Part shown: positions 1 to 64,000 of the stretch, one piece after another | How the letters are laid out: each line of letters starts with the position of its first letter | Position numbering within the stretch: position 1 is the stretch's first letter | NCBI GenBank assembly: GCA_010093605.1 | Contig: MU004182.1 | Coordinates: forward strand, 653,032-717,031 | DNA length: 64,000 nucleotides | Direction of reading: 5' to 3' | DNA from: Lophium mytilinum | Lineage: Eukaryota | Translations under genes and position numbers: made by a program | Notes under the pieces: generated by a model | What the model was told of the DNA's origin: nothing | Seen by the model: only the letters and a program-made list of their open reading frames with translations | The model's database searches: none

Positions 1-545
1 CAGCAGTCACTATATAAGCAGACCAGTAGGTGCGAGACGTAGACACAAGTATACGAGAGAAAGTAACGCTATTGCAGCGAATATGAATATATCTTTGTAG
101 CGTACCGCACGTCTAGGGTTCTACGCGGTCTATTTATCGCTAAAATGACATCAGTAGCTCCCTGGCGACGAGCTCCCAAAAAATCAGTGGTCCTCATTGA
201 TGTTTCAGCTTCCCGCCCACCTTCCTTGGGGGGTACCGGAACGGGACTCTAATATGTCATATGAGAAAGAGGGAAGAGCAGACTGCGACAATCCGGATAA
301 ACTTGCGTCCCGTAGATCCCAACGAGGCTGGAAAGCCTGAAGTTGCTGATCTCGGCATTCCTTCTCTGAGTTCGCGCTGTCACAGGATGGATGCCCCGGA
401 TACGTCTCTTCGTTTGTTCATTGGGCTAGGCTCCTTCCAATCCCCTCAATCTAGATTATAATATGAAATGATCGCCCCAGGCCCAGCCCCGTCCCAACCG
501 AAATTTTGATCCGTCTCTTTTCGCACTCCAAACAGTAACTGGACC

Positions 546-2258
546 ATGGCGACCCAATACAGCGATGAGTATGATGTCGTCGTTGCCGGATCTGGAATTG
601 GTGGTCTTTCAGCCGCCATCACCGCCGCCGAGCGAGGTGCGCGTGTTCTCGTAGTAGAAAAGCTCGATAAGCTGGGAGGGGTCACCGCATTGTCGTCTGG
701 AGTATTATGGCCAGGACCCAATTCGCTTTCAGAGAGCTTGGGCTTTGAAGACTCAGTTGAAGAAGCCCAAGCATATATGAACACGATTACGCGCGGCTTG
801 GCCAAGGAGGACCTGAAGCTGGGATATCTCGCTAGGAGTCGTGAAGCCATTCAATACTTTACCGACAAGATTGGGGTTGAATTACAGGTCATTCGAGGCG
901 TGCCAGACTATTATCACCCGTCTGTCCAAGGTTCCAAGGTCGAGGGGCGCTTTCTGGAAAGCAAGCCTTTTTCTGGCAAGCGCTTGGGGATGTGGACTGA
1001 CAAGGTGCTCACCTCACCATATGGACCCGCCTTCAGCTATGTCACAGGCACAGAATGGGCTGCGTCGCAGACCGGTAAGGCGAACATCGTCGAGAGCCTT
1101 CAACAGCACGTCCAGGAAGATGAACGCTGTGGGGGCGCTGGATTGTCGGCCGCCCTCGTCTACGCCGCGCTCCAGCACAACGTGGAGTTTCGGACTTCGA
1201 CCGCGCTCGCGGATTTGATTGTGGAAGATGGAAGAGTTGTAGGAGTGCTTATTGAACCAGTGGCGTCCTCGTCAGGGGGGGATGGGGTTACGAATGACAC
1301 TACGAAAGGAACTGGGAATCATGAAAAAGCACTTCGGCTGCAAGTACGGCAAGGAGTAGTTATGGCAATAGGGGGTTACGATTGGCGAAAGGATCTAGTA
1401 CAGGCATTTGACGGACTGAAGGAGTGTTCCACCATGGTGCCACCTACAATCACCGGAGACCACATCGTCATGGCATCAAAGGTCGGTGCTATTCCGATCC
1501 CGGCACGACTTCCAGGCCAAAGTCCTATATTCGTCGGGTATCGCGTTCCAGGAGAGGTCATCTTTGGGTATCCGTCATCACGTTTATTACTGGCAGGCGC
1601 TCCCCACAGCATTATCGTGAATCGAAAGGGGCTCAGATTTGCGAACGACGGCTTTTATCCCCACGTTGTCGAGCAGGTTACCCGATATGGCAGCCAGATG
1701 ACACACATGCCCAATTGGCCCGCCTGGCTGGTGTTCGACCAGAGCATGCTCGACAAGTATGGTTTGGCACCGACCTATCCTGGACAGCCACTTCCCGAAG
1801 GCCTTGCCATACAGGCCGATAGCATCAAAGAGCTTGCTGAGCGCGCTGGCATTGACTCAACCGGTCTGAGCGAAACTGTGGACCGATACAACGGCTACTG
1901 TGAAACAGCCACGGACCCTGAATTTGGCCGCGGCACGTATCCCTGGTCTGCAATTATGGTGGGCGACTATCGATTGAGGAACCCCAACATGGCAGAGCTT
2001 GCTCGAGGCCCATTCTACGCGGTTCAATTGGTTCACGTGTCGCTCGGTTCGGGAACTGCAGGTCTGTCAACTGATGAGCATGGCCGGGTTCTGACGGTGC
2101 TGGGAGCACCTATTCCTGGCCTCTTTGCAGCCGGGAACTCCACAGCCTGGCAAGACTGGGGTGGAGGTTATACGAGTGGCGTGGCTGGAATGCGTGGGAT
2201 GATTTACGGGCATCGGGCGGCATTGCACATGACATCAGATGTCTCCCCTAAGCTGTAG
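546..2258 (+). CDS. FAD-dependent oxidoreductase, 3-ketosteroid-delta1-dehydrogenase (KstD)/fumarate reductase flavoprotein family
   Basis: Intronless 570-aa ORF. N-terminal Rossmann motif DVVVAGSGIGG, then GGVTALSSGVLW, PDYY, VNRKGLRFAND, GPFYA and IPGLFAAGN, all typical of FAD_binding_2/KstD-like proteins. Confidence 0.85.
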   Translation: MATQYSDEYDVVVAGSGIGGLSAAITAAERGARVLVVEKLDKLGGVTALSSGVLWPGPNSLSESLGFEDSVEEAQAYMNTITRGLAKEDLKLGYLARSREAIQYFTDKIGVELQVIRGVPDYYHPSVQGSKVEGRFLESKPFSGKRLGMWTDKVLTSPYGPAFSYVTGTEWAASQTGKANIVESLQQHVQEDERCGGAGLSAALVYAALQHNVEFRTSTALADLIVEDGRVVGVLIEPVASSSGGDGVTNDTTKGTGNHEKALRLQVRQGVVMAIGGYDWRKDLVQAFDGLKECSTMVPPTITGDHIVMASKVGAIPIPARLPGQSPIFVGYRVPGEVIFGYPSSRLLLAGAPHSIIVNRKGLRFANDGFYPHVVEQVTRYGSQMTHMPNWPAWLVFDQSMLDKYGLAPTYPGQPLPEGLAIQADSIKELAERAGIDSTGLSETVDRYNGYCETATDPEFGRGTYPWSAIMVGDYRLRNPNMAELARGPFYAVQLVHVSLGSGTAGLSTDEHGRVLTVLGAPIPGLFAAGNSTAWQDWGGGYTSGVAGMRGMIYGHRAALHMTSDVSPKL

Positions 2259-2723
2259 TAAGTGTAAAACTTTATCAGGCTTAATAGCTAGATGTGAGAG
2301 AACATGTCAAGCAAGGGAAGACAAGAAGAGGGTGAACTGGTCGTGCTTGGTAAAGCAGGCTATAAAAACTGGGAGTGATCGTACTAGTATTGACATGTCG
2401 CTGTCTCTTACTATTAGGAAGGAACATCTCTGTCCCGGTCGCAAAACGACCCAAGGCTGTTAGGAAAGGAATTGGTTTACTTGAATGGAGGTCTGGCAGG
2501 GGTTCTACTTCATCATGAGCTTAACATGGTGGTCCCGTCATTTCCAAGTTCTTATGATCGGAATGATAATCTAGAGATTATTTCCAAGGGTTCATGCTAT
2601 TTGGGATATTTTAAGTAGGAAACACCTGTGTTCCTGACATAAGTAGGCCCGTTGTTTAAAGCTGTTGATGTATCTGATGCATTGCTCTTTAGATATGCTT
2701 AAGGCATCTTCATGCGTGACTCA

Positions 2724-4519
2724 TCAGAACAAGTTATCAACGTCGATCTCTGCCTCCCGTCTGCGAATCTCCAAGTTCGTTTTGTGGTCAGCCGCAAGAT
2801 GCCAGCCGTGGACGAAGGGTTTCGGTGTTTGTCCAGCTGGAAGTTTCCAATCATACTTCAACAGAATGTGACACATAATGATTTTGATCTCATTTGACGC
2901 AAAGAACCGGCCAGGGCACGCATGGTCCCCATGCCCGAAACCAAGGTGGTTTGGACTGGTGGTCACAAACTGACCGACGTTTTCCTTGCCTGGCTGGGCT
3001 CGCATCTTCAGGAATCGGTCTGCCACAAATTTGTCGGCATCAGGGTAGATTTCGGGATCCCAGTGTTGCGTCGAAGAAGCTGCGAATACTTGACCTGGGC
3101 GAAGAATGGTTCCGTCCGACAACTTGATCTTCTTGATAACAATTCGTCGAAGGGCAGCTAACATCAAGCTTAACGTTAGCTCGATGAAGACGAAAATAGA
3201 TGGTTAATGAGAGAACACCTGGGCTAACGTACTGTCATTGATGGGGCGAAGCCTCTGGCTCTCCTTCATGGCGCTATCAAGTAGTTTCATGTTGTATAAC
3301 GACGTCTTCTTCCAACCGTCCTTTCCCAGAACAGCAATCACTTCTTCGCGAAGTGGCTGAATGTATTCTGGGAACTGAGCCAGGTCAAACATCAATTGCG
3401 TAATCATGTCGGCGGTGGTGTGGATTGCAACGAAGGATAAGGTCAGTTGCGCGTATACAGGGTCGTAGTGTCGGCCCTGAGCAACATCCTGGCACCATTC
3501 GATGGCATCCACATACTCGGGCTTCTCTCCCCTGGCTTTCAAGCTCGCACGATCCTTAAGGACCTTACCGATGAGACCTCGAGCATCGCTTACCTGTTGG
3601 GTCAGCGCCTGAACCTTTGTCAAGTATGGAGCAACGATTCGCCGAAAAATGGCTGGGTACGAATTTAGCTGGAAAACCGTCGCGGCCACGTAGGTCGTAT
3701 ATGTTGTGGTTATCTTCAACCACGCTGGATCCCTGCACAGCTTATCGCCCAGGAACAGACGAGAAGAGACACGAGCAACACCATTGAGGAGTACTTGCTG
3801 TGGATTGATGCTATGCCACTCTGAGGAACGTCAGGCAAAGAGTGTTGCTTCATGGTTCTGGCCGCCTACCTTTGTTATCTGTGAAAGATTCTTGGAGCGT
3901 TAGGGCAGTCTCATCAGAGAGTGGCTGTGTCACACCCCCTGGTAAAGGATGTCAGCTGCCAGTACTGTTGTTACACGCTTGCGTTTAATGCGTCGCATTC
4001 AACCCACCGAGTGCCTGAGTAAGTTTCAATTTGACAGCGTCTTGAACGATGCCTTCACCGTAGCCGAATTCGTAGAAAGCTTCTAAGCCCGGGTAGTGAG
4101 CGTTCACCATCTGCGATCCACCGAAATCAGTATGTGTGGCTATATGGAAGATATAACTCCTCGTAAGCGATCCGACATACCTTGGCTATTGCTCTGGCAT
4201 GGCTGACGTCCTCCAGGTTCCGTAGTTCGTCTATGTATTGAGGTCCAAAGACTAACTCGTACCCATGGTCAGTCATCATATTGAAAGGCTTGCCGCCAAA
4301 CTTCTTTAAGCCTTCCCGTAGCATCTGACGTCCCCGAATCGTGTATTCTCGCTTCTGTCGTTTTTGGGAAAATTCGAAAGGTTTTGGTCCATTGATCACT
4401 GGAAATCTGTAGATTTCATACCGCCGGTAGAACACGAACAGCAGGTAAATGGGGACAAGACCAGCAAAGATCTGTAGGTACCAGTGCTGGAGGAAATTTG
4501 GAAGGTCGTTGAGCAGCAT
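2724..4519 (-). CDS. Cytochrome P450, multi-exon (resembles the ent-kaurene oxidase/CYP68-like terpenoid-oxidising clan)
   Basis: N-terminal membrane anchor, I-helix VAIHTT, ExxR motif KESQR and heme motif FGHGDHACPGRFFA. Spread over ORF pieces 4127-4519, 3204-3719 and 2724-3167, separated by GT-AG introns. Confidence 0.92.
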
Positions 4520-5557
4520 TTTACTCGTATAATCGAAGGTTGTGCTATCAGCAAAGGAGCTGTCCTGATTGTATAAGAAAAGCAGGTCTTACACAGACGA
4601 CAACAGTTGAAATTGATGTCAGAAACGACAAGTAGTCAAAACAAGCTCAATTGGCAGTTCACAGCTTTGAGTACTGGACCCCACGGGGAAGATCTGCGGG
4701 ACTCGGATAAAAGCCATCCGTTGGATCCGAGCAATCTAAATCTACAAGGTGCGGCCCGCGGAGGTTTTCCCCGCATAACTTTCGAGGCCGACCCCCGCGT
4801 TTGGTCCCGTGGCGCTTCGGTCGTCGTCAGCAGGATGAAAGTGACTGGACCATAACCCCACGCTGGTGCCTAATTTATGGACCTGCATTGACTTGTTATC
4901 AAACTGGCGGAGCGGCTGGTTGCAGCTCCGACTCCACTTTCCTACCGCCGCTAAAGACAACCTTTGAAGCTACTAATGGTCTTCGGAAAAGTTAGAAAGG
5001 CGGAAGCAATCGCTTGAGGGTCAATGCGAAACGTTGTAACACACTTTTGCCTCCGATTCTCCTGACAAGCATCGGCCCTCATCAATATAGAAAGCAGCAG
5101 TGAGCTGAACTGGAAAAAGGATCATGTTCCCGATTCCACCATTTACGCCCAATTACTTTTCGAAAGCAGTCGATGTGCTTGCTTCCTAGGATAAAGGTCA
5201 AGAGTTTGTAAGGTAGATTGAATTTAACCTGATCTTGTACTGAGGTGAATGAGGGTGTGTATGCACGTGATGAGTGAAAATGATGATGATTTATGGCTAG
5301 GTACAAAAGGAGGGAAATCAAATCCCAAGGCGGGAGTTTGTTTCATACGCCTGCAGTCTCTTCATGCGTTAACGTGATAGCTTACGCTTACTGAGAATGA
5401 GACGTCATGGCGATTTCCGATTGCGGTAGGTCACAGTTTCGCGGTTGGAAGCAGCAGTCATCTTTCAAAGGCGGATCAATGGCATTTCCAGCATGCACAA
5501 GGATGTTTCCATGACTAAATACCAGCATACGACTGGCGTAGCTAGACTGAATTGCAT

Positions 5558-6552
5558 TTACAGGAAGTGTGCAATGTTTGAAATTTTGCCAATCTTCTCG
5601 AACTGAACCTCGACCAGCGAGCCGTCGGGAATGCCATGAGTCTTGCCCTTGTCAGTGAACCATTGGCCACCTCCACAAGTCCCTGTGAATACGACGGTGC
5701 CTGGTTGAACAGTAGTCCCTTGGATGATTGTTAGTCTCTTGTGTAGCTCGTTAGATGAATAGTACAGTGAGAGTCGCCTACCTGTAGCCATAGCCGCAAC
5801 CACTTCCGCAACATTGAATGTCATATTCTTAGTATTGTCCTGCTGAACGACCTTGCCATCCACGATGGTTTTCAATTCGATGGCAGGTGGAACTCCAAGA
5901 ACTTCAGCATTCACCAAAACCGGTCCGATTGGCGTGAATTCGTCGAACCCCTTGGACCATATGTAGTTCATAGCACCAAGTTTGGGCCCTGGACGAGGAG
6001 ACACATCGTTTCCTACGGAATATCCGATGATCTGCTTCCCTGCTTCCTCAACTGTGACATCTTTGAAGGGCTCGTATCCCACTAGAATGATTAGTTCGCC
6101 CTCATAGTCGAGCGAGTCTTGTTGGACCGGATGCACGTTGATTTTCGCATATGGACCAGCGAGACAGGTTGGTGGTCGCCAGAAGAGATATGGGCGGGGA
6201 GGTGGAAGGTTCTGCAAGCACATTCATCTGTCAACAACCACAAGCCTTTCAGTTTCAGAGACACGAGGGAAGAACGGACCTGATATCCAACCTCTGTGGC
6301 TTCCTTGACGTGGTCATTATAGTTCAACCCTGTTTGTACCACGATCGGAACATCTGCCGCGGGCGGTAATAGGTCCTTCTTATCCACTGTTACAGTCTCT
6401 CCGGTGAACTCGATGTTGCGTTTGACAGGATTTCCGGTGACGATCTCCGCTTTGATCTTATCATCTAAATCACCATTCTCTTTTGGGTTGACAAGTTGCG
6501 CGAAAGTTGGGGAACCTTTGTGGTTGAATCGTATGAGATGAGTCCACGACAT
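5558..6552 (-). CDS. Fumarylacetoacetate hydrolase (FAH) family protein
   Basis: Motifs GLNYNDH, LDYEGEL, GYSVGNDVS, SKGFDEFTPIGP and VFTGT. Two apparent introns. Confidence 0.9.
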
Positions 6553-7221
6553 CTTGGATTGCTATTGAGTGAATGTTTGATTCAAAAAGTATGATTCTTG
6601 GCTGGAAATGGCTCAGGTAGACACACAGCTCGCAGACAGGACTGTTATATTGCTCCAATTACCGATATGTCTCAAGGACTCGTTTGAACACTTTATTAGT
6701 TCGTAACAGTAGCACCGGATCCTTTGCACCCGAATCTTCGTCATTATTGGGGATTTTTACTCTATCAGTCCGATTTCTCGACGTGTTCGGATATTTTGAT
6801 CATGTCAATCGCCCGACAACATTCTCCCGGCCCGGCACCCCACAGTCTTGTATTGTCGCTCTCGGGTCACGTATTAGCGGCAAAACTATGTAACATATTC
6901 CAGAGCAGAGAGAATATCGCTTACTAACTCTATAAGCAGCTCTGGGGCAAGGAGCGGGGAAAGTTAGGCATGCCTTGCTGTCTAGGCCTTGTTCGCAGGC
7001 CACACTGCCACATTAATGGGATTGGAAGCCACATTGGGGGCAGTGTATGCTTGGCATCTGCGAGGGCGGAAGCAATCATGGATGCAAATGAGCTTCATTC
7101 AAAGTGATTTGGTGTTATAAGGAGACGAGCTATACATTTTCAAAACTAAACTCCAGCGATAGATTTCCAGCTCAATCCATCATTCTTGAGGAGCCAAAGT
7201 CATCCTACCACTACTCTCGTG

Positions 7222-8076
7222 TTAAGCCCAGATGTACGAGGAGCTGATGGTATTAAACATTATCCATTCTCCCAGTCTCTTGCCGGGGTCAGAGCCGCCA
7301 GCTGCAGCGGTGACCAAAAATGGGACGAAATGTTCATCTTTCCCAGGAGGTTGCACGTAATCAGCATCTGGGAAAGACCTCCACTTACTCAGCCCATCCA
7401 ACCGCTTCTTGAGATTCTTGTCCGTCGACACTTCCTCCAGTTTTTCTTCAAATTCTCGGTTGCTCCGTGGGCTCGATGCTCCGGGGACGCCCATGATAGG
7501 TTCAATGATGGATGCAAAATTGTGGTACGTGTGCCCACTTCCGAGAATTGCCCAGCCTTCGTCGCGGAAGGGCTCCAGCGCTTTTCCCAGGGCGAAAGAC
7601 TCCTTGATGACCTTTTCAGCGTCTCCCTGTGGAATGGAGACTTGAACGACGGGAAGGTCGGCTTGTGGTCGCATGAGCATCAGTGGTGTCCACACACCGT
7701 GATCCCAACCCCGTTCCTCGTCCAGCTCAGCTTCCAGGCCTTGTCGCTCCGCGCTCTCCTTGATCCGACGTGCGAGTTCTGGGTCTCCAGGAGCATCGTA
7801 GACAATTTCCCAGGCTTCTTTTGGCAGCGGGTTTCCGGGGACAGGAAAGTAATCGCAGTAAATTGGCGGCTTTGCGGCTGATGAGATGTATGTCTTGTCG
7901 GCCTCCCAGTGTGCAGTCACAACAATCACCCCTTTGCATCCATCCAGCACCCAAGCAGTCTCCTCACAGAGATCAATTAGGGGCTGCTGGGAAGGTGCCT
8001 TCAGGATTGCCAATGGACCTGCTCCATGCGAGACAAAGAAGGCGGGAGCACGTTTTGGGGTCTCTTTGATGGCCAT
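7222..8076 (-). CDS. Extradiol ring-cleavage dioxygenase, LigB/DODA (YgiD-like) family
   Basis: Intronless 284 aa. Motifs FVSHGAGP, TAHWE, RGWDHGVWTPL, ILGSGHTYHN and EHFVP. Confidence 0.9.
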   Translation of the reverse strand: MAIKETPKRAPAFFVSHGAGPLAILKAPSQQPLIDLCEETAWVLDGCKGVIVVTAHWEADKTYISSAAKPPIYCDYFPVPGNPLPKEAWEIVYDAPGDPELARRIKESAERQGLEAELDEERGWDHGVWTPLMLMRPQADLPVVQVSIPQGDAEKVIKESFALGKALEPFRDEGWAILGSGHTYHNFASIIEPIMGVPGASSPRSNREFEEKLEEVSTDKNLKKRLDGLSKWRSFPDADYVQPPGKDEHFVPFLVTAAAGGSDPGKRLGEWIMFNTISSSYIWA

Positions 8077-8798
8077 ATTGGATATGTACGATGGAAGATG
8101 ATGCTAAAGCACGAGAGAGCAACAACGATTGCTTAGAAAACTTCCACTACTTCTCGGGTTCTCCGCCGGTGATTAATAGACAGTGGGCTGGATTGCCCTA
8201 GCATATCGGTTAAATGCCTTCCGGTAAGGCTGCAGTAGTGGTGGCCTGACTTCCGGGTCACTGTGTCGGTTGCCTTGGTTTTAACCGATGATCGTTCCGA
8301 GTTCAGTGCAGTTGAGTCCTGATTGGAAGAGAGTTTCCTGCAGGTCAGGAAACTCTCCAATGCTGCCCGCCTAAGACGCGGACAACTAAGTGAGGGGGAT
8401 CGGCATGAGACCTTCCAGATTAATTTGGGCAATCCCACCCAGGAGCCAAGAGTATCATGTCGATATTACTACCGACGCCACGGCAACGGGCTTTGACATC
8501 ATTTACTGTCCCAGGGCTCTTGATCACTTACCGCGAAAGCCTTGCAAGCCATCGTGACAGAGTAACGCCGCCTCCTACATCCATGGTAGTGCCCAATTTT
8601 CCATATCGCAATTAGTTCGAGGGTGGTATAGTAGACGGTCTTCTTCTTCACCGTAGCGCACAAGCTCAAGACGGAGACAGGAGTGAGAATGCTAGATAAA
8701 TCTATTCCAATGCATTTCAACCGTTGACTCCGATCTTAGGATCCGGCTTGTCGTTTATCAGACTACCGCTAAAGCTTATCTCCAACACAGTGAAATAG

Positions 8799-10235
8799 TC
8801 ATGGTACCCAGACACTTACTACAAAATCTTCAATGTCTTGTAGAAAGGCGTCGGGCGTTTCTAATGCAGCAAAGTGGCCTCCTTCACTATGTATCCTACT
8901 CCATTCCAGGTTCCCAGTCGATCGAACCCACGAAATCGGGGTTGGTGCAATCTCGTAGGGGAAGAATGAGAAGCCCAGAGGCTTATGGATAAAGTACTCG
9001 GGCAACTCATGATATGGAGAGTGCAGCGCGTCGCGGTATGGGTATAGACAGCGGGCGATGGTCTTGGTAAACCAGTATACTGTGGCTGCATCGAGTATCA
9101 CTGAGAGTGGGGGCTTCTGGTGTGACCAGGTCAAGTACTTCTCCCCTATCCTGTCATCGGAGAAGTGATCAGTAGTATGCCGCAAAGGAGGCTGTTGGAT
9201 CAGACTTACCAACTCAGCAATGCAACGGGGTTTGAAGATAGCACGAATCCAATTGTAGCCGGCCTAGTGGCATGCTCCAAGGCGTAGGCGAACTCAGTCA
9301 TAGAGGACAGCTTAGTTCGTTCCAGTGCAGTCTCTTCGATGGTACTCTGTGCTTCGCCCGCGGCATCGGTACTCTGTGGTTTTTGCATGCCACAGAAGTT
9401 CACTAGTGTTTCCAAAGGGCTGACTCAGGGATGGTATATTTGTGCGAAAGGGTTCGAAACTTACAGTGAACTGCCTTGCATTCTTCAAATTTTGATCCGA
9501 GTATCCTCGCCAAGTAACTCCCAATATCACCGCCTTGGGCAACATATCCGTCTGCAAAGCCCAGACCAATCATCATAGAGTTGGTGACCCAAGCAACGTC
9601 GGCAACCGTTGTATTTGACTTGACTGAAGGCCCCGCGGAAAAACAGTAACCAACTATGCTGGGAACAATTATGTGGTAGGGCAGAGTTGATGGGGTGTAG
9701 CGCTTTCTGACAATGTCGAGACACGGCAGGAATTCCATGAAACTTCCTAACCCTAGGTCAGCGTCTCGTTCGAGCTGCATTTTCATAATCAATATCGGGC
9801 GTAATAGTACCAGGCCAACCATGTAGCATCACGATTGGGATAGCGTCTGGATTCTTTGAAAAAAGTGCAACAAAGTGAATGTTATAGTCCGTTCCCCCCT
9901 CATCGGTCACCGAAACCTGGTAATTGGGGAACGAGTTTATGCGTTTCTCGGTCTGACGCCTACACAGAATTGTTTAGAGGGTTGGCCCTTTCTTGCTGTT
10001 GCAGCTCTCAAGAAACTCACCAGTCGTATTGATCTTTCCATGAGCGGAGCGCATTGGAAAGCCATGCATGAGAAATCCCTACACTCCCATCTTCTTTCAG
10101 GTTCTCATACGTCTCGGGCGCAATATCAGCGAGATCTAGGTGCTGGTAAAGACGCGCGACCTCCGAATCAGGGATCGATACTTGGAACGGTGTTGGCTTT
10201 GACGTGGATCGTGGGGGTATCGTGGAGAATTCCAT
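8799..10235 (-). CDS. Epoxide hydrolase (microsomal EH type, alpha/beta hydrolase), multi-exon
   Basis: EHN N-terminus (PTPFQVSIPDSEV...YDWR), HGWPGSFMEF across an intron, nucleophile elbow QGGDIGS and catalytic His in GGHFAALE. Exons splice in frame when read manually. Confidence 0.92.
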
Positions 10236-10550
10236 GGTGTAGCATTGGATCACCAATTCAGTCACAAAGAACCTCAATTCGAATTCATTCAGTGGTCTAA
10301 TGGCATTCTTGAGAACCTTCGATTTGTGAGCCTAGGTTGCATGGCAGTCGATGTTACCGTGAACGGCTATTCCTATCTACCAACTCCGGTGGTTGGGACG
10401 AACCAGGGGTCTGCGGGAAAACCAAAGACGCGCTCCGTAACCCGAATTTCGTCAACTTCAGCGACACTACGTACTATTTGGTTTTCTCTTCTCATATCCG
10501 CGTCTTACAGAACATCGTCTACTGGTGTGGTTTCTTCCATCTACAGTGAA

Positions 10551-12242
10551 ATGGCAAACTTGCCAGCATTGTTCAGTATTTCGAATATAGCTTTTGGGGT
10601 AAAGGGTCAAATCACTCAGTGCCATATACTCAAACTAAGAAACCCAAACAGGTCCTATTATACTACTTCGTAAGGACAGTGTACCGTCTCTTCTTGCACC
10701 CACTATCCAAAGCGCCTGGACCTTGGTATCTGGCCATTTCAACCATCCCCGGCACATACTACATATGTATCAGTGGGCGCTGGAACCTGGTCAACCGCGA
10801 ACTACATGAGCGTTATGGGCCAATTGTCCGGGTTGGGCCACACAAGCTCAGTGTAAGGGGAGAGATTGGATGGCAGGCAATCTACGGCCACAAGGCGCGC
10901 GATGCCGAAGAATGGTCCAAATGGCCAGACTTCTTTCCGAATATCCCGAAGGACATCGTTACTGCACCCACCGCTGAACATCGCCGGCTAAGGAGGGAGA
11001 TCCTTCGCGCTTTCTCAGACAAGGCGATCCAAGAGCAGCAAGCCATATTCAATCACTACGCAAAGATTTTGATATTGCAATGGAAGAAGCGAGACCAGAC
11101 CGTCATTGATGTTGCCAAGTGGTTCAATTTCTTCACATTCGACACATTTGGCGATCTCGCTTTTGGGGAGCCATTTGGCTCACTTGAGGGTGGCGAGTCT
11201 CATCCATGGGTCAGTCTGATCTTTGACAGTATCAAGATCAACAAAATGTCAGGTTTCCTGGAGGAGTTTCCGTTGCTCAAGCAACTTGCGATTCTGCTTA
11301 CGCCCGCGGAGATCAAGCGGCGCGCCAGCGAGCATTTTGAACTCAGTGAACAAAAAATCAGACAGAGACTGGCACGGGGCGCAAACGACCGAAAAGACTT
11401 CGTCTCTTACATTTGGAAGTCCGATGGAACAGGATTGACCCAGCAGGAACTTGAGCGAAATGCTTCCACATTGATTGTCGCCGGCAGCGAGACCACGGCA
11501 ACGACATTGTCTGGTCTGGTGGATTACCTTTTGAAGAATCCTAAAAAATATGCTCGACTCACGCACGAGATTCGCTCGACTTTCAAAGCGGACGACGACG
11601 AAGTGACCCTGCTAGACACCGCAAATGTTCCTTACGTCCACGCATGTATCGAGGAGACTTTACGACTATTTCCAGCTGTGCCAGTTGGAGCCCCTCGGCA
11701 GGTGGGCGCAAGCGGAGGACACATTGAGAATTACTATCTACCTCCGAAAGTAAGTGCCCCCCTATGCTTTGAATATCGAACGGTGTCCGTCGGGTAGCAC
11801 AATCACAAGAGTTAACACGGCGCGCATTGCTTTGCTAGACCTTACTTGAAGTTCCCCAGTGGGCTACACACAGAGCCAGCGTCAACTTCCGCGATCCCGA
11901 TGACTTCGTTCCAGAGCGGTGGCTGCCGACCGATCATCCTTGGTACGATGCGAGATATGCCAATGACAATAAAGGTGTCGTTCAGAGCTTTTCATACGGA
12001 CCACGTGCCTGTGTGGGAAAGAAGTAGGCCCTCCACCCAGTAGACTTACATGGGCTTTGCCTTGCTAATCGATAAACAGCCTTGCCTACCACGAGATGAG
12101 ATTTATCACGTCTCTCATTTTCAAGAACTTCGATCTCGAGCCCACACCAGAAGGGGCTGGCTGGGTAGAGAGGTGTGAGCATTACTTCTTTTGGGATAAG
12201 CCACCCTTGCCAGTCAAACTGAAGGCTGTGGCGGTGAAGTGA
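10551..12242 (+). CDS. Cytochrome P450 (CYP65/CYP60-like), multi-exon
   Basis: Predicted start MANLPALFSISNIAFG followed by an intron. Motifs HPLSKAPGP, AGSETT, EETLR, PERW and heme motif FSYGPRACVGK. TGA at 12240-12242. Confidence 0.9.
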
Positions 12243-13546
12243 TACTCAAATTTCCTTCAAAGCGCTCTGGAAAGCCGGGTATTTGATCGTATCTTTTTAT
12301 CGGTGGCTTTCTGAAACATTCTTGGTAAAGCTGAGCATCAGGTGTTTGATTGTTTCCATATCCAGTAAAGAGATGATTCTACGTACCATCCGTCGTCAGC
12401 AGTAGTGCGGATATATATAGTAGACATTTACAGACTTGAAACGCCACGCGTGAAAGGTCTTCAATAAGAAACAATGCAAACGTGAATTAATATCGAGAGA
12501 GAGGTAGGGGGAAGGGTTGGCCGAGTATTATGCCCAATACTAACAGTCTAGAACAGAAACACCAAGCGAACACATCGAGGGCTTGATTCTTTGACTGCTG
12601 TTATTGGAGATGCTCGGGTATTTGAACTGATCCAATAAGTTTGACAGCGCAAAGAGCGATTTGGAGAAAGCCCATACTCTCTATATCCACGCACCAGATT
12701 CTGGAGTGAAACTCGAATAAACGCTCACTGGAGCCAAGAGCGTACATGAGACCGGGCTTTTCAAGCGCTTTGGACTGACTGACCTCCCGTTGACCGAGGT
12801 GGAGTGCATGTACACAGCATAGTCCCGCAAAGGACGCAGCATATATCCTGCTCACTGTCTACTGGGGGGACATTACAGCGGCGTGATCAGGAAACCGGAG
12901 ATATCCTTGTGTGCGATCTTCAGAGAATTAGGTATCCGATTCAGCCCGCCGGCTGGGGGCGCCTCACAAAGATAAAGGAACAGGTCCTCGGTGAGATCAG
13001 GAGGTTCGACCTGAACGCGAAGTATGGCCAGACATAGGCTCTGAAACCCGAGATTTTCTGGGAACACTGGAAAAATTGGCATACAACGCCCGCGAAATGA
13101 AGTGTCGACGGCAGAACTAGTCTGCCGGTGGGTTTCGTGGCATGGAATTATAGAGCCACAGTATAGAGATAGTTTCCCTCTCGCTGCAAGCACTTTCGAG
13201 CAGACAGAACAAGTGGTCCGGCGTATTGACCCTAGCCCGCTATCAGGGAAAAGCCGAAACGACACCGGCGCTCTCTAGTACAGGGTTAAGCATGGGGCTC
13301 TGCGGGAGAACTCTGTGGCCGTCCACTTTGGGACGCGGTAGACGAGATCAAAAGCAAGGCCCGGCTTCTCGAGCTTTTCCTCACGATATCTGTCGGACAT
13401 ATATAGCTGTGGGCTCATATTCTGTATTGCAAACATACATAATAGTGAGGTTCTGTAAGGACCCTAACTCTCCCCTCTTCGGAAAGTCTGCTATCGCAAA
13501 CAGATATCTAGTTCTCTCACATCCACTTGCACTTATCTTAGCCGTA

Positions 13547-16076
13547 TTAGTTGTAGCTCTGCAATGGCATGTCCATCGGAAAATCATCAGTGATTTGAAA
13601 CGCCTCGGAATTCCACATAGGCAAGCAATTTGGAAAGTCAACCTGCGAATCCAGGAACGCGGCCGGCAAGGAACTCCCGAAGCCTGGTCCCAGGCCCGGA
13701 AATGAAACAGGAAAAGTGCCACCACCGGATATACCATCCTGGTTTTGTGTCAGATTAAATGACGATAAAGTCTCAAAAGCATAGCAAAGACCAAAGAGCA
13801 TTTCAGAACGTACCGGCACACCATCATGTTGTATTCCAGACGCGATGCTTGGCGGGTCTTCTGAATCCTTCCCAGGACCTATATATGTGAGTCAGTGAAT
13901 GTCCAAATCAGCCTATACACCAGGGCGCATGTTCAATACCTGTCCATTTGTTTCCCCTCGAAGTATTCTGCGCTTTAGTGACGATTTCGCGGCTCAATCG
14001 CCCAAGCTCTAAAAACAGTCGCCGAAGTTGACCAACACTCCCAACATCGGGATCCTTCATCTTCGAAAACAGGTTCGCTAATGAATCAAGAAGTGCGACA
14101 TCGGTCAAAGCTCGAGGAGCATTTGGATCGTCTCGGATGCCAACGAACAAGGCCATCGACGCCAGAACAGGGTAGCACAGTGTGCGCCTTCAGCAGAGTC
14201 AGGACAAATTGCTCACCTGGTTTATGTGGTAAATGAATGGGGACATACATACCATACAAACGCCGGCATGTCCACCGCAATACCTCGACTCATACGAAGG
14301 ATGGATCGAAGGCACGAGAAGTATGTGGCCCGAGACGAAATGATCTGATTTTGAAAAGAGCTGTCGTTCGTTGACCGCCTCAGGGTCAGGGCCGCGAAGT
14401 GGATGTTGCTCAAGCATGTGTAATACTGGAAGTGTAGGACTTGGACGTAGTGACGAAGGTAGGGGTCCGAAGTGTTGATCTCGTACTCTGGTTGGAAGTC
14501 GATATCGATGCTGGCTTTCCATTCCTCAAGCTGTTGTTCCATATCCCCCATGGCCTTCACTATCTCGTGTTCCGGTCGCTTGCGCCCATTGGAGCTGTAC
14601 AGCTCTTGGAAGACCTTTGATGCGATGACCGAAAGCTCCGACATGACTCGAAATAAATTAAACGTGCTGTGGCCATCATCAAGAGGAATGATTCCCAAAC
14701 CGTCTGGTGGCTCTTCGGCAGGAAGCTCGATATTCAAATTACCAGGAGTCTGGATCAAAGGCAAGGTCGAAACCATGGAATTCTCATTGTCCAGCATGTA
14801 GGCAAACCAAAGAGCCCGATTGATCTGACGTGTGTCGACTACGTCACATTCAGTCGTAGCTTTGCCCTGCCTAAGCCCAAGGATTTGCAGAAGTCGTAAG
14901 GCGCATGAGACTAACATTGCACTGGCCTGAGGCTCCCCGTTGCCTCGGGTAAAGACCGCCATACACAGAAGAGCTTGCGCGCTCAGAAGATCGTTACTCC
15001 TCATCATCAACTCGGTCAGCACACTGAGTGCATTGTGCATATAGCGCCATGCTTGTGCAGTTGACTCCCGAGTCGTATCTGCCGGGTTTTGCAAGCGTAT
15101 CCCAACAGCAATGACACTATGCAAGCTGGCCCACCACCCAACCCGCTTGTCTGGCTGACCAGAAAACTCCTGTTGCGCCAGACTCATGAATGATGCATAG
15201 TCGTAAAGGGGAAAATATCTATTGTGACAGCGGAAGAAGACCTCCACCAGTCGCAACGTCTCATCTTTGGGCGGCAGTGACGCATGTACTGGCCCCCTCA
15301 ATCCGACAGACAAGAAGTCTAACCACTTGGGCGTGGTTGCGTTTGACAGAACATGTGCAGTGAAGCCGCTCTGGAAGGCCTGTTTCTCCTCGGCTTTGTC
15401 CATGATCCATTGTACCGGTGGTGCAAATTCAGGGTCGATAGTGTCTGGGACAGATGTGACGGTGTCTGGGATCGATGCGATGGTGCTTTGCGTGTCAGAG
15501 CCTGGTATATTAGGTAAAAATTGGCTCGATTGGAATTGGGGTTCAGTGTCAGAGGAAGGATGAGGGAGGTGAAGATCTTCCGGCACTCCTGAGAGGCTTC
15601 CAGCGCTGTTATTTTCACCGGAGACTCGATCCGCAGATGGCGCAACTCTGATCGTAGCATCGACCGAGTCATTGGCCCCGTCGGCAATGACAGGATCGGA
15701 ACCAGTTTGTGACAGGCCTGGCGAGGGGCTTGTCCTATAATCATCACCGTCCAAGAGGCTCTCCATGCGAAGTAATCGCTGCTCCAACCTGCTGAGATGG
15801 TTCGAAATGGCGGGTATTCTACATCACTGTTAGACAGCGGCCGATATAGTCTGCTGTCCTCACCTTCTGGGAGGGCCTCTCTTCTTCTGCGACTCGACAT
15901 AAGTACATTCGACGGTACGATCGCTGCAATTGCTACAGGCAGGTTGCTTCCCGTCGCATTTGATCTTCTTCGCCTGACAAGTACAGCACGCCTGTACCTT
16001 TGTTGATTAATTGGGCTCTTTTGAGGACAAGTCAACTTACCTTGGCCACTCGTTTCCGCTTGGTTCGTTGCTCCAT
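13547..16076 (-). CDS. Zn(II)2Cys6 transcription factor with fungal-specific TF domain
   Basis: After a short first exon (MEQRTKRKRVAK) the spliced frame reads ACCTCQAKKIKCDGKQPACSNCSDRTVEC. The 14222-15787 ORF carries the Fungal_trans region (RALWFAYMLD). The 3' exons are approximate. Confidence 0.88.
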
Positions 16077-18339
16077 GATCTTTGAGGTCGGAACAAGCTG
16101 CTGAGCTTGAACAGTCTGGGGACGAGACGGACAGTCGAAAGTTGACATGAACTGCCGCATTGACATCACGTGTTATGCAGCGGGGATAGCAAGTTGCTAG
16201 GAAGATCCCTTCGAAAAACAGGAGGGCCTGTGGTTTATCGGAAGACCCTCATTCTCACATGCAGGGCTACAGTACCCCGGGCAAAGCGGGGAGCACCTTC
16301 CAAGGAACTACCCCGGGATCCGTATTCATAGCAGCTCTGTACGTCTGATGATCCAGCGCTGCAACCAAGCCACAAAATTACGGTATGAGGTAACGATTCT
16401 GAACGCCTCTAGAGGCAACAACAGCTCCCTAGCCAATGAATCTCCGCGCCTGCAGATTATCAGCCCAGAAAAGAAGGCTTACAGGGATCGACTCAGTTTC
16501 CGCGCTAGGTCATAAGACGTAAAGAGAGGCTGCGAAGGCAATATATATCGGCGACGCGATTGGATCCTTGGAGGTCGTTTGGTAGACTCAGGGTGCATTT
16601 TAGCTTCCTACCCTATGTCCCCCGCATTCTTGGACGATCCCCCGCATTCTGGGAGCATCCCCTCCATCTTTGGGGCCGGCTCGGACCGTAATTACCGTGT
16701 TTATCCGTTTTTGAGACGATAAATGTGCACAAACTGGGCATAATCCCTTACGTGTGCACGAAAAGACTGACTAACTCCAAGGATGTCCACTGATTCCCAG
16801 TTTTCGAACCTGGATAAACAGCGTTCAGTTTAACCGAGGGAATTGTGCAGGTGATGTGAGCTAGAATGATCGCCTCTCAATTGGTGACGAGACAAGATTT
16901 CCAATTCAACCAACGAACAGCACCACCCCTTCTTATTCGACCTCCGATACCTGATACCCTACCTCTGTAACACTCTTCTCCGTGCACTTTATAACGTTAC
17001 TGTGAGTCTTGAAGGCGGAAGTGAAGCGCGCTTGCGCGTGCTGTGAGAGTGTGAGATTCTTGATGTTCGGTGATATTCGGTTTCTGAGCACGTGATTTAT
17101 GTATATATTGTAGTAAAACATTTCTTCACTAGATCTAGTAAAGATTGGACTTGCATAGGCTTTGGATACATGCATTTACTAGCTACAATTCACCTGTAGT
17201 AGACATTTGTTGTTCGCAAATATCTTCAATCACGTGATCGGAAATGTCACTCCATGATCTCACCTTCTTTTTTCCACTTTCGTTGCCTTCTTCAAACTAA
17301 CTATCCCCATATTCGTTGTGAGCATTATTTGCATCACTACAGTCATGTCTAGATGCTGCCGGTAGGTAGCGTTAAGTAGCTATCGGTCTTCCGTAACAAC
17401 CATATCTACATTGATATACTGCTAAGTATCAGCAATGGCCTGCGTCAGTAGCTTCGCGTTCATTCAGCAGCACTGTTCAAACGTCATGCCATAAAGTTCA
17501 ACCGATTCATTACAGCAAATGAGCTATATCAGCGGCCGGAGAAAGATTAGATTCTATTCCTCTTACGTTCAACGGTAAGTAAAGATCAATAGAGTTACAC
17601 TGCCATTATCTATTCGAATCACGTTCAAGCCCCATACAACCCGCCCACATATTACTCAGACGTTTACCACTTGCCCTCCTTGGCCCTGTGACCATGAAGC
17701 TGTGCCAAAAAAGAGTACGCAAATTAAAGGTCCCAGCACCGCAATGTCGGCTCCAGCACTAGTGCAATTCGATCTTCTCGCCCTTCCATTTACTCCATCT
17801 GATAGTTCTGTGAGGCTGGGTAGTTCTGCTGGCTAGGTTTCTGCTTGCCCGATTCAGCAGCGCTGACGTTGCCGCGTGGATTTTGCGGAGTGACACGCAA
17901 TCCACTACCCATCGTATACGGCGCACCCGAAGTGCGATGACGATGAATATTGATGCCGAAAATCGACAGCGAGATGTTTTGATGAGTTTTGAAAACTGAA
18001 GGGGCATTGCTGGCTTTTTGGACGATCCGATCAACACACTGGAAAAAAACTCTCTGATGGCTCTAGAAACATGAGAAACTCTAACTGTGCTTTGGGTGGC
18101 AAGTTTCACACTGACCAAATGGAAGTCCTAGTCTTACTCTGTGCAGAGTAAATACATCGTTGGGATGGTCATACGGCGCGACCCCGCTGAAGGCCATTTT
18201 GTGGTCCATTGGCTCCCATTCGAGGCTTGCACCTCACGCAATGTTCAATGTTTCACGTTTCCACGGCACTTGTCCAGCAGCGAGTTGGCATGAAAACTCA
18301 TGAGAGCGTTCTCGTGGTGTAGCAGTGAATGGGTAAAAG

Positions 18340-19821
18340 GTGGGGTATGGGAGATCGCCGCCAGGTCAATATTGCGATGAGAGCCGGGGCACCAAGTGGC
18401 CCTTGCACCGGCTCCTTCACCCCTATTGCAACCACATTCCGTGCCCAGTCAATAGCATTGCTTTCTTTCAAACATCAGCCTTCAGACGTTACTCCAAGAT
18501 GGCGTTGCTCATGGCCACACGTCCTGTGAAGTTTGCAACAGTCAGGCTCAGTACGAGAAGATTGCTTCACACCGTCCTTGTCCCATCTAAGAAAGGCACC
18601 AGGGATTACATGGAGATCTTACAATACTCTGCTCTCAACCCACTTGTTTCAAAAGTCATCTTCGATACAACCCTCTTCCATGAAGACGTCGTACCGAATA
18701 CAAAGCGGGGAGATATAGCCGACGCTGAGTTGTCCCAGGAGTGTCAGGAAGTCATAGCAAATGTCGGGCGGTTCAAAAACCTCCAATCCGTCGAACTGAA
18801 GTACCACAGCATGTGTGCCGCACCCGACTCATGCCTCGGTTGGCCGATGGACTATAACCGCAGTCTAGGAGCATATTCGCCCGAGACGACCGAATTTCGC
18901 ACCGAGGTGTTGGGAGCGTTGATGAAAGCAATGAATGATAAAAGGCATCCTGCTTCTGGAGTACGAAGCTTGGCTATCGAGAACCTTCAAGATATATCCC
19001 CAAAAGCCGTCACACAATATGATGATTTCAAGGAAGTATTCAGCCACCTTGACAGCCTCGCTCTCCACATTGCTACGGAATCCCACGGCGTCAGCCCCGA
19101 GGCCAGTCTCGAACTCCCAGAACCTCACGTATTTTATGACACGGAACTCAAAGACCAATGGCTGCGCCCTGTTTCACCTCACCTCGAAGAGCTCGCTTTG
19201 TACGGCGACGACTTCTGGGGCTATTGGCCTCGATGCGATCTCCGATCCTTGCACTTCCCGAAGTTGAAATCGCTCTCTTTGGGAAACTTGACCTTCACGC
19301 ATGACTGGCAGCTCGACTGGATTCTTTCTCACGCTGATACACTTGAAGAGCTCCGTCTCGACCATTGCCCTATCGTCCAGGGCATTCGCATCGGTGGTGG
19401 ACTTGACGCCGAGAACTACCCCAAGGATCTTGAAAAGGTGTGGCACTGTGACGAATTATGGTTCTATGAGAGGAGGTGGCATGAGCTACTTCTCCGCATC
19501 AAGACCGGCCTACCGAAGTTGAAGCATTTTGGCATGGGCAGCGGAAGCCCTGACGGTTCCTTCAGCACACCTTCATTCGAGAAGCGGCATAACCTTAAAG
19601 CTGAAATCGTCCCGACTCGATACTGCTTTTATGACCGTGGAACGTTGCCGACTCCATGGATCCCGCCTGAAGTCCCACCCAGCCACCCTGATGAGGAGTA
19701 TGAATCCGGCTATCATACTGATAATGCTGGCAATATCGATCCTAGAGCCACTTATCCAGACTGTGAGGAGCAGGATAAGATGGCTTTAGAGGCTCTGATG
19801 GCGGAAACTGCACGACGATGA
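18340..19821 (+). CDS. Fungal hypothetical protein with leucine-rich-repeat-like (F-box-associated type) region; start uncertain, possibly ATG 18499
   Basis: Long uninterrupted ORF with LRR-like segments (NLQSVEL, HLEELAL, FPKLKSLSL, TLEELRL, LPKLKHF). Confidence 0.7.
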   Translation: MGYGRSPPGQYCDESRGTKWPLHRLLHPYCNHIPCPVNSIAFFQTSAFRRYSKMALLMATRPVKFATVRLSTRRLLHTVLVPSKKGTRDYMEILQYSALNPLVSKVIFDTTLFHEDVVPNTKRGDIADAELSQECQEVIANVGRFKNLQSVELKYHSMCAAPDSCLGWPMDYNRSLGAYSPETTEFRTEVLGALMKAMNDKRHPASGVRSLAIENLQDISPKAVTQYDDFKEVFSHLDSLALHIATESHGVSPEASLELPEPHVFYDTELKDQWLRPVSPHLEELALYGDDFWGYWPRCDLRSLHFPKLKSLSLGNLTFTHDWQLDWILSHADTLEELRLDHCPIVQGIRIGGGLDAENYPKDLEKVWHCDELWFYERRWHELLLRIKTGLPKLKHFGMGSGSPDGSFSTPSFEKRHNLKAEIVPTRYCFYDRGTLPTPWIPPEVPPSHPDEEYESGYHTDNAGNIDPRATYPDCEEQDKMALEALMAETARR

Positions 19822-19966
19822 GACCACCCTTAATTAGAAGCTTGAGATAGTCACGAACTAGACCAATACTTGAATTGGCCAGGACTACTTCTCACCGCTT
19901 ATTGGAGAAGTATAGGTAAATAAAATGCGCTTACATAGCCTCCCTATAGAGGAACCATCAACGCAA

Positions 19967-21056
19967 CTAATCGAACGCAGCCGTAAGCGTCTTGATCGAG
20001 TCCTCCAAGGTCATCCAACCAGGCTGCCCAAACCGCTTCAGCAGCTCTTCCGCACGCCCATTAGCAATCTTGCTCAAGTCCTGCCCCAGCCCCGGGAAAT
20101 CATCCCTGAACTCCCGCTGCGGATACAACTTCCTAAAAATCGCCAGTAGATCATTCCAATTAAACGCCCGCGCAAACGCAAACAACCGCTCCGCCTTCAC
20201 ATCCTCATGAACTAGCGCTGCAACGTGCAACCTCGCATCATCCTGCACATCAACAAACCACTGCGATATAGTGCTCGCTAAGGACGCCGCACCCTCGCCA
20301 CCCGTCCACAACAACTTTACTAAACTCGCCGACGTCGGGTGCCCCTGGTGCTCGACGGAGATGATGTTCCCAAAGTTCATGTTCGGCAGGACGGTATTGA
20401 GCACGAAACTCGGCTTCTTCTCGCGCATGAACTTCCACGCCGCTTTCTCGCCCTCCGTCTTGCTGGCGGCGTAGACGTCGCTTACCCGCTTCGGTCCTTC
20501 GTACGGCGGAGGCGCCCATGCCGCTTCCACGGCTGCGTCGTTCCAGGAGTTCGCGTCGACGTAGACGACCTTGTTCGGCTGCGGACTCGTCGCTGCAGTC
20601 GACGAGGACGTTAAAACTACCCGCTTGACGGATGCCTCATTTCTCGCTGCTTCAAGGGCATTGATCGTCCCGTCCACAACAGGCTGAATACCCTTATTCG
20701 GGTCCGCGGTCGTCATGACGGGAGTAGCGGCGTGCACGACGCCAGCGGCGCCTTTGACAGCCTCGGTGTAGGCATCCGGCGCAGCCATGTCGAAAACTTC
20801 GATGAGAGAGAATTTGCCTTTGCCGTACTTAGCGTCGAAATGGGAGAGCATCCAGTTTGAGCGGGCGAGGCTCCGGACGGTTCCGCGGACGTAGTAGCCG
20901 GCGAGCAGGAATTGGTCGACGATGTTGCTGCCGATGAGGCCGTTGGCGCCGGTCACGACCTGGGATTTCATATTAGATTTCGAAAAGTCAAATGGGATGC
21001 CGGGGGGTCTATACGACGAGGGAACCGCGCGGGAGGGCGAGTTCATAGGACGCCAT
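19967..21056 (-). CDS. NAD(P)H-dependent aldehyde reductase II / extended short-chain dehydrogenase
   Basis: Spliced N-terminus MASYELALPRGSLV|VVTGANGLIG (intron about 20960-21014), TSSSTA, catalytic YAASK and FVDVQDDA. Confidence 0.9.
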
Positions 21057-21899
21057 GGTGGTCTTTGATTCTTTCGAGGGCGAGTGCCAATATTCGACGT
21101 CTCAGTTTTCGGGCCATTGAGAAAAGAAGGAAGCAATCGCACTTTCTTAAAGATGAAGAAGGTGGGTCTGTGGATCGCATCATTACTAGGTATGCATGTA
21201 CCCACGCTTACCGCAATGAACGCATTAGTAATCGCCATTCTGAAATGTTCGCAGGGCGTTGTCAGTTTTATCCTGTTTGTTTGGTCGCCTCATGGAAAGT
21301 GCGACTAATCTTCTAAGGCTGATTAAAACGATTACAAATTGCAATATGGGTAACCGACAATTGCCACGGTATCGATCTCAATCTTACTCGCTCGATTACC
21401 ACGAAAACAGGTACTCGATCAGTCGAAAGGTAATCAAATTCGATGTCGTATCGGGGTTTTAGAAAGCCCGTAGGTGAACTTTAAGCAATAGTAGTAAGAG
21501 CTAGTGTTTAAACCTATCCCTCAGGACCGTAGAGCCGGTGGAAATGACAGACGCCAGCGGTGCAGGCCCGGAAACAGTCCGCGTAGTCCGTTCCTAAGGG
21601 CGTTTGAGTCGAGTTAATAGAATGTCGAACGGAATACCAGATCCGGAGTACCGGGTACCTGAGGGTACAAATAACTTGAAGAACCGCATACGAGATGTGG
21701 AAAATTTTGAAAGGATTAAGATTGATACGAACTAATATAATCCTTGGGGTCTGAGAAAGAGCGAGCGCAAGTATTTTTAGTACTTTAGCGCCCAGGTATA
21801 TCCACCGTGCGGTCTTAGCTTTTGAACACCTGGAACCCCAAACCTAGACGCCACTACAGAAATGAAAAGAAAGAAGATACTGAGCAGCACAGATCACTG

Positions 21900-22831
21900 C
21901 TAGCAGTCACTGGCTTGCCTCAGCTGTCCAGGACACTGTGCGCTTGCCAAGCAACCCGCACGCTCGCCATTCCACCCCGTCAACCGACTCGAAATGTCGG
22001 AAGCATACACCTTCGATTTCGGGCCCGAGCCCTCGACAACTGCGAGGTTATCGCCTCCACTTGCGCAGCCCGCATTGTAGATATGCGCGGCGAGGTACGG
22101 GTTGCCGAATTGGCCGTTGTTGATCCACGAAACGCCGTTGAGATAACCGGCCAAGCCTGGTGCTGCGCCAACGCCTTGAACGCCGTCTCGAATCATCTGC
22201 TCGATGCTGTTCTCGGGGTCCTTGGGGTTGAAGGACACGCTTCCGCCGGCGGCTTGCATGAGACCGCAATTTGTCATGCTGCCCTGGGTGCAGGGGACGT
22301 TCAAATTACCAGTCGACTAGTCGGTTGTCAACGGGGGATTTCTCTCAGGGTTGTAATTGCATGCATGTACAGGGCTCATACCTCTTCCATTATGACGGCT
22401 AGAATTAGTCGTGCGTCCACTTGGCTGTCCGCGGACACCAACTCTATCTTTTCTCTAATGGTCGGGATCAAGTCAAGATACTCGGGATTCACGGCCTCCA
22501 GTATCGGCTCGTTGATCTTCCACATGTCGTCGAAGCTGATCCATTCTTCGAAAGAAGGGAAGTCGGAAAGTTCGGTGCCGTGGCAGTTGTAAAAAGAAGC
22601 AGCCTTCTCTGGAGCCGGCCCGCCCTTATCGAAATTTGTTGAGTACCACTTCAGGGCAGCTCCGTTCGACACAGTTGCTAATCCTGGCGACACCTGAGCG
22701 GGATATGCCAAGACCGTTGGGAGGAGTCCCAAAGCCGCAATTAGCGGTATAATCTATATGGATATGAGTCTCTTAACGCAAAGGATAATTTAGTGTGTAT
22801 TTAAGAACTGTAAGCTTACCTTCGCCAACAT
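21900..22831 (-). CDS. Secreted lysozyme-fold / lytic transglycosylase (SLT, GH23-like) protein
   Basis: Signal peptide MLAK|IIPLIAALGLLPTVLA. The spliced product contains ILAVIMEE|S, GLMQ and IYNAG, matching the three SLT motifs. Two introns. Confidence 0.75.
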
Positions 22832-24895
22832 CTTGATATGCATCTTGTCTTCGTGTTCTAGTGAAGTGGGACTGAAAAGTGAGGTTCTCGAAGTCGGTAG
22901 AAGGTAGGTAGTAGTGTTGGGTTTCTTTGAGAAAGGTAAGGCCGTGTGTGTAGTTGCTTCGAAAGAAAAAAAGACGGAATTTGCGATGTACTTATATTCG
23001 TTTGGAAAGGCTAATATTCAGATCTATGATTCGTGATGGAGGGGGAACCAGTGGTCCAATCTGTGCGTGGTGATTAGGCGGGGCCAGTGGGCGTCGGATC
23101 TGTGATTCAAGGGGGTCAGATCTGTGGTTCGAGGGGGTCAAATCTGTGGTTGAAGACAGAGGCAGCCAGTGGGTATTAAATTTGAGAATCACAGAAAGAT
23201 TATCGACTAAAATGAGAGCGAGGGTCATGAAGCGATAGAAGAAAACAGTATATCTTCAAAGAAGGTTTGCGTATCGATCCGTACCTGCTGAGAGGATGCA
23301 TTACATATAGGACGTATCTTCTCCATTGCAGTCGCCTTCGCTAACATACTGTCAGGATTTATACTATCCAACCCAGACCACCCTCGCGCCTGGTCTAAGG
23401 ACACGATGCTAATATTGATCCTGCGGGCATGGTTGAAAGCATGACTAGCCAGTGAGCTTCATCGCGTGCCTGACCCTGAAACAGCCTCTTTGGAGAGCCA
23501 TGGTAAGCAGATCACGGCGGCCATACCGAGTAGGCTAGGCTAGAGATATCATTTCCCTGATCCGAGAGCTGTCAAAGTGTGCAGTGAGCGGCCTAAAGTC
23601 GTTGGTTGAGGCTGTGCGAAAGGCAGAAATAGATCGTCAACGGGAGCCCGATTTGTCGGGTGCGAAATAGCGTAGAATCCTTGGCGGACTTTTTGGAGCT
23701 TTCTTACTACAAAATCCTGTGAGTTCTAAAACTAGCTCCACAACGCAGACTTAAACACCGTGTGCAGCACTCCTAAGATACTAATCTAGATATAAGAAGC
23801 CTTTACCGGAGGTTTTAGCTGATAATATTTAATATTGGCTGTTTTATTTAGGGTACAAGCCTGCAGGAGAGAAGTAGACGCGATAAGTTGCAATCGCGCT
23901 AAGTTAGCGCATCTTGGCAGCTTTCGAGGCCAACTTTGCACTAGAATAACTCCTCTCTTTGCGAATATTATAGGCTAAGATTAAAGATTTTATGCAAGCT
24001 GTAGGCTAAGAGTATACATGTAAATTTTTAAGACTATAGCTTCCCATTCGTTGTGGGAATCTTTAAAACTACAACGCGGAGCTCCAAAAAGTCTGCCAAG
24101 GATTCTACGCCATTTCGCACCCGACAAATCCTACTAGGCCTTGTTGAGCTTAGGGGTGCAACTCCAACATCACGACCAGGTCTAATCTACACAGCCTTGA
24201 TCCAAATACCCTCAAGTCCTCATCTAACTGTACAGAGTTGACAAAGGCTTGTTTCAAGAAAACGAGATCGCGTCGTAAATACTTCTCTTGGCCGCCCTTT
24301 CGCAAGTCTTTAGCGTGTTGTCCCGCTAGGTCACGTCGAATGTCAGAGGACAGCCCTGCATCAGCGTTCATGATTCGAACGGCGTAACAATATCATTCCA
24401 TCCGCTCTTAGTGAAGACCTTTGTAGGTTACTCCCTTTAAATAGCGAGCGTTAGACCTCAGCATTAGGTCATGTTCCTTATTTGCTTTCAGAACCACTTC
24501 ACCCTCTTTCATCTCGATTGCCTGTCTGGATAGCAATGCCATATAACTTAGTAATCGCGTTGTTCTCTGAAATATACTCTACAAGATATCATTCGCGTGT
24601 ACTCTATATGTCTGAATTTTGTTCTTGGGTTCTGCTACTACCTCAAGATGAAGCTTACCAATATATCTACAGTAGGAACTGAAACATATTTCATATATAT
24701 TCACCTATGCCTACTTACTAAGACTACGAGCGTCACTTTTAGGTTATTTCGTCTTAACAGTCATTAGTGGACCCGACCTACTATTCCGCACTTCCAGCCC
24801 GCGAACATCTTATTGTTAACAGAACTTCTTACTGTCTATCTTGGCCAACATTCATAAAAGTCAGAAACTTGTAATATAAGCTGTTTCATCTCACG

Positions 24896-26443
24896 ATGTC
24901 ATCAAACCCAAAACGAGAATACCCTCCCTTGGCCCTCCTATCGGACGACCGCCTCGTCGCTCTCCACTCCAGCATCCGAGACTGGCAACTAACCCACGGC
25001 TCTCTCGTCAAGATCGGCAACTGGAACGACGAAGACAACATCCGAGCCCGCCCAATCGGAACCAGCATATTCCCCACACTCTTCCCACGTTGCAGATTCG
25101 AAGAGGCGCTGGAACTCCAGCAGGATTACAATGAGCTCTACGCCGCAGTAGCCGAAGATGCCACCTGGCTCGCCGAAGTGCTGCGTGATATGCTAGTCTC
25201 AGATCCCTTCGCCAAAGCCCTATGGAGCGTGCATCTAAAAGCGAAAGAAACCGGCTACATCCAACCTCTAACCATGGGCATATTCCGATCCGACTACATG
25301 CTCCACCAACAGTCCCTCTCCCCAACCTCCCCATGCCCATCCCTCGCCATCAAACAAGTCGAATTCAACACCATGTCCTGCGCCGGCGGCACCCACGCCA
25401 ACATTATCAACCGCATGCACCACCACCTCGCCGCTACCGGCCTCTACACCACGAATGGGGGGGCCAATCCCATCCACCCCTCCGCCCTCCCAACCACTTC
25501 CACAGTCGCGAACCTCGTCGCCGCCCTCGCCACCGCCCACACCGCCTACGGTCCTCCCACCTCCCCCCTCGCCACCACCACCGCAGTCCTCATGCCCGTC
25601 CAGCCCTTCAACATCAACATCTGCGACGAGCGGCCCCTCGAGTACGCCCTCTGGGCCCATGACCCCCCGATCCCCTGCTACCGCGCCGACTTCCCAACCG
25701 AGTTCCTCGCGCGCACGACACGTACCGAGGCAGGGGCGCTGCTGTTCTACCCGCCGCACAGCACGCAGCCGGTCGAGATATCCGTGGCGTACATGCGCGC
25801 GGGGTACGAAGCCGACGAGCACGACGAAGAAGGCGTCGAAGCACGCGTGCGGATCGAGACGTCGCGGGCGATCAAGTGTCCGAGCGTGCTGGGGCAGTTG
25901 GCGGGGTTTAAGAAGGTGCAGCAGGCGCTGGCGGGGGCGGGGGTGCTGGAGCGGTTCCTGCCGGCAGGGAGCGTGGAGAGGGTGAGGGGGACGTTCGCGC
26001 CGATGTTTCCGCTGGATGAGACGGAGGTGGGGCGCTGGGCGCGGAAAGAGGCGTGGAGGGTGGAGACGGCGGGGCGGTATGTGCTGAAGCCGAGTTTGGA
26101 GGGGGGAGGGCATAATGTGTATAGGGGGGGTATACCGGAGTTTTTGGAGAGGACGCCGGAGGTGGAGTGGCGGAATTGGGTGCTGATGGAGATGATGGAG
26201 CCGCCGAAGTTGAGGAATGTGTTGTTGTCGGCGGAGGGGGTACATGAGGGGGGTGTGGTTTCTGAGCTTGGGGTATTTGGGACATGCATCTGGAGAAAGA
26301 GAAAGGGTGGAGGCGCGGAGATAGTAGAAAATAGGCAGGCCGGGTGGAGCTTCAAGACAAAGGCGGACAGTGTGGACGAGATGAGTGTGGTTAAAGGGTA
26401 TGGGTGTTTTGATACACCGTGTTTGGTGGATGATCTGCTATAG
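24896..26443 (+). CDS. Eukaryotic-type glutathione synthetase-like ATP-grasp ligase (divergent paralogue)
   Basis: Intronless 515 aa. Motifs FRSDYML, KQVEFNT, SRAIKCPS, YVLKPSLEGGGHN and VSELGVFG. Confidence 0.85.
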   Translation: MSSNPKREYPPLALLSDDRLVALHSSIRDWQLTHGSLVKIGNWNDEDNIRARPIGTSIFPTLFPRCRFEEALELQQDYNELYAAVAEDATWLAEVLRDMLVSDPFAKALWSVHLKAKETGYIQPLTMGIFRSDYMLHQQSLSPTSPCPSLAIKQVEFNTMSCAGGTHANIINRMHHHLAATGLYTTNGGANPIHPSALPTTSTVANLVAALATAHTAYGPPTSPLATTTAVLMPVQPFNINICDERPLEYALWAHDPPIPCYRADFPTEFLARTTRTEAGALLFYPPHSTQPVEISVAYMRAGYEADEHDEEGVEARVRIETSRAIKCPSVLGQLAGFKKVQQALAGAGVLERFLPAGSVERVRGTFAPMFPLDETEVGRWARKEAWRVETAGRYVLKPSLEGGGHNVYRGGIPEFLERTPEVEWRNWVLMEMMEPPKLRNVLLSAEGVHEGGVVSELGVFGTCIWRKRKGGGAEIVENRQAGWSFKTKADSVDEMSVVKGYGCFDTPCLVDDLL

Positions 26444-26621
26444 AAGCCCGGAGGTCATCGAAGCACAACCAAAGCAAAGATGTTGTCCGTGGTCAGACTG
26501 ACACATTCGCTACCCCATATATCATCGGCTTTTTGTTGAGCCCTTCATGTACCGAGCCCGTTGTCATAACCATCATAACCCGTATCCCGCCTCACGGCCC
26601 ACCCACGCATCCAATTGTGCT

Positions 26622-27076
26622 CTACAACTCATCCTTCACCCCATCAATACTAACAAGCTCCGTCTCGAACACTGTCCTCAAATTAGCCTCTACACACCAA
26701 TCTTCAAATCAAGATCCCACTCACCCAACACGCTCCCCGCAGGAATCGGCCCCATAGCCCTCTCCCCATACGCCCACTCCGGCTGAATCGTCAACAACCT
26801 CTTCTCCCCGGGACACATATCCAACAATCCCTGATCCCATCCCTTAATCACCTGCCCCTTGCCGACCGTGAAGCTGAGCGGCTGGCCGCGGTTGTACGAC
26901 GCGTCGAACTCGGCGCCCGTGGACTCGAGCGTGCCGCGGTAGTGCACGTTGACCTTGTCGCCGGCGACGGTCTTGCGGGTGCACTCGGCGGGCGTCGTGA
27001 CTTCGATGTTGAGGGGCTTGTCGAGGCACGCGGCGAGGGCGGGGAGGAGGGCGAGGAGGAGGGTTGGGAGGCGCAT
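26622..27076 (-). CDS. FPR2: ER-resident FKBP-type peptidyl-prolyl isomerase (FKBP-13)
   Basis: Signal peptide, VHYRGTL..FDASY and [10 protein letters not shown]. The last exon, after a GTGAGT..CAG intron, ends [15 protein letters not shown]. Confidence 0.93.
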
Positions 27077-27547
27077 TTTGGAGGTTTGAGGGGTTGGGAG
27101 TGGAATTGGGTGGGTATGGGTTTGGTGGGTGAAGGTAGAGGTTTGTGAGATGTGGTAAGAGCTCTGGTGGGCTTTGTGGCAGCTTGCACTGGAGGGACAG
27201 ATTGCTTTCCAGGGTCTCCCCGCGGAGGGCGGTGTGGCGGGGAGCTGATTGGTCGGTGGCCGAGCAGTTGACGTTGGTTTAGAGCCTCATGGATCTGGAT
27301 ATAGTGAAAGAGTTGAAGCCAGCAGTCGAATTCCGATTAAAATGCTTAGACGTTTCTTTGGTTTTCCGGTCGAAACACAGCTTCCTCGCGATTTGCGTCT
27401 CAAAGCACGCGAGTTTGACATTCTACATAATTGAGCGGGCTGTTTGCTATTTCCTGCTTATCACGTGCTTGTTTCATAAATCAAAAAAGGTGCATGTCTC
27501 GAAGTTGTAGATTCATCTCTCATTTTAGGATCGCCGTACTGTGACAC

Positions 27548-28622
27548 TCAAGGACCATCCTCCACCCACTGCAACCCAAAAACCCCAGCCCCAACCTTCA
27601 CCTCCCTCTCCAACAATCCAATTGTATTGAAAATCAGAACCTTCCCATCCTCCCTCCCAATCGCTATCAGTACCTTCCACTCAGTATCCGCATCGCGTCG
27701 ATGGCGTCTTCGCGGTGGAGAAAGCTTCGGCACCGGTAGGACAGAAAGACTGGTCGCAGGACCACTGATATGCCACGTCCTCAGCATCACCGTCCCGCGC
27801 CCGAAGTCGACCAACCGGCATTTTCCATCCCTGCCGACGCTCACCACCCGCGCATCGTAGCCGTATATGAACTCGGCAGCAACAATGCCGCCCATCGACG
27901 CTTTATGCAAGCGCTCATAGCGGCCGATCTCGGACGGCGGGCGGAGAGCGAGCCAGCCAGAAGTTGTAGGAATTCGATATACCGCAAGCGTGCCATCCGC
28001 GAATCCGAGAATGAAAGTCGTAGAATGTGAAGGGTGGAATGAGGCGCATACGACTCGACTCAGTGAGGCTAAAGGTAAGAACTCTAGGGGTGCGCTTCGA
28101 GTGCTGAGATTCTGGATAGAGATCGTAGGTGGGCTGTCCGAAGCCACGAGGAGTAGTTCTGAATTGCTCGAGGTAGCTACCACGGTTGGAGGAGACGGGT
28201 GGGTTTGTGCGGGCTCGAGGAAACGTGAATAGTCGATTGAATAGGTCTGTACAGCGTTGCTGAGGGTTGATGTGAAGAAAAGAGTTCGTGAGTCGCTCGA
28301 AAATTGTAGGACACGAAGTTCGCCCTGTAATCTCTAAAGTCAGAATTGCATCATTTCACAGAGGGCCCAGACTGATACGCACGTCCTCGCCCTTCAACTT
28401 GTATTCCCGACTCATTCCCGGCCTGACATTCTGCAAGATCACGATTTGGCTGTCTGCAATGGCTAGTATCCCGCGTCCATCTCCACTTTGCCTGGCCGCA
28501 AGGATCCCGTTTGTTGCGGACCGAAACACTGGTACTAGGCCGTCGTGTGACCAAGAGAAAACACGTTTGTGAGTCGCTATAAGTAAATGGAAACCGCTTG
28601 GAAACGAGAAGTGGTTGGCCAT
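27548..28622 (-). CDS. WD40-repeat-like protein
   Basis: Two-exon model. Beta-propeller-like segments ASFHP..FILGFADG, VVSVGRDGKCRLVDF and IAIGREDGKV. Confidence 0.7.
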
Positions 28623-28979
28623 TGGGAGAATCGGTCGCGCGGCTAGGAATGTTCGTAGGAGTGATAGATGGTAAGCGATGTCGGAGATACTCCTTTGATC
28701 AAACGAGAAGGCTCGGCCTCGAGCAGGCGCTGATTCCATTCAAGGTAGGCGAGACCACTGGACTTCCATTTGAAACTATGCAACCATCGGTTCGCACCCT
28801 GCGTGGGTTGTTACAGCCTTGCAAGTCTTCAATAATGCTGCCATGATGTCAAAATCGTCTTGTTGATTGGTTAGACGCCTTCAGAGTCAATGGGAAGCGC
28901 CAGATCATCCACCGCAACGAATTCCCCAATTGCATCTGAAGCAAATTAGAAAGAGTGCAGAGATAGCAGAAAACACCGC

Positions 28980-30437
28980 TCACTCACTTTGGGCTTCAAC
29001 CCTGTATCCCCATTGATTAAACCTGATAGTCAAGATGCCTCGAATACTTCCTACATCTCTACCTTTGAGGCCAAAAGTTATAACTTCCAGCCGTGGGCAT
29101 TGCTTTGAACCCTCCGATGCTAGTTCCTTCACTAGCTCATCAATTTCGGCCCTACTACCAATCTCAAATGTCGGCAGCTCCAAAACCTCTAGTGTTGGAG
29201 GAAGAATGTCGGCCCGGTAATCTGTGAGCCAGTCGTGGAGGGCGGGTTCTGGGACAAGAAGATGGGTCAACTTCGCAAAATCTCGGAAAGACACTGGCGA
29301 AGGCAGATGTTTTCCATGCTCCCGAGTTTCCATTTCGGTCCCTCGGATGAAGTGCCCCCCTGGATTTTCGATACTCCACATTCCATCTAGTCTCAATATG
29401 TTTAGGGAGTCCTTTCGGCAAAGCAAACTTTGCAAAGTTCTGTACAGATTGAACTGTGCTAGGTTCTTGGCGCGGTACGGTCGCAAATAGAGTTCGAAAG
29501 ATTTCAATGCCGTGCAATAGAATAGTATATCATCGAGTGCATCTGGAGTCATATCATCGCAATGAATAGCGAGAGAAGTGAGTGAAGAGGTAAATTTCGG
29601 CAAACCAATAGAAGGACGTGTGGAATCCACACGCCATCGTAGACTTTCCAAATCCTGCAACGCTGGGATGCATGGGAAGGCATAGAGATGTCCGACGTCT
29701 AGGCTTCGCAGCGACGGCAGCAACAACCAGGGTGATACAGGGCTGAAGTTATGAGAAAGATGGAACCAAATCCTTAATTTCTGAAGCTTGCTGAATGGCA
29801 GACAGGAATCTGGGTGAACGAAAGCCTTGAGTATGAGCTCTTCCAGCATGCTGTAGCCCCGCCCGTCCTCGTGCTCAATGTACAGTTCACGAAGGTTCGG
29901 TGTATGCCAGAGAAGCAGCACCATCAGGGTGTCCCCCATGGTACATCCCACGTGGAAAAGCTTTAAAAATTGGCTGCGGGTGCTATCGCCCATGGAATGG
30001 TGACGTTTCAGGACGGACGTGAACAGTGACCCAACTTCTCCGTCTAATCTCCGGCCATAAAATCTGGCCAAGTCAGAGCGAAGGAAATGGGCGTAGACCC
30101 TTCGAACATGCAAAGCGAAATTTGGTTGGCGAAGTAGGCTCCGTAGGAAAAGAAGGAGGGAGCGCGGTTCTTTCACATCCTGGTCGAAGCACTCGTAGAG
30201 AGCCGGCTGAGTGTTGAAATTAAGAAACCGGCATGTCAGACAGAGATTCCTCAGGTCGGCCTCTGTGTTGTTCAGGACTATCCTTGCCTCTGGTATTCTC
30301 CTCTGGAACCTAAAGCCACCCCGCTCGTTCTCTTCCAGAACAGCGTCGCGCTCACAAGTAAGCCATGAGAGAATCTCGAGCCAAACCTCTTGCGGGAGAT
30401 GTTGAAGCCCTCTTTCAATGACAGAATTTGTCGACAT
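28980..30437 (-). CDS. F-box / leucine-rich repeat protein
   Basis: N-terminal LQHLPQEVWLEILSWL...LRNLCLTCR, followed by LRR-like repeats (PNLRELYI, LPSLRSL, ALKSFEL). Confidence 0.8.
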   Translation of the reverse strand: MSTNSVIERGLQHLPQEVWLEILSWLTCERDAVLEENERGGFRFQRRIPEARIVLNNTEADLRNLCLTCRFLNFNTQPALYECFDQDVKEPRSLLLFLRSLLRQPNFALHVRRVYAHFLRSDLARFYGRRLDGEVGSLFTSVLKRHHSMGDSTRSQFLKLFHVGCTMGDTLMVLLLWHTPNLRELYIEHEDGRGYSMLEELILKAFVHPDSCLPFSKLQKLRIWFHLSHNFSPVSPWLLLPSLRSLDVGHLYAFPCIPALQDLESLRWRVDSTRPSIGLPKFTSSLTSLAIHCDDMTPDALDDILFYCTALKSFELYLRPYRAKNLAQFNLYRTLQSLLCRKDSLNILRLDGMWSIENPGGHFIRGTEMETREHGKHLPSPVSFRDFAKLTHLLVPEPALHDWLTDYRADILPPTLEVLELPTFEIGSRAEIDELVKELASEGSKQCPRLEVITFGLKGRDVGSIRGILTIRFNQWGYRVEAQSE

Positions 30438-30660
30438 ATTGTTAGTTACCCCTGTTCCGTGTCAAAATGAAGATACTATGATCTTTAGTGAAGGATGTGT
30501 GAAGGATGAAGATTAGGTTGAGGTTTCGGACTACCGTCTCACTGAAGCCTGGGGAATGGTCCGAGCCATCCCTGAGCTCTTCGGCTCGAGATCGGAGCTT
30601 TCAGGTCAACTTTTTCCTCCCCTCACTCCACCACCTCTCCCTCCCCCAATTCACGCTTCA

Positions 30661-31858
<1,198 letters not shown>

Positions 31859-32618
31859 ATGAATGTCTAAAGTAAGATACCCGTTTACTCGTTAGACATC
31901 CACGGTCAATAGTGAGGATTTTACAAAGCCCGAAAGCTATAGTAGGAAGTTGGGCAGTCTCCGAGCAGTACCCTCTCAGCGTACACTTTTTCGGCTCCGG
32001 CTGCGCAAAGGTAGAATTTAAGCGTAGATCTATGTACCTATAGACATGCGGCTTTAGTCCAAAAATCGCAATGCAAATCGGGCCTCAATAAACATAAAGT
32101 GGCAGTCTATGATAACTCCGTCCAAGGCGGCTCGAAAATCCTGCGTGCTTGACAGACTTGTCATCTTCCACTATCCAACAATGCCGTACCAACTACTAAG
32201 AGTCTCGAAGCGGCATTACTCTTGTGTACATACACCCAAAGTAGACATTCAACGGATTGGAAATATCGAGATATCGAGATAGAATCACTTATTCGTAGCC
32301 TGCCACCTTCTATTCAAAAAAGCCAGGCAGTACAACAAAACAGTTCCTTAGTGCAGGTACAGCCAGTTAAGCAAAGAAGTATACGATGGGAGGTTGCAGC
32401 CGTACACGACCTGGTAGAAAGTAGTCACGCCTAGCACTTTGAGCAAGGTTTGTCGCGGGTAAACGCGACCCAATACTCGGAAGACGTCCCAAAAAAAGCT
32501 TTTATTGAATACATGAGGAACCAACATGTGAGAAGTGAGATAAAAGCGCTAGCTGTTGGGTTGGGGCTCTTCGATGCTCGAATGACTCCAGTTGACATCA
32601 CCACTCACATCAGCTCCA

Positions 32619-33680
32619 TTACTCGACCCTTTTTCTGTATTCTTCCGCGTCTCTCCAAGGTTCGATCCACGTGCCATCAAGGACAGCTTGGGGTAAAGTG
32701 GTGTCTGTGAGAGAACATGCTTCAAGTTGGGGTAGTATCGCATCATCGAATAGAATAAAATGGTACCTAAATAGGCGTCTACAACCATATTTATTGCCAT
32801 TGCACTTCCAAAGTTCAGAGGCTCTCGGCCGCCGTTCTGGGACTGCGTCAAGGAGTGCTGCCATTGCAGGTAATATTGACAACCATCGCTTGGTATTGAA
32901 GAGGTGTATTATCCAAAGATAGACTTTGGGAAGATTTGCGGCATAAGCCCGTACACCGTCGGCGATTCGATATTCTTCAAATTCTGCTAGAGACTTCCCT
33001 GAAGCAACTGTCCACATCTCAAGAAATACACACCCGAGCGAAAACATGTCTGCAGCACGCCCTCGCCGCGCGTCTTCGATGTTAGCTTCTGGTGCGCAGT
33101 ACATAGGCGTCCTTTCGCTAGGAAAGCCGATAGATCCGGTTGTAGCGTCATTGATTAGATCCTTTGAAATGCCGAAGTCCGTGATAAATATTTGGTCGCC
33201 CTTGATAAGGATGTTGGCTGGCTTGAGATCCTTATGTCGAATTTTCTCGCCGTGAAGATAGTCGACGGCGCTGGTAAGGCAAAATATCCACTTGTGTAAG
33301 CGGCAACGGGCGTCCATTTGCGTATAGAATCCGGAATCAACGTCTGCTCGAGCAAGATATTCGCCGAGATCCATGTCAGCGACCGGACTCATGATGATTC
33401 CAAAATCAAGACCAGCTTGATATGTCCCGATCAGCCTGACGATGTGGTCATGCCGAAGTCTACGAGCGATCTTGATCTCAGACGTTATCTGTTTTTGCTG
33501 TGCAGCAGCACGAAAGTATCTCGTTCGTATAGTTTTCCTGGCATAGATCTGTGGATCAGACCCGATGGTCTCAACTTTGTCCACGAGCGCATAGCTCCCG
33601 CGGCCGAGATTATCCAAATGCTTGTAAGGCAGCTCAGCCTTGTTGGCGTAAACGGTATGCTTGTGTTCTCCGTCCGCCAT
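32619..33680 (-). CDS. Ser/Thr protein kinase (non-RD)
   Basis: Motifs LGRGSYALV, YARK, HKDLKPANIL, DFG, YCAPE and DMFSLG. Confidence 0.9.
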   Translation of the reverse strand: MADGEHKHTVYANKAELPYKHLDNLGRGSYALVDKVETIGSDPQIYARKTIRTRYFRAAAQQKQITSEIKIARRLRHDHIVRLIGTYQAGLDFGIIMSPVADMDLGEYLARADVDSGFYTQMDARCRLHKWIFCLTSAVDYLHGEKIRHKDLKPANILIKGDQIFITDFGISKDLINDATTGSIGFPSERTPMYCAPEANIEDARRGRAADMFSLGCVFLEMWTVASGKSLAEFEEYRIADGVRAYAANLPKVYLWIIHLFNTKRWLSILPAMAALLDAVPERRPRASELWKCNGNKYGCRRLFRYHFILFDDAILPQLEACSLTDTTLPQAVLDGTWIEPWRDAEEYRKRVE

Positions 33681-34185
33681 GATAGCAATCCAAGGGGTTC
33701 TTCATAGGCGAGAGGTCGATGGGTCAAGGTCTGGTAGTGCGTCGGACGGCAAAGAGAGCCTTCGAAGGAAGTACTGCTGTCCTTCAAATAAACTAGACGT
33801 CATCTCGTCAGTGAGGGACGTTCCTAGTTGTGGGCGTTGCGGCTCAACTCCCGCACATACCTAGCTTGCCTCGTTGAAGGCTGGCAACGAAGATCGTCTC
33901 ACGCGTATAGGGTTCTTGGTGTGAGCATGATAGAGAGAGAAGCAGAGGTGTCGAAGAAGCATTGAAAAAGAAAGGGCAAGGCTGAGGCTGAGGGCTGAAG
34001 CGAAGGCGGGGTGGTTTCCCACCAATTGTAGATATCCAGCCTTGTGTAACAATACACGACCGATCTGCGCCGACTCTTGAGGATCAGCTCTAATATTATC
34101 GCAAACTCTCTTGGTTTCGAATGCTTCTCATCTAATTCGTTCATACGTGTTTCGTATCCCAAGCCGCATGTCTCCTTCGCCCACA

Positions 34186-35430
34186 TCAATCCACGCCCTC
34201 ATCCACGTACTCATTCTCTTTCTGGTCCCCCTTCTCTTCTCCTTTTGTGCTGCCCGCTTTCGCGTCTTTGTGTACCTCCCCAAAGATCTCCTGTGCACTC
34301 TTCACCTTGCCATTCTCCGCCGGCAGAAGCTCGAAGACAATAACGAACAGCTCAGTACCAGTCGCGCGATCTTTAAGCACGTATCTGAGGGAGTGGGTGC
34401 TGCGTTAGAAGAGTTAGGCATGGGATGGGTCGCTAAAGGGAAGAAATAGTACGAATAAAACGAGAGACTCGAACGGAAAGTGGCAAGGAGCAAAAGAAAT
34501 CACAAACATACCGGAGAGGCTGGCCATCCCAGTGACTCACTATAGAGATAGCAGGGAGCCCATATCCAAGTTTTAGCGCGAACTCTGCCAACCATTAGCT
34601 TCTGCACTTTCTTCCAGGATATACCACCAGTTCATCTATACCATTGAAATCCAAATACGGATTGAAGAAATCACACGCATACGTCCTCCCCTCCTCAAAC
34701 TTAAATCCCGTCCGATTCGCCTCCTGCAACGCCCATTTCTGCCGCTGCCGCGCATCATTTGGCATCCCGGACTCTTTCCGTACCTCACGCCCATCCTCTT
34801 CTGCTCCCTCTTCAAACACGACCTCTTCCTCACCCTTCCCGTCTTTCGGCTTCGCTTTGTCGGCGTCTGCTTCTAGCTCCTTTCCATCCTCGCCTTTCCC
34901 GCCGACCCGGAAGATGTTTATGGAGCTGAGTAACGGGCCGTAGAGGTATGGCTCGTCTCCGAGTACGTCGCCATCGAGTCCTGGGTCTATCCAATACTTC
35001 ACAAGCCCTAGTGCCTTATCGAAGAGCGGTGGTAGGCGGTCGCGGATCGGGTGGTCGAAGTCATTGCCAAAGACGAGGTCCTGGCCGGTGATGTGGCGTT
35101 TCGGCGTGAAGGTGAAAGCTATGCTGTAGCGATCGTAGGTATGGAAGGGGTGGGAGAAGTAGGGAGAGTTGGATGGCGAGCTTTTAGGTAGTCCTGTATA
35201 GTATGAGCCTAATCTTCAAGTATATGGGTTGTTGAGGCGTTTGTTGGGATGAAAACGGAGGGGCGAATTTTACCTCTATAGTCCTTTATCCGGACATGTA
35301 TACGGGCGTCAATGTGTTCGGAGGATATGGAAATTGGCTTCGAGCTGTTGACATGTACATCCTCGTGCGTGGTGGGGTCGTAGGAATGCCCCGCTGTGAC
35401 TTTGAGGATGTAGTTTGAGTGATCGGCCAT
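34186..35430 (-). CDS. DUF1769-like conserved fungal protein, multi-exon
   Basis: MADHSNYILKVTAGHSYD..., LVFGNDFDHPIRDRLPP, IDPGL.GD...DEPYLYGP and DFFNPYLDFN. The last exon is the 34186-34380 frame. Confidence 0.8.
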
Positions 35431-38400
35431 GTTGGCGGCCGGGGGAGCGGTGTTGGCCTTGCTACGCTTCTTATGAGGGTCTATTCTAGCAGGAACTGGA
35501 AAATATTGATTCGAGAGCAATCGGAGGGTAATCGATTGAGACCGAGGCGGTTATGGTCGCAAACGATGAATGCACTATTTTTTGTGACGGCGGATGACGT
35601 CCTAAATGTCGCTAAAGCTTGGCATGCAAGTCATAAGCAACGATCACGTGATATGCTCGATATACTCAGACTCTCATCATAGCATGCGAATCCAAAATAG
35701 CAGTAATGTACTGTACTAGGGGAGGGGGGCAAGGCGAAGATCGCAGCATAAGTAGAAATTGTACCAGGCAGAAAGGCATTTTCCACCAGAGATGCCATGT
35801 GAATAGACGTCCACTCCTAATATCCCACAAGTCTAATTGCGACGCTTTAATATATTGAGACGCTATTAGTATTTAGATGTGGTAACAGAAGAGTGCAAAA
35901 TGGCGAAGAGGTAAAATGACCATAGTCTATTGATAATTTCATGACTTCCAGTTCATGGACTCCTACCGCTAGGGAGGCCAATGCCACTGCGGCACCTTGA
36001 CACGTCTGATGGACGAGCTTGAAACCAAGACAAGAAAGGTAGCCGCGCGGTAGCATAATCTAGAAAGTAACGCCTCGCGATACCATGCTTTTAGCAGATT
36101 CATCTTCGCCTTAATGCAGTACTAGACCACAAGTCCAAGCACACGGATCTATCACTGCTCTGCTTTGATGTTGCTCACTCGACACCACTGTAGGGGGCTG
36201 GCCCCTCTGCTGAGCTGCTGATTAGACAAGAGTCATTCTAATCTACACTGCTTGAAACTTGACATCGCCCTTAGATCTTCAAAATCCTGTGGCGGTACCC
36301 CAAGCAGTGGCAGAGTAGTGTGACTAGACTTATGGCCGGTCAATGTAATTGTTAGTTCGACAAGACATCCTCCGTTCTGGCCCCACCTTATCCACCTCGT
36401 GGTCTTCAAAGCTACGCCAGTTCACCGAACATATTAGGATGATGTAGATGAACTGGTGGAAGTTCTCCACTACTTACTCGAGATACATCACCCCTCTCTC
36501 TCTTGTACCTGAAACTTCTACGCTTGAAGTGTCTTTCTCCGACCAGTCGGACCTGGACGTAGAGAAGCCCTGAATTATAAGAATTGAAAGCCACAGTTCT
36601 GCAAAAGACCACGCTGAGCGCGCGACAACATGTCATAGACAGCACCCCTCTCCCTAATATTCCAAGAAAAAAAAATCTTGGCTAGGCGCTCGGTGGTGCG
36701 TGTAGCGCAGGAGTAGGACTCGGAGACCAAGACACGGTACTTGGATTTGGTGTGTGGTTGCTCTTGAGACCACGCCGACGTGCTGATGAGTTTTAAGTCG
36801 GAGCGGAACACTGCTGGATTAGTCAAGTTCCAGGAGATGCGGTGTCTAGCACTTGCTAAACACATCCACGAGAATTTCAGGCTTCCGCGAGCGCACATTT
36901 AGTACAACGACATTGACGACCTCGAGCAATGTAGAAGCGCTTGCTACTGCTATATGTGTTTTACAAAACTTCTAGGTCCAGTGTCGGAGGGTACAGTCGC
37001 AAAAGTTAAGCTATCATTCCTTCTAGGCTGGCCTTGAAAGAGGTCGCATCTCGTTACGAACCCGTTATGTGGTTATTCCCCTAAGCTGGGATCCCCCAGG
37101 CCCGGAAACCTTACAGTGGAGAAGAAGGGTATCCATTAATACGTAAAAGTTGAGTGTATTCCACGGAGTTCGTGTGAACAGCTCGAGGCTCGTTGGATCT
37201 TGCACGACGAGGAGCAGTTTACCATCCATTAGCTGACACTCGAAAGCGTTTTCAATGCGGGGAATTCCAAATCGACCTTCCAACTCCCCTCTTGACTCCA
37301 AAGAGCTTCTCCAATGTCGTTCTAGCTCGAGAATGAGTACAACTTTTCTGACGAGCCTCCGTGCTCGTTCACATCTCTGCTATAGTCAGCTAAACGATGT
37401 AACGAAGATGTGACCGCCTAGATGAAGGGGGTCGAGTATAATTGACGGGATGAAGGCAGGAGATTAGTCACACGACCCCCCTTCAGCACCAGGACCAGGC
37501 CCCACAAGCGGAAGCGATATTGCGGGACCCCCTCATGATCCACGCCGCCTTTGTGACGAGATTCTTAGCGCCATCTCAAGAACGGTGTGATGAGGCGCTC
37601 GGACAACCCCATCAATACATGCATGTTCCAGATCGCAGACTCCGCTAGGTCATGCGTGCATCCAGCACCTCTCAACACAGTCAGAGCGTTCCCTGGATCC
37701 AATTTCCTTGAGGCGTTTGCACGGCCGATAAAACAGAGTTACGCCGTGTGCTTTCCGTTGAAGATCCTTCACGATGCTATGACGGAAATGGAGATCAATA
37801 ATAGCCCCGTCCCAAAGAGGGCTGAGAGTCCCTGAGTCCAGTCGATCGGGCGGAAGCTAGCTGCTAGACGGCGGGGGGATGTACTGAAGGTTCCCGCGAT
37901 GGCGATGCGGATCGATCGCCGAAGATAGCGTGGATATTTTGAAGAGTCGGGTTGATGGATGACGAGCGATTTACATAAAAGGAGACTAGACGCGGGAGTG
38001 CTAAGAGCGATCCGATCGCCTCGTTTAGTAGCTGGAAAAGTCGGATGGACGGGCCGTGATGACTGGTGAGTATCTTAGAAGGAGGAGAATAAAGTTTGTT
38101 CAAGCAGACAATAGTACTAATGATTGTGGAGAGACTCAAGAAGATGGTGATATTGTGAACCATGGATGGGTTGTTTGATAGAGTTTCGATAACGCAGAAC
38201 CAGGGAAGACTAATATATGTTATGCAGCATCTAGTGCAGAATAACGGAATGGACGTGCGAAGTAGAAGACTGGAGATTATTGGAGAAACGGAAAAGAACA
38301 ATGCCAAGTGAGGAGCGTGGGATGTCGAGGCTTCTATACCCCGGGGAACCTTGTAGATTGACCGTATTGCGCCTTGTAATTATTGTTCTTGCCAGGATGT

Positions 38401-40852
38401 CTCGGTATTTTGTAAGGGTAGGCCACCAGCGTGCTCGTGTGCCGCTGAAAATGGAATAGATAGTAATCATAGGGAGAGATCGACATATAGATTTCGAGAG
38501 AACGGTGTAAGGATCTGCGAGCAAGTCGTCGCGATAGGGGGCACAATAGGTTCACGCTACCATTAGAGTTTGAGACATGTGCTGTGTGTGGTAGGGAGCT
38601 GAGCTGCTTACGACGTGCCTGACTACCGGATCCGTACGGCATGCGGACCGCCAGAACCACTGTTGGATGGCAACCGTGCTCAGTGAGTCGGGAGACGGCC
38701 GTCGAGCGCGAGTGGACGCGCAAGATCCTCGGATGAAAGCATAGCGGTGACAATTACTAGTGTAGAGTTAATGCAAACGTGCAGCAACGACACGACCCTG
38801 TGTCCTAGTGCCTGAAGACGACCTGCACAGTACGCATGAGAGAATTTACTCGTCAGATAGACGTCGGCAGCCTCTTCGGCCATGCCGCTATATGCCAACA
38901 CGGATGGAAGGTGGTCGATATCAATGACGGTGGTAAGGGAAGTCTGTACATTTACCAAAAGCAAACCGATGCATCTAGACGGCGCACAACGCAAGGAAGC
39001 GGGTAGCACGAGGCGCAGAGAACCGCCGGCATTGGCTCGCTCGGTCCAATAATGTGCTCGCCTTCAGATTGGCAATGCACGTCGCCCAGCGTCCGTTCTG
39101 ACTGAAAAAGTATCATTTGGCATCTGGAAAGCCGGCGCTGAAGGCAACGCTCGGGAAAGCGATAGCGCGCAACAGCCGCGACAGTTACCGCGAACCCGGC
39201 TCTTAACGACGTCGCAGAGCCCTTGTTCCTTGTGCCCCCAGAGCGCCGGCAGGGGGCAACACCATGGTCAAAGATCCAAGATGGCGGGCAGATGAGAGGG
39301 GAGGGCGGGGTTGCGGGCAGTCATCCCACGCCGAGATAGTTTCATGCACACGTGAAAGAGGTGACGTGGGGGTTCCGCTAGGGATGGGTAAATGCGGTTG
39401 TCGCATGCTTGCAAGATGATCTCCAGGGGATGCAGGTACCTGTCGAGTAAGGTCGACGCAAGACGACCAGGGCGTCGAGTAAGATGGCGATAAAGGTGTG
39501 GTCAGATACGAAGGCACCCGAGGTGTGTGTGAGACGCAATATGCGCGACGAAATGCGTGAACGGTTTCGATGCGGCCGACATGTTTCCTGACGGGAAAGA
39601 GACGGGGGCGCACTAATTCCGGTCAACGTCTTCCTCCAAGCGCTAGCTGTGCCGTGGCCAGGCACACTGGGGGCTATCGCGGAGCAGGTTTTCTGTGCCA
39701 CGTCGTTGAAGAGCGAGGCTAGCGGTGCAGGCATGCGCCGTGGGCATGATGGACTACGGATTCAATATCGACGGAGCCTTCACGATACGCGCTGACGTTG
39801 GAGTAGACCTTGCAGGGGTGAGGGGTCGGCCATGTCACGAGGGAATTAGCAAGAGACGGTGAGTGCAGCACTTCCACGTCACTGACGGATGATAATGCCG
39901 AAGAGGAGAATGGAGGGGCAGTCACAGAGAGTGGGGAGCGGTGGATGTGTAACGATGACAAAATACACTATTGATGTGGTAGTAGGCAGTATAGCGCAAT
40001 GCACCGCCATCTGAGAGGCAGCGTGGTATATATTCGTGACCAAAAATAGACAAATGGGTATTTCCATATCTCCCATATCCCATTAACTCCGGTGTAGCCC
40101 CATTCTGCAGGCAGGCCTATCCCTCGCGCCAGCTGATGCAATTACGAAAGAGGCAGTGCAAACACAAATCGCTGGTATATTACAAAACATGTGGGGATCC
40201 GAAAAGCTAAAGAAGGCCCCCAATACGGGCCAACGTATCCTTCCATCCGAACCGGCGGTGTCAAGGAGAGAAAGGCGGACGGGAGTTGAGTCAGAGCGAC
40301 GGTGGGCGAGGCAGCAGAACAAGAGGACGTGGTGATTGGCGGGCCAAGCATGAGGACCTTGTTGGAACAGGTCAGCAAGTGGGATGGCGATGTGCTGAGC
40401 ATGCGTAAGGCTACCATGCGAGGCATGATTGCTTTGCCGGAAAAAGGCGAACGTGGACGTGTGACACCTGCGGCATGGGTGTTGTGCAGCCAGCCAATGG
40501 GGCGAGTCCAGATCGATCGTGGTTCGCAAAGCAGCTGCATGCAGCAAGGCGCGGGAGGCATCTCAACCAGGGCTGGGTTGCGTCAGGCTCCCAGGATTCC
40601 TGAGACAGCTACGGATGCGGGCGGCCATTGATTTCAAGGTGTTGTGATTTCGGGGTTGATACCGGGGTGGAAAGGCGGAGAGATGCTCAGACTGAAACGC
40701 TGGGCGGTGTGATGATTGATCGAGTGACGGGGGAGGGAGACGGCCAGAATCCATGATGCAATAGGAGCCAGCTCGAGAGATAGGCCGAGACGGTATGTAA
40801 CGCCGAAGAGTGGATGGGGCGGTGAAGACGTTGTGGACTGAGGAGAGGCGGT

Positions 40853-40957
40853 CTATTTGGACGGGACTGGAGGAAGCGGCCTCGTGGGTGGCGGGCCTGG
40901 GCATGGAGGCAAGTTGGAGGTCGACATATTGCAATCCGTAAAGGTAAGTGCGGCCAT
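40853..40957 (-). CDS. Candidate 34-aa micropeptide MAALTFTDCNMSTSNLPPCPGPPPTRPLPPVPSK
   Basis: Read directly from the sequence (below the ORF-track cutoff). TATA-like element about 130 nt upstream, C/A-rich leader, tcaATGG start context and an RPLPPxP motif. Confidence 0.55.
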   Translation of the reverse strand: MAALTFTDCNMSTSNLPPCPGPPPTRPLPPVPSK

Positions 40958-43900
40958 TGAAGCTTGAGTGTAGTAGGACAGTGAAGTACTGAGGTAGCGC
41001 GGCGTGTGTGGTGGAGAGTGCAGCAGCGGATGAAACTGTTGTGGATTGTGGGTGTATGTGGTGCGTAGATGTAGTGGAAGGATGTATTATATTTAAGCTG
41101 CGGCACTGGTGTAGATCGTAGGCGTCCGAGAATGGTGATGAAACAGAGCGTGGATGGGGCGGCAGCGCGAGGTATTTATGCCAGGACTGCCAGGGACTTT
41201 TGCAATGTCAAATTCGGTCAGCCTACGCTGGCGGATGGTGTAATAAGCTGGCATGGCCATAGCGGTGAGCTGAGGCGTCGGGCGACGTGGAAAAGGAGAT
41301 GTCGCTGGGCAGGGATGCTTCGGTGAAAGGCTGCGCGCACAGCCAAGCTGCCCTCCCTGAACCGTGCATAAGCCAGAAACATCGCTCATCCCGGGCGTAA
41401 TGCCATGGCCAGCAAACACGGAGCCACGCCTGCCTCGTTTCAGGCGCCTCGTGACTGTGTGAAGATCATGATGATCCAAGCCCACCATGATGCCTGCCCA
41501 GCCATGATGCCCTGATGCCTGCGCGTCTGCCGCGGGCTGCCGATGGGTGTCTGCGTCGTTGCTAGGTTCCAGCACCTCGCCGTCGTGACATCACGGCCAT
41601 TTCGTTCGAAGCTAGACGGCCTGCTGGAATTTTGCAACCTTGTCGCCCGGTGCCACAGTGCAGAGTCCTGGGGCAGGGCGACGCGGCGCTGGCTGCCCGC
41701 AGCGCTCCACCAGTTCGGCCAGACTTGTCGGGATGCCCCTCTGCAGCTGTGCAGCAGCCTCGTGCCGCCTCAGGGCGAGCCACACTCGCGGCGTCTCTGC
41801 GGCGCCGAAACGGGCACGCTGTTGTCGATGGGCGGTCAGGAACAGGCAGGATCGGCCCCTTTTGGGGGTTGGTACAGTGCCCGTTCTTGGCCTGCACCAC
41901 CTGATCCACGAGTGTGGGAAGAGTGCCTCAGTTTGTTGATCCGTTAGAGAAGCAGTTCCAGTGTCGATGGCGTGAAGCGAAGCGGTGGATGTTGCAATAT
42001 CAGGAAGTGAACACCATGGCTTGGCCGGATCAGCGACCATTAGTAACCAGCTCTTTCTTGCATCCCCAACGACGAAACTGAGGTCTCCTTCTTTGCCACG
42101 CTCTCGCTACCATATCCTCTCTTGCTGCTCTCCCGAGGTCCTCTCCTCTGCTTAAGCGAGCCGCACATTCACTTTCACCCTGGCTGCCAAGCGTGCAGTT
42201 TACCACCCCCCTATCCAGAGCTCCTGTCTCAGGTGGGCATCCATCCAATCACCCCGGAGACGCCACGGCCCCGCTCCAGCCGGCATTGGGGGAATTGTGC
42301 GTTTTCATCAGCCAAGCCGTTGCGCGCCTAGGCTCCACCGCAGCGAGGTGGGCAACGATCTGGGGCTGCGACGGCGTCTTCTGCCGCTCTTCTCCCGGCC
42401 TTCCATTCCATCTCCCAGGGGGAGATTGCTCTTTGGGCCACCGCCCTTTCTCCTGCGCCGGCCTGCATGACTCTGCCAAATTGAAGGCAGTCCTCGGAGC
42501 GTGGCCAGGGCGCGTTTGTGCAGAGCCTGACTCTGGGGCGAAAGAAAACTTCAGATGTGGCCTCGTCGCCTTGTGGCCTGCTCGTATTTCCAACTTGTGC
42601 GCCCCGCACAAGCAGGCTTCACACACGAGGGCCATCCCTGCGCCGCACCCAATGAGGTTGCCAGAGTGACGGATTGGGACGCAGATGCGATTGCTGCTGG
42701 CCGGCGAGCCTGAAAGATGCCGGGCAGCTCCCCACACAGCGTCAGGCGATGATGACGACGTGACTCTGTATTTCCTTTTGGCGACGGGCGCGGAAATGAC
42801 CTGCTGTGGCAATGGAAGCTGCGGCACAGAATTTTGTATGTTTCCAGCGACATCGGCGCGATGTGCGAAGATCCGGCGGGTGCAAACCCGTCACACAGCT
42901 AGACATGATGGCCGCCGGCAAGCCATAGAATGCAAGGAAGCCGAGTGGTCGCCCTGGAGAGCGGCAGGGCCCAGGGAGGATGGAAAAGACGAGCACGCGC
43001 GCGAGGCGCTGCCAAAAGGAGGCGTCCGGGCAGCAGGTCCACCACACGTGGAGGCCGGGATGTGGCACGCCACGATGAAACACTGCACGCCCCGGTGTGA
43101 CGGCAGCAGCTTCGGGGGCGTTCAAACACGAGCCTGCGGTGCTTTTTGAATCGACGCGCAAATCGCCCTCTCCGTCGGCCCAGATGCACGCCTCGCGCGC
43201 CTTTCACGCCCTGTCACTGCTGTTGCCGAACCGAGGGCAGCAGCACCAGACCACGGCTGCGTCACCTCCCGGATCAGCACCAGCCACTGGAAATCTCTTC
43301 ATGACGCTTTGCCACGTGAGACATGGCTGGTACCTGATCGCCAGGGGTGCCGAAGCTTGATCTCAAACAGTGGCCCCGGCGAATCAGCTCAACAGATCGG
43401 ACGCTTCGTCCTCAGGACTCAACAATTCCGTCGACGTCGTACAGCTGGTCACGCTCTCGCGGCCGTGTTCCAGCGGCCCGGCCGACTGGAGCCTCGAGTG
43501 TCGGAGTGAGGTCCAGCGGAGCTTCTCGCCAGTCAGGCCATCCGAACACCACACTCGGCATCCCGCGTTCGGCCTGCAAGTCATCCTGGCACCGGCAGCC
43601 CTCCGCGTCGACCTGCCCCCTTGCTGCGCCCAATCGATATTCTCCAGCTGCTCTCTGCCCTCGTGGCATGCTGCAAGGCGGGGATGCCGTGCCGTGTATG
43701 CAGACACCAGAACCTCAGCTGGCCCGATTGCTGCTGAAGGCTAGATCTGCCGTGCCCGTCCAGCTGCTCTAGCCTTTGCAAAAGCACCGCGCGCTGCTGC
43801 AGGTACGCGCACCCTGTACTGCGTTCCACGGCGTCTTGTGCATGTTGAGCAGCTCCACTCCTCTCCACCAGACTTCCGTGGCTGGCGCGTGCTACTCGGC

Positions 43901-44548
43901 CTAATCGTTCGTTACCAGTCTGGAGGGCCGCCACAATACCGACCCCAGCACCGTGCAAATTGATGCATTGTCGTCAAATCGGCTGCTTGGTCCGACCTTG
44001 CCTGACAGGGCCTTGGCGCAGACTGCCGACGTCTGAAAGTGTTGCCATGTTCCGCCTTGTGAGATGTCTGGGTTTCAGAGCCACACCGCTGCGCTGTTGC
44101 GGACATGCAACCGCACATGCTCCATTGGGGGAATTACTATCATGGCATGAGGTGAGTTCTGTGGCACGGTGGATCACCCTCTTCCTTCAATTCATGCTCG
44201 TTGGAGCGTCATTCACCGCAACCTCGGCGGCTATCGTGTCATTCAAAATTTCGTATAGTGCCAGCATGACCACCTCCTTCACAGAACCGCCTGTGCACTC
44301 CTTTGCATCTCTCCATCTCTGCGCCGGGCGCTCCTCCAGGATCTCGCCGATCATTGATGCCGGACTGTGCGGCCACGTGGGCTTACAGAGCACGGTCAGC
44401 AAGGCGCCCGCCCGGTCTGCCAGGGTGAGGGTGTTGGAAACCCCCTTGCTTGGAAAGCTATTTTCTGCATCATCTCAGGGACCAGCTAGCGACATCGTTC
44501 CCGCAGGGCTCATGGAAGCGACGCTGTCAATACGACCACCACGCTACC

Positions 44549-45702
44549 TCACCCATCTTCATCCCCGTCGTCGCCCTGTTCGGCCGCAGCCTGCGTCGAC
44601 ACCCAATTCTCCATCATCTGCTGACTTGAGCCAGCCATATCACCGCTTCCGCTCTTCGCCTGCGTGCCGCCCTTGCGCTTCACCACCAGACAGAGGATGC
44701 GGCCGTAGATGCTGAAACCGTCGTAGGAGGTTTTCAACCCCAGCTTCTTTTTGTCGTCGGTATCTCCACCCTCGGTAGCATCGTCAGCGGCCATATCCCG
44801 CTCCTTCTGCCTGCTCTTCTTCACGCGTTTCGTTGGCGGACGCTCGTCCTCCTGAAACGCTTCGTCTGAGTCACTCGACTCAACCACAGTCATTCCACTC
44901 TGCTGCCGCCTGCGCTTACTCTGCCTTACGACATCTCCGGTACCGATCGAGCGTTCGCCAGCCTGGTCGCCGTCGCTAGCTTCGGGAATATCGCTCAAGG
45001 CAACCTCGTCGTCTTCTGCCCTGATTACTATCCCAGCATCGCCGTCGTCCTCTCTGATCACAATCGGCGTGTCATCCCCCGCGGGAACCGTCAAAATCTC
45101 CCCCCGCGTGTCTGTCGTAAGCCAGCCCGTCAGCTTCCTGGAGTTACTCTCGATACCGGGTTTCTCCTTGAAGTTCTTCTGCTTGGTAAGGAGCGAATGC
45201 CGTGCGGATAGCTCGGTTAGGAAGATCGATACATCGAAGTCATCTGCATGTCGCGTCTTAAATTAGCTCCTACTACATGGAACAGGCAGTTGTGCTGTGC
45301 AAATGTGACCCGCATACACCGGAGTTCTATATGCGTTATACGAGCATGATCCCTCATCTCTTGATCTGACTTAATGCAACACACTGCCTCCATAAACACG
45401 ATTGCGATAATATAGTAATAATAGAATAAACCAAGCAGACCATATTGGAATAAGCTGGACGTACCGCAAACAACCACATCTTTGACACCCTTCTTCTTTC
45501 CCTTGCCTCTGCCCTTTGCGCGCTCGTTCTCCTCGCGCAGTTTGGGCAGCACGAGGGGTCGCACCGCTTCGATGACGCGTGGGAGCGCAGGAGCGGCGCG
45601 GTTGAGGAGCCAGGTGTCGGCGTCTGAGGGCCGGTCGACGTAGATGCGAACTTCGAGGACCGAGTGCTTGGTTATACGGAGGTAGCGGCGGATGGGCGCC
45701 AT
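44549..45702 (-). CDS. Conserved fungal hypothetical protein (acidic central region)
   Basis: Exon 1 MAPIRRYLRITKHSVLEVRIY...LVLPKLREE, an intron of about 220 nt, then exon 2 ending YDGFSIYGRILCLVVKR...MENWVSTQ. Confidence 0.75.
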
Positions 45703-45980
45703 GGGAGTTGTATGTGTGGGGTGGAGAGGGAGCTCAACCTTGGACGTGATGGTTCTAAAATAGAGTGTCGTGCCAAGATATCGGCCCTCTTTTGACATCT
45801 GAAGAACTTTGGGGCGACAACTTCACACCGCGTCAACCATTACCGCTCAAACGCTGGCGAACAAACCTGCCCGACTTTGAAGAGCTCTTGTGTCTCGGAT
45901 GCAATTTCGAATGCACCAGGACCGCGTGGCAAATTCGCAACCCCCCGCGTAATTGCGCTTCCCCGACGAAAGTCCTTCCT

Positions 45981-47593
45981 ATGGTGTTTGAGCTCCATGT
46001 ATGGGGGCCGGCATTCGGATTACCTTCAATAGACGCAGAATGCAATGCCGCGATCGCATTTCTGAATCTCGCTGTTGCGCGATCACAATGGGTGCTGATT
46101 GTTGCTCACGACACATCACCGAGTCCAACCCGTATGTCTACCAACATTCTCGAACATTGCGTCCTTGGGGCTTGGTCATTGTGGAGGAGCCAACGGATAC
46201 ACTGAGACTAATTGGACGTATCAGATAATTTCCCTGCTCTCCGCGATGGTTCGACGTGTATAGGCGGATTTAATCAAATAGTTCAGTACCTCAGCCAGCA
46301 CCCCTCGGGACCACATAATCTGGATTCGAACCTCACCAGCAATCAAAAGGCCGACACGTTAGCGTATGTAGGGTTCTATAAGACCTTCATGAAGGGCAGA
46401 AGGCTGACAAAGTGCGTTTTAGCTTTTCTACATTCATCGAAACCACCGGCCGACCGCTCCTCGACCTCTCTTTATACACATCCTCACAAAATTACTCTAC
46501 CACAACCGCACCCGCATACACCGCTTTACTACCATGGAATTTGAACTACACAATACCACCTAGACACCGAGATGCTGCTAGAGCTCGGACAGCTCACCTG
46601 GGACTCTCTGGACTCGACGTGGACTCGGACCTTGGGACAAGTCTAGGCGGGGAGTTTGAGGCAGCGAAGAAAGCATCAGGCCTTCCATCGGACAGTCACG
46701 CAAATCGCCCAAGCATTCTGAATCTTGGTCGACAAACAGGCCTTCAGGGCCTGCTGAGCTCTCCGGTCTACGCAGCCCGGTTTAAGCTAGATGCGCTTGC
46801 CAATGAGTTCCTTACGCCTCTTTCAGACCTGCTCGGCAGGAAACAATACCTACTCGGAGGCGATGCGCCCTCCACATTAGACTCTTTAGCATTTGGGTAC
46901 TTGGCGTTGATGCTGTACCCCCCGGTCCCACAGACATGGCTAAAGGAAGCCATTGAAGCACGCTATCTGCGGCTGGAGAAGTACATCAGGCGCATGCGCA
47001 CGGCTCTACTAGGCAACGACGAGGACGTGAGCCCGTCCAAAGTGTTTGCCCTGGCTTCATGGCCCAGATATGATGCTGCGCTAGAACACGCTCGCCAGGG
47101 GCTTGGCCTGGCGTTGCCCTGGGCACCACCAAGAACAACATCGCTTGCTGCAACCGCATTCACAGTCGCGAGAGATATAGTCGGCAGCTTTCCCGCGGTA
47201 TCGACATTAATACGCGGCGACCCCGTCCGCAGGGACAGGCAATCCGAAGATATAGCTACAATACCGACGTCGGCACTGCCATCTCCGTTCATTGTAAACA
47301 CGTTCTTTGCGTTCTCTGGCGCCCTCCTCTCAGCTATCGCCGGCATGGCCGTCCATCACGCACGATCACCTCGTCAAGGGGATTTAGTGTTTGAGCTGCC
47401 CCGGAGGCGGCCCCAACAAACATTTGCGCAAGCGGGCGACTTTCTCGGGGTCTTGACTGACCAAATAAGGGCCGAGAGAGACTGGAATGAGCGGTGGCAG
47501 CGAGAAGGGAGCGGCGGGGATGGAGGACTCGGTGCTGAAGAGGCTATGGGCGTCGTTGACGAGGTCGTAGTGGAAGGCGTTGGTGAAAGATAG
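45981..47593 (+). CDS. SAM37: Metaxin-like SAM complex subunit (Sam37/Tom37)
   Basis: MVFELHVWGPAFGLPSIDAEC, a GST-like C-terminal region (YLLGGDAPSTLDSLAFGYL) and a C-terminal hydrophobic anchor. Two introns. Confidence 0.85.
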
Positions 47594-48186
47594 GGTGGCC
47601 ACCGGCGTGTAGTAGTACAGAGCTGTACCATAGATCCAGATACCCATTTGTTTGGATATGACACAATGTATCGTGACAATTCCTTCCTGACCTCACTAGC
47701 CACAGACGTCGGGAGCTAGCGCTTGACACGAAATGCACTTGCATCTGATTGCAGTGTAGCCACAGCAACAGAAACACCACCTACGTCGTTGTGTACCTGT
47801 CTATAGGCCTCCAGCCACTTTTTGTAGCCCAATGCGACAGAATTTCAGTCGCCCAAGGGCTAGTTTAATTGGCGCCAGGCCCATACTGCGCAAGATCGGC
47901 CTCGACGGCATGACGATGCGCTTCGGGGTCCAGGCCTAGACACGGAACGAGGCGCATGGGCGTGTTCCCCCCCACAACTGCCACCTGCTGTTACTTGGCC
48001 GTGCTCACTATGGCGACGTCATGCCGGCCTGGCGTCACTGGGCGCAAACAAAACGACGACCATCCCTCCAGCCAAGCGGGCGCATCTTTACCACAACACA
48101 CACGCACGAAACTCCTTCTTTGTCTCCCAAATCCACTCCACTTCCTCAACACCTATTCACGTCCACGCCCTCGTCCACCCGCCACC

Positions 48187-49586
48187 ATGCACAGGACATA
48201 CTCGATGCGCCAGTCGCGCGCCCCGACCGCCTCGCAGATTCAGAGCCCGCCGCCGCCTGCGTCCTCGACGAAGCATGGCAGGTTCTTCGGCAGGGGCAAT
48301 ATCGGTATGTTTCTCTCATGATACTCGAGTCTGCAATGCGATCAGGGTGTCTGCTGCTCGAATGTCCGGCGCTCCCGGGCCAGGCCGTCTCCGGCGGAAC
48401 GACTCCGCCTGCTTCGACGCGACACCTCGAGTCCATTTGCGCATCATACGATCCATTACCTCATTTCTCTGCGTCTGATCAATGCTAATTGGTATGCTGT
48501 GCTACAGGCCACACTTTCCGCGGAAAGGCTGCTGGCGCCTTTGGCCCCGACCTCGCCAAGAAGCTCTCACAATTGGTGAAGATGGAGAAGAACGTCATGC
48601 GCAGCATGGAGCTCGTGAGCCGGGAGCGCATGGAGGTTGCAGTAAGCTGATACTCGCGCCAACTTGGAATTATTGATTCTGACTATTACAGCAACAACTC
48701 TCAATCTGGGGCGAGGCATGTGACGATGACGTCTCAGATGTCACCGACAAGCTCGGTGTGCTCATTTACGAGATTGGTGAGCTGGAAGACCAGTTTGTCG
48801 ACCGCTACGACCAGTACCGTGTGACGATCAAGAGCATCCGCAACATTGAGGCTTCAGTCCAGCCTAGCCGCGACAGTACGTCATGCACACCCATAATTCA
48901 GCGGAATCATCATTGACTTCAGAACAGGGAAACAGAAGATCACCGACAACATTGCGCAGCTCAAGTACAAGGAGCCGAACTCCCCCAAGATCGTTGTCCT
49001 CGAGCAGGAGCTCGTCCGCGCTGAGGCCGAGTCGCTCGTCGCCGAGGCTCAGCTCTCCAACATCACCCGCGAGAAGCTCAAGGCTGCCTTCACCTACCAG
49101 TTCGATGCTCTCAGCGAGCACTGCGAGAAGCTTGCCATCATTGCTGGCTACGGAAAGCACCTCCTTGAGTTGGTTGACGATACCCCGGTTACGCCTGGCG
49201 AGACAAGGCAGGCGTACGATGGATATGAGGCTAGCAAGGCGTAAGTTTACCCCAAGAAATACCTTTACTTTTACTCACAAATCCCCAGTATCATCCAAGA
49301 CTGCGAAGATGCCTTGACCAACTGGGTCTCCCAGAACGCCGCCGTCAGCAGCAAGCTCTCTGTCCGTTCCCGCACTCTGTCCCAGCGCCGTGCCGCCCGT
49401 CGCCAGCCCGGTGAGGGCGTCGACCTCTCCCACCAGGACCAGTCTCTCGGTGACAGGGAGTCTGGCCTCTGGATCCCCGCCTCCGAGCACCGTGGCAACG
49501 GCTACGAAGAAGACGAGGAGGAGGATGCGCCGTCCACAGTCGGCACTGAGACAAGAGGCCGCGAGGAGGAGCGAATCGCCGCATAA
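48187..49586 (+). CDS. PIL1: Eisosome BAR-domain protein Pil1/Lsp1
   Basis: MHRTYSMRQSRAPTASQ, FGPDLAKKLSQLVKMEKN, DDVSDVTDKLGVL and LEQELVRAEAESLVAEAQLSNITR. Multiple introns. Confidence 0.95.
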
Positions 49587-50262
49587 TTGCAGCCTAGTAT
49601 GATTGGTTAATGGGAAGAGTGCCCGGTCCACACTGTATACCCCGGTGGGTGCGGGCGCCGGATCTTTTTCATTGGAGGATTTGGGGATTCTCTGCAGAAC
49701 GGTTTTCGTGGTAATGGTGTTACGATGAGACGGCAGGGCGAAGAGTTTTTCCTTTTGGAAAATTATCGAGTGCTTCTCTGCATGTAGTCAGAATAGTAAT
49801 GACTTGTCCGAACTGATATGATCCTTGCTTTTTGAGTGCTTCCTACATGCAGTGAATGTGCATGTAGATCGATCTCTGGCGGTGAGTTTATGCGCTTGTG
49901 ACCAGATCCAACCCCTCTCCCGCATCGCCGACCCACCTACCTGCAGCATCTCCGCCAGGCGTTTACCAATCTATGTCAATTGGACCCTACCGTTTGCAAA
50001 CAAGCACTCACATACTCCATGGACCCAACTAGTTCGGGCAAGGTACACCCGATCAAGCGGAATGATCTGCAGTTCGCGCCCTTGGGCACTCCGAGATGCA
50101 CTCCGAGCTCGGCTTTCGCAATAAGGCGCCCTGATGAGTCTTTTCCTTTTGCCGCCGTCCGTCGGGATATAACCCGATGAACGTTGTCGTCTCCACTCCG
50201 ATGTGTGAAGTTCTGTACTTCACACCACATAAGAGCTAGGAAACCGAACACTGCAGAATAGG

Positions 50263-52084
50263 ATGCGAGACGATACCGAGACATCCCCACTGCTGAGGCG
50301 GGGTTCCAGCACACCATCGCCCTCAGCCTCGAGCTCGAGCAAGTCGTCAACTTCAAGTCCAAGTACAGCTTCAGATCCGGATACCGGAAAGAGGAAATCA
50401 ACAGGAGAATGGTTATCGTCGAAGTTACCCGCCTTCACCACCATCGCCCCGCGCTACCGCTTCGTCCCCGTCCTGGGCTGCGCCCTCATTTTCATCAATG
50501 AGGCCGAGTACTTCATCAAGCAGGTCGCCTCTATGCGCGCGCTGGAGGCGATGCATTGCTACAACTACTATCTCGAGCGCGACTCCCCCCTCGTCGAGCT
50601 CGGCAAGCATATCCCCGAGCGGTTGTGTAAGATCGATACGGTGCAGAAGCAGCTGGCGCGCAGCGCGGGGCTGATTATGTTTGTGCGCATGCTGAGTGCG
50701 ATGGTGGGGGCGATTCCGTTGGGGTGGTTGGCGGATCGGGGAGGGAGGAAGTTGGTGATTGTGTTGCATAAGGTTAATGTGACGGTGGCGTGTGGGTTGT
50801 GGTTGTGTCTTTGTGGGTTTATTTCTTTTTCGTGCTTTGCTTCGCTTGTTCATGGTCATATTGGCCGATATCTTGATTCTTTGCTCTTCTCAAAAGATTA
50901 TGGGGTTGAATCCTTGTGTCCCTTGATATATACGGGATTGCTGACTTCTGATACCAGATCTTGGCTTCCCGAAAGTCCCCGTCTGGACGCTCTACCTCAG
51001 CGGGCTGCCCGGCCTTATCGGGGGTAACTACGATATTGGGTTGGCGATGCTGTTTGCATCCTACTCAGACGTGATGCCAGTGGCTACAGAGCGAGCGTCG
51101 CTGTTCTTCCTGACAACGAGCATGCAGTACCTCGCCCAAACCTTCTGCCCCTCCATCGGCGCGTTCCTGATGAATCTGGACGGGAAAGGGGGAACTCCGC
51201 AGGTCAATCTCGCCGTCAGCTTCGCCCTCTCCATTCTAACCGTCCTCGTCGCCATCTTTCTCTTCCCAGAAACAGTAGGCGAAAGCAGAACACACGCCGC
51301 CTCCCTCTCCCAACAACCCACCCCACAAGAACCCTCACCCGCACCCTCATCCCCCTCGCCATCCCCTTCAACCATCGCCCCTGAAGACCCCAAACCCCCA
51401 CCCCCCTCCACCCCCATCTTCGGCCTCGGCCTCCCCAACCTCCTCCTCCTCTTCACCAGCATCCTCCTCGCCTCCACGGGCATCAAATCCATCGACTTCT
51501 TCGGCCTGGTCCAATACCCCGTCATCAAATTCGCCTGGACCTTCCCGCAAGCCTCCTACATCGTCACCATGCAAGGCTTCCTCATGCTCCTCCACTTCTC
51601 CCTCCTCCTGCCCCTCCTCAACACCCTCGCCGCCCGCGCGCTGCACTCCGCCGCCGCCGCCCACTTCGCCATCATGCTCGCCTCGGCTGCGATCCTCGCC
51701 CTCGGCGCCCTCGTCATCGGCGCCTCCAACTCCGGCGCCGTGTTTGTGGGGGGCGTTGTCGTGTATTTGTTCGGCGAGGGCTTGCCGACGGCGACGCAGG
51801 CGTATATTGTGAGTCTGGTGGAGAAGGGGAGGGTGGCGCGGGTGATGGCGACGTTGAGTCTCGCGAGTATTGGGGGGAAGTTGGTGGCGAGTATTGCGTT
51901 TCCGGAGGTGTTGGCGGCCGGGTTGGATAGTGGGAGGAGGGGGTTGGTGGGGTTGCCGTTTTTTGTGGCGGCGGGGTTGTTTGCGGTGGCGGCGGGGTGT
52001 GTGGGGACGGTGGGGGTGAGGGTTGGGGTGGGGAGGGGGAGGGGGAAGGGGAAGGAGGTGGAGGTGGAGGTGGAGGAGGTGTGA
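50263..52084 (+). CDS. MFS transporter (SLC46/tetracycline-exporter-like)
   Basis: Motif A GWLADRGGRK and many hydrophobic helices across two exons (50263 to about 50813, and about 50958 to 52084). Confidence 0.85.
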
Positions 52085-52547
52085 GGAGAGGAGGGTTTGG
52101 AGGGGGGCTGTGTGGGGAGTACACAAAGGGGATTTGGTTTGCGATGTGCGATTTCGCAGGAAGAAGCGTGATAGATTTGCTTCGTGAGAAAAAGGGGTTA
52201 GATTTCGTTCTTGTCTCTTTCATCATTTTCAGGCGCAGGTTTCCATCGTCATCCGAGGTTTCTTTCCAATTACTTTTTCGGAATGGGTTTCGGGAACGTA
52301 TACACAAAAGTAATCATCGCTCTCCAGCGAGGACCTCGGGGATAATCCAGGCTTTACGCGTAGCATAACATCGTATGACAGGAATGACCAAGTGATGAAC
52401 GTAGAGATGCAGGGACGAGTATAGATCGAACAGTCAAGCAGGCGCTTTTTACCTGTTGTGTTATACACGAGTGAGTCTTCAGATCTATTCTACATGCTAT
52501 ATTACAACAATCTCACTTTTGTTCAACGCCACATGACTGCCGAAGCA

Positions 52548-55500
52548 TCAAGGGGCCGCCGCCTCCTTATCTTCCTCCACTGCGTCTTCACACCTCAGAC
52601 ACAGCTCTTCCAGCTTGGGCGCCACAAAACGCCAGCACCTCGGACACTTATGCTCGAGCGGCGGCAGCACCACCACCTTTACCATCGGCCCCTCTTCTCC
52701 CAACTCAAACACTTCCTCGTACCTCCACGCCGGTTCCACTTCCCCGATCGCCTCTTTCACACCCGCCTCTCCCACCACACTGACCCCCGACACAACAAAC
52801 ACATCCGCCAAATCCTCATCTCTCAGCTCCAGCTTCTCAAACTCTTCTTCCACTTTCCCCTCCGGCAGAACCAGCACAACCCTACACTCCAGCCCACTCC
52901 CAATCTTCTTCTCCCCCCTCGCCTTCTCCTGCACGCCCTTGATAGCCGCATGCACCGCCCCAATCACCATCATCTGCCCCTCCAACCTCCGCTCCTCCCC
53001 GGCCTCAAGCTCCCACTCAAACGGCTCCCACACGATCCTCGCCGGATGCTCCTCCTCGCTCCGCATTCGCTCCGGCACGTGCTCCCACACCTCCTCCACC
53101 AACATCGGACACACCGGCGCGAGGATCTGGCAAAGTTCATGAAACAGCAAACCAAGCACATGCTGCGCGCACGCCCTCTCCTCAACACCCCCCGCATAAA
53201 TCCGGTCCTTCAGCGTCTCGAAGTAGAACGCCGACAAGTCATGCGCGATATACTTATTCAGCGCCACCACGCCTCTCGAGAACTCGTACTTCGCGAAGTG
53301 CGCGTGGATCTCTTTGCTCGTCTGCGCGAGGCGGTGGAGCGCGATCTCGTCGGCGAGGGCGAGGGGCGCGTCGGCGAGCCCTTCGTGGAGGTCCGCGAAG
53401 CAGGTTGGGGAGAACCCTGGGATGGGGAGGGCGAGGACGCCGAGGAGCCATTTGAAGGTGACGCGGTATTTGTGCAGCGCGAGGTTGACGCCGAGGAGCA
53501 CGGGCTGGCCGATGACGACGTCTTTGGTGTAGTCGCTGCTCGCGGCCCAGAGGCGGAGGGCGTCGGGGCCCATGGCGTCGTAGGTGGGGTTGGGGGAGGG
53601 GGTGGAGGCGTTGGTGGGCTTACCCTTGTTTTTCCGGGGTTTCATGGGAGGGAGGAGGGAGCCGGACATTATCTCGTCGGGGGAGATGACGTTGCCGAGG
53701 CTTTTGCTCATTTTGCGGCCGTCTTGGTCGAGGGTGAAGCCGTGGGTTATTAGGGTTCGGAAGGGGGGGAGGATTGTGCGTTGCGAGGACTGCGGTTGAT
53801 GGGCGATTCCTTCGGCGACTTCCTGGGGGGTGGTTTGGTGGGCGACGTGGGTGAGGAGCGAGGATTGGAACCAGCCGCGGTGTTGGTCAGTTCCTTCAAA
53901 ATACACATCGGCAACTGGGCCATCATTACGTTGTGATAGAAGAGTCCAGCTGGTGCCGCTGTCGAACCAGACGTCCATAGTGTCCTTGCCTCGAGTATAT
54001 GTCCCCGACAGAGACTCGGGTATCCAAGCAGGGTCGTCCTCGGGATCAGTCCACCAGGCATCGATTCCACGTTGCTCAATTACTTTTGTGATGTGATCAA
54101 TAGTAAGACCATCCATCACAGCTTCGGACTTTTCAGTATCCGTCCTATACAGTGCAGGAATTGGAACACCCCAAGACCGCTGCCGTGAAATACACCACTG
54201 GCTCCGGCCCTGGACGAAACTTTCGAGTCGAGTTCTGCCGACAGCAGGAATGAACGTAACGTCTTCTAATGCCTGCATGGCTCCTGATTTTATACCGTCG
54301 ACATTGGCAAACCATTGCTCTGTTGCTCGGATGATAACAGGTTGCTTCGTTCGCCAATCGATGGGGTATTTGTGCTTGATAGCGTGTGTGTGCAATACAA
54401 AGTCTTTCTCTTCCGCTGTTAGGTATTCCATGACCGCATTGGTACCCTCTTTCTGGACAGATAGACCCTGGAGAAGCTCTGGTTGATCTGGGAATGCAGC
54501 ACTAGTAAAATTACCATTATCATCCACTGGAGCAAAGGCCTGGATCCCAAGCTGACTACACACATTGTAGTCGTCCATGCCATGTCCCGGAGCCATATGC
54601 ACTAGGCCAGAGCCAGAGCTATCAGAGACGAAGTCGGCGTGAATGATAGGCTGAGGCTGTGAGCTGGATCCTTGGAGAGGGTTCCTATAGAACATGTTGC
54701 CCGCGATTTGTGACCCCCGAATACCGCTGGAAACTATCTCTAGCTCCACTCCCAGAACAGATTCGAGATAGCTCACGCGAGAGGTAGCTACTATAAACCG
54801 CCTTGACGAGTTCGGTCCTCGGACAACCGAGTAATCCAACCCATTATGCACCGCAATCGCTTTATTCGCCGGGAGCGTCCACGGGGTAGTCGTCCAAATC
54901 ACCGCATCCACCTCCTGCCACTGTACATCCGGAAACGCCGCCTGAAGCTCATCCGAAGCTTCCACGGGGAACCGTATAAAAGCCGCCGTGGACTCATGAT
55001 TCTCATCATACTCCAGCTCCGCCTCAGCGAGCGCTGTTCCCGACGACGGCGACCAATACACCGGCTTAAATTGCCTATGCACCAACCCTTCACATCCGTC
55101 AGCAACCCCCTCATGAAAACACATCAGCCGCACAAACCTCACCCTTCACAACCATCTCCCTAAACACCCCCAACTGTCTCATTTCAAACGCCTTATCCAT
55201 CGTCTTATACGCATTCCCCCAATCTCCCATCACACCCCACGCCCTAAACCCCGCCATCTGTTCCTTGACAGTCCGCTCCGCCAACGCCCTCGCCGCCTTC
55301 CGCACTCTCACGGGACTCATCCCCGCCCCGGGATCTTTCGCGGCTTGCAAAGCTTTCAGCTCGATCGGCAGCCCGTGGCAGTCCCAGCCCGGCACGTAGC
55401 TCACGCGCTTGCCCTGCCCGACCTCGAAGCGGCAGATGAGGTCTTTTGTGATTTTGTTCAGCGCATGGCCGATATGCAGGGGGCCGTTGGCGTATGGGGG

Positions 55501-55713
55501 CCCGTCGTGGAGCACGAATTCGGGCGCTGCCGACGACTCGGCGGCATGGTTATGGGGAGAGCGCGTCGATTGCTGCCACGCGTAGAACTCGTCGGTGCAG
55601 CGGGCGAGGTAGCGGGGTGCGGCGGCGGGGTTTGGGCGCGCGGGGAAGGGGGATTTCGGGAGGTGGAGCGAAGAGGTCCATTGGGCGCGGAGGAGGCGGG
55701 TTGGAGTTAGCAT
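52548..55713 (-). CDS. ISM1: Isoleucyl-tRNA synthetase, mitochondrial/bacterial type
   Basis: HDGPPYANGPLHIGH, GWDCHGLP, WTTTPWTLPAN, WCISRQR, KMSKS and a C-terminal CPRCW zinc knuckle. Presequence-like N-terminus and one short intron near 55090-55140. Confidence 0.95.
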
Positions 55714-55974
55714 GGTAGCATTGTGGGGTTTGGAGTGCGACTGCAGTCGTGGTAGATCGGATGAAAAAATTGTGGCGCTCGAAACGAGATCACGTGAGGA
55801 ATATATTCGCTGGTCTCTTATTGGTTGAGAGCTGAGCATAGTAGGACTCTTAGAACACGGATGATGTATTGATCGCAACGTTCCAGAGTCTTACCAATGT
55901 ATTTGAACAGCAATTCTACAGGAAACTTGCATTACAGTACAAGGCAAACATTTAGTTTCTAGTAACTTGAAAAA

Positions 55975-56170
55975 AGTTGCAAAAGAAAGGTTCACAGCGG
56001 GAACCGAACTCAAAAACAAAAACTTCGAAGAAGGCGAGCCACTCGCAAGCTTACTAGGCTCAAACGGCCACCGCTAGTGGTAACGAGACTTGTCGGATTA
56101 CCACACGACCATGAGAGCTTTTCAGAGATTGAGTGTTTGGTGCGGACCTCGCTTGGAAGATGGGATACTG
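55975..56170 (-). ncRNA. Possible structured small non-coding RNA (unassigned)
   Basis: Three adjacent hairpins, T-runs on the minus strand, an upstream TATA-like sequence and loose Pol III A/B-box-like words. No recognisable snRNA or tRNA signature. Confidence 0.25.
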
Positions 56171-56701
56171 CTAGAATATTCTAGTATATAAGGCCTTGAA
56201 GATGGTTCACTCTCACTTTGAAAGTTAGAACAGGTTGCCTCTGTCTACCGCATGTAATGACAGGAAATGCTGGCCTAAATTCGCACGTGACTATGCTCAT
56301 TATTGTCTAGAGTCCTAATCGCGATGCTTTATTATATTGACAAGCTACATTAGTACGTAGACGTAGTCTATAAGCTTGTGTACATGAGGCTTCTACGCTT
56401 GGATTGCTCCTCCCGAAGATTCGGATCTAGTTGTATCGAAGCCCTGTGTTAGAAAGGATCTTAGGTTCGCGATTTCGCTAGGAACCACACTGAGCGTGCG
56501 TGAGTATATTATAAACAGCAGTTCACTCCCTAGGATTACACTCACTGGAGAAGAGTCTTAAGCTGAAGAACCTAGCGGTGCATCTCACTCTGGGGCAGCA
56601 ATCACAGAAGAAGTACTTACGAGCACCGATTTGAACCTATCCAGGTGGTAGTAGAATAGTGCCGACGATTTGGTATCCCAGCACTGCAATAATCCCAGTA
56701 C

Positions 56702-57742
56702 TCAATTGGCATATACCTCACTCTTCCCAATATACCAAGGTTTCGCAATGTCAGTAACAGCCTTTTTCAGCAACCCCACATTCACCCCCGACTCCTCAAT
56801 ATCCCACTTCTCCTCCACACAAACGTCCTCAACAATCCACTTCAAAAACGGCCCCAACCCCTTGCTATTCCTCTCCTTCCCGATTTCCCTCAGATAATCC
56901 CACGCCTGCTCCAGCCGCCCGTCCGAACACCACGCCTTCGCACATTCCCGCGCCATCTTTAGCTCCCCCAACACCCTATCCGACGGCGGCCCCTTCGCCG
57001 GCCTCGGCGCATAGTTCGGCTTAAACGGCCCGCCTTTCGTCTTGAACCACACCCGCTCCCTGTGTGGGAAATCATCAAACTTCCATACCACCCCCTCGCC
57101 GGCCCCCTCCACTCCGAACATCCGCGCAAACGGACACGCGGCCGCAACCTCTTCCGCGACTTCCTGTAGCCGCGCCTCCGCGGCCTCCGGCGCCGCGAGG
57201 TCGATCGTGACGTGGTAAACCCCCGCGCGCGAGATGTTAAAGATCTCTTCGCTTTCGTCGTCGAGGTCGGCATAGAGGCTGTCCGGCACCCATCTGCCGT
57301 TTAAGTTGACCGAGATGATGGCGAAGCGCTTGCTGAGGTGCACAAGCGCGACGCGCTTTTGGATACTCGCGCCGACCCACTCGCCGGCGAGGACTAGAGG
57401 GGCGGAGTCATCAACCACAACGCCCGGGTTCAGCTGCTGGAAGCGGGCGTAGTAGCGGTCGCGGAGTGCGAGGAGGGCGGCGGTTTTGGGGGCCATGGCG
57501 GTGGCGAAATTGTGGTTGTCGGCGGTGGTGCTGAGGTTGAGGCAGTTGCGGGATTGGAGCACGATGGTGTTGTCGTGGTAGATGAGGATGTCGGCGTGGG
57601 TGCCGTGGAGCTTGACGGTGCCGATTACGGTGAGTGCTGGGGGTGGGGGGGACTGCGAGGCGAATTCGTGGATGTATTGGAGGTCGTGGAGGATTTCTGG
57701 GAGCTTGGTGCGGATTTTGGGGTAGAGGGTTGATTCGGACAT
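56702..57742 (-). CDS. ATP-dependent RNA ligase, Rnl2-like nucleotidyltransferase
   Basis: Intronless, 346 aa from MSESTLYPK. Motif I TVKLHGTH, Ia QSRN, III LAGEWVG, IV GEGVVW and V FKTK, plus a C-terminal RLEQ...F..W...D...EE helical domain. Confidence 0.8.
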   Translation of the reverse strand: MSESTLYPKIRTKLPEILHDLQYIHEFASQSPPPPALTVIGTVKLHGTHADILIYHDNTIVLQSRNCLNLSTTADNHNFATAMAPKTAALLALRDRYYARFQQLNPGVVVDDSAPLVLAGEWVGASIQKRVALVHLSKRFAIISVNLNGRWVPDSLYADLDDESEEIFNISRAGVYHVTIDLAAPEAAEARLQEVAEEVAAACPFARMFGVEGAGEGVVWKFDDFPHRERVWFKTKGGPFKPNYAPRPAKGPPSDRVLGELKMARECAKAWCSDGRLEQAWDYLREIGKERNSKGLGPFLKWIVEDVCVEEKWDIEESGVNVGLLKKAVTDIAKPWYIGKSEVYAN

Positions 57743-57873
57743 GGTGATAGCTCGGTCGGGTTGTAACAATAGTAACGTAGAGAGAGGATGACGCGAATGA
57801 CGATGAACGATGCGATGAACATTGAACGATGGGATGGATGATGAACGATGCAACTGACGATTAATGATGCGAA

Positions 57874-58011
57874 TGACTCAACGAGAAGAAGGTGATGAAG
57901 AGAAGAAGACAACTGGAAGGAGACGGCCGAGAGCGAGAAAGGTGAGACTCGGCCATGGTTCTTTATTCTATAACAGGCACAATATTGACTCAGCTAGAGC
58001 ACTCTGACTCA
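57874..58011. promoter_or_regulatory. Cluster of three TGACTCA (Gcn4/CpcA/AP-1-type) elements upstream of the RNA ligase
   Basis: Exact TGACTCA at 57874-57880, 57986-57992 and 58005-58011. Confidence 0.6.
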
Positions 58012-58407
58012 TTAGAATGCGGTGCATAGGTGGCAGCATTTAGACTTTCAGCTGCGACCATGAATGTCGAAGAGGAAGAGGGCGGAGTCGTAGCCTTAAT
58101 AGTCGGAATGAGATTCTCCGACTCCGGTCACTCTCACGTGACTGGGGCTTCAGCTGCTTATAGTACTGTTCAAGAGGTTTTTTGCATTTACGATTGTCAC
58201 GGCAATGAGGCCGTGGTTGTTCCATCACGATTTGAAGTCACACTATAGTGAAGAGTTGTGTGTAGTCCATGAATTGCCTGCCTAATCAAGCCAGCACAAA
58301 AGGTGAGACTCAAAGGTAGAACACCGTCCATGACGCCGGCTTCTGAGATAGCAGCGCATCTCCCTTAATTCGCGTCCTTCGAAGAACGAAGTCCACGGGT
58401 CCCGCAC

Positions 58408-61400
58408 TTAACCTTGCCAGTTGACCCTCTTCCCGCGGAACAAGCTAACCATCCCGATGGGCAGAAGGCCCGGGTCAACGACATTCAAGCCACCGAACCG
58501 CTCCATCATTTCCGGACCATACATCTGCGTAACCCATTTCCTGGGGCGAGGCGTTAGTGGAGAGTTGGTAAGAAGAGGGGTCAAAGGGGGACATACCAGT
58601 ACGGCTCCATGCTATGCCAGCTTCTCAGGTTTGCCGGCGTCCCTGTCAGTGTCCGCGTGCCGTCAAGCACCTGTGGCGTCGGATCAATGCTTTCCTCCTG
58701 AGGCCGCTGGAGCAATTTCTCAAAGACCTGGACAAGTCCGCTCGAGAAGTCGCTTGTATAATCCTCGCGATAGCGGGTGAACTCTTCGAATGACATGAAG
58801 ATGTCCTTTTCGCCGGCAGGTGGCTCCCATTCTGGGTCTTCGAGATAGTGAGAGTCTCGGCGTGTGGCGCCGCTCTCGAACTTGGCTTTTGCTTTGCGAT
58901 ACTGGTCGCGTTCTGCTTCGAAGAAGTCTTTGAGGAGGTCCGTCGGGCTTTCCAGGACGGCGTCGCGGATCTGGAGGAGATTGACGAAAGGACTACGGAG
59001 GTCGAGGCCGCCGAGTTCGACGGGAAAGAAGAGAAAGCCATCTGGAATGTTGGACACAGCGAACCGCTCCTGAATGGTCTTTTTGATGTACTCCACAACG
59101 CTCTTACTCTCAGTGTCCCCCATGGCGGCGAAGATAGCGGAGTGAATGCGCTTGTGGGTCGAAAGCATGTTATCGACGTGGTCACGCCCATAGCAATTAG
59201 ACGGCTTGCCGAAATTAGAGACGAAGAATACCGTGGCATAAGTGTTCCAAGCCTGGATCCAGCCAAAGATGCTCTTTTGGCTCTGCAGCTGCGTTTGAAG
59301 CTCTTCAATATGCGACTCGATGATCTTCTGGTCAATCTCAAAACGCCCGGATTGCGGGTTGAGGTACAGGAAGCCCCATCGAATAGTACCTTTGGGGAGT
59401 CGCTCATCAATCGCAAGTTCCTGACTGTCTCGTCCCACACGCACGGCACCAGACTTTGCCTTCTTCAGTGAAGCCCCGATTACTTTGGTAAAGTCGCTGA
59501 CTGTTTGCCAAGCCTTGACGCACTTCTCATGATTTGGACTCCAGAACCAAAAGTCATCGTACATTCGATACAGCGGTGCCCCTCCCACCATCTGATTGAT
59601 GGCGTAGTCGAGACAGAAGAGAGTCGTCTCTCCGAAGAGATCACTCAATGCATGATTGCCGGGCGTGCCACGTCGGCGTATGCGAGGGGATGAAGATGGC
59701 TCGTCCATGAACTTAAGAGGAGCTTCAAGGAACTTCTTGAAGAATGCAACCCACTTTGAAGACATGCCGAAGAATGCCATCACAGCTAATATGGTGTCGT
59801 GGGAGAGTTTGGAATTCCAGTCTTCGAACGAAGATCGGAAGCAGGTAAGCTCACCATGTATCTGGGTATTGATGACGATTTCAGTTGATAGCAGATGCAA
59901 AAGGGTCTGTCTATCATCCATGGGATTCTTCGATTGGACGTCCCCATCATCACTCTCAGCATCCGGATCCGGAGCATTAGTTCGTCGTTTAAAAGAATAC
60001 CCTTGAGGGTCATATCCTTGAGGGGGAGGCTGTCCTAAACTATCCGTTACATTATATGCACTAGCTCTCTGATAATTGGCCATCTGGCGCGACTGATGCG
60101 TCCTTGCCGCCCTCGGCGCCTGATACTGCGAGGCTGCCTGATACTGCTGGGCCGGCATTTGCATTGACCTTTGACGGGGAAACGCCTCTTCATCTTCGCT
60201 ATCGTCCGCCGCCACGCCGAAATTCTCGGCCTCTTCGTCTCCTTCATCGGCCACAACATTTTGATGCACCGAGTCCGGTAGCTGTGCTAAGAAGTACTTC
60301 TGGCGGTGGATACTCCGACGCTTTGTCTGCAGAGTTGGTGTTTGTTTCTGTGGGCCTAGGAAGTACTCGCGGCGTTTGTGGTCGAGTTTCGGAACAGTGT
60401 TTCTTAGAGGATTCCATGCTCCCTTGACCTTTCGGAAATTCTTCAACTCGCGCTTGAAGAAAACGGACCATTGCATACCAATGTACTGCAGAAAGATCGC
60501 CTGCAGTAGATCTTCATGCAGGTGAATTGAGTATATGCCATTGAGCCTCCGACGCTGTTCGACCGGGACATCGGGACCCCAGGACCAATCATCCAGTGCA
60601 GCCATGCGCATGTTCAACACATCTGCAATTTCTCCAAGAATCGTCGAATTGCTTTTGAAGTCCTTCAAGACAGCTCGCTTTTCGTCGTTGAGTAGATCAG
60701 AGGATAGCAGGCCCTCAATCGTCCAGCCAAGGGTGCTGATAGTGAACTGTGCTGGTCGTGACATTGCTGATTCATAGCCTTCGACCTGTTTGCGAAAATG
60801 CTTGAAAGCATTGTAGACATCTCGCTTTTCTTCGTCCATGGGCCTGAAAAGGTCCTCCAGGTATGATTTCAGAGCTCCCAGGTCAGCGTCGAACGGCTCG
60901 AAGACCGATTGCTCCCACAAGGCACGAGACTCTAGCTTCTTTGCAGCGGGTACCTCCTCAAACACGTCGGACATCTCTACGTCGTCTGCAGAGGTCGACT
61001 TAGGCTTTTGCTGGGAGGCGAGCCATTCGGTGACTAGCTGTCCATAAAGGGTAGCGTACTCGTACTTGAGTGACTGAACACTAAGATGTTGGAGGAGTAT
61101 CTTGTCCCACTCGCCCTGCAGCCTGGGAAGAACAGAAGGGTCGTAGCGAGCTTGCTCAGTGAATCGATCGAGGTACTTGAGATCGGCTTCAAGACGGGGC
61201 TTGCCAGCAATGGTTTTGGCGGCGAAGCAGGCTTTTAGGCCATCGATCAGGGTGCGGAAGCGGTCAATAGGGTCGGTCGTACCCTCGACGGCGGCTAGAA
61301 TTGCGGCATACTGCTGTTCAAAGCTGGCGCGCTTCTTGGACAGCTCGTCGAGCTTTGTGGTGGTGATGGATCGAAGCGTCTCTGAAAACACACTGCCCGA

Positions 61401-61409
61401 CGAAGCCAT
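58408..61409 (-). CDS. rvt: Cellular reverse transcriptase-related protein (rvt family)
   Basis: N-terminal coiled-coil (ITTTKLDELSKKR), RT-like motifs EDLLQAIFLQYIG, RRGTPGNHALSDLFGE, YRMYDDFWFW and IRWGFL, and PVELGGLDL. An intron at 58541-58596 (GTATGT..CAG) joins a terminal exon KWVTQMYG...GLLPIGMV...WQG*. No gag, integrase or LTR. Confidence 0.88.
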
Positions 61410-62056
61410 GGTGGTAGAGGTTAGTGATGTGGCCCGGACGTGAGGTAGTGAGGTAGTGGAAAGGAAGTTGGAGGGCGGCGAGGCTAGCTTTTATATTGAA
61501 TTGCTGCGCCGCCCAGGCAGCGACGTCAGGGTCGCTATCCACTGGCCGAAATACCACATGGTACCCCTGCACGCATTCCTGCGGGTCATGGCCTTGAGAC
61601 ACGTGTGTATTCACTCCAAACCACACGCGAAAACGTTTTCAGAGATACGGAGAAGCGTCTAAGAGAATCAGGAGAAGAGTTGGGTTCTAGTAAGGTTTGA
61701 AGCTATTCTACTTTAGGTGTAGCGTTGGATAGATCATGACAACACCTCCGAATGTCTTCCATCACTGCAACATCCATCAATCAAAACATAACGTCAAAGC
61801 GACCATTCCTTCATCAAGCGTATGTAACCGTTCTCATGTCGGCCTGAGATGGAGAAGTTCCGATACATTTTCTGCGTCTGATTCTGCATCGTCATCATCC
61901 ATTCGTTCCGCAATATTATCGATCTCCTTTACTTCCATCGTCGCCACTATAGTCTAAGCTCGTAGATGATATGAGGAGGCGCTCTACGCATATCTAACAT
62001 ACCTTAGCTGCCATACTTAGTAGCATTAACCGCAGACTCGCATCCACTCGTCCACC

Positions 62057-63514
62057 ATGCCGCCCAAACGCAACTCCCGATCTCAAGCCAAATCCAATTC
62101 AACCCACAACACTTCCCAAGACGAAGCATCCAGCAACCCAAACCCCATACAAATAAAACCGCCATCTAGGCCAATTCCCACAAAACCAAATTTCACTGCA
62201 ACGCCAACCCGATCCACAATCCCCAACCCCATACAAATAAAACCGCCATCTAGGCCAATTCCCACAAAACCAAATTTCACTGCAACGCCAACCCGATCCA
62301 CAATCCCCAACCCCATACAAATAAAACCGCCATCTAGGCCAATTCCCACAAAACCAAATTTCACTGCAACGCCAACCCGATCCACAATCCCCAACCCCAT
62401 ACAAATAAAACCGCCATCTAGGCCAATTCCCACAAAACCAAATTTCACTGCAACGCCAACCCGATCCACAATCCCCAACCCCATAAAAATAAAACCGCCA
62501 TCTAGGCCAATTCCCACAAAACCAAATTTCACTGCAACGCCAACCCGATCCACAATTCCCAACCCTTTCAAACCAACCGCCAAACCAATCCCTTGTCTCC
62601 GCCACTGCCCTTCCAATGTCAGCCCATCTCTCATCTTTACCCACGGCGCCGGCGGTGACCTCTCCGCCCCCGCCGTCGTCGACTTCTCAACCGGCTTCAC
62701 AGCAATATCCCCGCTGCTCTGCTTCGAAGGGAGCAGTAACCTCGCATCCCGCGCCTCCGCATTCGCCGCTGTTATCGCGAAAGAAGAGTCATCTACCCAT
62801 GGCTTCGCAGGCGCGTTAGGTGGCCGCAGTCTAGGCGCCCGCGCGGCGGTGGTTGCGGCCACTGAGCTGTTCAAAGAGGGCAGAAGGGCGCCGTGGCTTG
62901 TGCTGGTGAGCTATCCGCTGAATGGGCCCAAGGGGGACGTAAGAGATGAAATCCTGCTAGCGTTGCCGAAAGAGGCGGAGGTGCTCTTTATTAGCGGGAG
63001 CAGGGATGGGATGTGTGATCTCGCGCAGTTGAATGAGGTGAGAGCGAAGATGGAAGCGAAGAGTCAGCTGGTTGTAGTGAGAGGAGCGGACCATGGGATG
63101 CATGTTACGCCTAAGAAAGCTACGAGTGCCGTTGGAGAGGAGACGGGGATGGTGGCGGCGGAATGGTTAAGTGAAGAGCTGTCATTTTTGACGGATATCG
63201 AGATTTGGTGGGATCAGGAGGAGGGGAACGTCACTAGGGAGCTGTATGGCACGGAGGATGAGGTGCCGGCATCAAATGGCAAGGTTAAAGAGAAGGTGGT
63301 GACAAAGAAGGAGGCGGCATCATCTGCACGAGCAAGGAAGTCGACAGCGACGCCATCTAAATACCCCAAAGTGTCGACAGAGCAGCTGGATAAGGATGAG
63401 AAATCGACTAGAAAGCGGAAGAGCGCTGCTACTGGTCCGGAAACCTCAAAGTTTGCTTCAAATCCTTCAGGAAATACGAGATCTTCGAAACGGAAGAAGA
63501 GCGCCACGAAATGA
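62057..63514 (+). CDS. KANL3/Tex30-like alpha/beta hydrolase with N-terminal Pro/Thr repeats and basic C-terminal tail
   Basis: Motifs LIFTHGAGG, GGRSLGAR, VSYPL, FISGSRD and GADH. Confidence 0.85.
   Translation: MPPKRNSRSQAKSNSTHNTSQDEASSNPNPIQIKPPSRPIPTKPNFTATPTRSTIPNPIQIKPPSRPIPTKPNFTATPTRSTIPNPIQIKPPSRPIPTKPNFTATPTRSTIPNPIQIKPPSRPIPTKPNFTATPTRSTIPNPIKIKPPSRPIPTKPNFTATPTRSTIPNPFKPTAKPIPCLRHCPSNVSPSLIFTHGAGGDLSAPAVVDFSTGFTAISPLLCFEGSSNLASRASAFAAVIAKEESSTHGFAGALGGRSLGARAAVVAATELFKEGRRAPWLVLVSYPLNGPKGDVRDEILLALPKEAEVLFISGSRDGMCDLAQLNEVRAKMEAKSQLVVVRGADHGMHVTPKKATSAVGEETGMVAAEWLSEELSFLTDIEIWWDQEEGNVTRELYGTEDEVPASNGKVKEKVVTKKEAASSARARKSTATPSKYPKVSTEQLDKDEKSTRKRKSAATGPETSKFASNPSGNTRSSKRKKSATK
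62141..62565 (+). repeat. 84-bp coding tandem repeat, 5 near-identical copies (NPIQIKPPSRPIPTKPNFTATPTRSTIP)
   Basis: Unit starts at 62141, 62225, 62309, 62393 and 62477. Only the last copy shows substitutions. Confidence 0.97.
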
Positions 63515-63728
63515 ATGCTTCTAGTCAGAGACTAGTCGTGTCTGGATTAGAATCGTACATTCTTCCTATCAATTGAACATCCGGGTAGCGTTTCATTTGA
63601 TTTTCCAGGCGTCTGAACCAGCAGCGGCGAAATGCTGAACGTTCGCAAGAACAGTAATATATTTGCATATGACCCCTTTACGTTGCAATTCATCGTGGCG
63701 TGCTTACAACCACTATCAATACCCACAT

Positions 63729-64000
63729 TCACGTAGAGTACCTGAACAACGGACTCTCATCGCCCATCTCCGCCAACTGCTCATCCGTATACTTCTCTCT
63801 GACCTCTTCAACCGGAAGAGCAGCTCTCTTAGCATTGATCCGTTTCAGGATGAAATAATAAAAGACGGGCCAGACGATTCCAAATACAAAAAGCATGGAG
63901 ATACTGACCCCAAACCCGACCGGATACCTTGGACTCTCATTCGCAAGATAGATATTGCTTCCGACGATGCCTCCCAGCTGCGAGAAGCTGATCATGAGCG
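63729..64000 (-). CDS. MFS transporter, allantoate/nicotinate permease (ACS) type, 3' end only
   Basis: GGIVGSNIY...PRY..GF...RINAKR...MGDESPLFRY C-terminus. Runs off the window edge. Confidence 0.85.
   Translation of the reverse strand, partial: LMISFSQLGGIVGSNIYLANESPRYPVGFGVSISMLFVFGIVWPVFYYFILKRINAKRAALPVEEVREKYTDEQLAEMGDESPLFRYST

Follow-up and report, generated by a model that had tools for sequence, protein, structure and literature searches.

Organization of the Locus

The window (the whole 64,000-nucleotide stretch of DNA that was analyzed) contains 458 ATG-initiated open reading frames (ORFs) of at least 30 residues, 401 of which have at least 34 residues. A minus-strand ORF of 34 codons is present exactly as described in the original prediction; tcaATGGcc is the start of MAALTFTDCNMSTSNLPPCPGPPPTRPLPPVPSK, and a TAG codon follows directly. 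The coordinates of this ORF and of the features that surround it are collected in Table 1. The encoded peptide contains only two cysteine residues, and its RPLPPVP segment matches [RK]xxPxxP, in agreement with the earlier assignment of RPLPPxP to the class I SH3-binding consensus. Strings of the [RK]xxPxxP type are common by chance and occur in 33/458 of the window ORFs of at least 30 residues. All three reading frames of the minus strand are open between 40700 and 41175. The presence of the ORF, taken alone, is no more than chance expectation; judged from the sequence comparisons described below, it is the conservation that exceeds chance.

Table 1. Features of the microprotein locus and its flanks (positions within the window)
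Feature	Position	Strand	Remark
Conserved upstream block TTGGATCA..GATCTTCACACAGTCACGAGG..TGAAACG	41436-41482	-	Probable site(s) for transcription factors, with a Ste12-type PRE-like word
TATA-like element CATAAATAC	41180-41172	-	51-59 nt upstream of the RNA 5′ end; recurs in relatives
TGTTTCATCAC	41135-41145	-	Holds TGAAACA in reverse complement; between the TATA-like element and the 5′ end
Probable RNA 5′ end	41121	-	Contig runs straight into sequencing adapter; strand deduced
5′ leader, 164 nt	40958-41121	-	Without ATG; G-poor, C-rich
34-codon ORF and TAG stop, MAALTFTDCNMSTSNLPPCPGPPPTRPLPPVPSK	40853-40957	-	Opens at the first ATG of the RNA
Family-wide 24-codon part MSTSNLPPCPGPPPTRPLPPVPSK and stop	40853-40927	-	Starts at the second Met
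Core PPCPGPPPTRPLPPVP	40862-40909	-	Includes the class I SH3-type motif RPLPPVP
3′ UTR, ~880 nt	39975-40852	-	3′ end near 39975 placed from depth bins
Spliced, conserved gene	43174-45800	-	RNA contigs
Spliced transcript	36867 to ~39000	-	RNA contigs

The region had been called gene-poor, and its long flanks had been read as regulatory DNA and UTR. No Pfam domain is found at ~35,600-46,200, but RNA contigs show a spliced gene and a further spliced transcript inside this interval. The 3′ UTR and the conserved upstream block agree with the reading of the flanks, but other transcribed units are located there too.

Transcript of the Locus

The contigs of run X1 contain 15 intron-like joints over 19 kb, 14 of which have canonical GT..AG or CT..AC ends, and the run is therefore considered to be RNA-derived. 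Positions 41242-43143 and 35536-36803, where the X1 cover is very low, were left out of the evidence. X1 contigs cover the ORF, spanning 39974-41121 without a joint and ending at 41121 in adapter sequence. At 48097, where the Pil1 gene has its 5′ end, a contig ends in adapter in the same way. The RNA is probably an unspliced minus-strand molecule of ~1.15 kb that extends from 41121 to ~39975, with the strand and both ends read from one contig end, the depth bins, and the gene orientation. The first ATG of this RNA opens the 34-codon ORF. The mean word depth is ~3,600 over the RNA, compared with ~400-1,900 over the neighboring genes; since expression is poorly measured by contig depth, these values only hint that the RNA is not rare.

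The leader had been described as free of ATG and rich in C and A. No ATG is present at 41125-40957 of the minus strand, and the 200 nt before the start codon consist of 26% A, 40% C, 10% G, and 23% T.

Database and Literature Searches

No Pfam family was detected for the 77-aa stop-to-stop frame that contains the ORF (E <= 1) or for the 103 + 41 ORFs around the site. Rfam provided 0 matches in 34000-47000, and no tRNA was found; telomerase RNA and other structured RNAs were rejected for lack of an Rfam match. A protein collection of 5.8 billion clusters was searched over 30-135 aa, a range in which forms of fewer than 30 residues are invisible, and the one match to the 77-aa frame is an artefactually extended Logan ORF. 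No candidate was obtained among database relatives of 30-41 aa, and the overlapping 214-aa frame has no relatives at E <= 0.01. The ESM Atlas gave no usable match, and the PDB sequence search gave 0 matches. The core strings of the peptide are not mentioned in the main text of the literature that was searched, and topical literature searches returned nothing on such a fungal peptide.

Other assignments were rejected for the locus. A metallothionein was discarded with only two cysteines in the 34-aa peptide, and ribosomal microproteins were discarded with no basic micro-ORF at hand. On the plus strand, the 93-aa and 48-aa ORFs and the 19-aa ORF ending in CTAI (39955-40014) belong to no family. 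A plus-strand reading was also set aside; its ATG falls beyond the contig cover of high depth, and it is the minus strand that carries the conserved ORF.

Family of Related Loci

Patterns derived from a two-sequence alignment gave 241 matches, of which 0 were confirmed. They were replaced by a hand-made codon pattern, the degenerate DNA for the 14 codons of C-P-G-P-P-P-[TS]-x-P-x-P-P-x-P. This pattern does not impose an ORF layout. It matched at least 80 metagenome contigs and 0 contigs in 596 Gb of prokaryote genomes. Within the window it occurs once, at 40863-40903, and it was found in 0/100 shuffles.

Among the matches listed, the core is preceded by an in-frame ATG at a distance of 3-20 codons and followed by a stop after 0-3 codons in 76 of the 78 evaluable loci, such that an ORF of 22-34 codons encloses the core; these loci are mutually related, and their number is not a number of independent events. 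The same arrangement of ATG and stop is found at only 2.3% of 9,467 control positions. Off this layout are L002, in which the motif is inside a 331-aa frame, and L077, in which the frame continues to 91-100 aa. The listed matches encode 43 distinct peptides of the shared layout with lengths of 22-27 or 33-34 aa. The 33/34-aa form, in which an in-frame Met lies upstream, is kept in 19 distinct sequences. The proline-rich family core can be written as [LFYI]PPCPGPPP[TS][RK]PLPP[VLI]P, followed by a basic C-terminus. One relative, P0001, is identical to the 24-codon part at 23/24 residues and has the same stop.

The leader is also a shared property, in that the 200 nt ahead of the start codon are free of ATG in 46/53 of the relatives, compared with 13.0 expected. 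The start contexts of the family are CACAATGC or CACAATGG, and the Kozak context of the start is strong. In the window, the first ATG has T at -3 (GCTTCAATGG) and the second ATG has A at -3, and for this reason the peptide made there may be mainly the 24-aa form.

Selection on the Peptide

The 16-codon core is represented by 59 distinct DNA versions that encode only 6 peptide versions among the matches listed. All four bases occur at its third codon positions. The arginine codons are either AGR (26) or CGN (33), and the leucine codons are either CTN or TTR. Pattern codons are fixed by the search itself, and this ascertainment accounts for part of the invariance of Cys, Gly, and most Pro residues; independent evidence was taken only from the free positions and the ORF layout. 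Among the positions left open by the pattern, the NTN codon encodes Leu in 59/59 DNA versions, the MRN codon encodes Arg or Lys in 59/59 (R 54, K 5), and the second free hydrophobic position is V in 36, L in 15, and I in 8. The two codons that precede the pattern are Pro in 59/59.

A dN/dS-type comparison of the 19 sequences of the 33/34-aa form gave a pS of 0.50, a pN of 0.20, and a pN/pS of 0.40 for the codons outside the search pattern; the pN/pS of 0.014 inside the pattern is subject to the ascertainment described above. The majority-base identity is 0.82-0.89 within the ORF and 0.40 over the first 15 nt past the stop (13 sequences). For most loci the blastn alignment is limited to 40959 or 40927 through 40851, and the DNA similarity to the window is thus bounded by the ATG and the stop. 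As a yardstick of divergence, the syntenic class I tRNA synthetase is only 58% identical and the neighboring gene only 46% identical, while 14-16 of the 16 residues of the peptide core are identical. Synonymous changes far exceed nonsynonymous changes, and the frame, start, and stop are kept, as is found for a protein-coding gene under purifying selection.

It is hardly credible that the ORF arose by chance in a noncoding RNA or UTR, with a DNA or RNA element as the conserved entity. The stretch is C-rich with three open frames, and there is no Pfam family and no likeness in the Atlas or the PDB, all of which would be compatible with a chance ORF. However, the synonymous sites are saturated with the peptide fixed, the Arg and Leu codons differ in their first letter, the start and stop are kept in 76/78 loci against 2.3% of controls, and the similarity is bounded by the ORF. 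The codon, boundary, and layout data contradict a chance ORF.

A genuine, deeply conserved fungal microprotein gene is therefore strongly supported, as is the original claim that a real microprotein was missed by length cutoffs. Amino acid conservation, saturated synonymous sites, retention of start and stop, RNA cover, and absence from the databases all bear on this point. The peptide is very probably real, selected, and, by prediction, translated. Microproteins from small ORFs of animals and plants are likewise sub-cutoff coding genes recognized by conservation and RNA. The peptide described here (22-34 aa) is shorter than most of those and has no membrane helix or folded domain, with little beyond one docking motif.

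Promoter Elements

A TATA box, TTAAATATAATA, had been proposed at 41096-41085 of the minus strand. The RNA probably begins at 41121, 25-36 nt upstream of this element, which would then be inside the transcript. The element is not seen at that place in the relatives, and the assignment was probably wrong. In relatives of the clade of the window, a TATA-like element followed by GTTTCA 33-41 nt later recurs; the spacing is ~35 nt in ~10 loci, and TGTTTCATC is present in 7/49 loci. Farther upstream, the conserved block of Table 1 has 83-89% identity over 44-49 nt in 10 loci, and in L015, L070, L073, and L074 it lies inside longer alignments of 71-74% identity. Scans of the region for repeats and tandem repeats turned up a 17-nt tandem repeat at 41480-41511, which overlaps the conserved block, and nothing else of relevance.

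The word TGAAACA appears 27 times in 42 upstream regions, compared with 3.1 ± 1.7 after shuffling and with 4 occurrences in 45 downstream regions. TGAAACA is given as the Ste12 site, filamentous ascomycetes included, in PMC10789715. The Ste12-type words in these promoters suggest control by a Fus3/Kss1-type MAP kinase pathway.

These promoter words, together with a tiny 5′ ORF on an RNA of ~1 kb with a long 3′ UTR, would also be consistent with a secreted or exported signal like the fungal lipopeptide pheromone precursors. The genes for a-factor-like precursors (Neurospora mfa-1 and relatives) have a similar architecture, in which an ORF of ~24 codons near the 5′ end of an RNA of ~1 kb is followed by a long 3′ UTR and Ste12-type words are present. 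Such a signal is nevertheless very improbable. The peptide here is unrelated in sequence, proline-rich, and basic rather than hydrophobic. A C-terminal CaaX box is found in 0/43 of the distinct peptides, all of which end in basic or polar residues, and no small ORF with a CaaX end is encoded on the minus strand at 39900-41125. The peptides also have no hydrophobic stretch like that of a signal peptide and no repeated processing sites.

Downstream Sequence and Neighboring Genes

A class I tRNA synthetase starts ~0.9 kb downstream on the same strand in L001, L004, L010, and L014. In the window, the synthetase is 12 kb away on the opposite side. A 139-aa ORF downstream has 0 relatives among 1.84 billion representatives, and it was rejected as a coding sequence after this exhaustive protein search. 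The 3′ UTR aligns with the closest relatives L015 and L074 only. No matches to the loci were obtained for the window ORFs at 36000-40800, and tblastn and blastn searches with the sequence downstream of the ORF matched only untranslated blocks in the closest relatives.

The arrangement of the RNA invites comparison with cis-acting regulatory nascent peptides, in which proline runs would stall ribosomes in an eIF5A-dependent manner and control the same RNA or downstream translation. Runs of PPP and PGP depend on eIF5A, and both are present in the peptide. The ORF is 5′-proximal with ~880 nt of RNA behind it, and the synthetase is located downstream in the four loci named above. The arginine attenuator peptide, a conserved fungal uORF peptide of arg-2/CPA1, likewise has ~24 residues, amino acid conservation across fungi, and a 5′ position in its transcript. 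A role of this kind is, however, doubtful at best. The arginine attenuator peptide is unrelated in sequence, and the leader and Kozak context here resemble those of a main ORF. There is no conserved ORF downstream that could serve as the main ORF, the 139-aa ORF included, and the DNA similarity ends at the stop codon. The high-depth contig cover ends near 39975, and the synthetase of the window is distant and on the other side. Polyproline stalling, moreover, does not need a strict R/K, L, and V/L/I at the free positions.

Predicted Function of the Peptide

The class I SH3 ligand consensus is [RK]xxPxxP, or more strictly +x-hydrophobic-P-x-hydrophobic-P. The family agrees with this consensus, and its constrained free positions are a basic R/K, an L, and a V/L/I. 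The original suggestion of an SH3 adaptor or decoy fits these constrained residues, and the chances that the peptide acts via an SH3 domain are judged to be about even. No SH3 domain was found in the window or among the 236 ORFs of at least 130 aa in the related loci.

The closest resemblance is to a motif of yeast. According to PMC4904012, the Pbs2 motif VNKPLPPLPVAG is a class I ligand of the SH3 domain of Sho1, and its Lys, Leu, and Pro matter for binding. This motif (PDB 2VKN, as cited in PMC4904012) shares [KR]-P-L-P-P-[LVI]-P with the family, and the window has RPLPPVP. The variant TKPLPPLP in L035 and L054 agrees with KPLPPLP at 7/7 positions. By resemblance, the peptides thus match a Sho1-SH3 ligand of the Pbs2 type. 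In Pbs2, the short motif is part of a large MAP kinase kinase, whereas here the motif and its PPCPGPPP extension constitute nearly the whole gene product. PbsB of A. nidulans is reported to be without a Pbs2-type motif (PMC3153207).

A simple SH3 site leaves the invariant PPCPGPPP half unaccounted for. A minimal site of this kind does not require the conserved [LFYI]PPCPGPPP half, which would find an explanation if the peptide bound another proline-recognizing module (WW, EVH1/WH1, GYF, or profilin) or acted via its single core Cys through a redox disulfide dimer, lipidation, or metal. PPLP is a WW group II type motif, and it is contained in the variants that end in PPLPK; [FLY]PPxP resembles the EVH1 type. 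The presence of Pro-Pro before the Cys in 59/59 DNA versions also counts in favor of these readings. They are unlikely, however. The free positions are those expected of a class I SH3 site, with R/K only at one, L only at the next, and V/L/I only at the third, and the peptides contain neither a PPxY nor a PPG[hydrophobic] motif. The Cys itself is fixed by the search pattern, and its invariance is not independent evidence.

The preferred reading is a conserved microprotein gene that encodes a free SH3 docking peptide, to which a probability of roughly 0.55 is assigned. The peptide would be unable to fold and would form an extended polyproline helix. Its [RK]-P-L-P-P-[VLI]-P segment would dock as a class I ligand in the SH3 domain of a signaling or cortical protein, and the PPCPGPPP half would add specificity or a second contact. 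A free and plentiful ligand of this type could compete with or bridge SH3-mediated contacts, and the most specific candidate receptor would be a Sho1-type SH3 domain. A more speculative extension, offered as a long shot, is that in Pezizomycotina-type fungi the free peptide, under Ste12/MAP kinase control, might occupy the SH3 domain of the membrane sensor Sho1 or that of a polarity scaffold, for example Bem1. There it would stand in for the Pbs2 motif reported missing from these fungi, and it would thereby set the gain of the MAP kinase pathway for invasive growth and cell fusion or exert feedback on this pathway.

Implications

ORFs as short as the one described here are dropped by fungal genome annotation, and this gene, with its own promoter and RNA, has persisted in lineages that have diverged to 58% identity in their housekeeping enzymes. 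Searches with codon-level patterns can recover microprotein families that protein databases cannot hold. The gene is small, and both deletion and synthesis are easy. Should the peptide prove to be a free SH3 ligand, it would represent a new regulation of modular signaling, in which a gene encodes only a short linear motif. In filamentous fungi, whose Pbs2 is reported to be without the motif, it would then be a candidate partner for the conserved SH3 domain of Sho1, and it may matter for surface sensing, cell fusion, and pathogenic development that depend on the Ste12 pathway.

Transcription of the Micro-ORF

Contigs of X1, the one public sequencing run that matches the window DNA and one whose RNA label is a guess, contain 15 intron-like joints over 33000–52000, of which 14 are canonical. 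The joint ends are CT..AC in the Duc1 gene on the minus strand and GT..AG in the Tom37 and Pil1 genes on the plus strand. These joints show that the X1 material is RNA-derived. A CT..GC joint at 49777–49829, in a contig otherwise carrying plus-strand GT..AG joints, may be a GC–AG intron on the minus strand.

The interval 39974–41121 is spanned by X1 contigs with zero joints. Mean depths of 3608 (39974–40607) and 2930 (40608–41241) were obtained, compared with 38.6 for the preceding bin, and from these bin means the covering contig was deduced to extend from about 39975 to 41121. The contig terminates at 41121 by running straight into sequencing adapter, and a similar loose end appears at 48097, where the Pil1 gene on the plus strand has its 5′ side; position 41121 was therefore taken as the 5′ end of an RNA of about 1.15 kb, for which we infer the minus strand, the contigs being strandless. 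The mean word depth is approximately 3,600 over the micro-ORF RNA and 400–1,900 for contigs of the neighboring genes; contig depth cannot rank genes, and these values are a hint that the RNA is not rare.

The first ATG of this RNA is that of the 34-aa ORF. The features of the region are collected in the table. The window sequence agrees with the original prediction on the ORF, its start, and the ATG-free minus-strand leader that separates it from TTAAATATAATA. The assignment of TTAAATATAATA as a TATA element is probably wrong, since the string falls 25–36 nt within the transcript if the 5′ end is at 41121. At −3 the first ATG carries T and the second carries A, so 34-aa and 24-aa products are both plausible from the start contexts. 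Farther down the RNA, ORFs of 113 and 139 aa look like translated C-rich DNA. No relative of the 214-aa frame enclosing the former was obtained at E ≤ 0.01 among 287 candidates, and exhaustive reading of 1.84 billion representatives gave 0 relatives of the latter.

Features of the micro-ORF region and its surroundings (window positions)
Feature	Position	Strand	Basis or remark
Duc1-domain gene	34598–35550	−	Pfam
Spliced transcript, introns 38557–38611 and 38757–38949	36867 to ~39000	−	lower-depth X1 RNA contigs
34-codon ORF plus TAG, start context tcaATGGcc, product MAALTFTDCNMSTSNLPPCPGPPPTRPLPPVPSK	40957–40853	−	window sequence
TATA-like string of the original prediction, TTAAATATAATA	41096–41085	−	window sequence
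TGTTTCATCAC	41145–41135	−	35 nt after CATAAATAC; probable RNA 5′ end next, 41121
TATA-like CATAAATAC	41180–41172	−	window sequence; recurring type in relatives
Upstream block TTGGATCA..GATCTTCACACAGTCACGAGG..TGAAACG	41482–41436	−	conserved among loci
Transcribed gene without Pfam domain, intron 45244–45464	43174–45800	−	X1 RNA contigs
Tom37/SAM37 gene, then Pil1 gene	46212–47590 (Tom37/SAM37)	+	Pfam
Class I tRNA synthetase (I/L/M/V type, N-terminal extension)	52551–55890	−	12 kb from the microprotein gene

Conservation of the Peptide

By itself the micro-ORF is unremarkable, because the window holds 458 ATG ORFs of at least 30 aa (401 of at least 34 aa), [RK]xxPxxP is present in 33 of the 458, and the surrounding minus strand is 40% C with all three frames open over 40700–41175. 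Pfam gave no family for the frame at a threshold as loose as E ≤ 1, and no Rfam family, tRNA, or repeat structure was found nearby. The 77-aa stop-to-stop frame enclosing the ORF was used as the query for protein homologues, and the only protein found was P0001, a 103-aa ORF from a Logan assembly. Its C-terminal 24 residues are identical to those of the window at 23 of 24 positions, with the same end point, and the 53 residues ahead of them are essentially dissimilar. This contrast would be expected if the coding sequence were short and the leader ahead of it evolved rapidly.

A degenerate DNA pattern for C-P-G-P-P-P-[TS]-x-P-x-P-P-x-P, within the 16-codon proline-rich core, matched at least 80 metagenome contigs and nothing in 596 Gb of prokaryote genomes; the window has 1 match, versus 0 in 100 shuffles. 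The micro-ORF layout was defined as an in-frame ATG 3–20 codons upstream without an intervening stop and a stop codon 0–3 codons past the block. Among the 80 matches listed, it is found in 76 of the 78 evaluable loci (L003 and L012, cut by contig ends, were left out), compared with 2.3% of 9,467 stop-free control positions in the same loci. The exceptions are L002, with a looser CPGPPPSSPLPPLP within a 331-aa frame (L002:1258-2250:+), and L077, where LPPCPGPPPTRPLPPIP is followed by about 70 further codons in a frame of 91–100 aa (L077:1017-1334:-); neither frame has a Pfam family. The matches listed comprise 43 distinct peptides, window included, at a locus G+C of 0.43 to 0.59. Most lineages have peptides of 22–27 aa, such as MPAASFPPCPGPPPTRPLPPLPK and MPGIKYPPCPGPPPTKPLPPIPKK; those of the window's lineage have 33–34 aa and an extra in-frame Met ten codons upstream, as in MAATIYDESNMASQNLPPCPGPPPTRPLPPVPSK. 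In a low-G+C subgroup (0.43–0.46; L063 and L071) the 34-aa form is distinct and basic, MST[KN]RI..RTSS..QLPPCPGPPPTRPLPPLPK.

Comparison of 79 cores gave 59 DNA sequences encoding 6 peptide versions. All four bases are used at each third position, Arg is encoded by AGR (26) or CGN (33), and Leu by CTN or TTR. Positions 1 and 2 of 14 codons were set by the pattern, so the invariance of these codons is partly ascertainment. The two codons preceding it encode Pro in 59/59, a codon free as NTN encodes Leu in 59/59, a codon free as MRN (Q, H, N, and S also possible) encodes R in 54 and K in 5, and a second NTN codon encodes V, L, and I in 36, 15, and 8. For 19 distinct sequences of the 33/34-aa form, pS is 0.50 and pN is 0.20 over the 19 codons outside the pattern, and pN/pS is 0.014 for the pattern codons. 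Majority-base identity for 13 full-flank sequences of this form is 0.82–0.89 across the ORF, 0.30–0.64 upstream, and 0.40 in the first 15 nt past the stop. When 5.5 kb of the window was compared with all loci using blastn, the alignments in most were confined to the ORF (40959 or 40927 to 40851) and took in no other part of the RNA. Selection thus acts on the peptide; the codon usage contradicts the alternative that a DNA or RNA element is what is conserved. The proposal of a real microprotein that had been missed is strongly supported by a peptide fixed across the DNA versions and by the layout kept in relatives, and the synonymous/nonsynonymous comparison agrees with it.

In a 5.8-billion-cluster protein collection no relative was found at 42–135 aa except P0001, and none at 30–41 aa. 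No likeness was found in the ESM Atlas or PDB, nor were four diagnostic peptide strings found in the 8.4 million papers and preprints searched. As the searches covered 30–135 aa and main texts, the peptide is described as not found rather than as unknown.

Translation and Promoter Signals

Start contexts in relatives include CTCACAATGC, AACACAATGG, and similar sequences. The 200 nt ahead of the start is ATG-free in 46 of 53 nonredundant loci, versus 13.0 expected from shuffles, and the leaders are mostly G-poor (typically about 10–14% G). The leaders of L063 and L071 have 5–6 ATGs in these 200 nt; those of other subgroups are ATG-free.

About ten relatives share the arrangement of a TATA-like element with GTTTCA 33–41 nt after it. 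The upstream block has 83–89% identity over 44–49 nt in 10 loci and lies inside longer alignments of 71–74% in 4 more. Words were counted on both strands of 42 upstream regions (−900 to −100) and 45 downstream regions. TGAAACA occurs 27 times upstream, versus 3.1 ± 1.7 in shuffles and 4 downstream, and TGAAAC 57 times upstream, versus 13.3 ± 3.6 in shuffles; the loci are related, so independence is overstated in both counts. According to one report, TGAAACA is the Ste12 response element, and the Ste12 protein of a filamentous ascomycete binds it (PMC10789715).

Surrounding Genes

The "gene-poor" description holds insofar as no Pfam domain was found in the approximately 10 kb between the Duc1 and Tom37/SAM37 genes; it fails in that spliced transcripts occur there at 43174–45800 and from 36867, both on the minus strand. 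The latter has no long ORF, Pfam match, or counterpart among the related loci, and may be a noncoding RNA or spliced read-through of the microprotein gene. For the former, relatives of exons 44552–45262 and 45220–45822 are found in L078, L068, and L010. A single RNA contig joins this gene to the divergent Tom37 gene. The block 42371–42454 (84 nt) has counterparts of 82% identity in L015 and L074, located about 1.1 kb upstream of the micro-ORF in each; it is conserved noncoding DNA or a small unrecognized gene.

Only 8 of 62 nonredundant loci have a Pfam domain in their ORFs (236 ORFs of at least 130 aa within 2.5 kb on each side), so the microprotein gene usually lies in a wide stretch without recognizable protein domains, as in the window. 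A fungal Zn-cluster regulator adjoins the micro-ORF of L035. The rest of the window is usual for a filamentous fungus (P450s, a Fungal_trans regulator, glutathione synthase, FKBP). The genes at 500–16300 are as in an aromatic-catabolism or secondary-metabolism cluster: an FAD-binding oxidoreductase, three P450 genes or fragments, an FAA hydrolase, a LigB-type dioxygenase, an epoxide hydrolase N-terminus, and a Fungal_trans regulator.

Divergence is deep: the syntenic tRNA synthetases of L004 and L010 share 58% identity with the one in the window, and 44552–45262(−) is 46% identical to its L078 counterpart, which has the same upstream side and orientation relative to the micro-ORF. In the window, 12 kb separate the synthetase from the microprotein gene; in L001, L004, L010, and L014 it follows that gene on the same strand at a distance of about 0.9 kb, a loose synteny. 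Its proximity in those four loci would suit a cis-acting arrest peptide, a reading weakened by the lack of a conserved ORF downstream and by the high-depth contig cover that stops near 39975.

Proposed Function

The peptide is about half proline and lacks both a hydrophobic segment and a CaaX end. Together these features rule out a folded domain, a membrane helix, and a lipopeptide pheromone precursor. The [LFYI]PPCPGPPP half is as conserved as the SH3-type half and may contribute specificity, contact a second domain, or bear a modified Cys. Alternatively, the peptide may work through a different proline-binding module or through its Cys.

The constrained free positions read basic, x, Leu, Pro, x, V/L/I, Pro, and it is by these positions that class I SH3 ligands are defined. 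In yeast, the Pbs2 motif VNKPLPPLPVAG is reported to bind the Sho1 SH3 domain in the class I mode, and its Lys, Leu, and Pro matter for function (PMC4904012); its KPLPPLP is matched at 7/7 positions by the TKPLPPLP variant of L035 and L054. According to a review, A. nidulans PbsB lacks the motif needed for Sho1 binding (PMC3153207), which, on that account, would mean that in such fungi the conserved Sho1 SH3 domain lacks its yeast-type ligand. On these grounds a free SH3 ligand, acting as a decoy or bridge, is ranked first, with a probability of about one half. The SH3 role advanced in the original prediction is a plausible and specific hypothesis, and Sho1 would be the most specific candidate receptor for the peptide.
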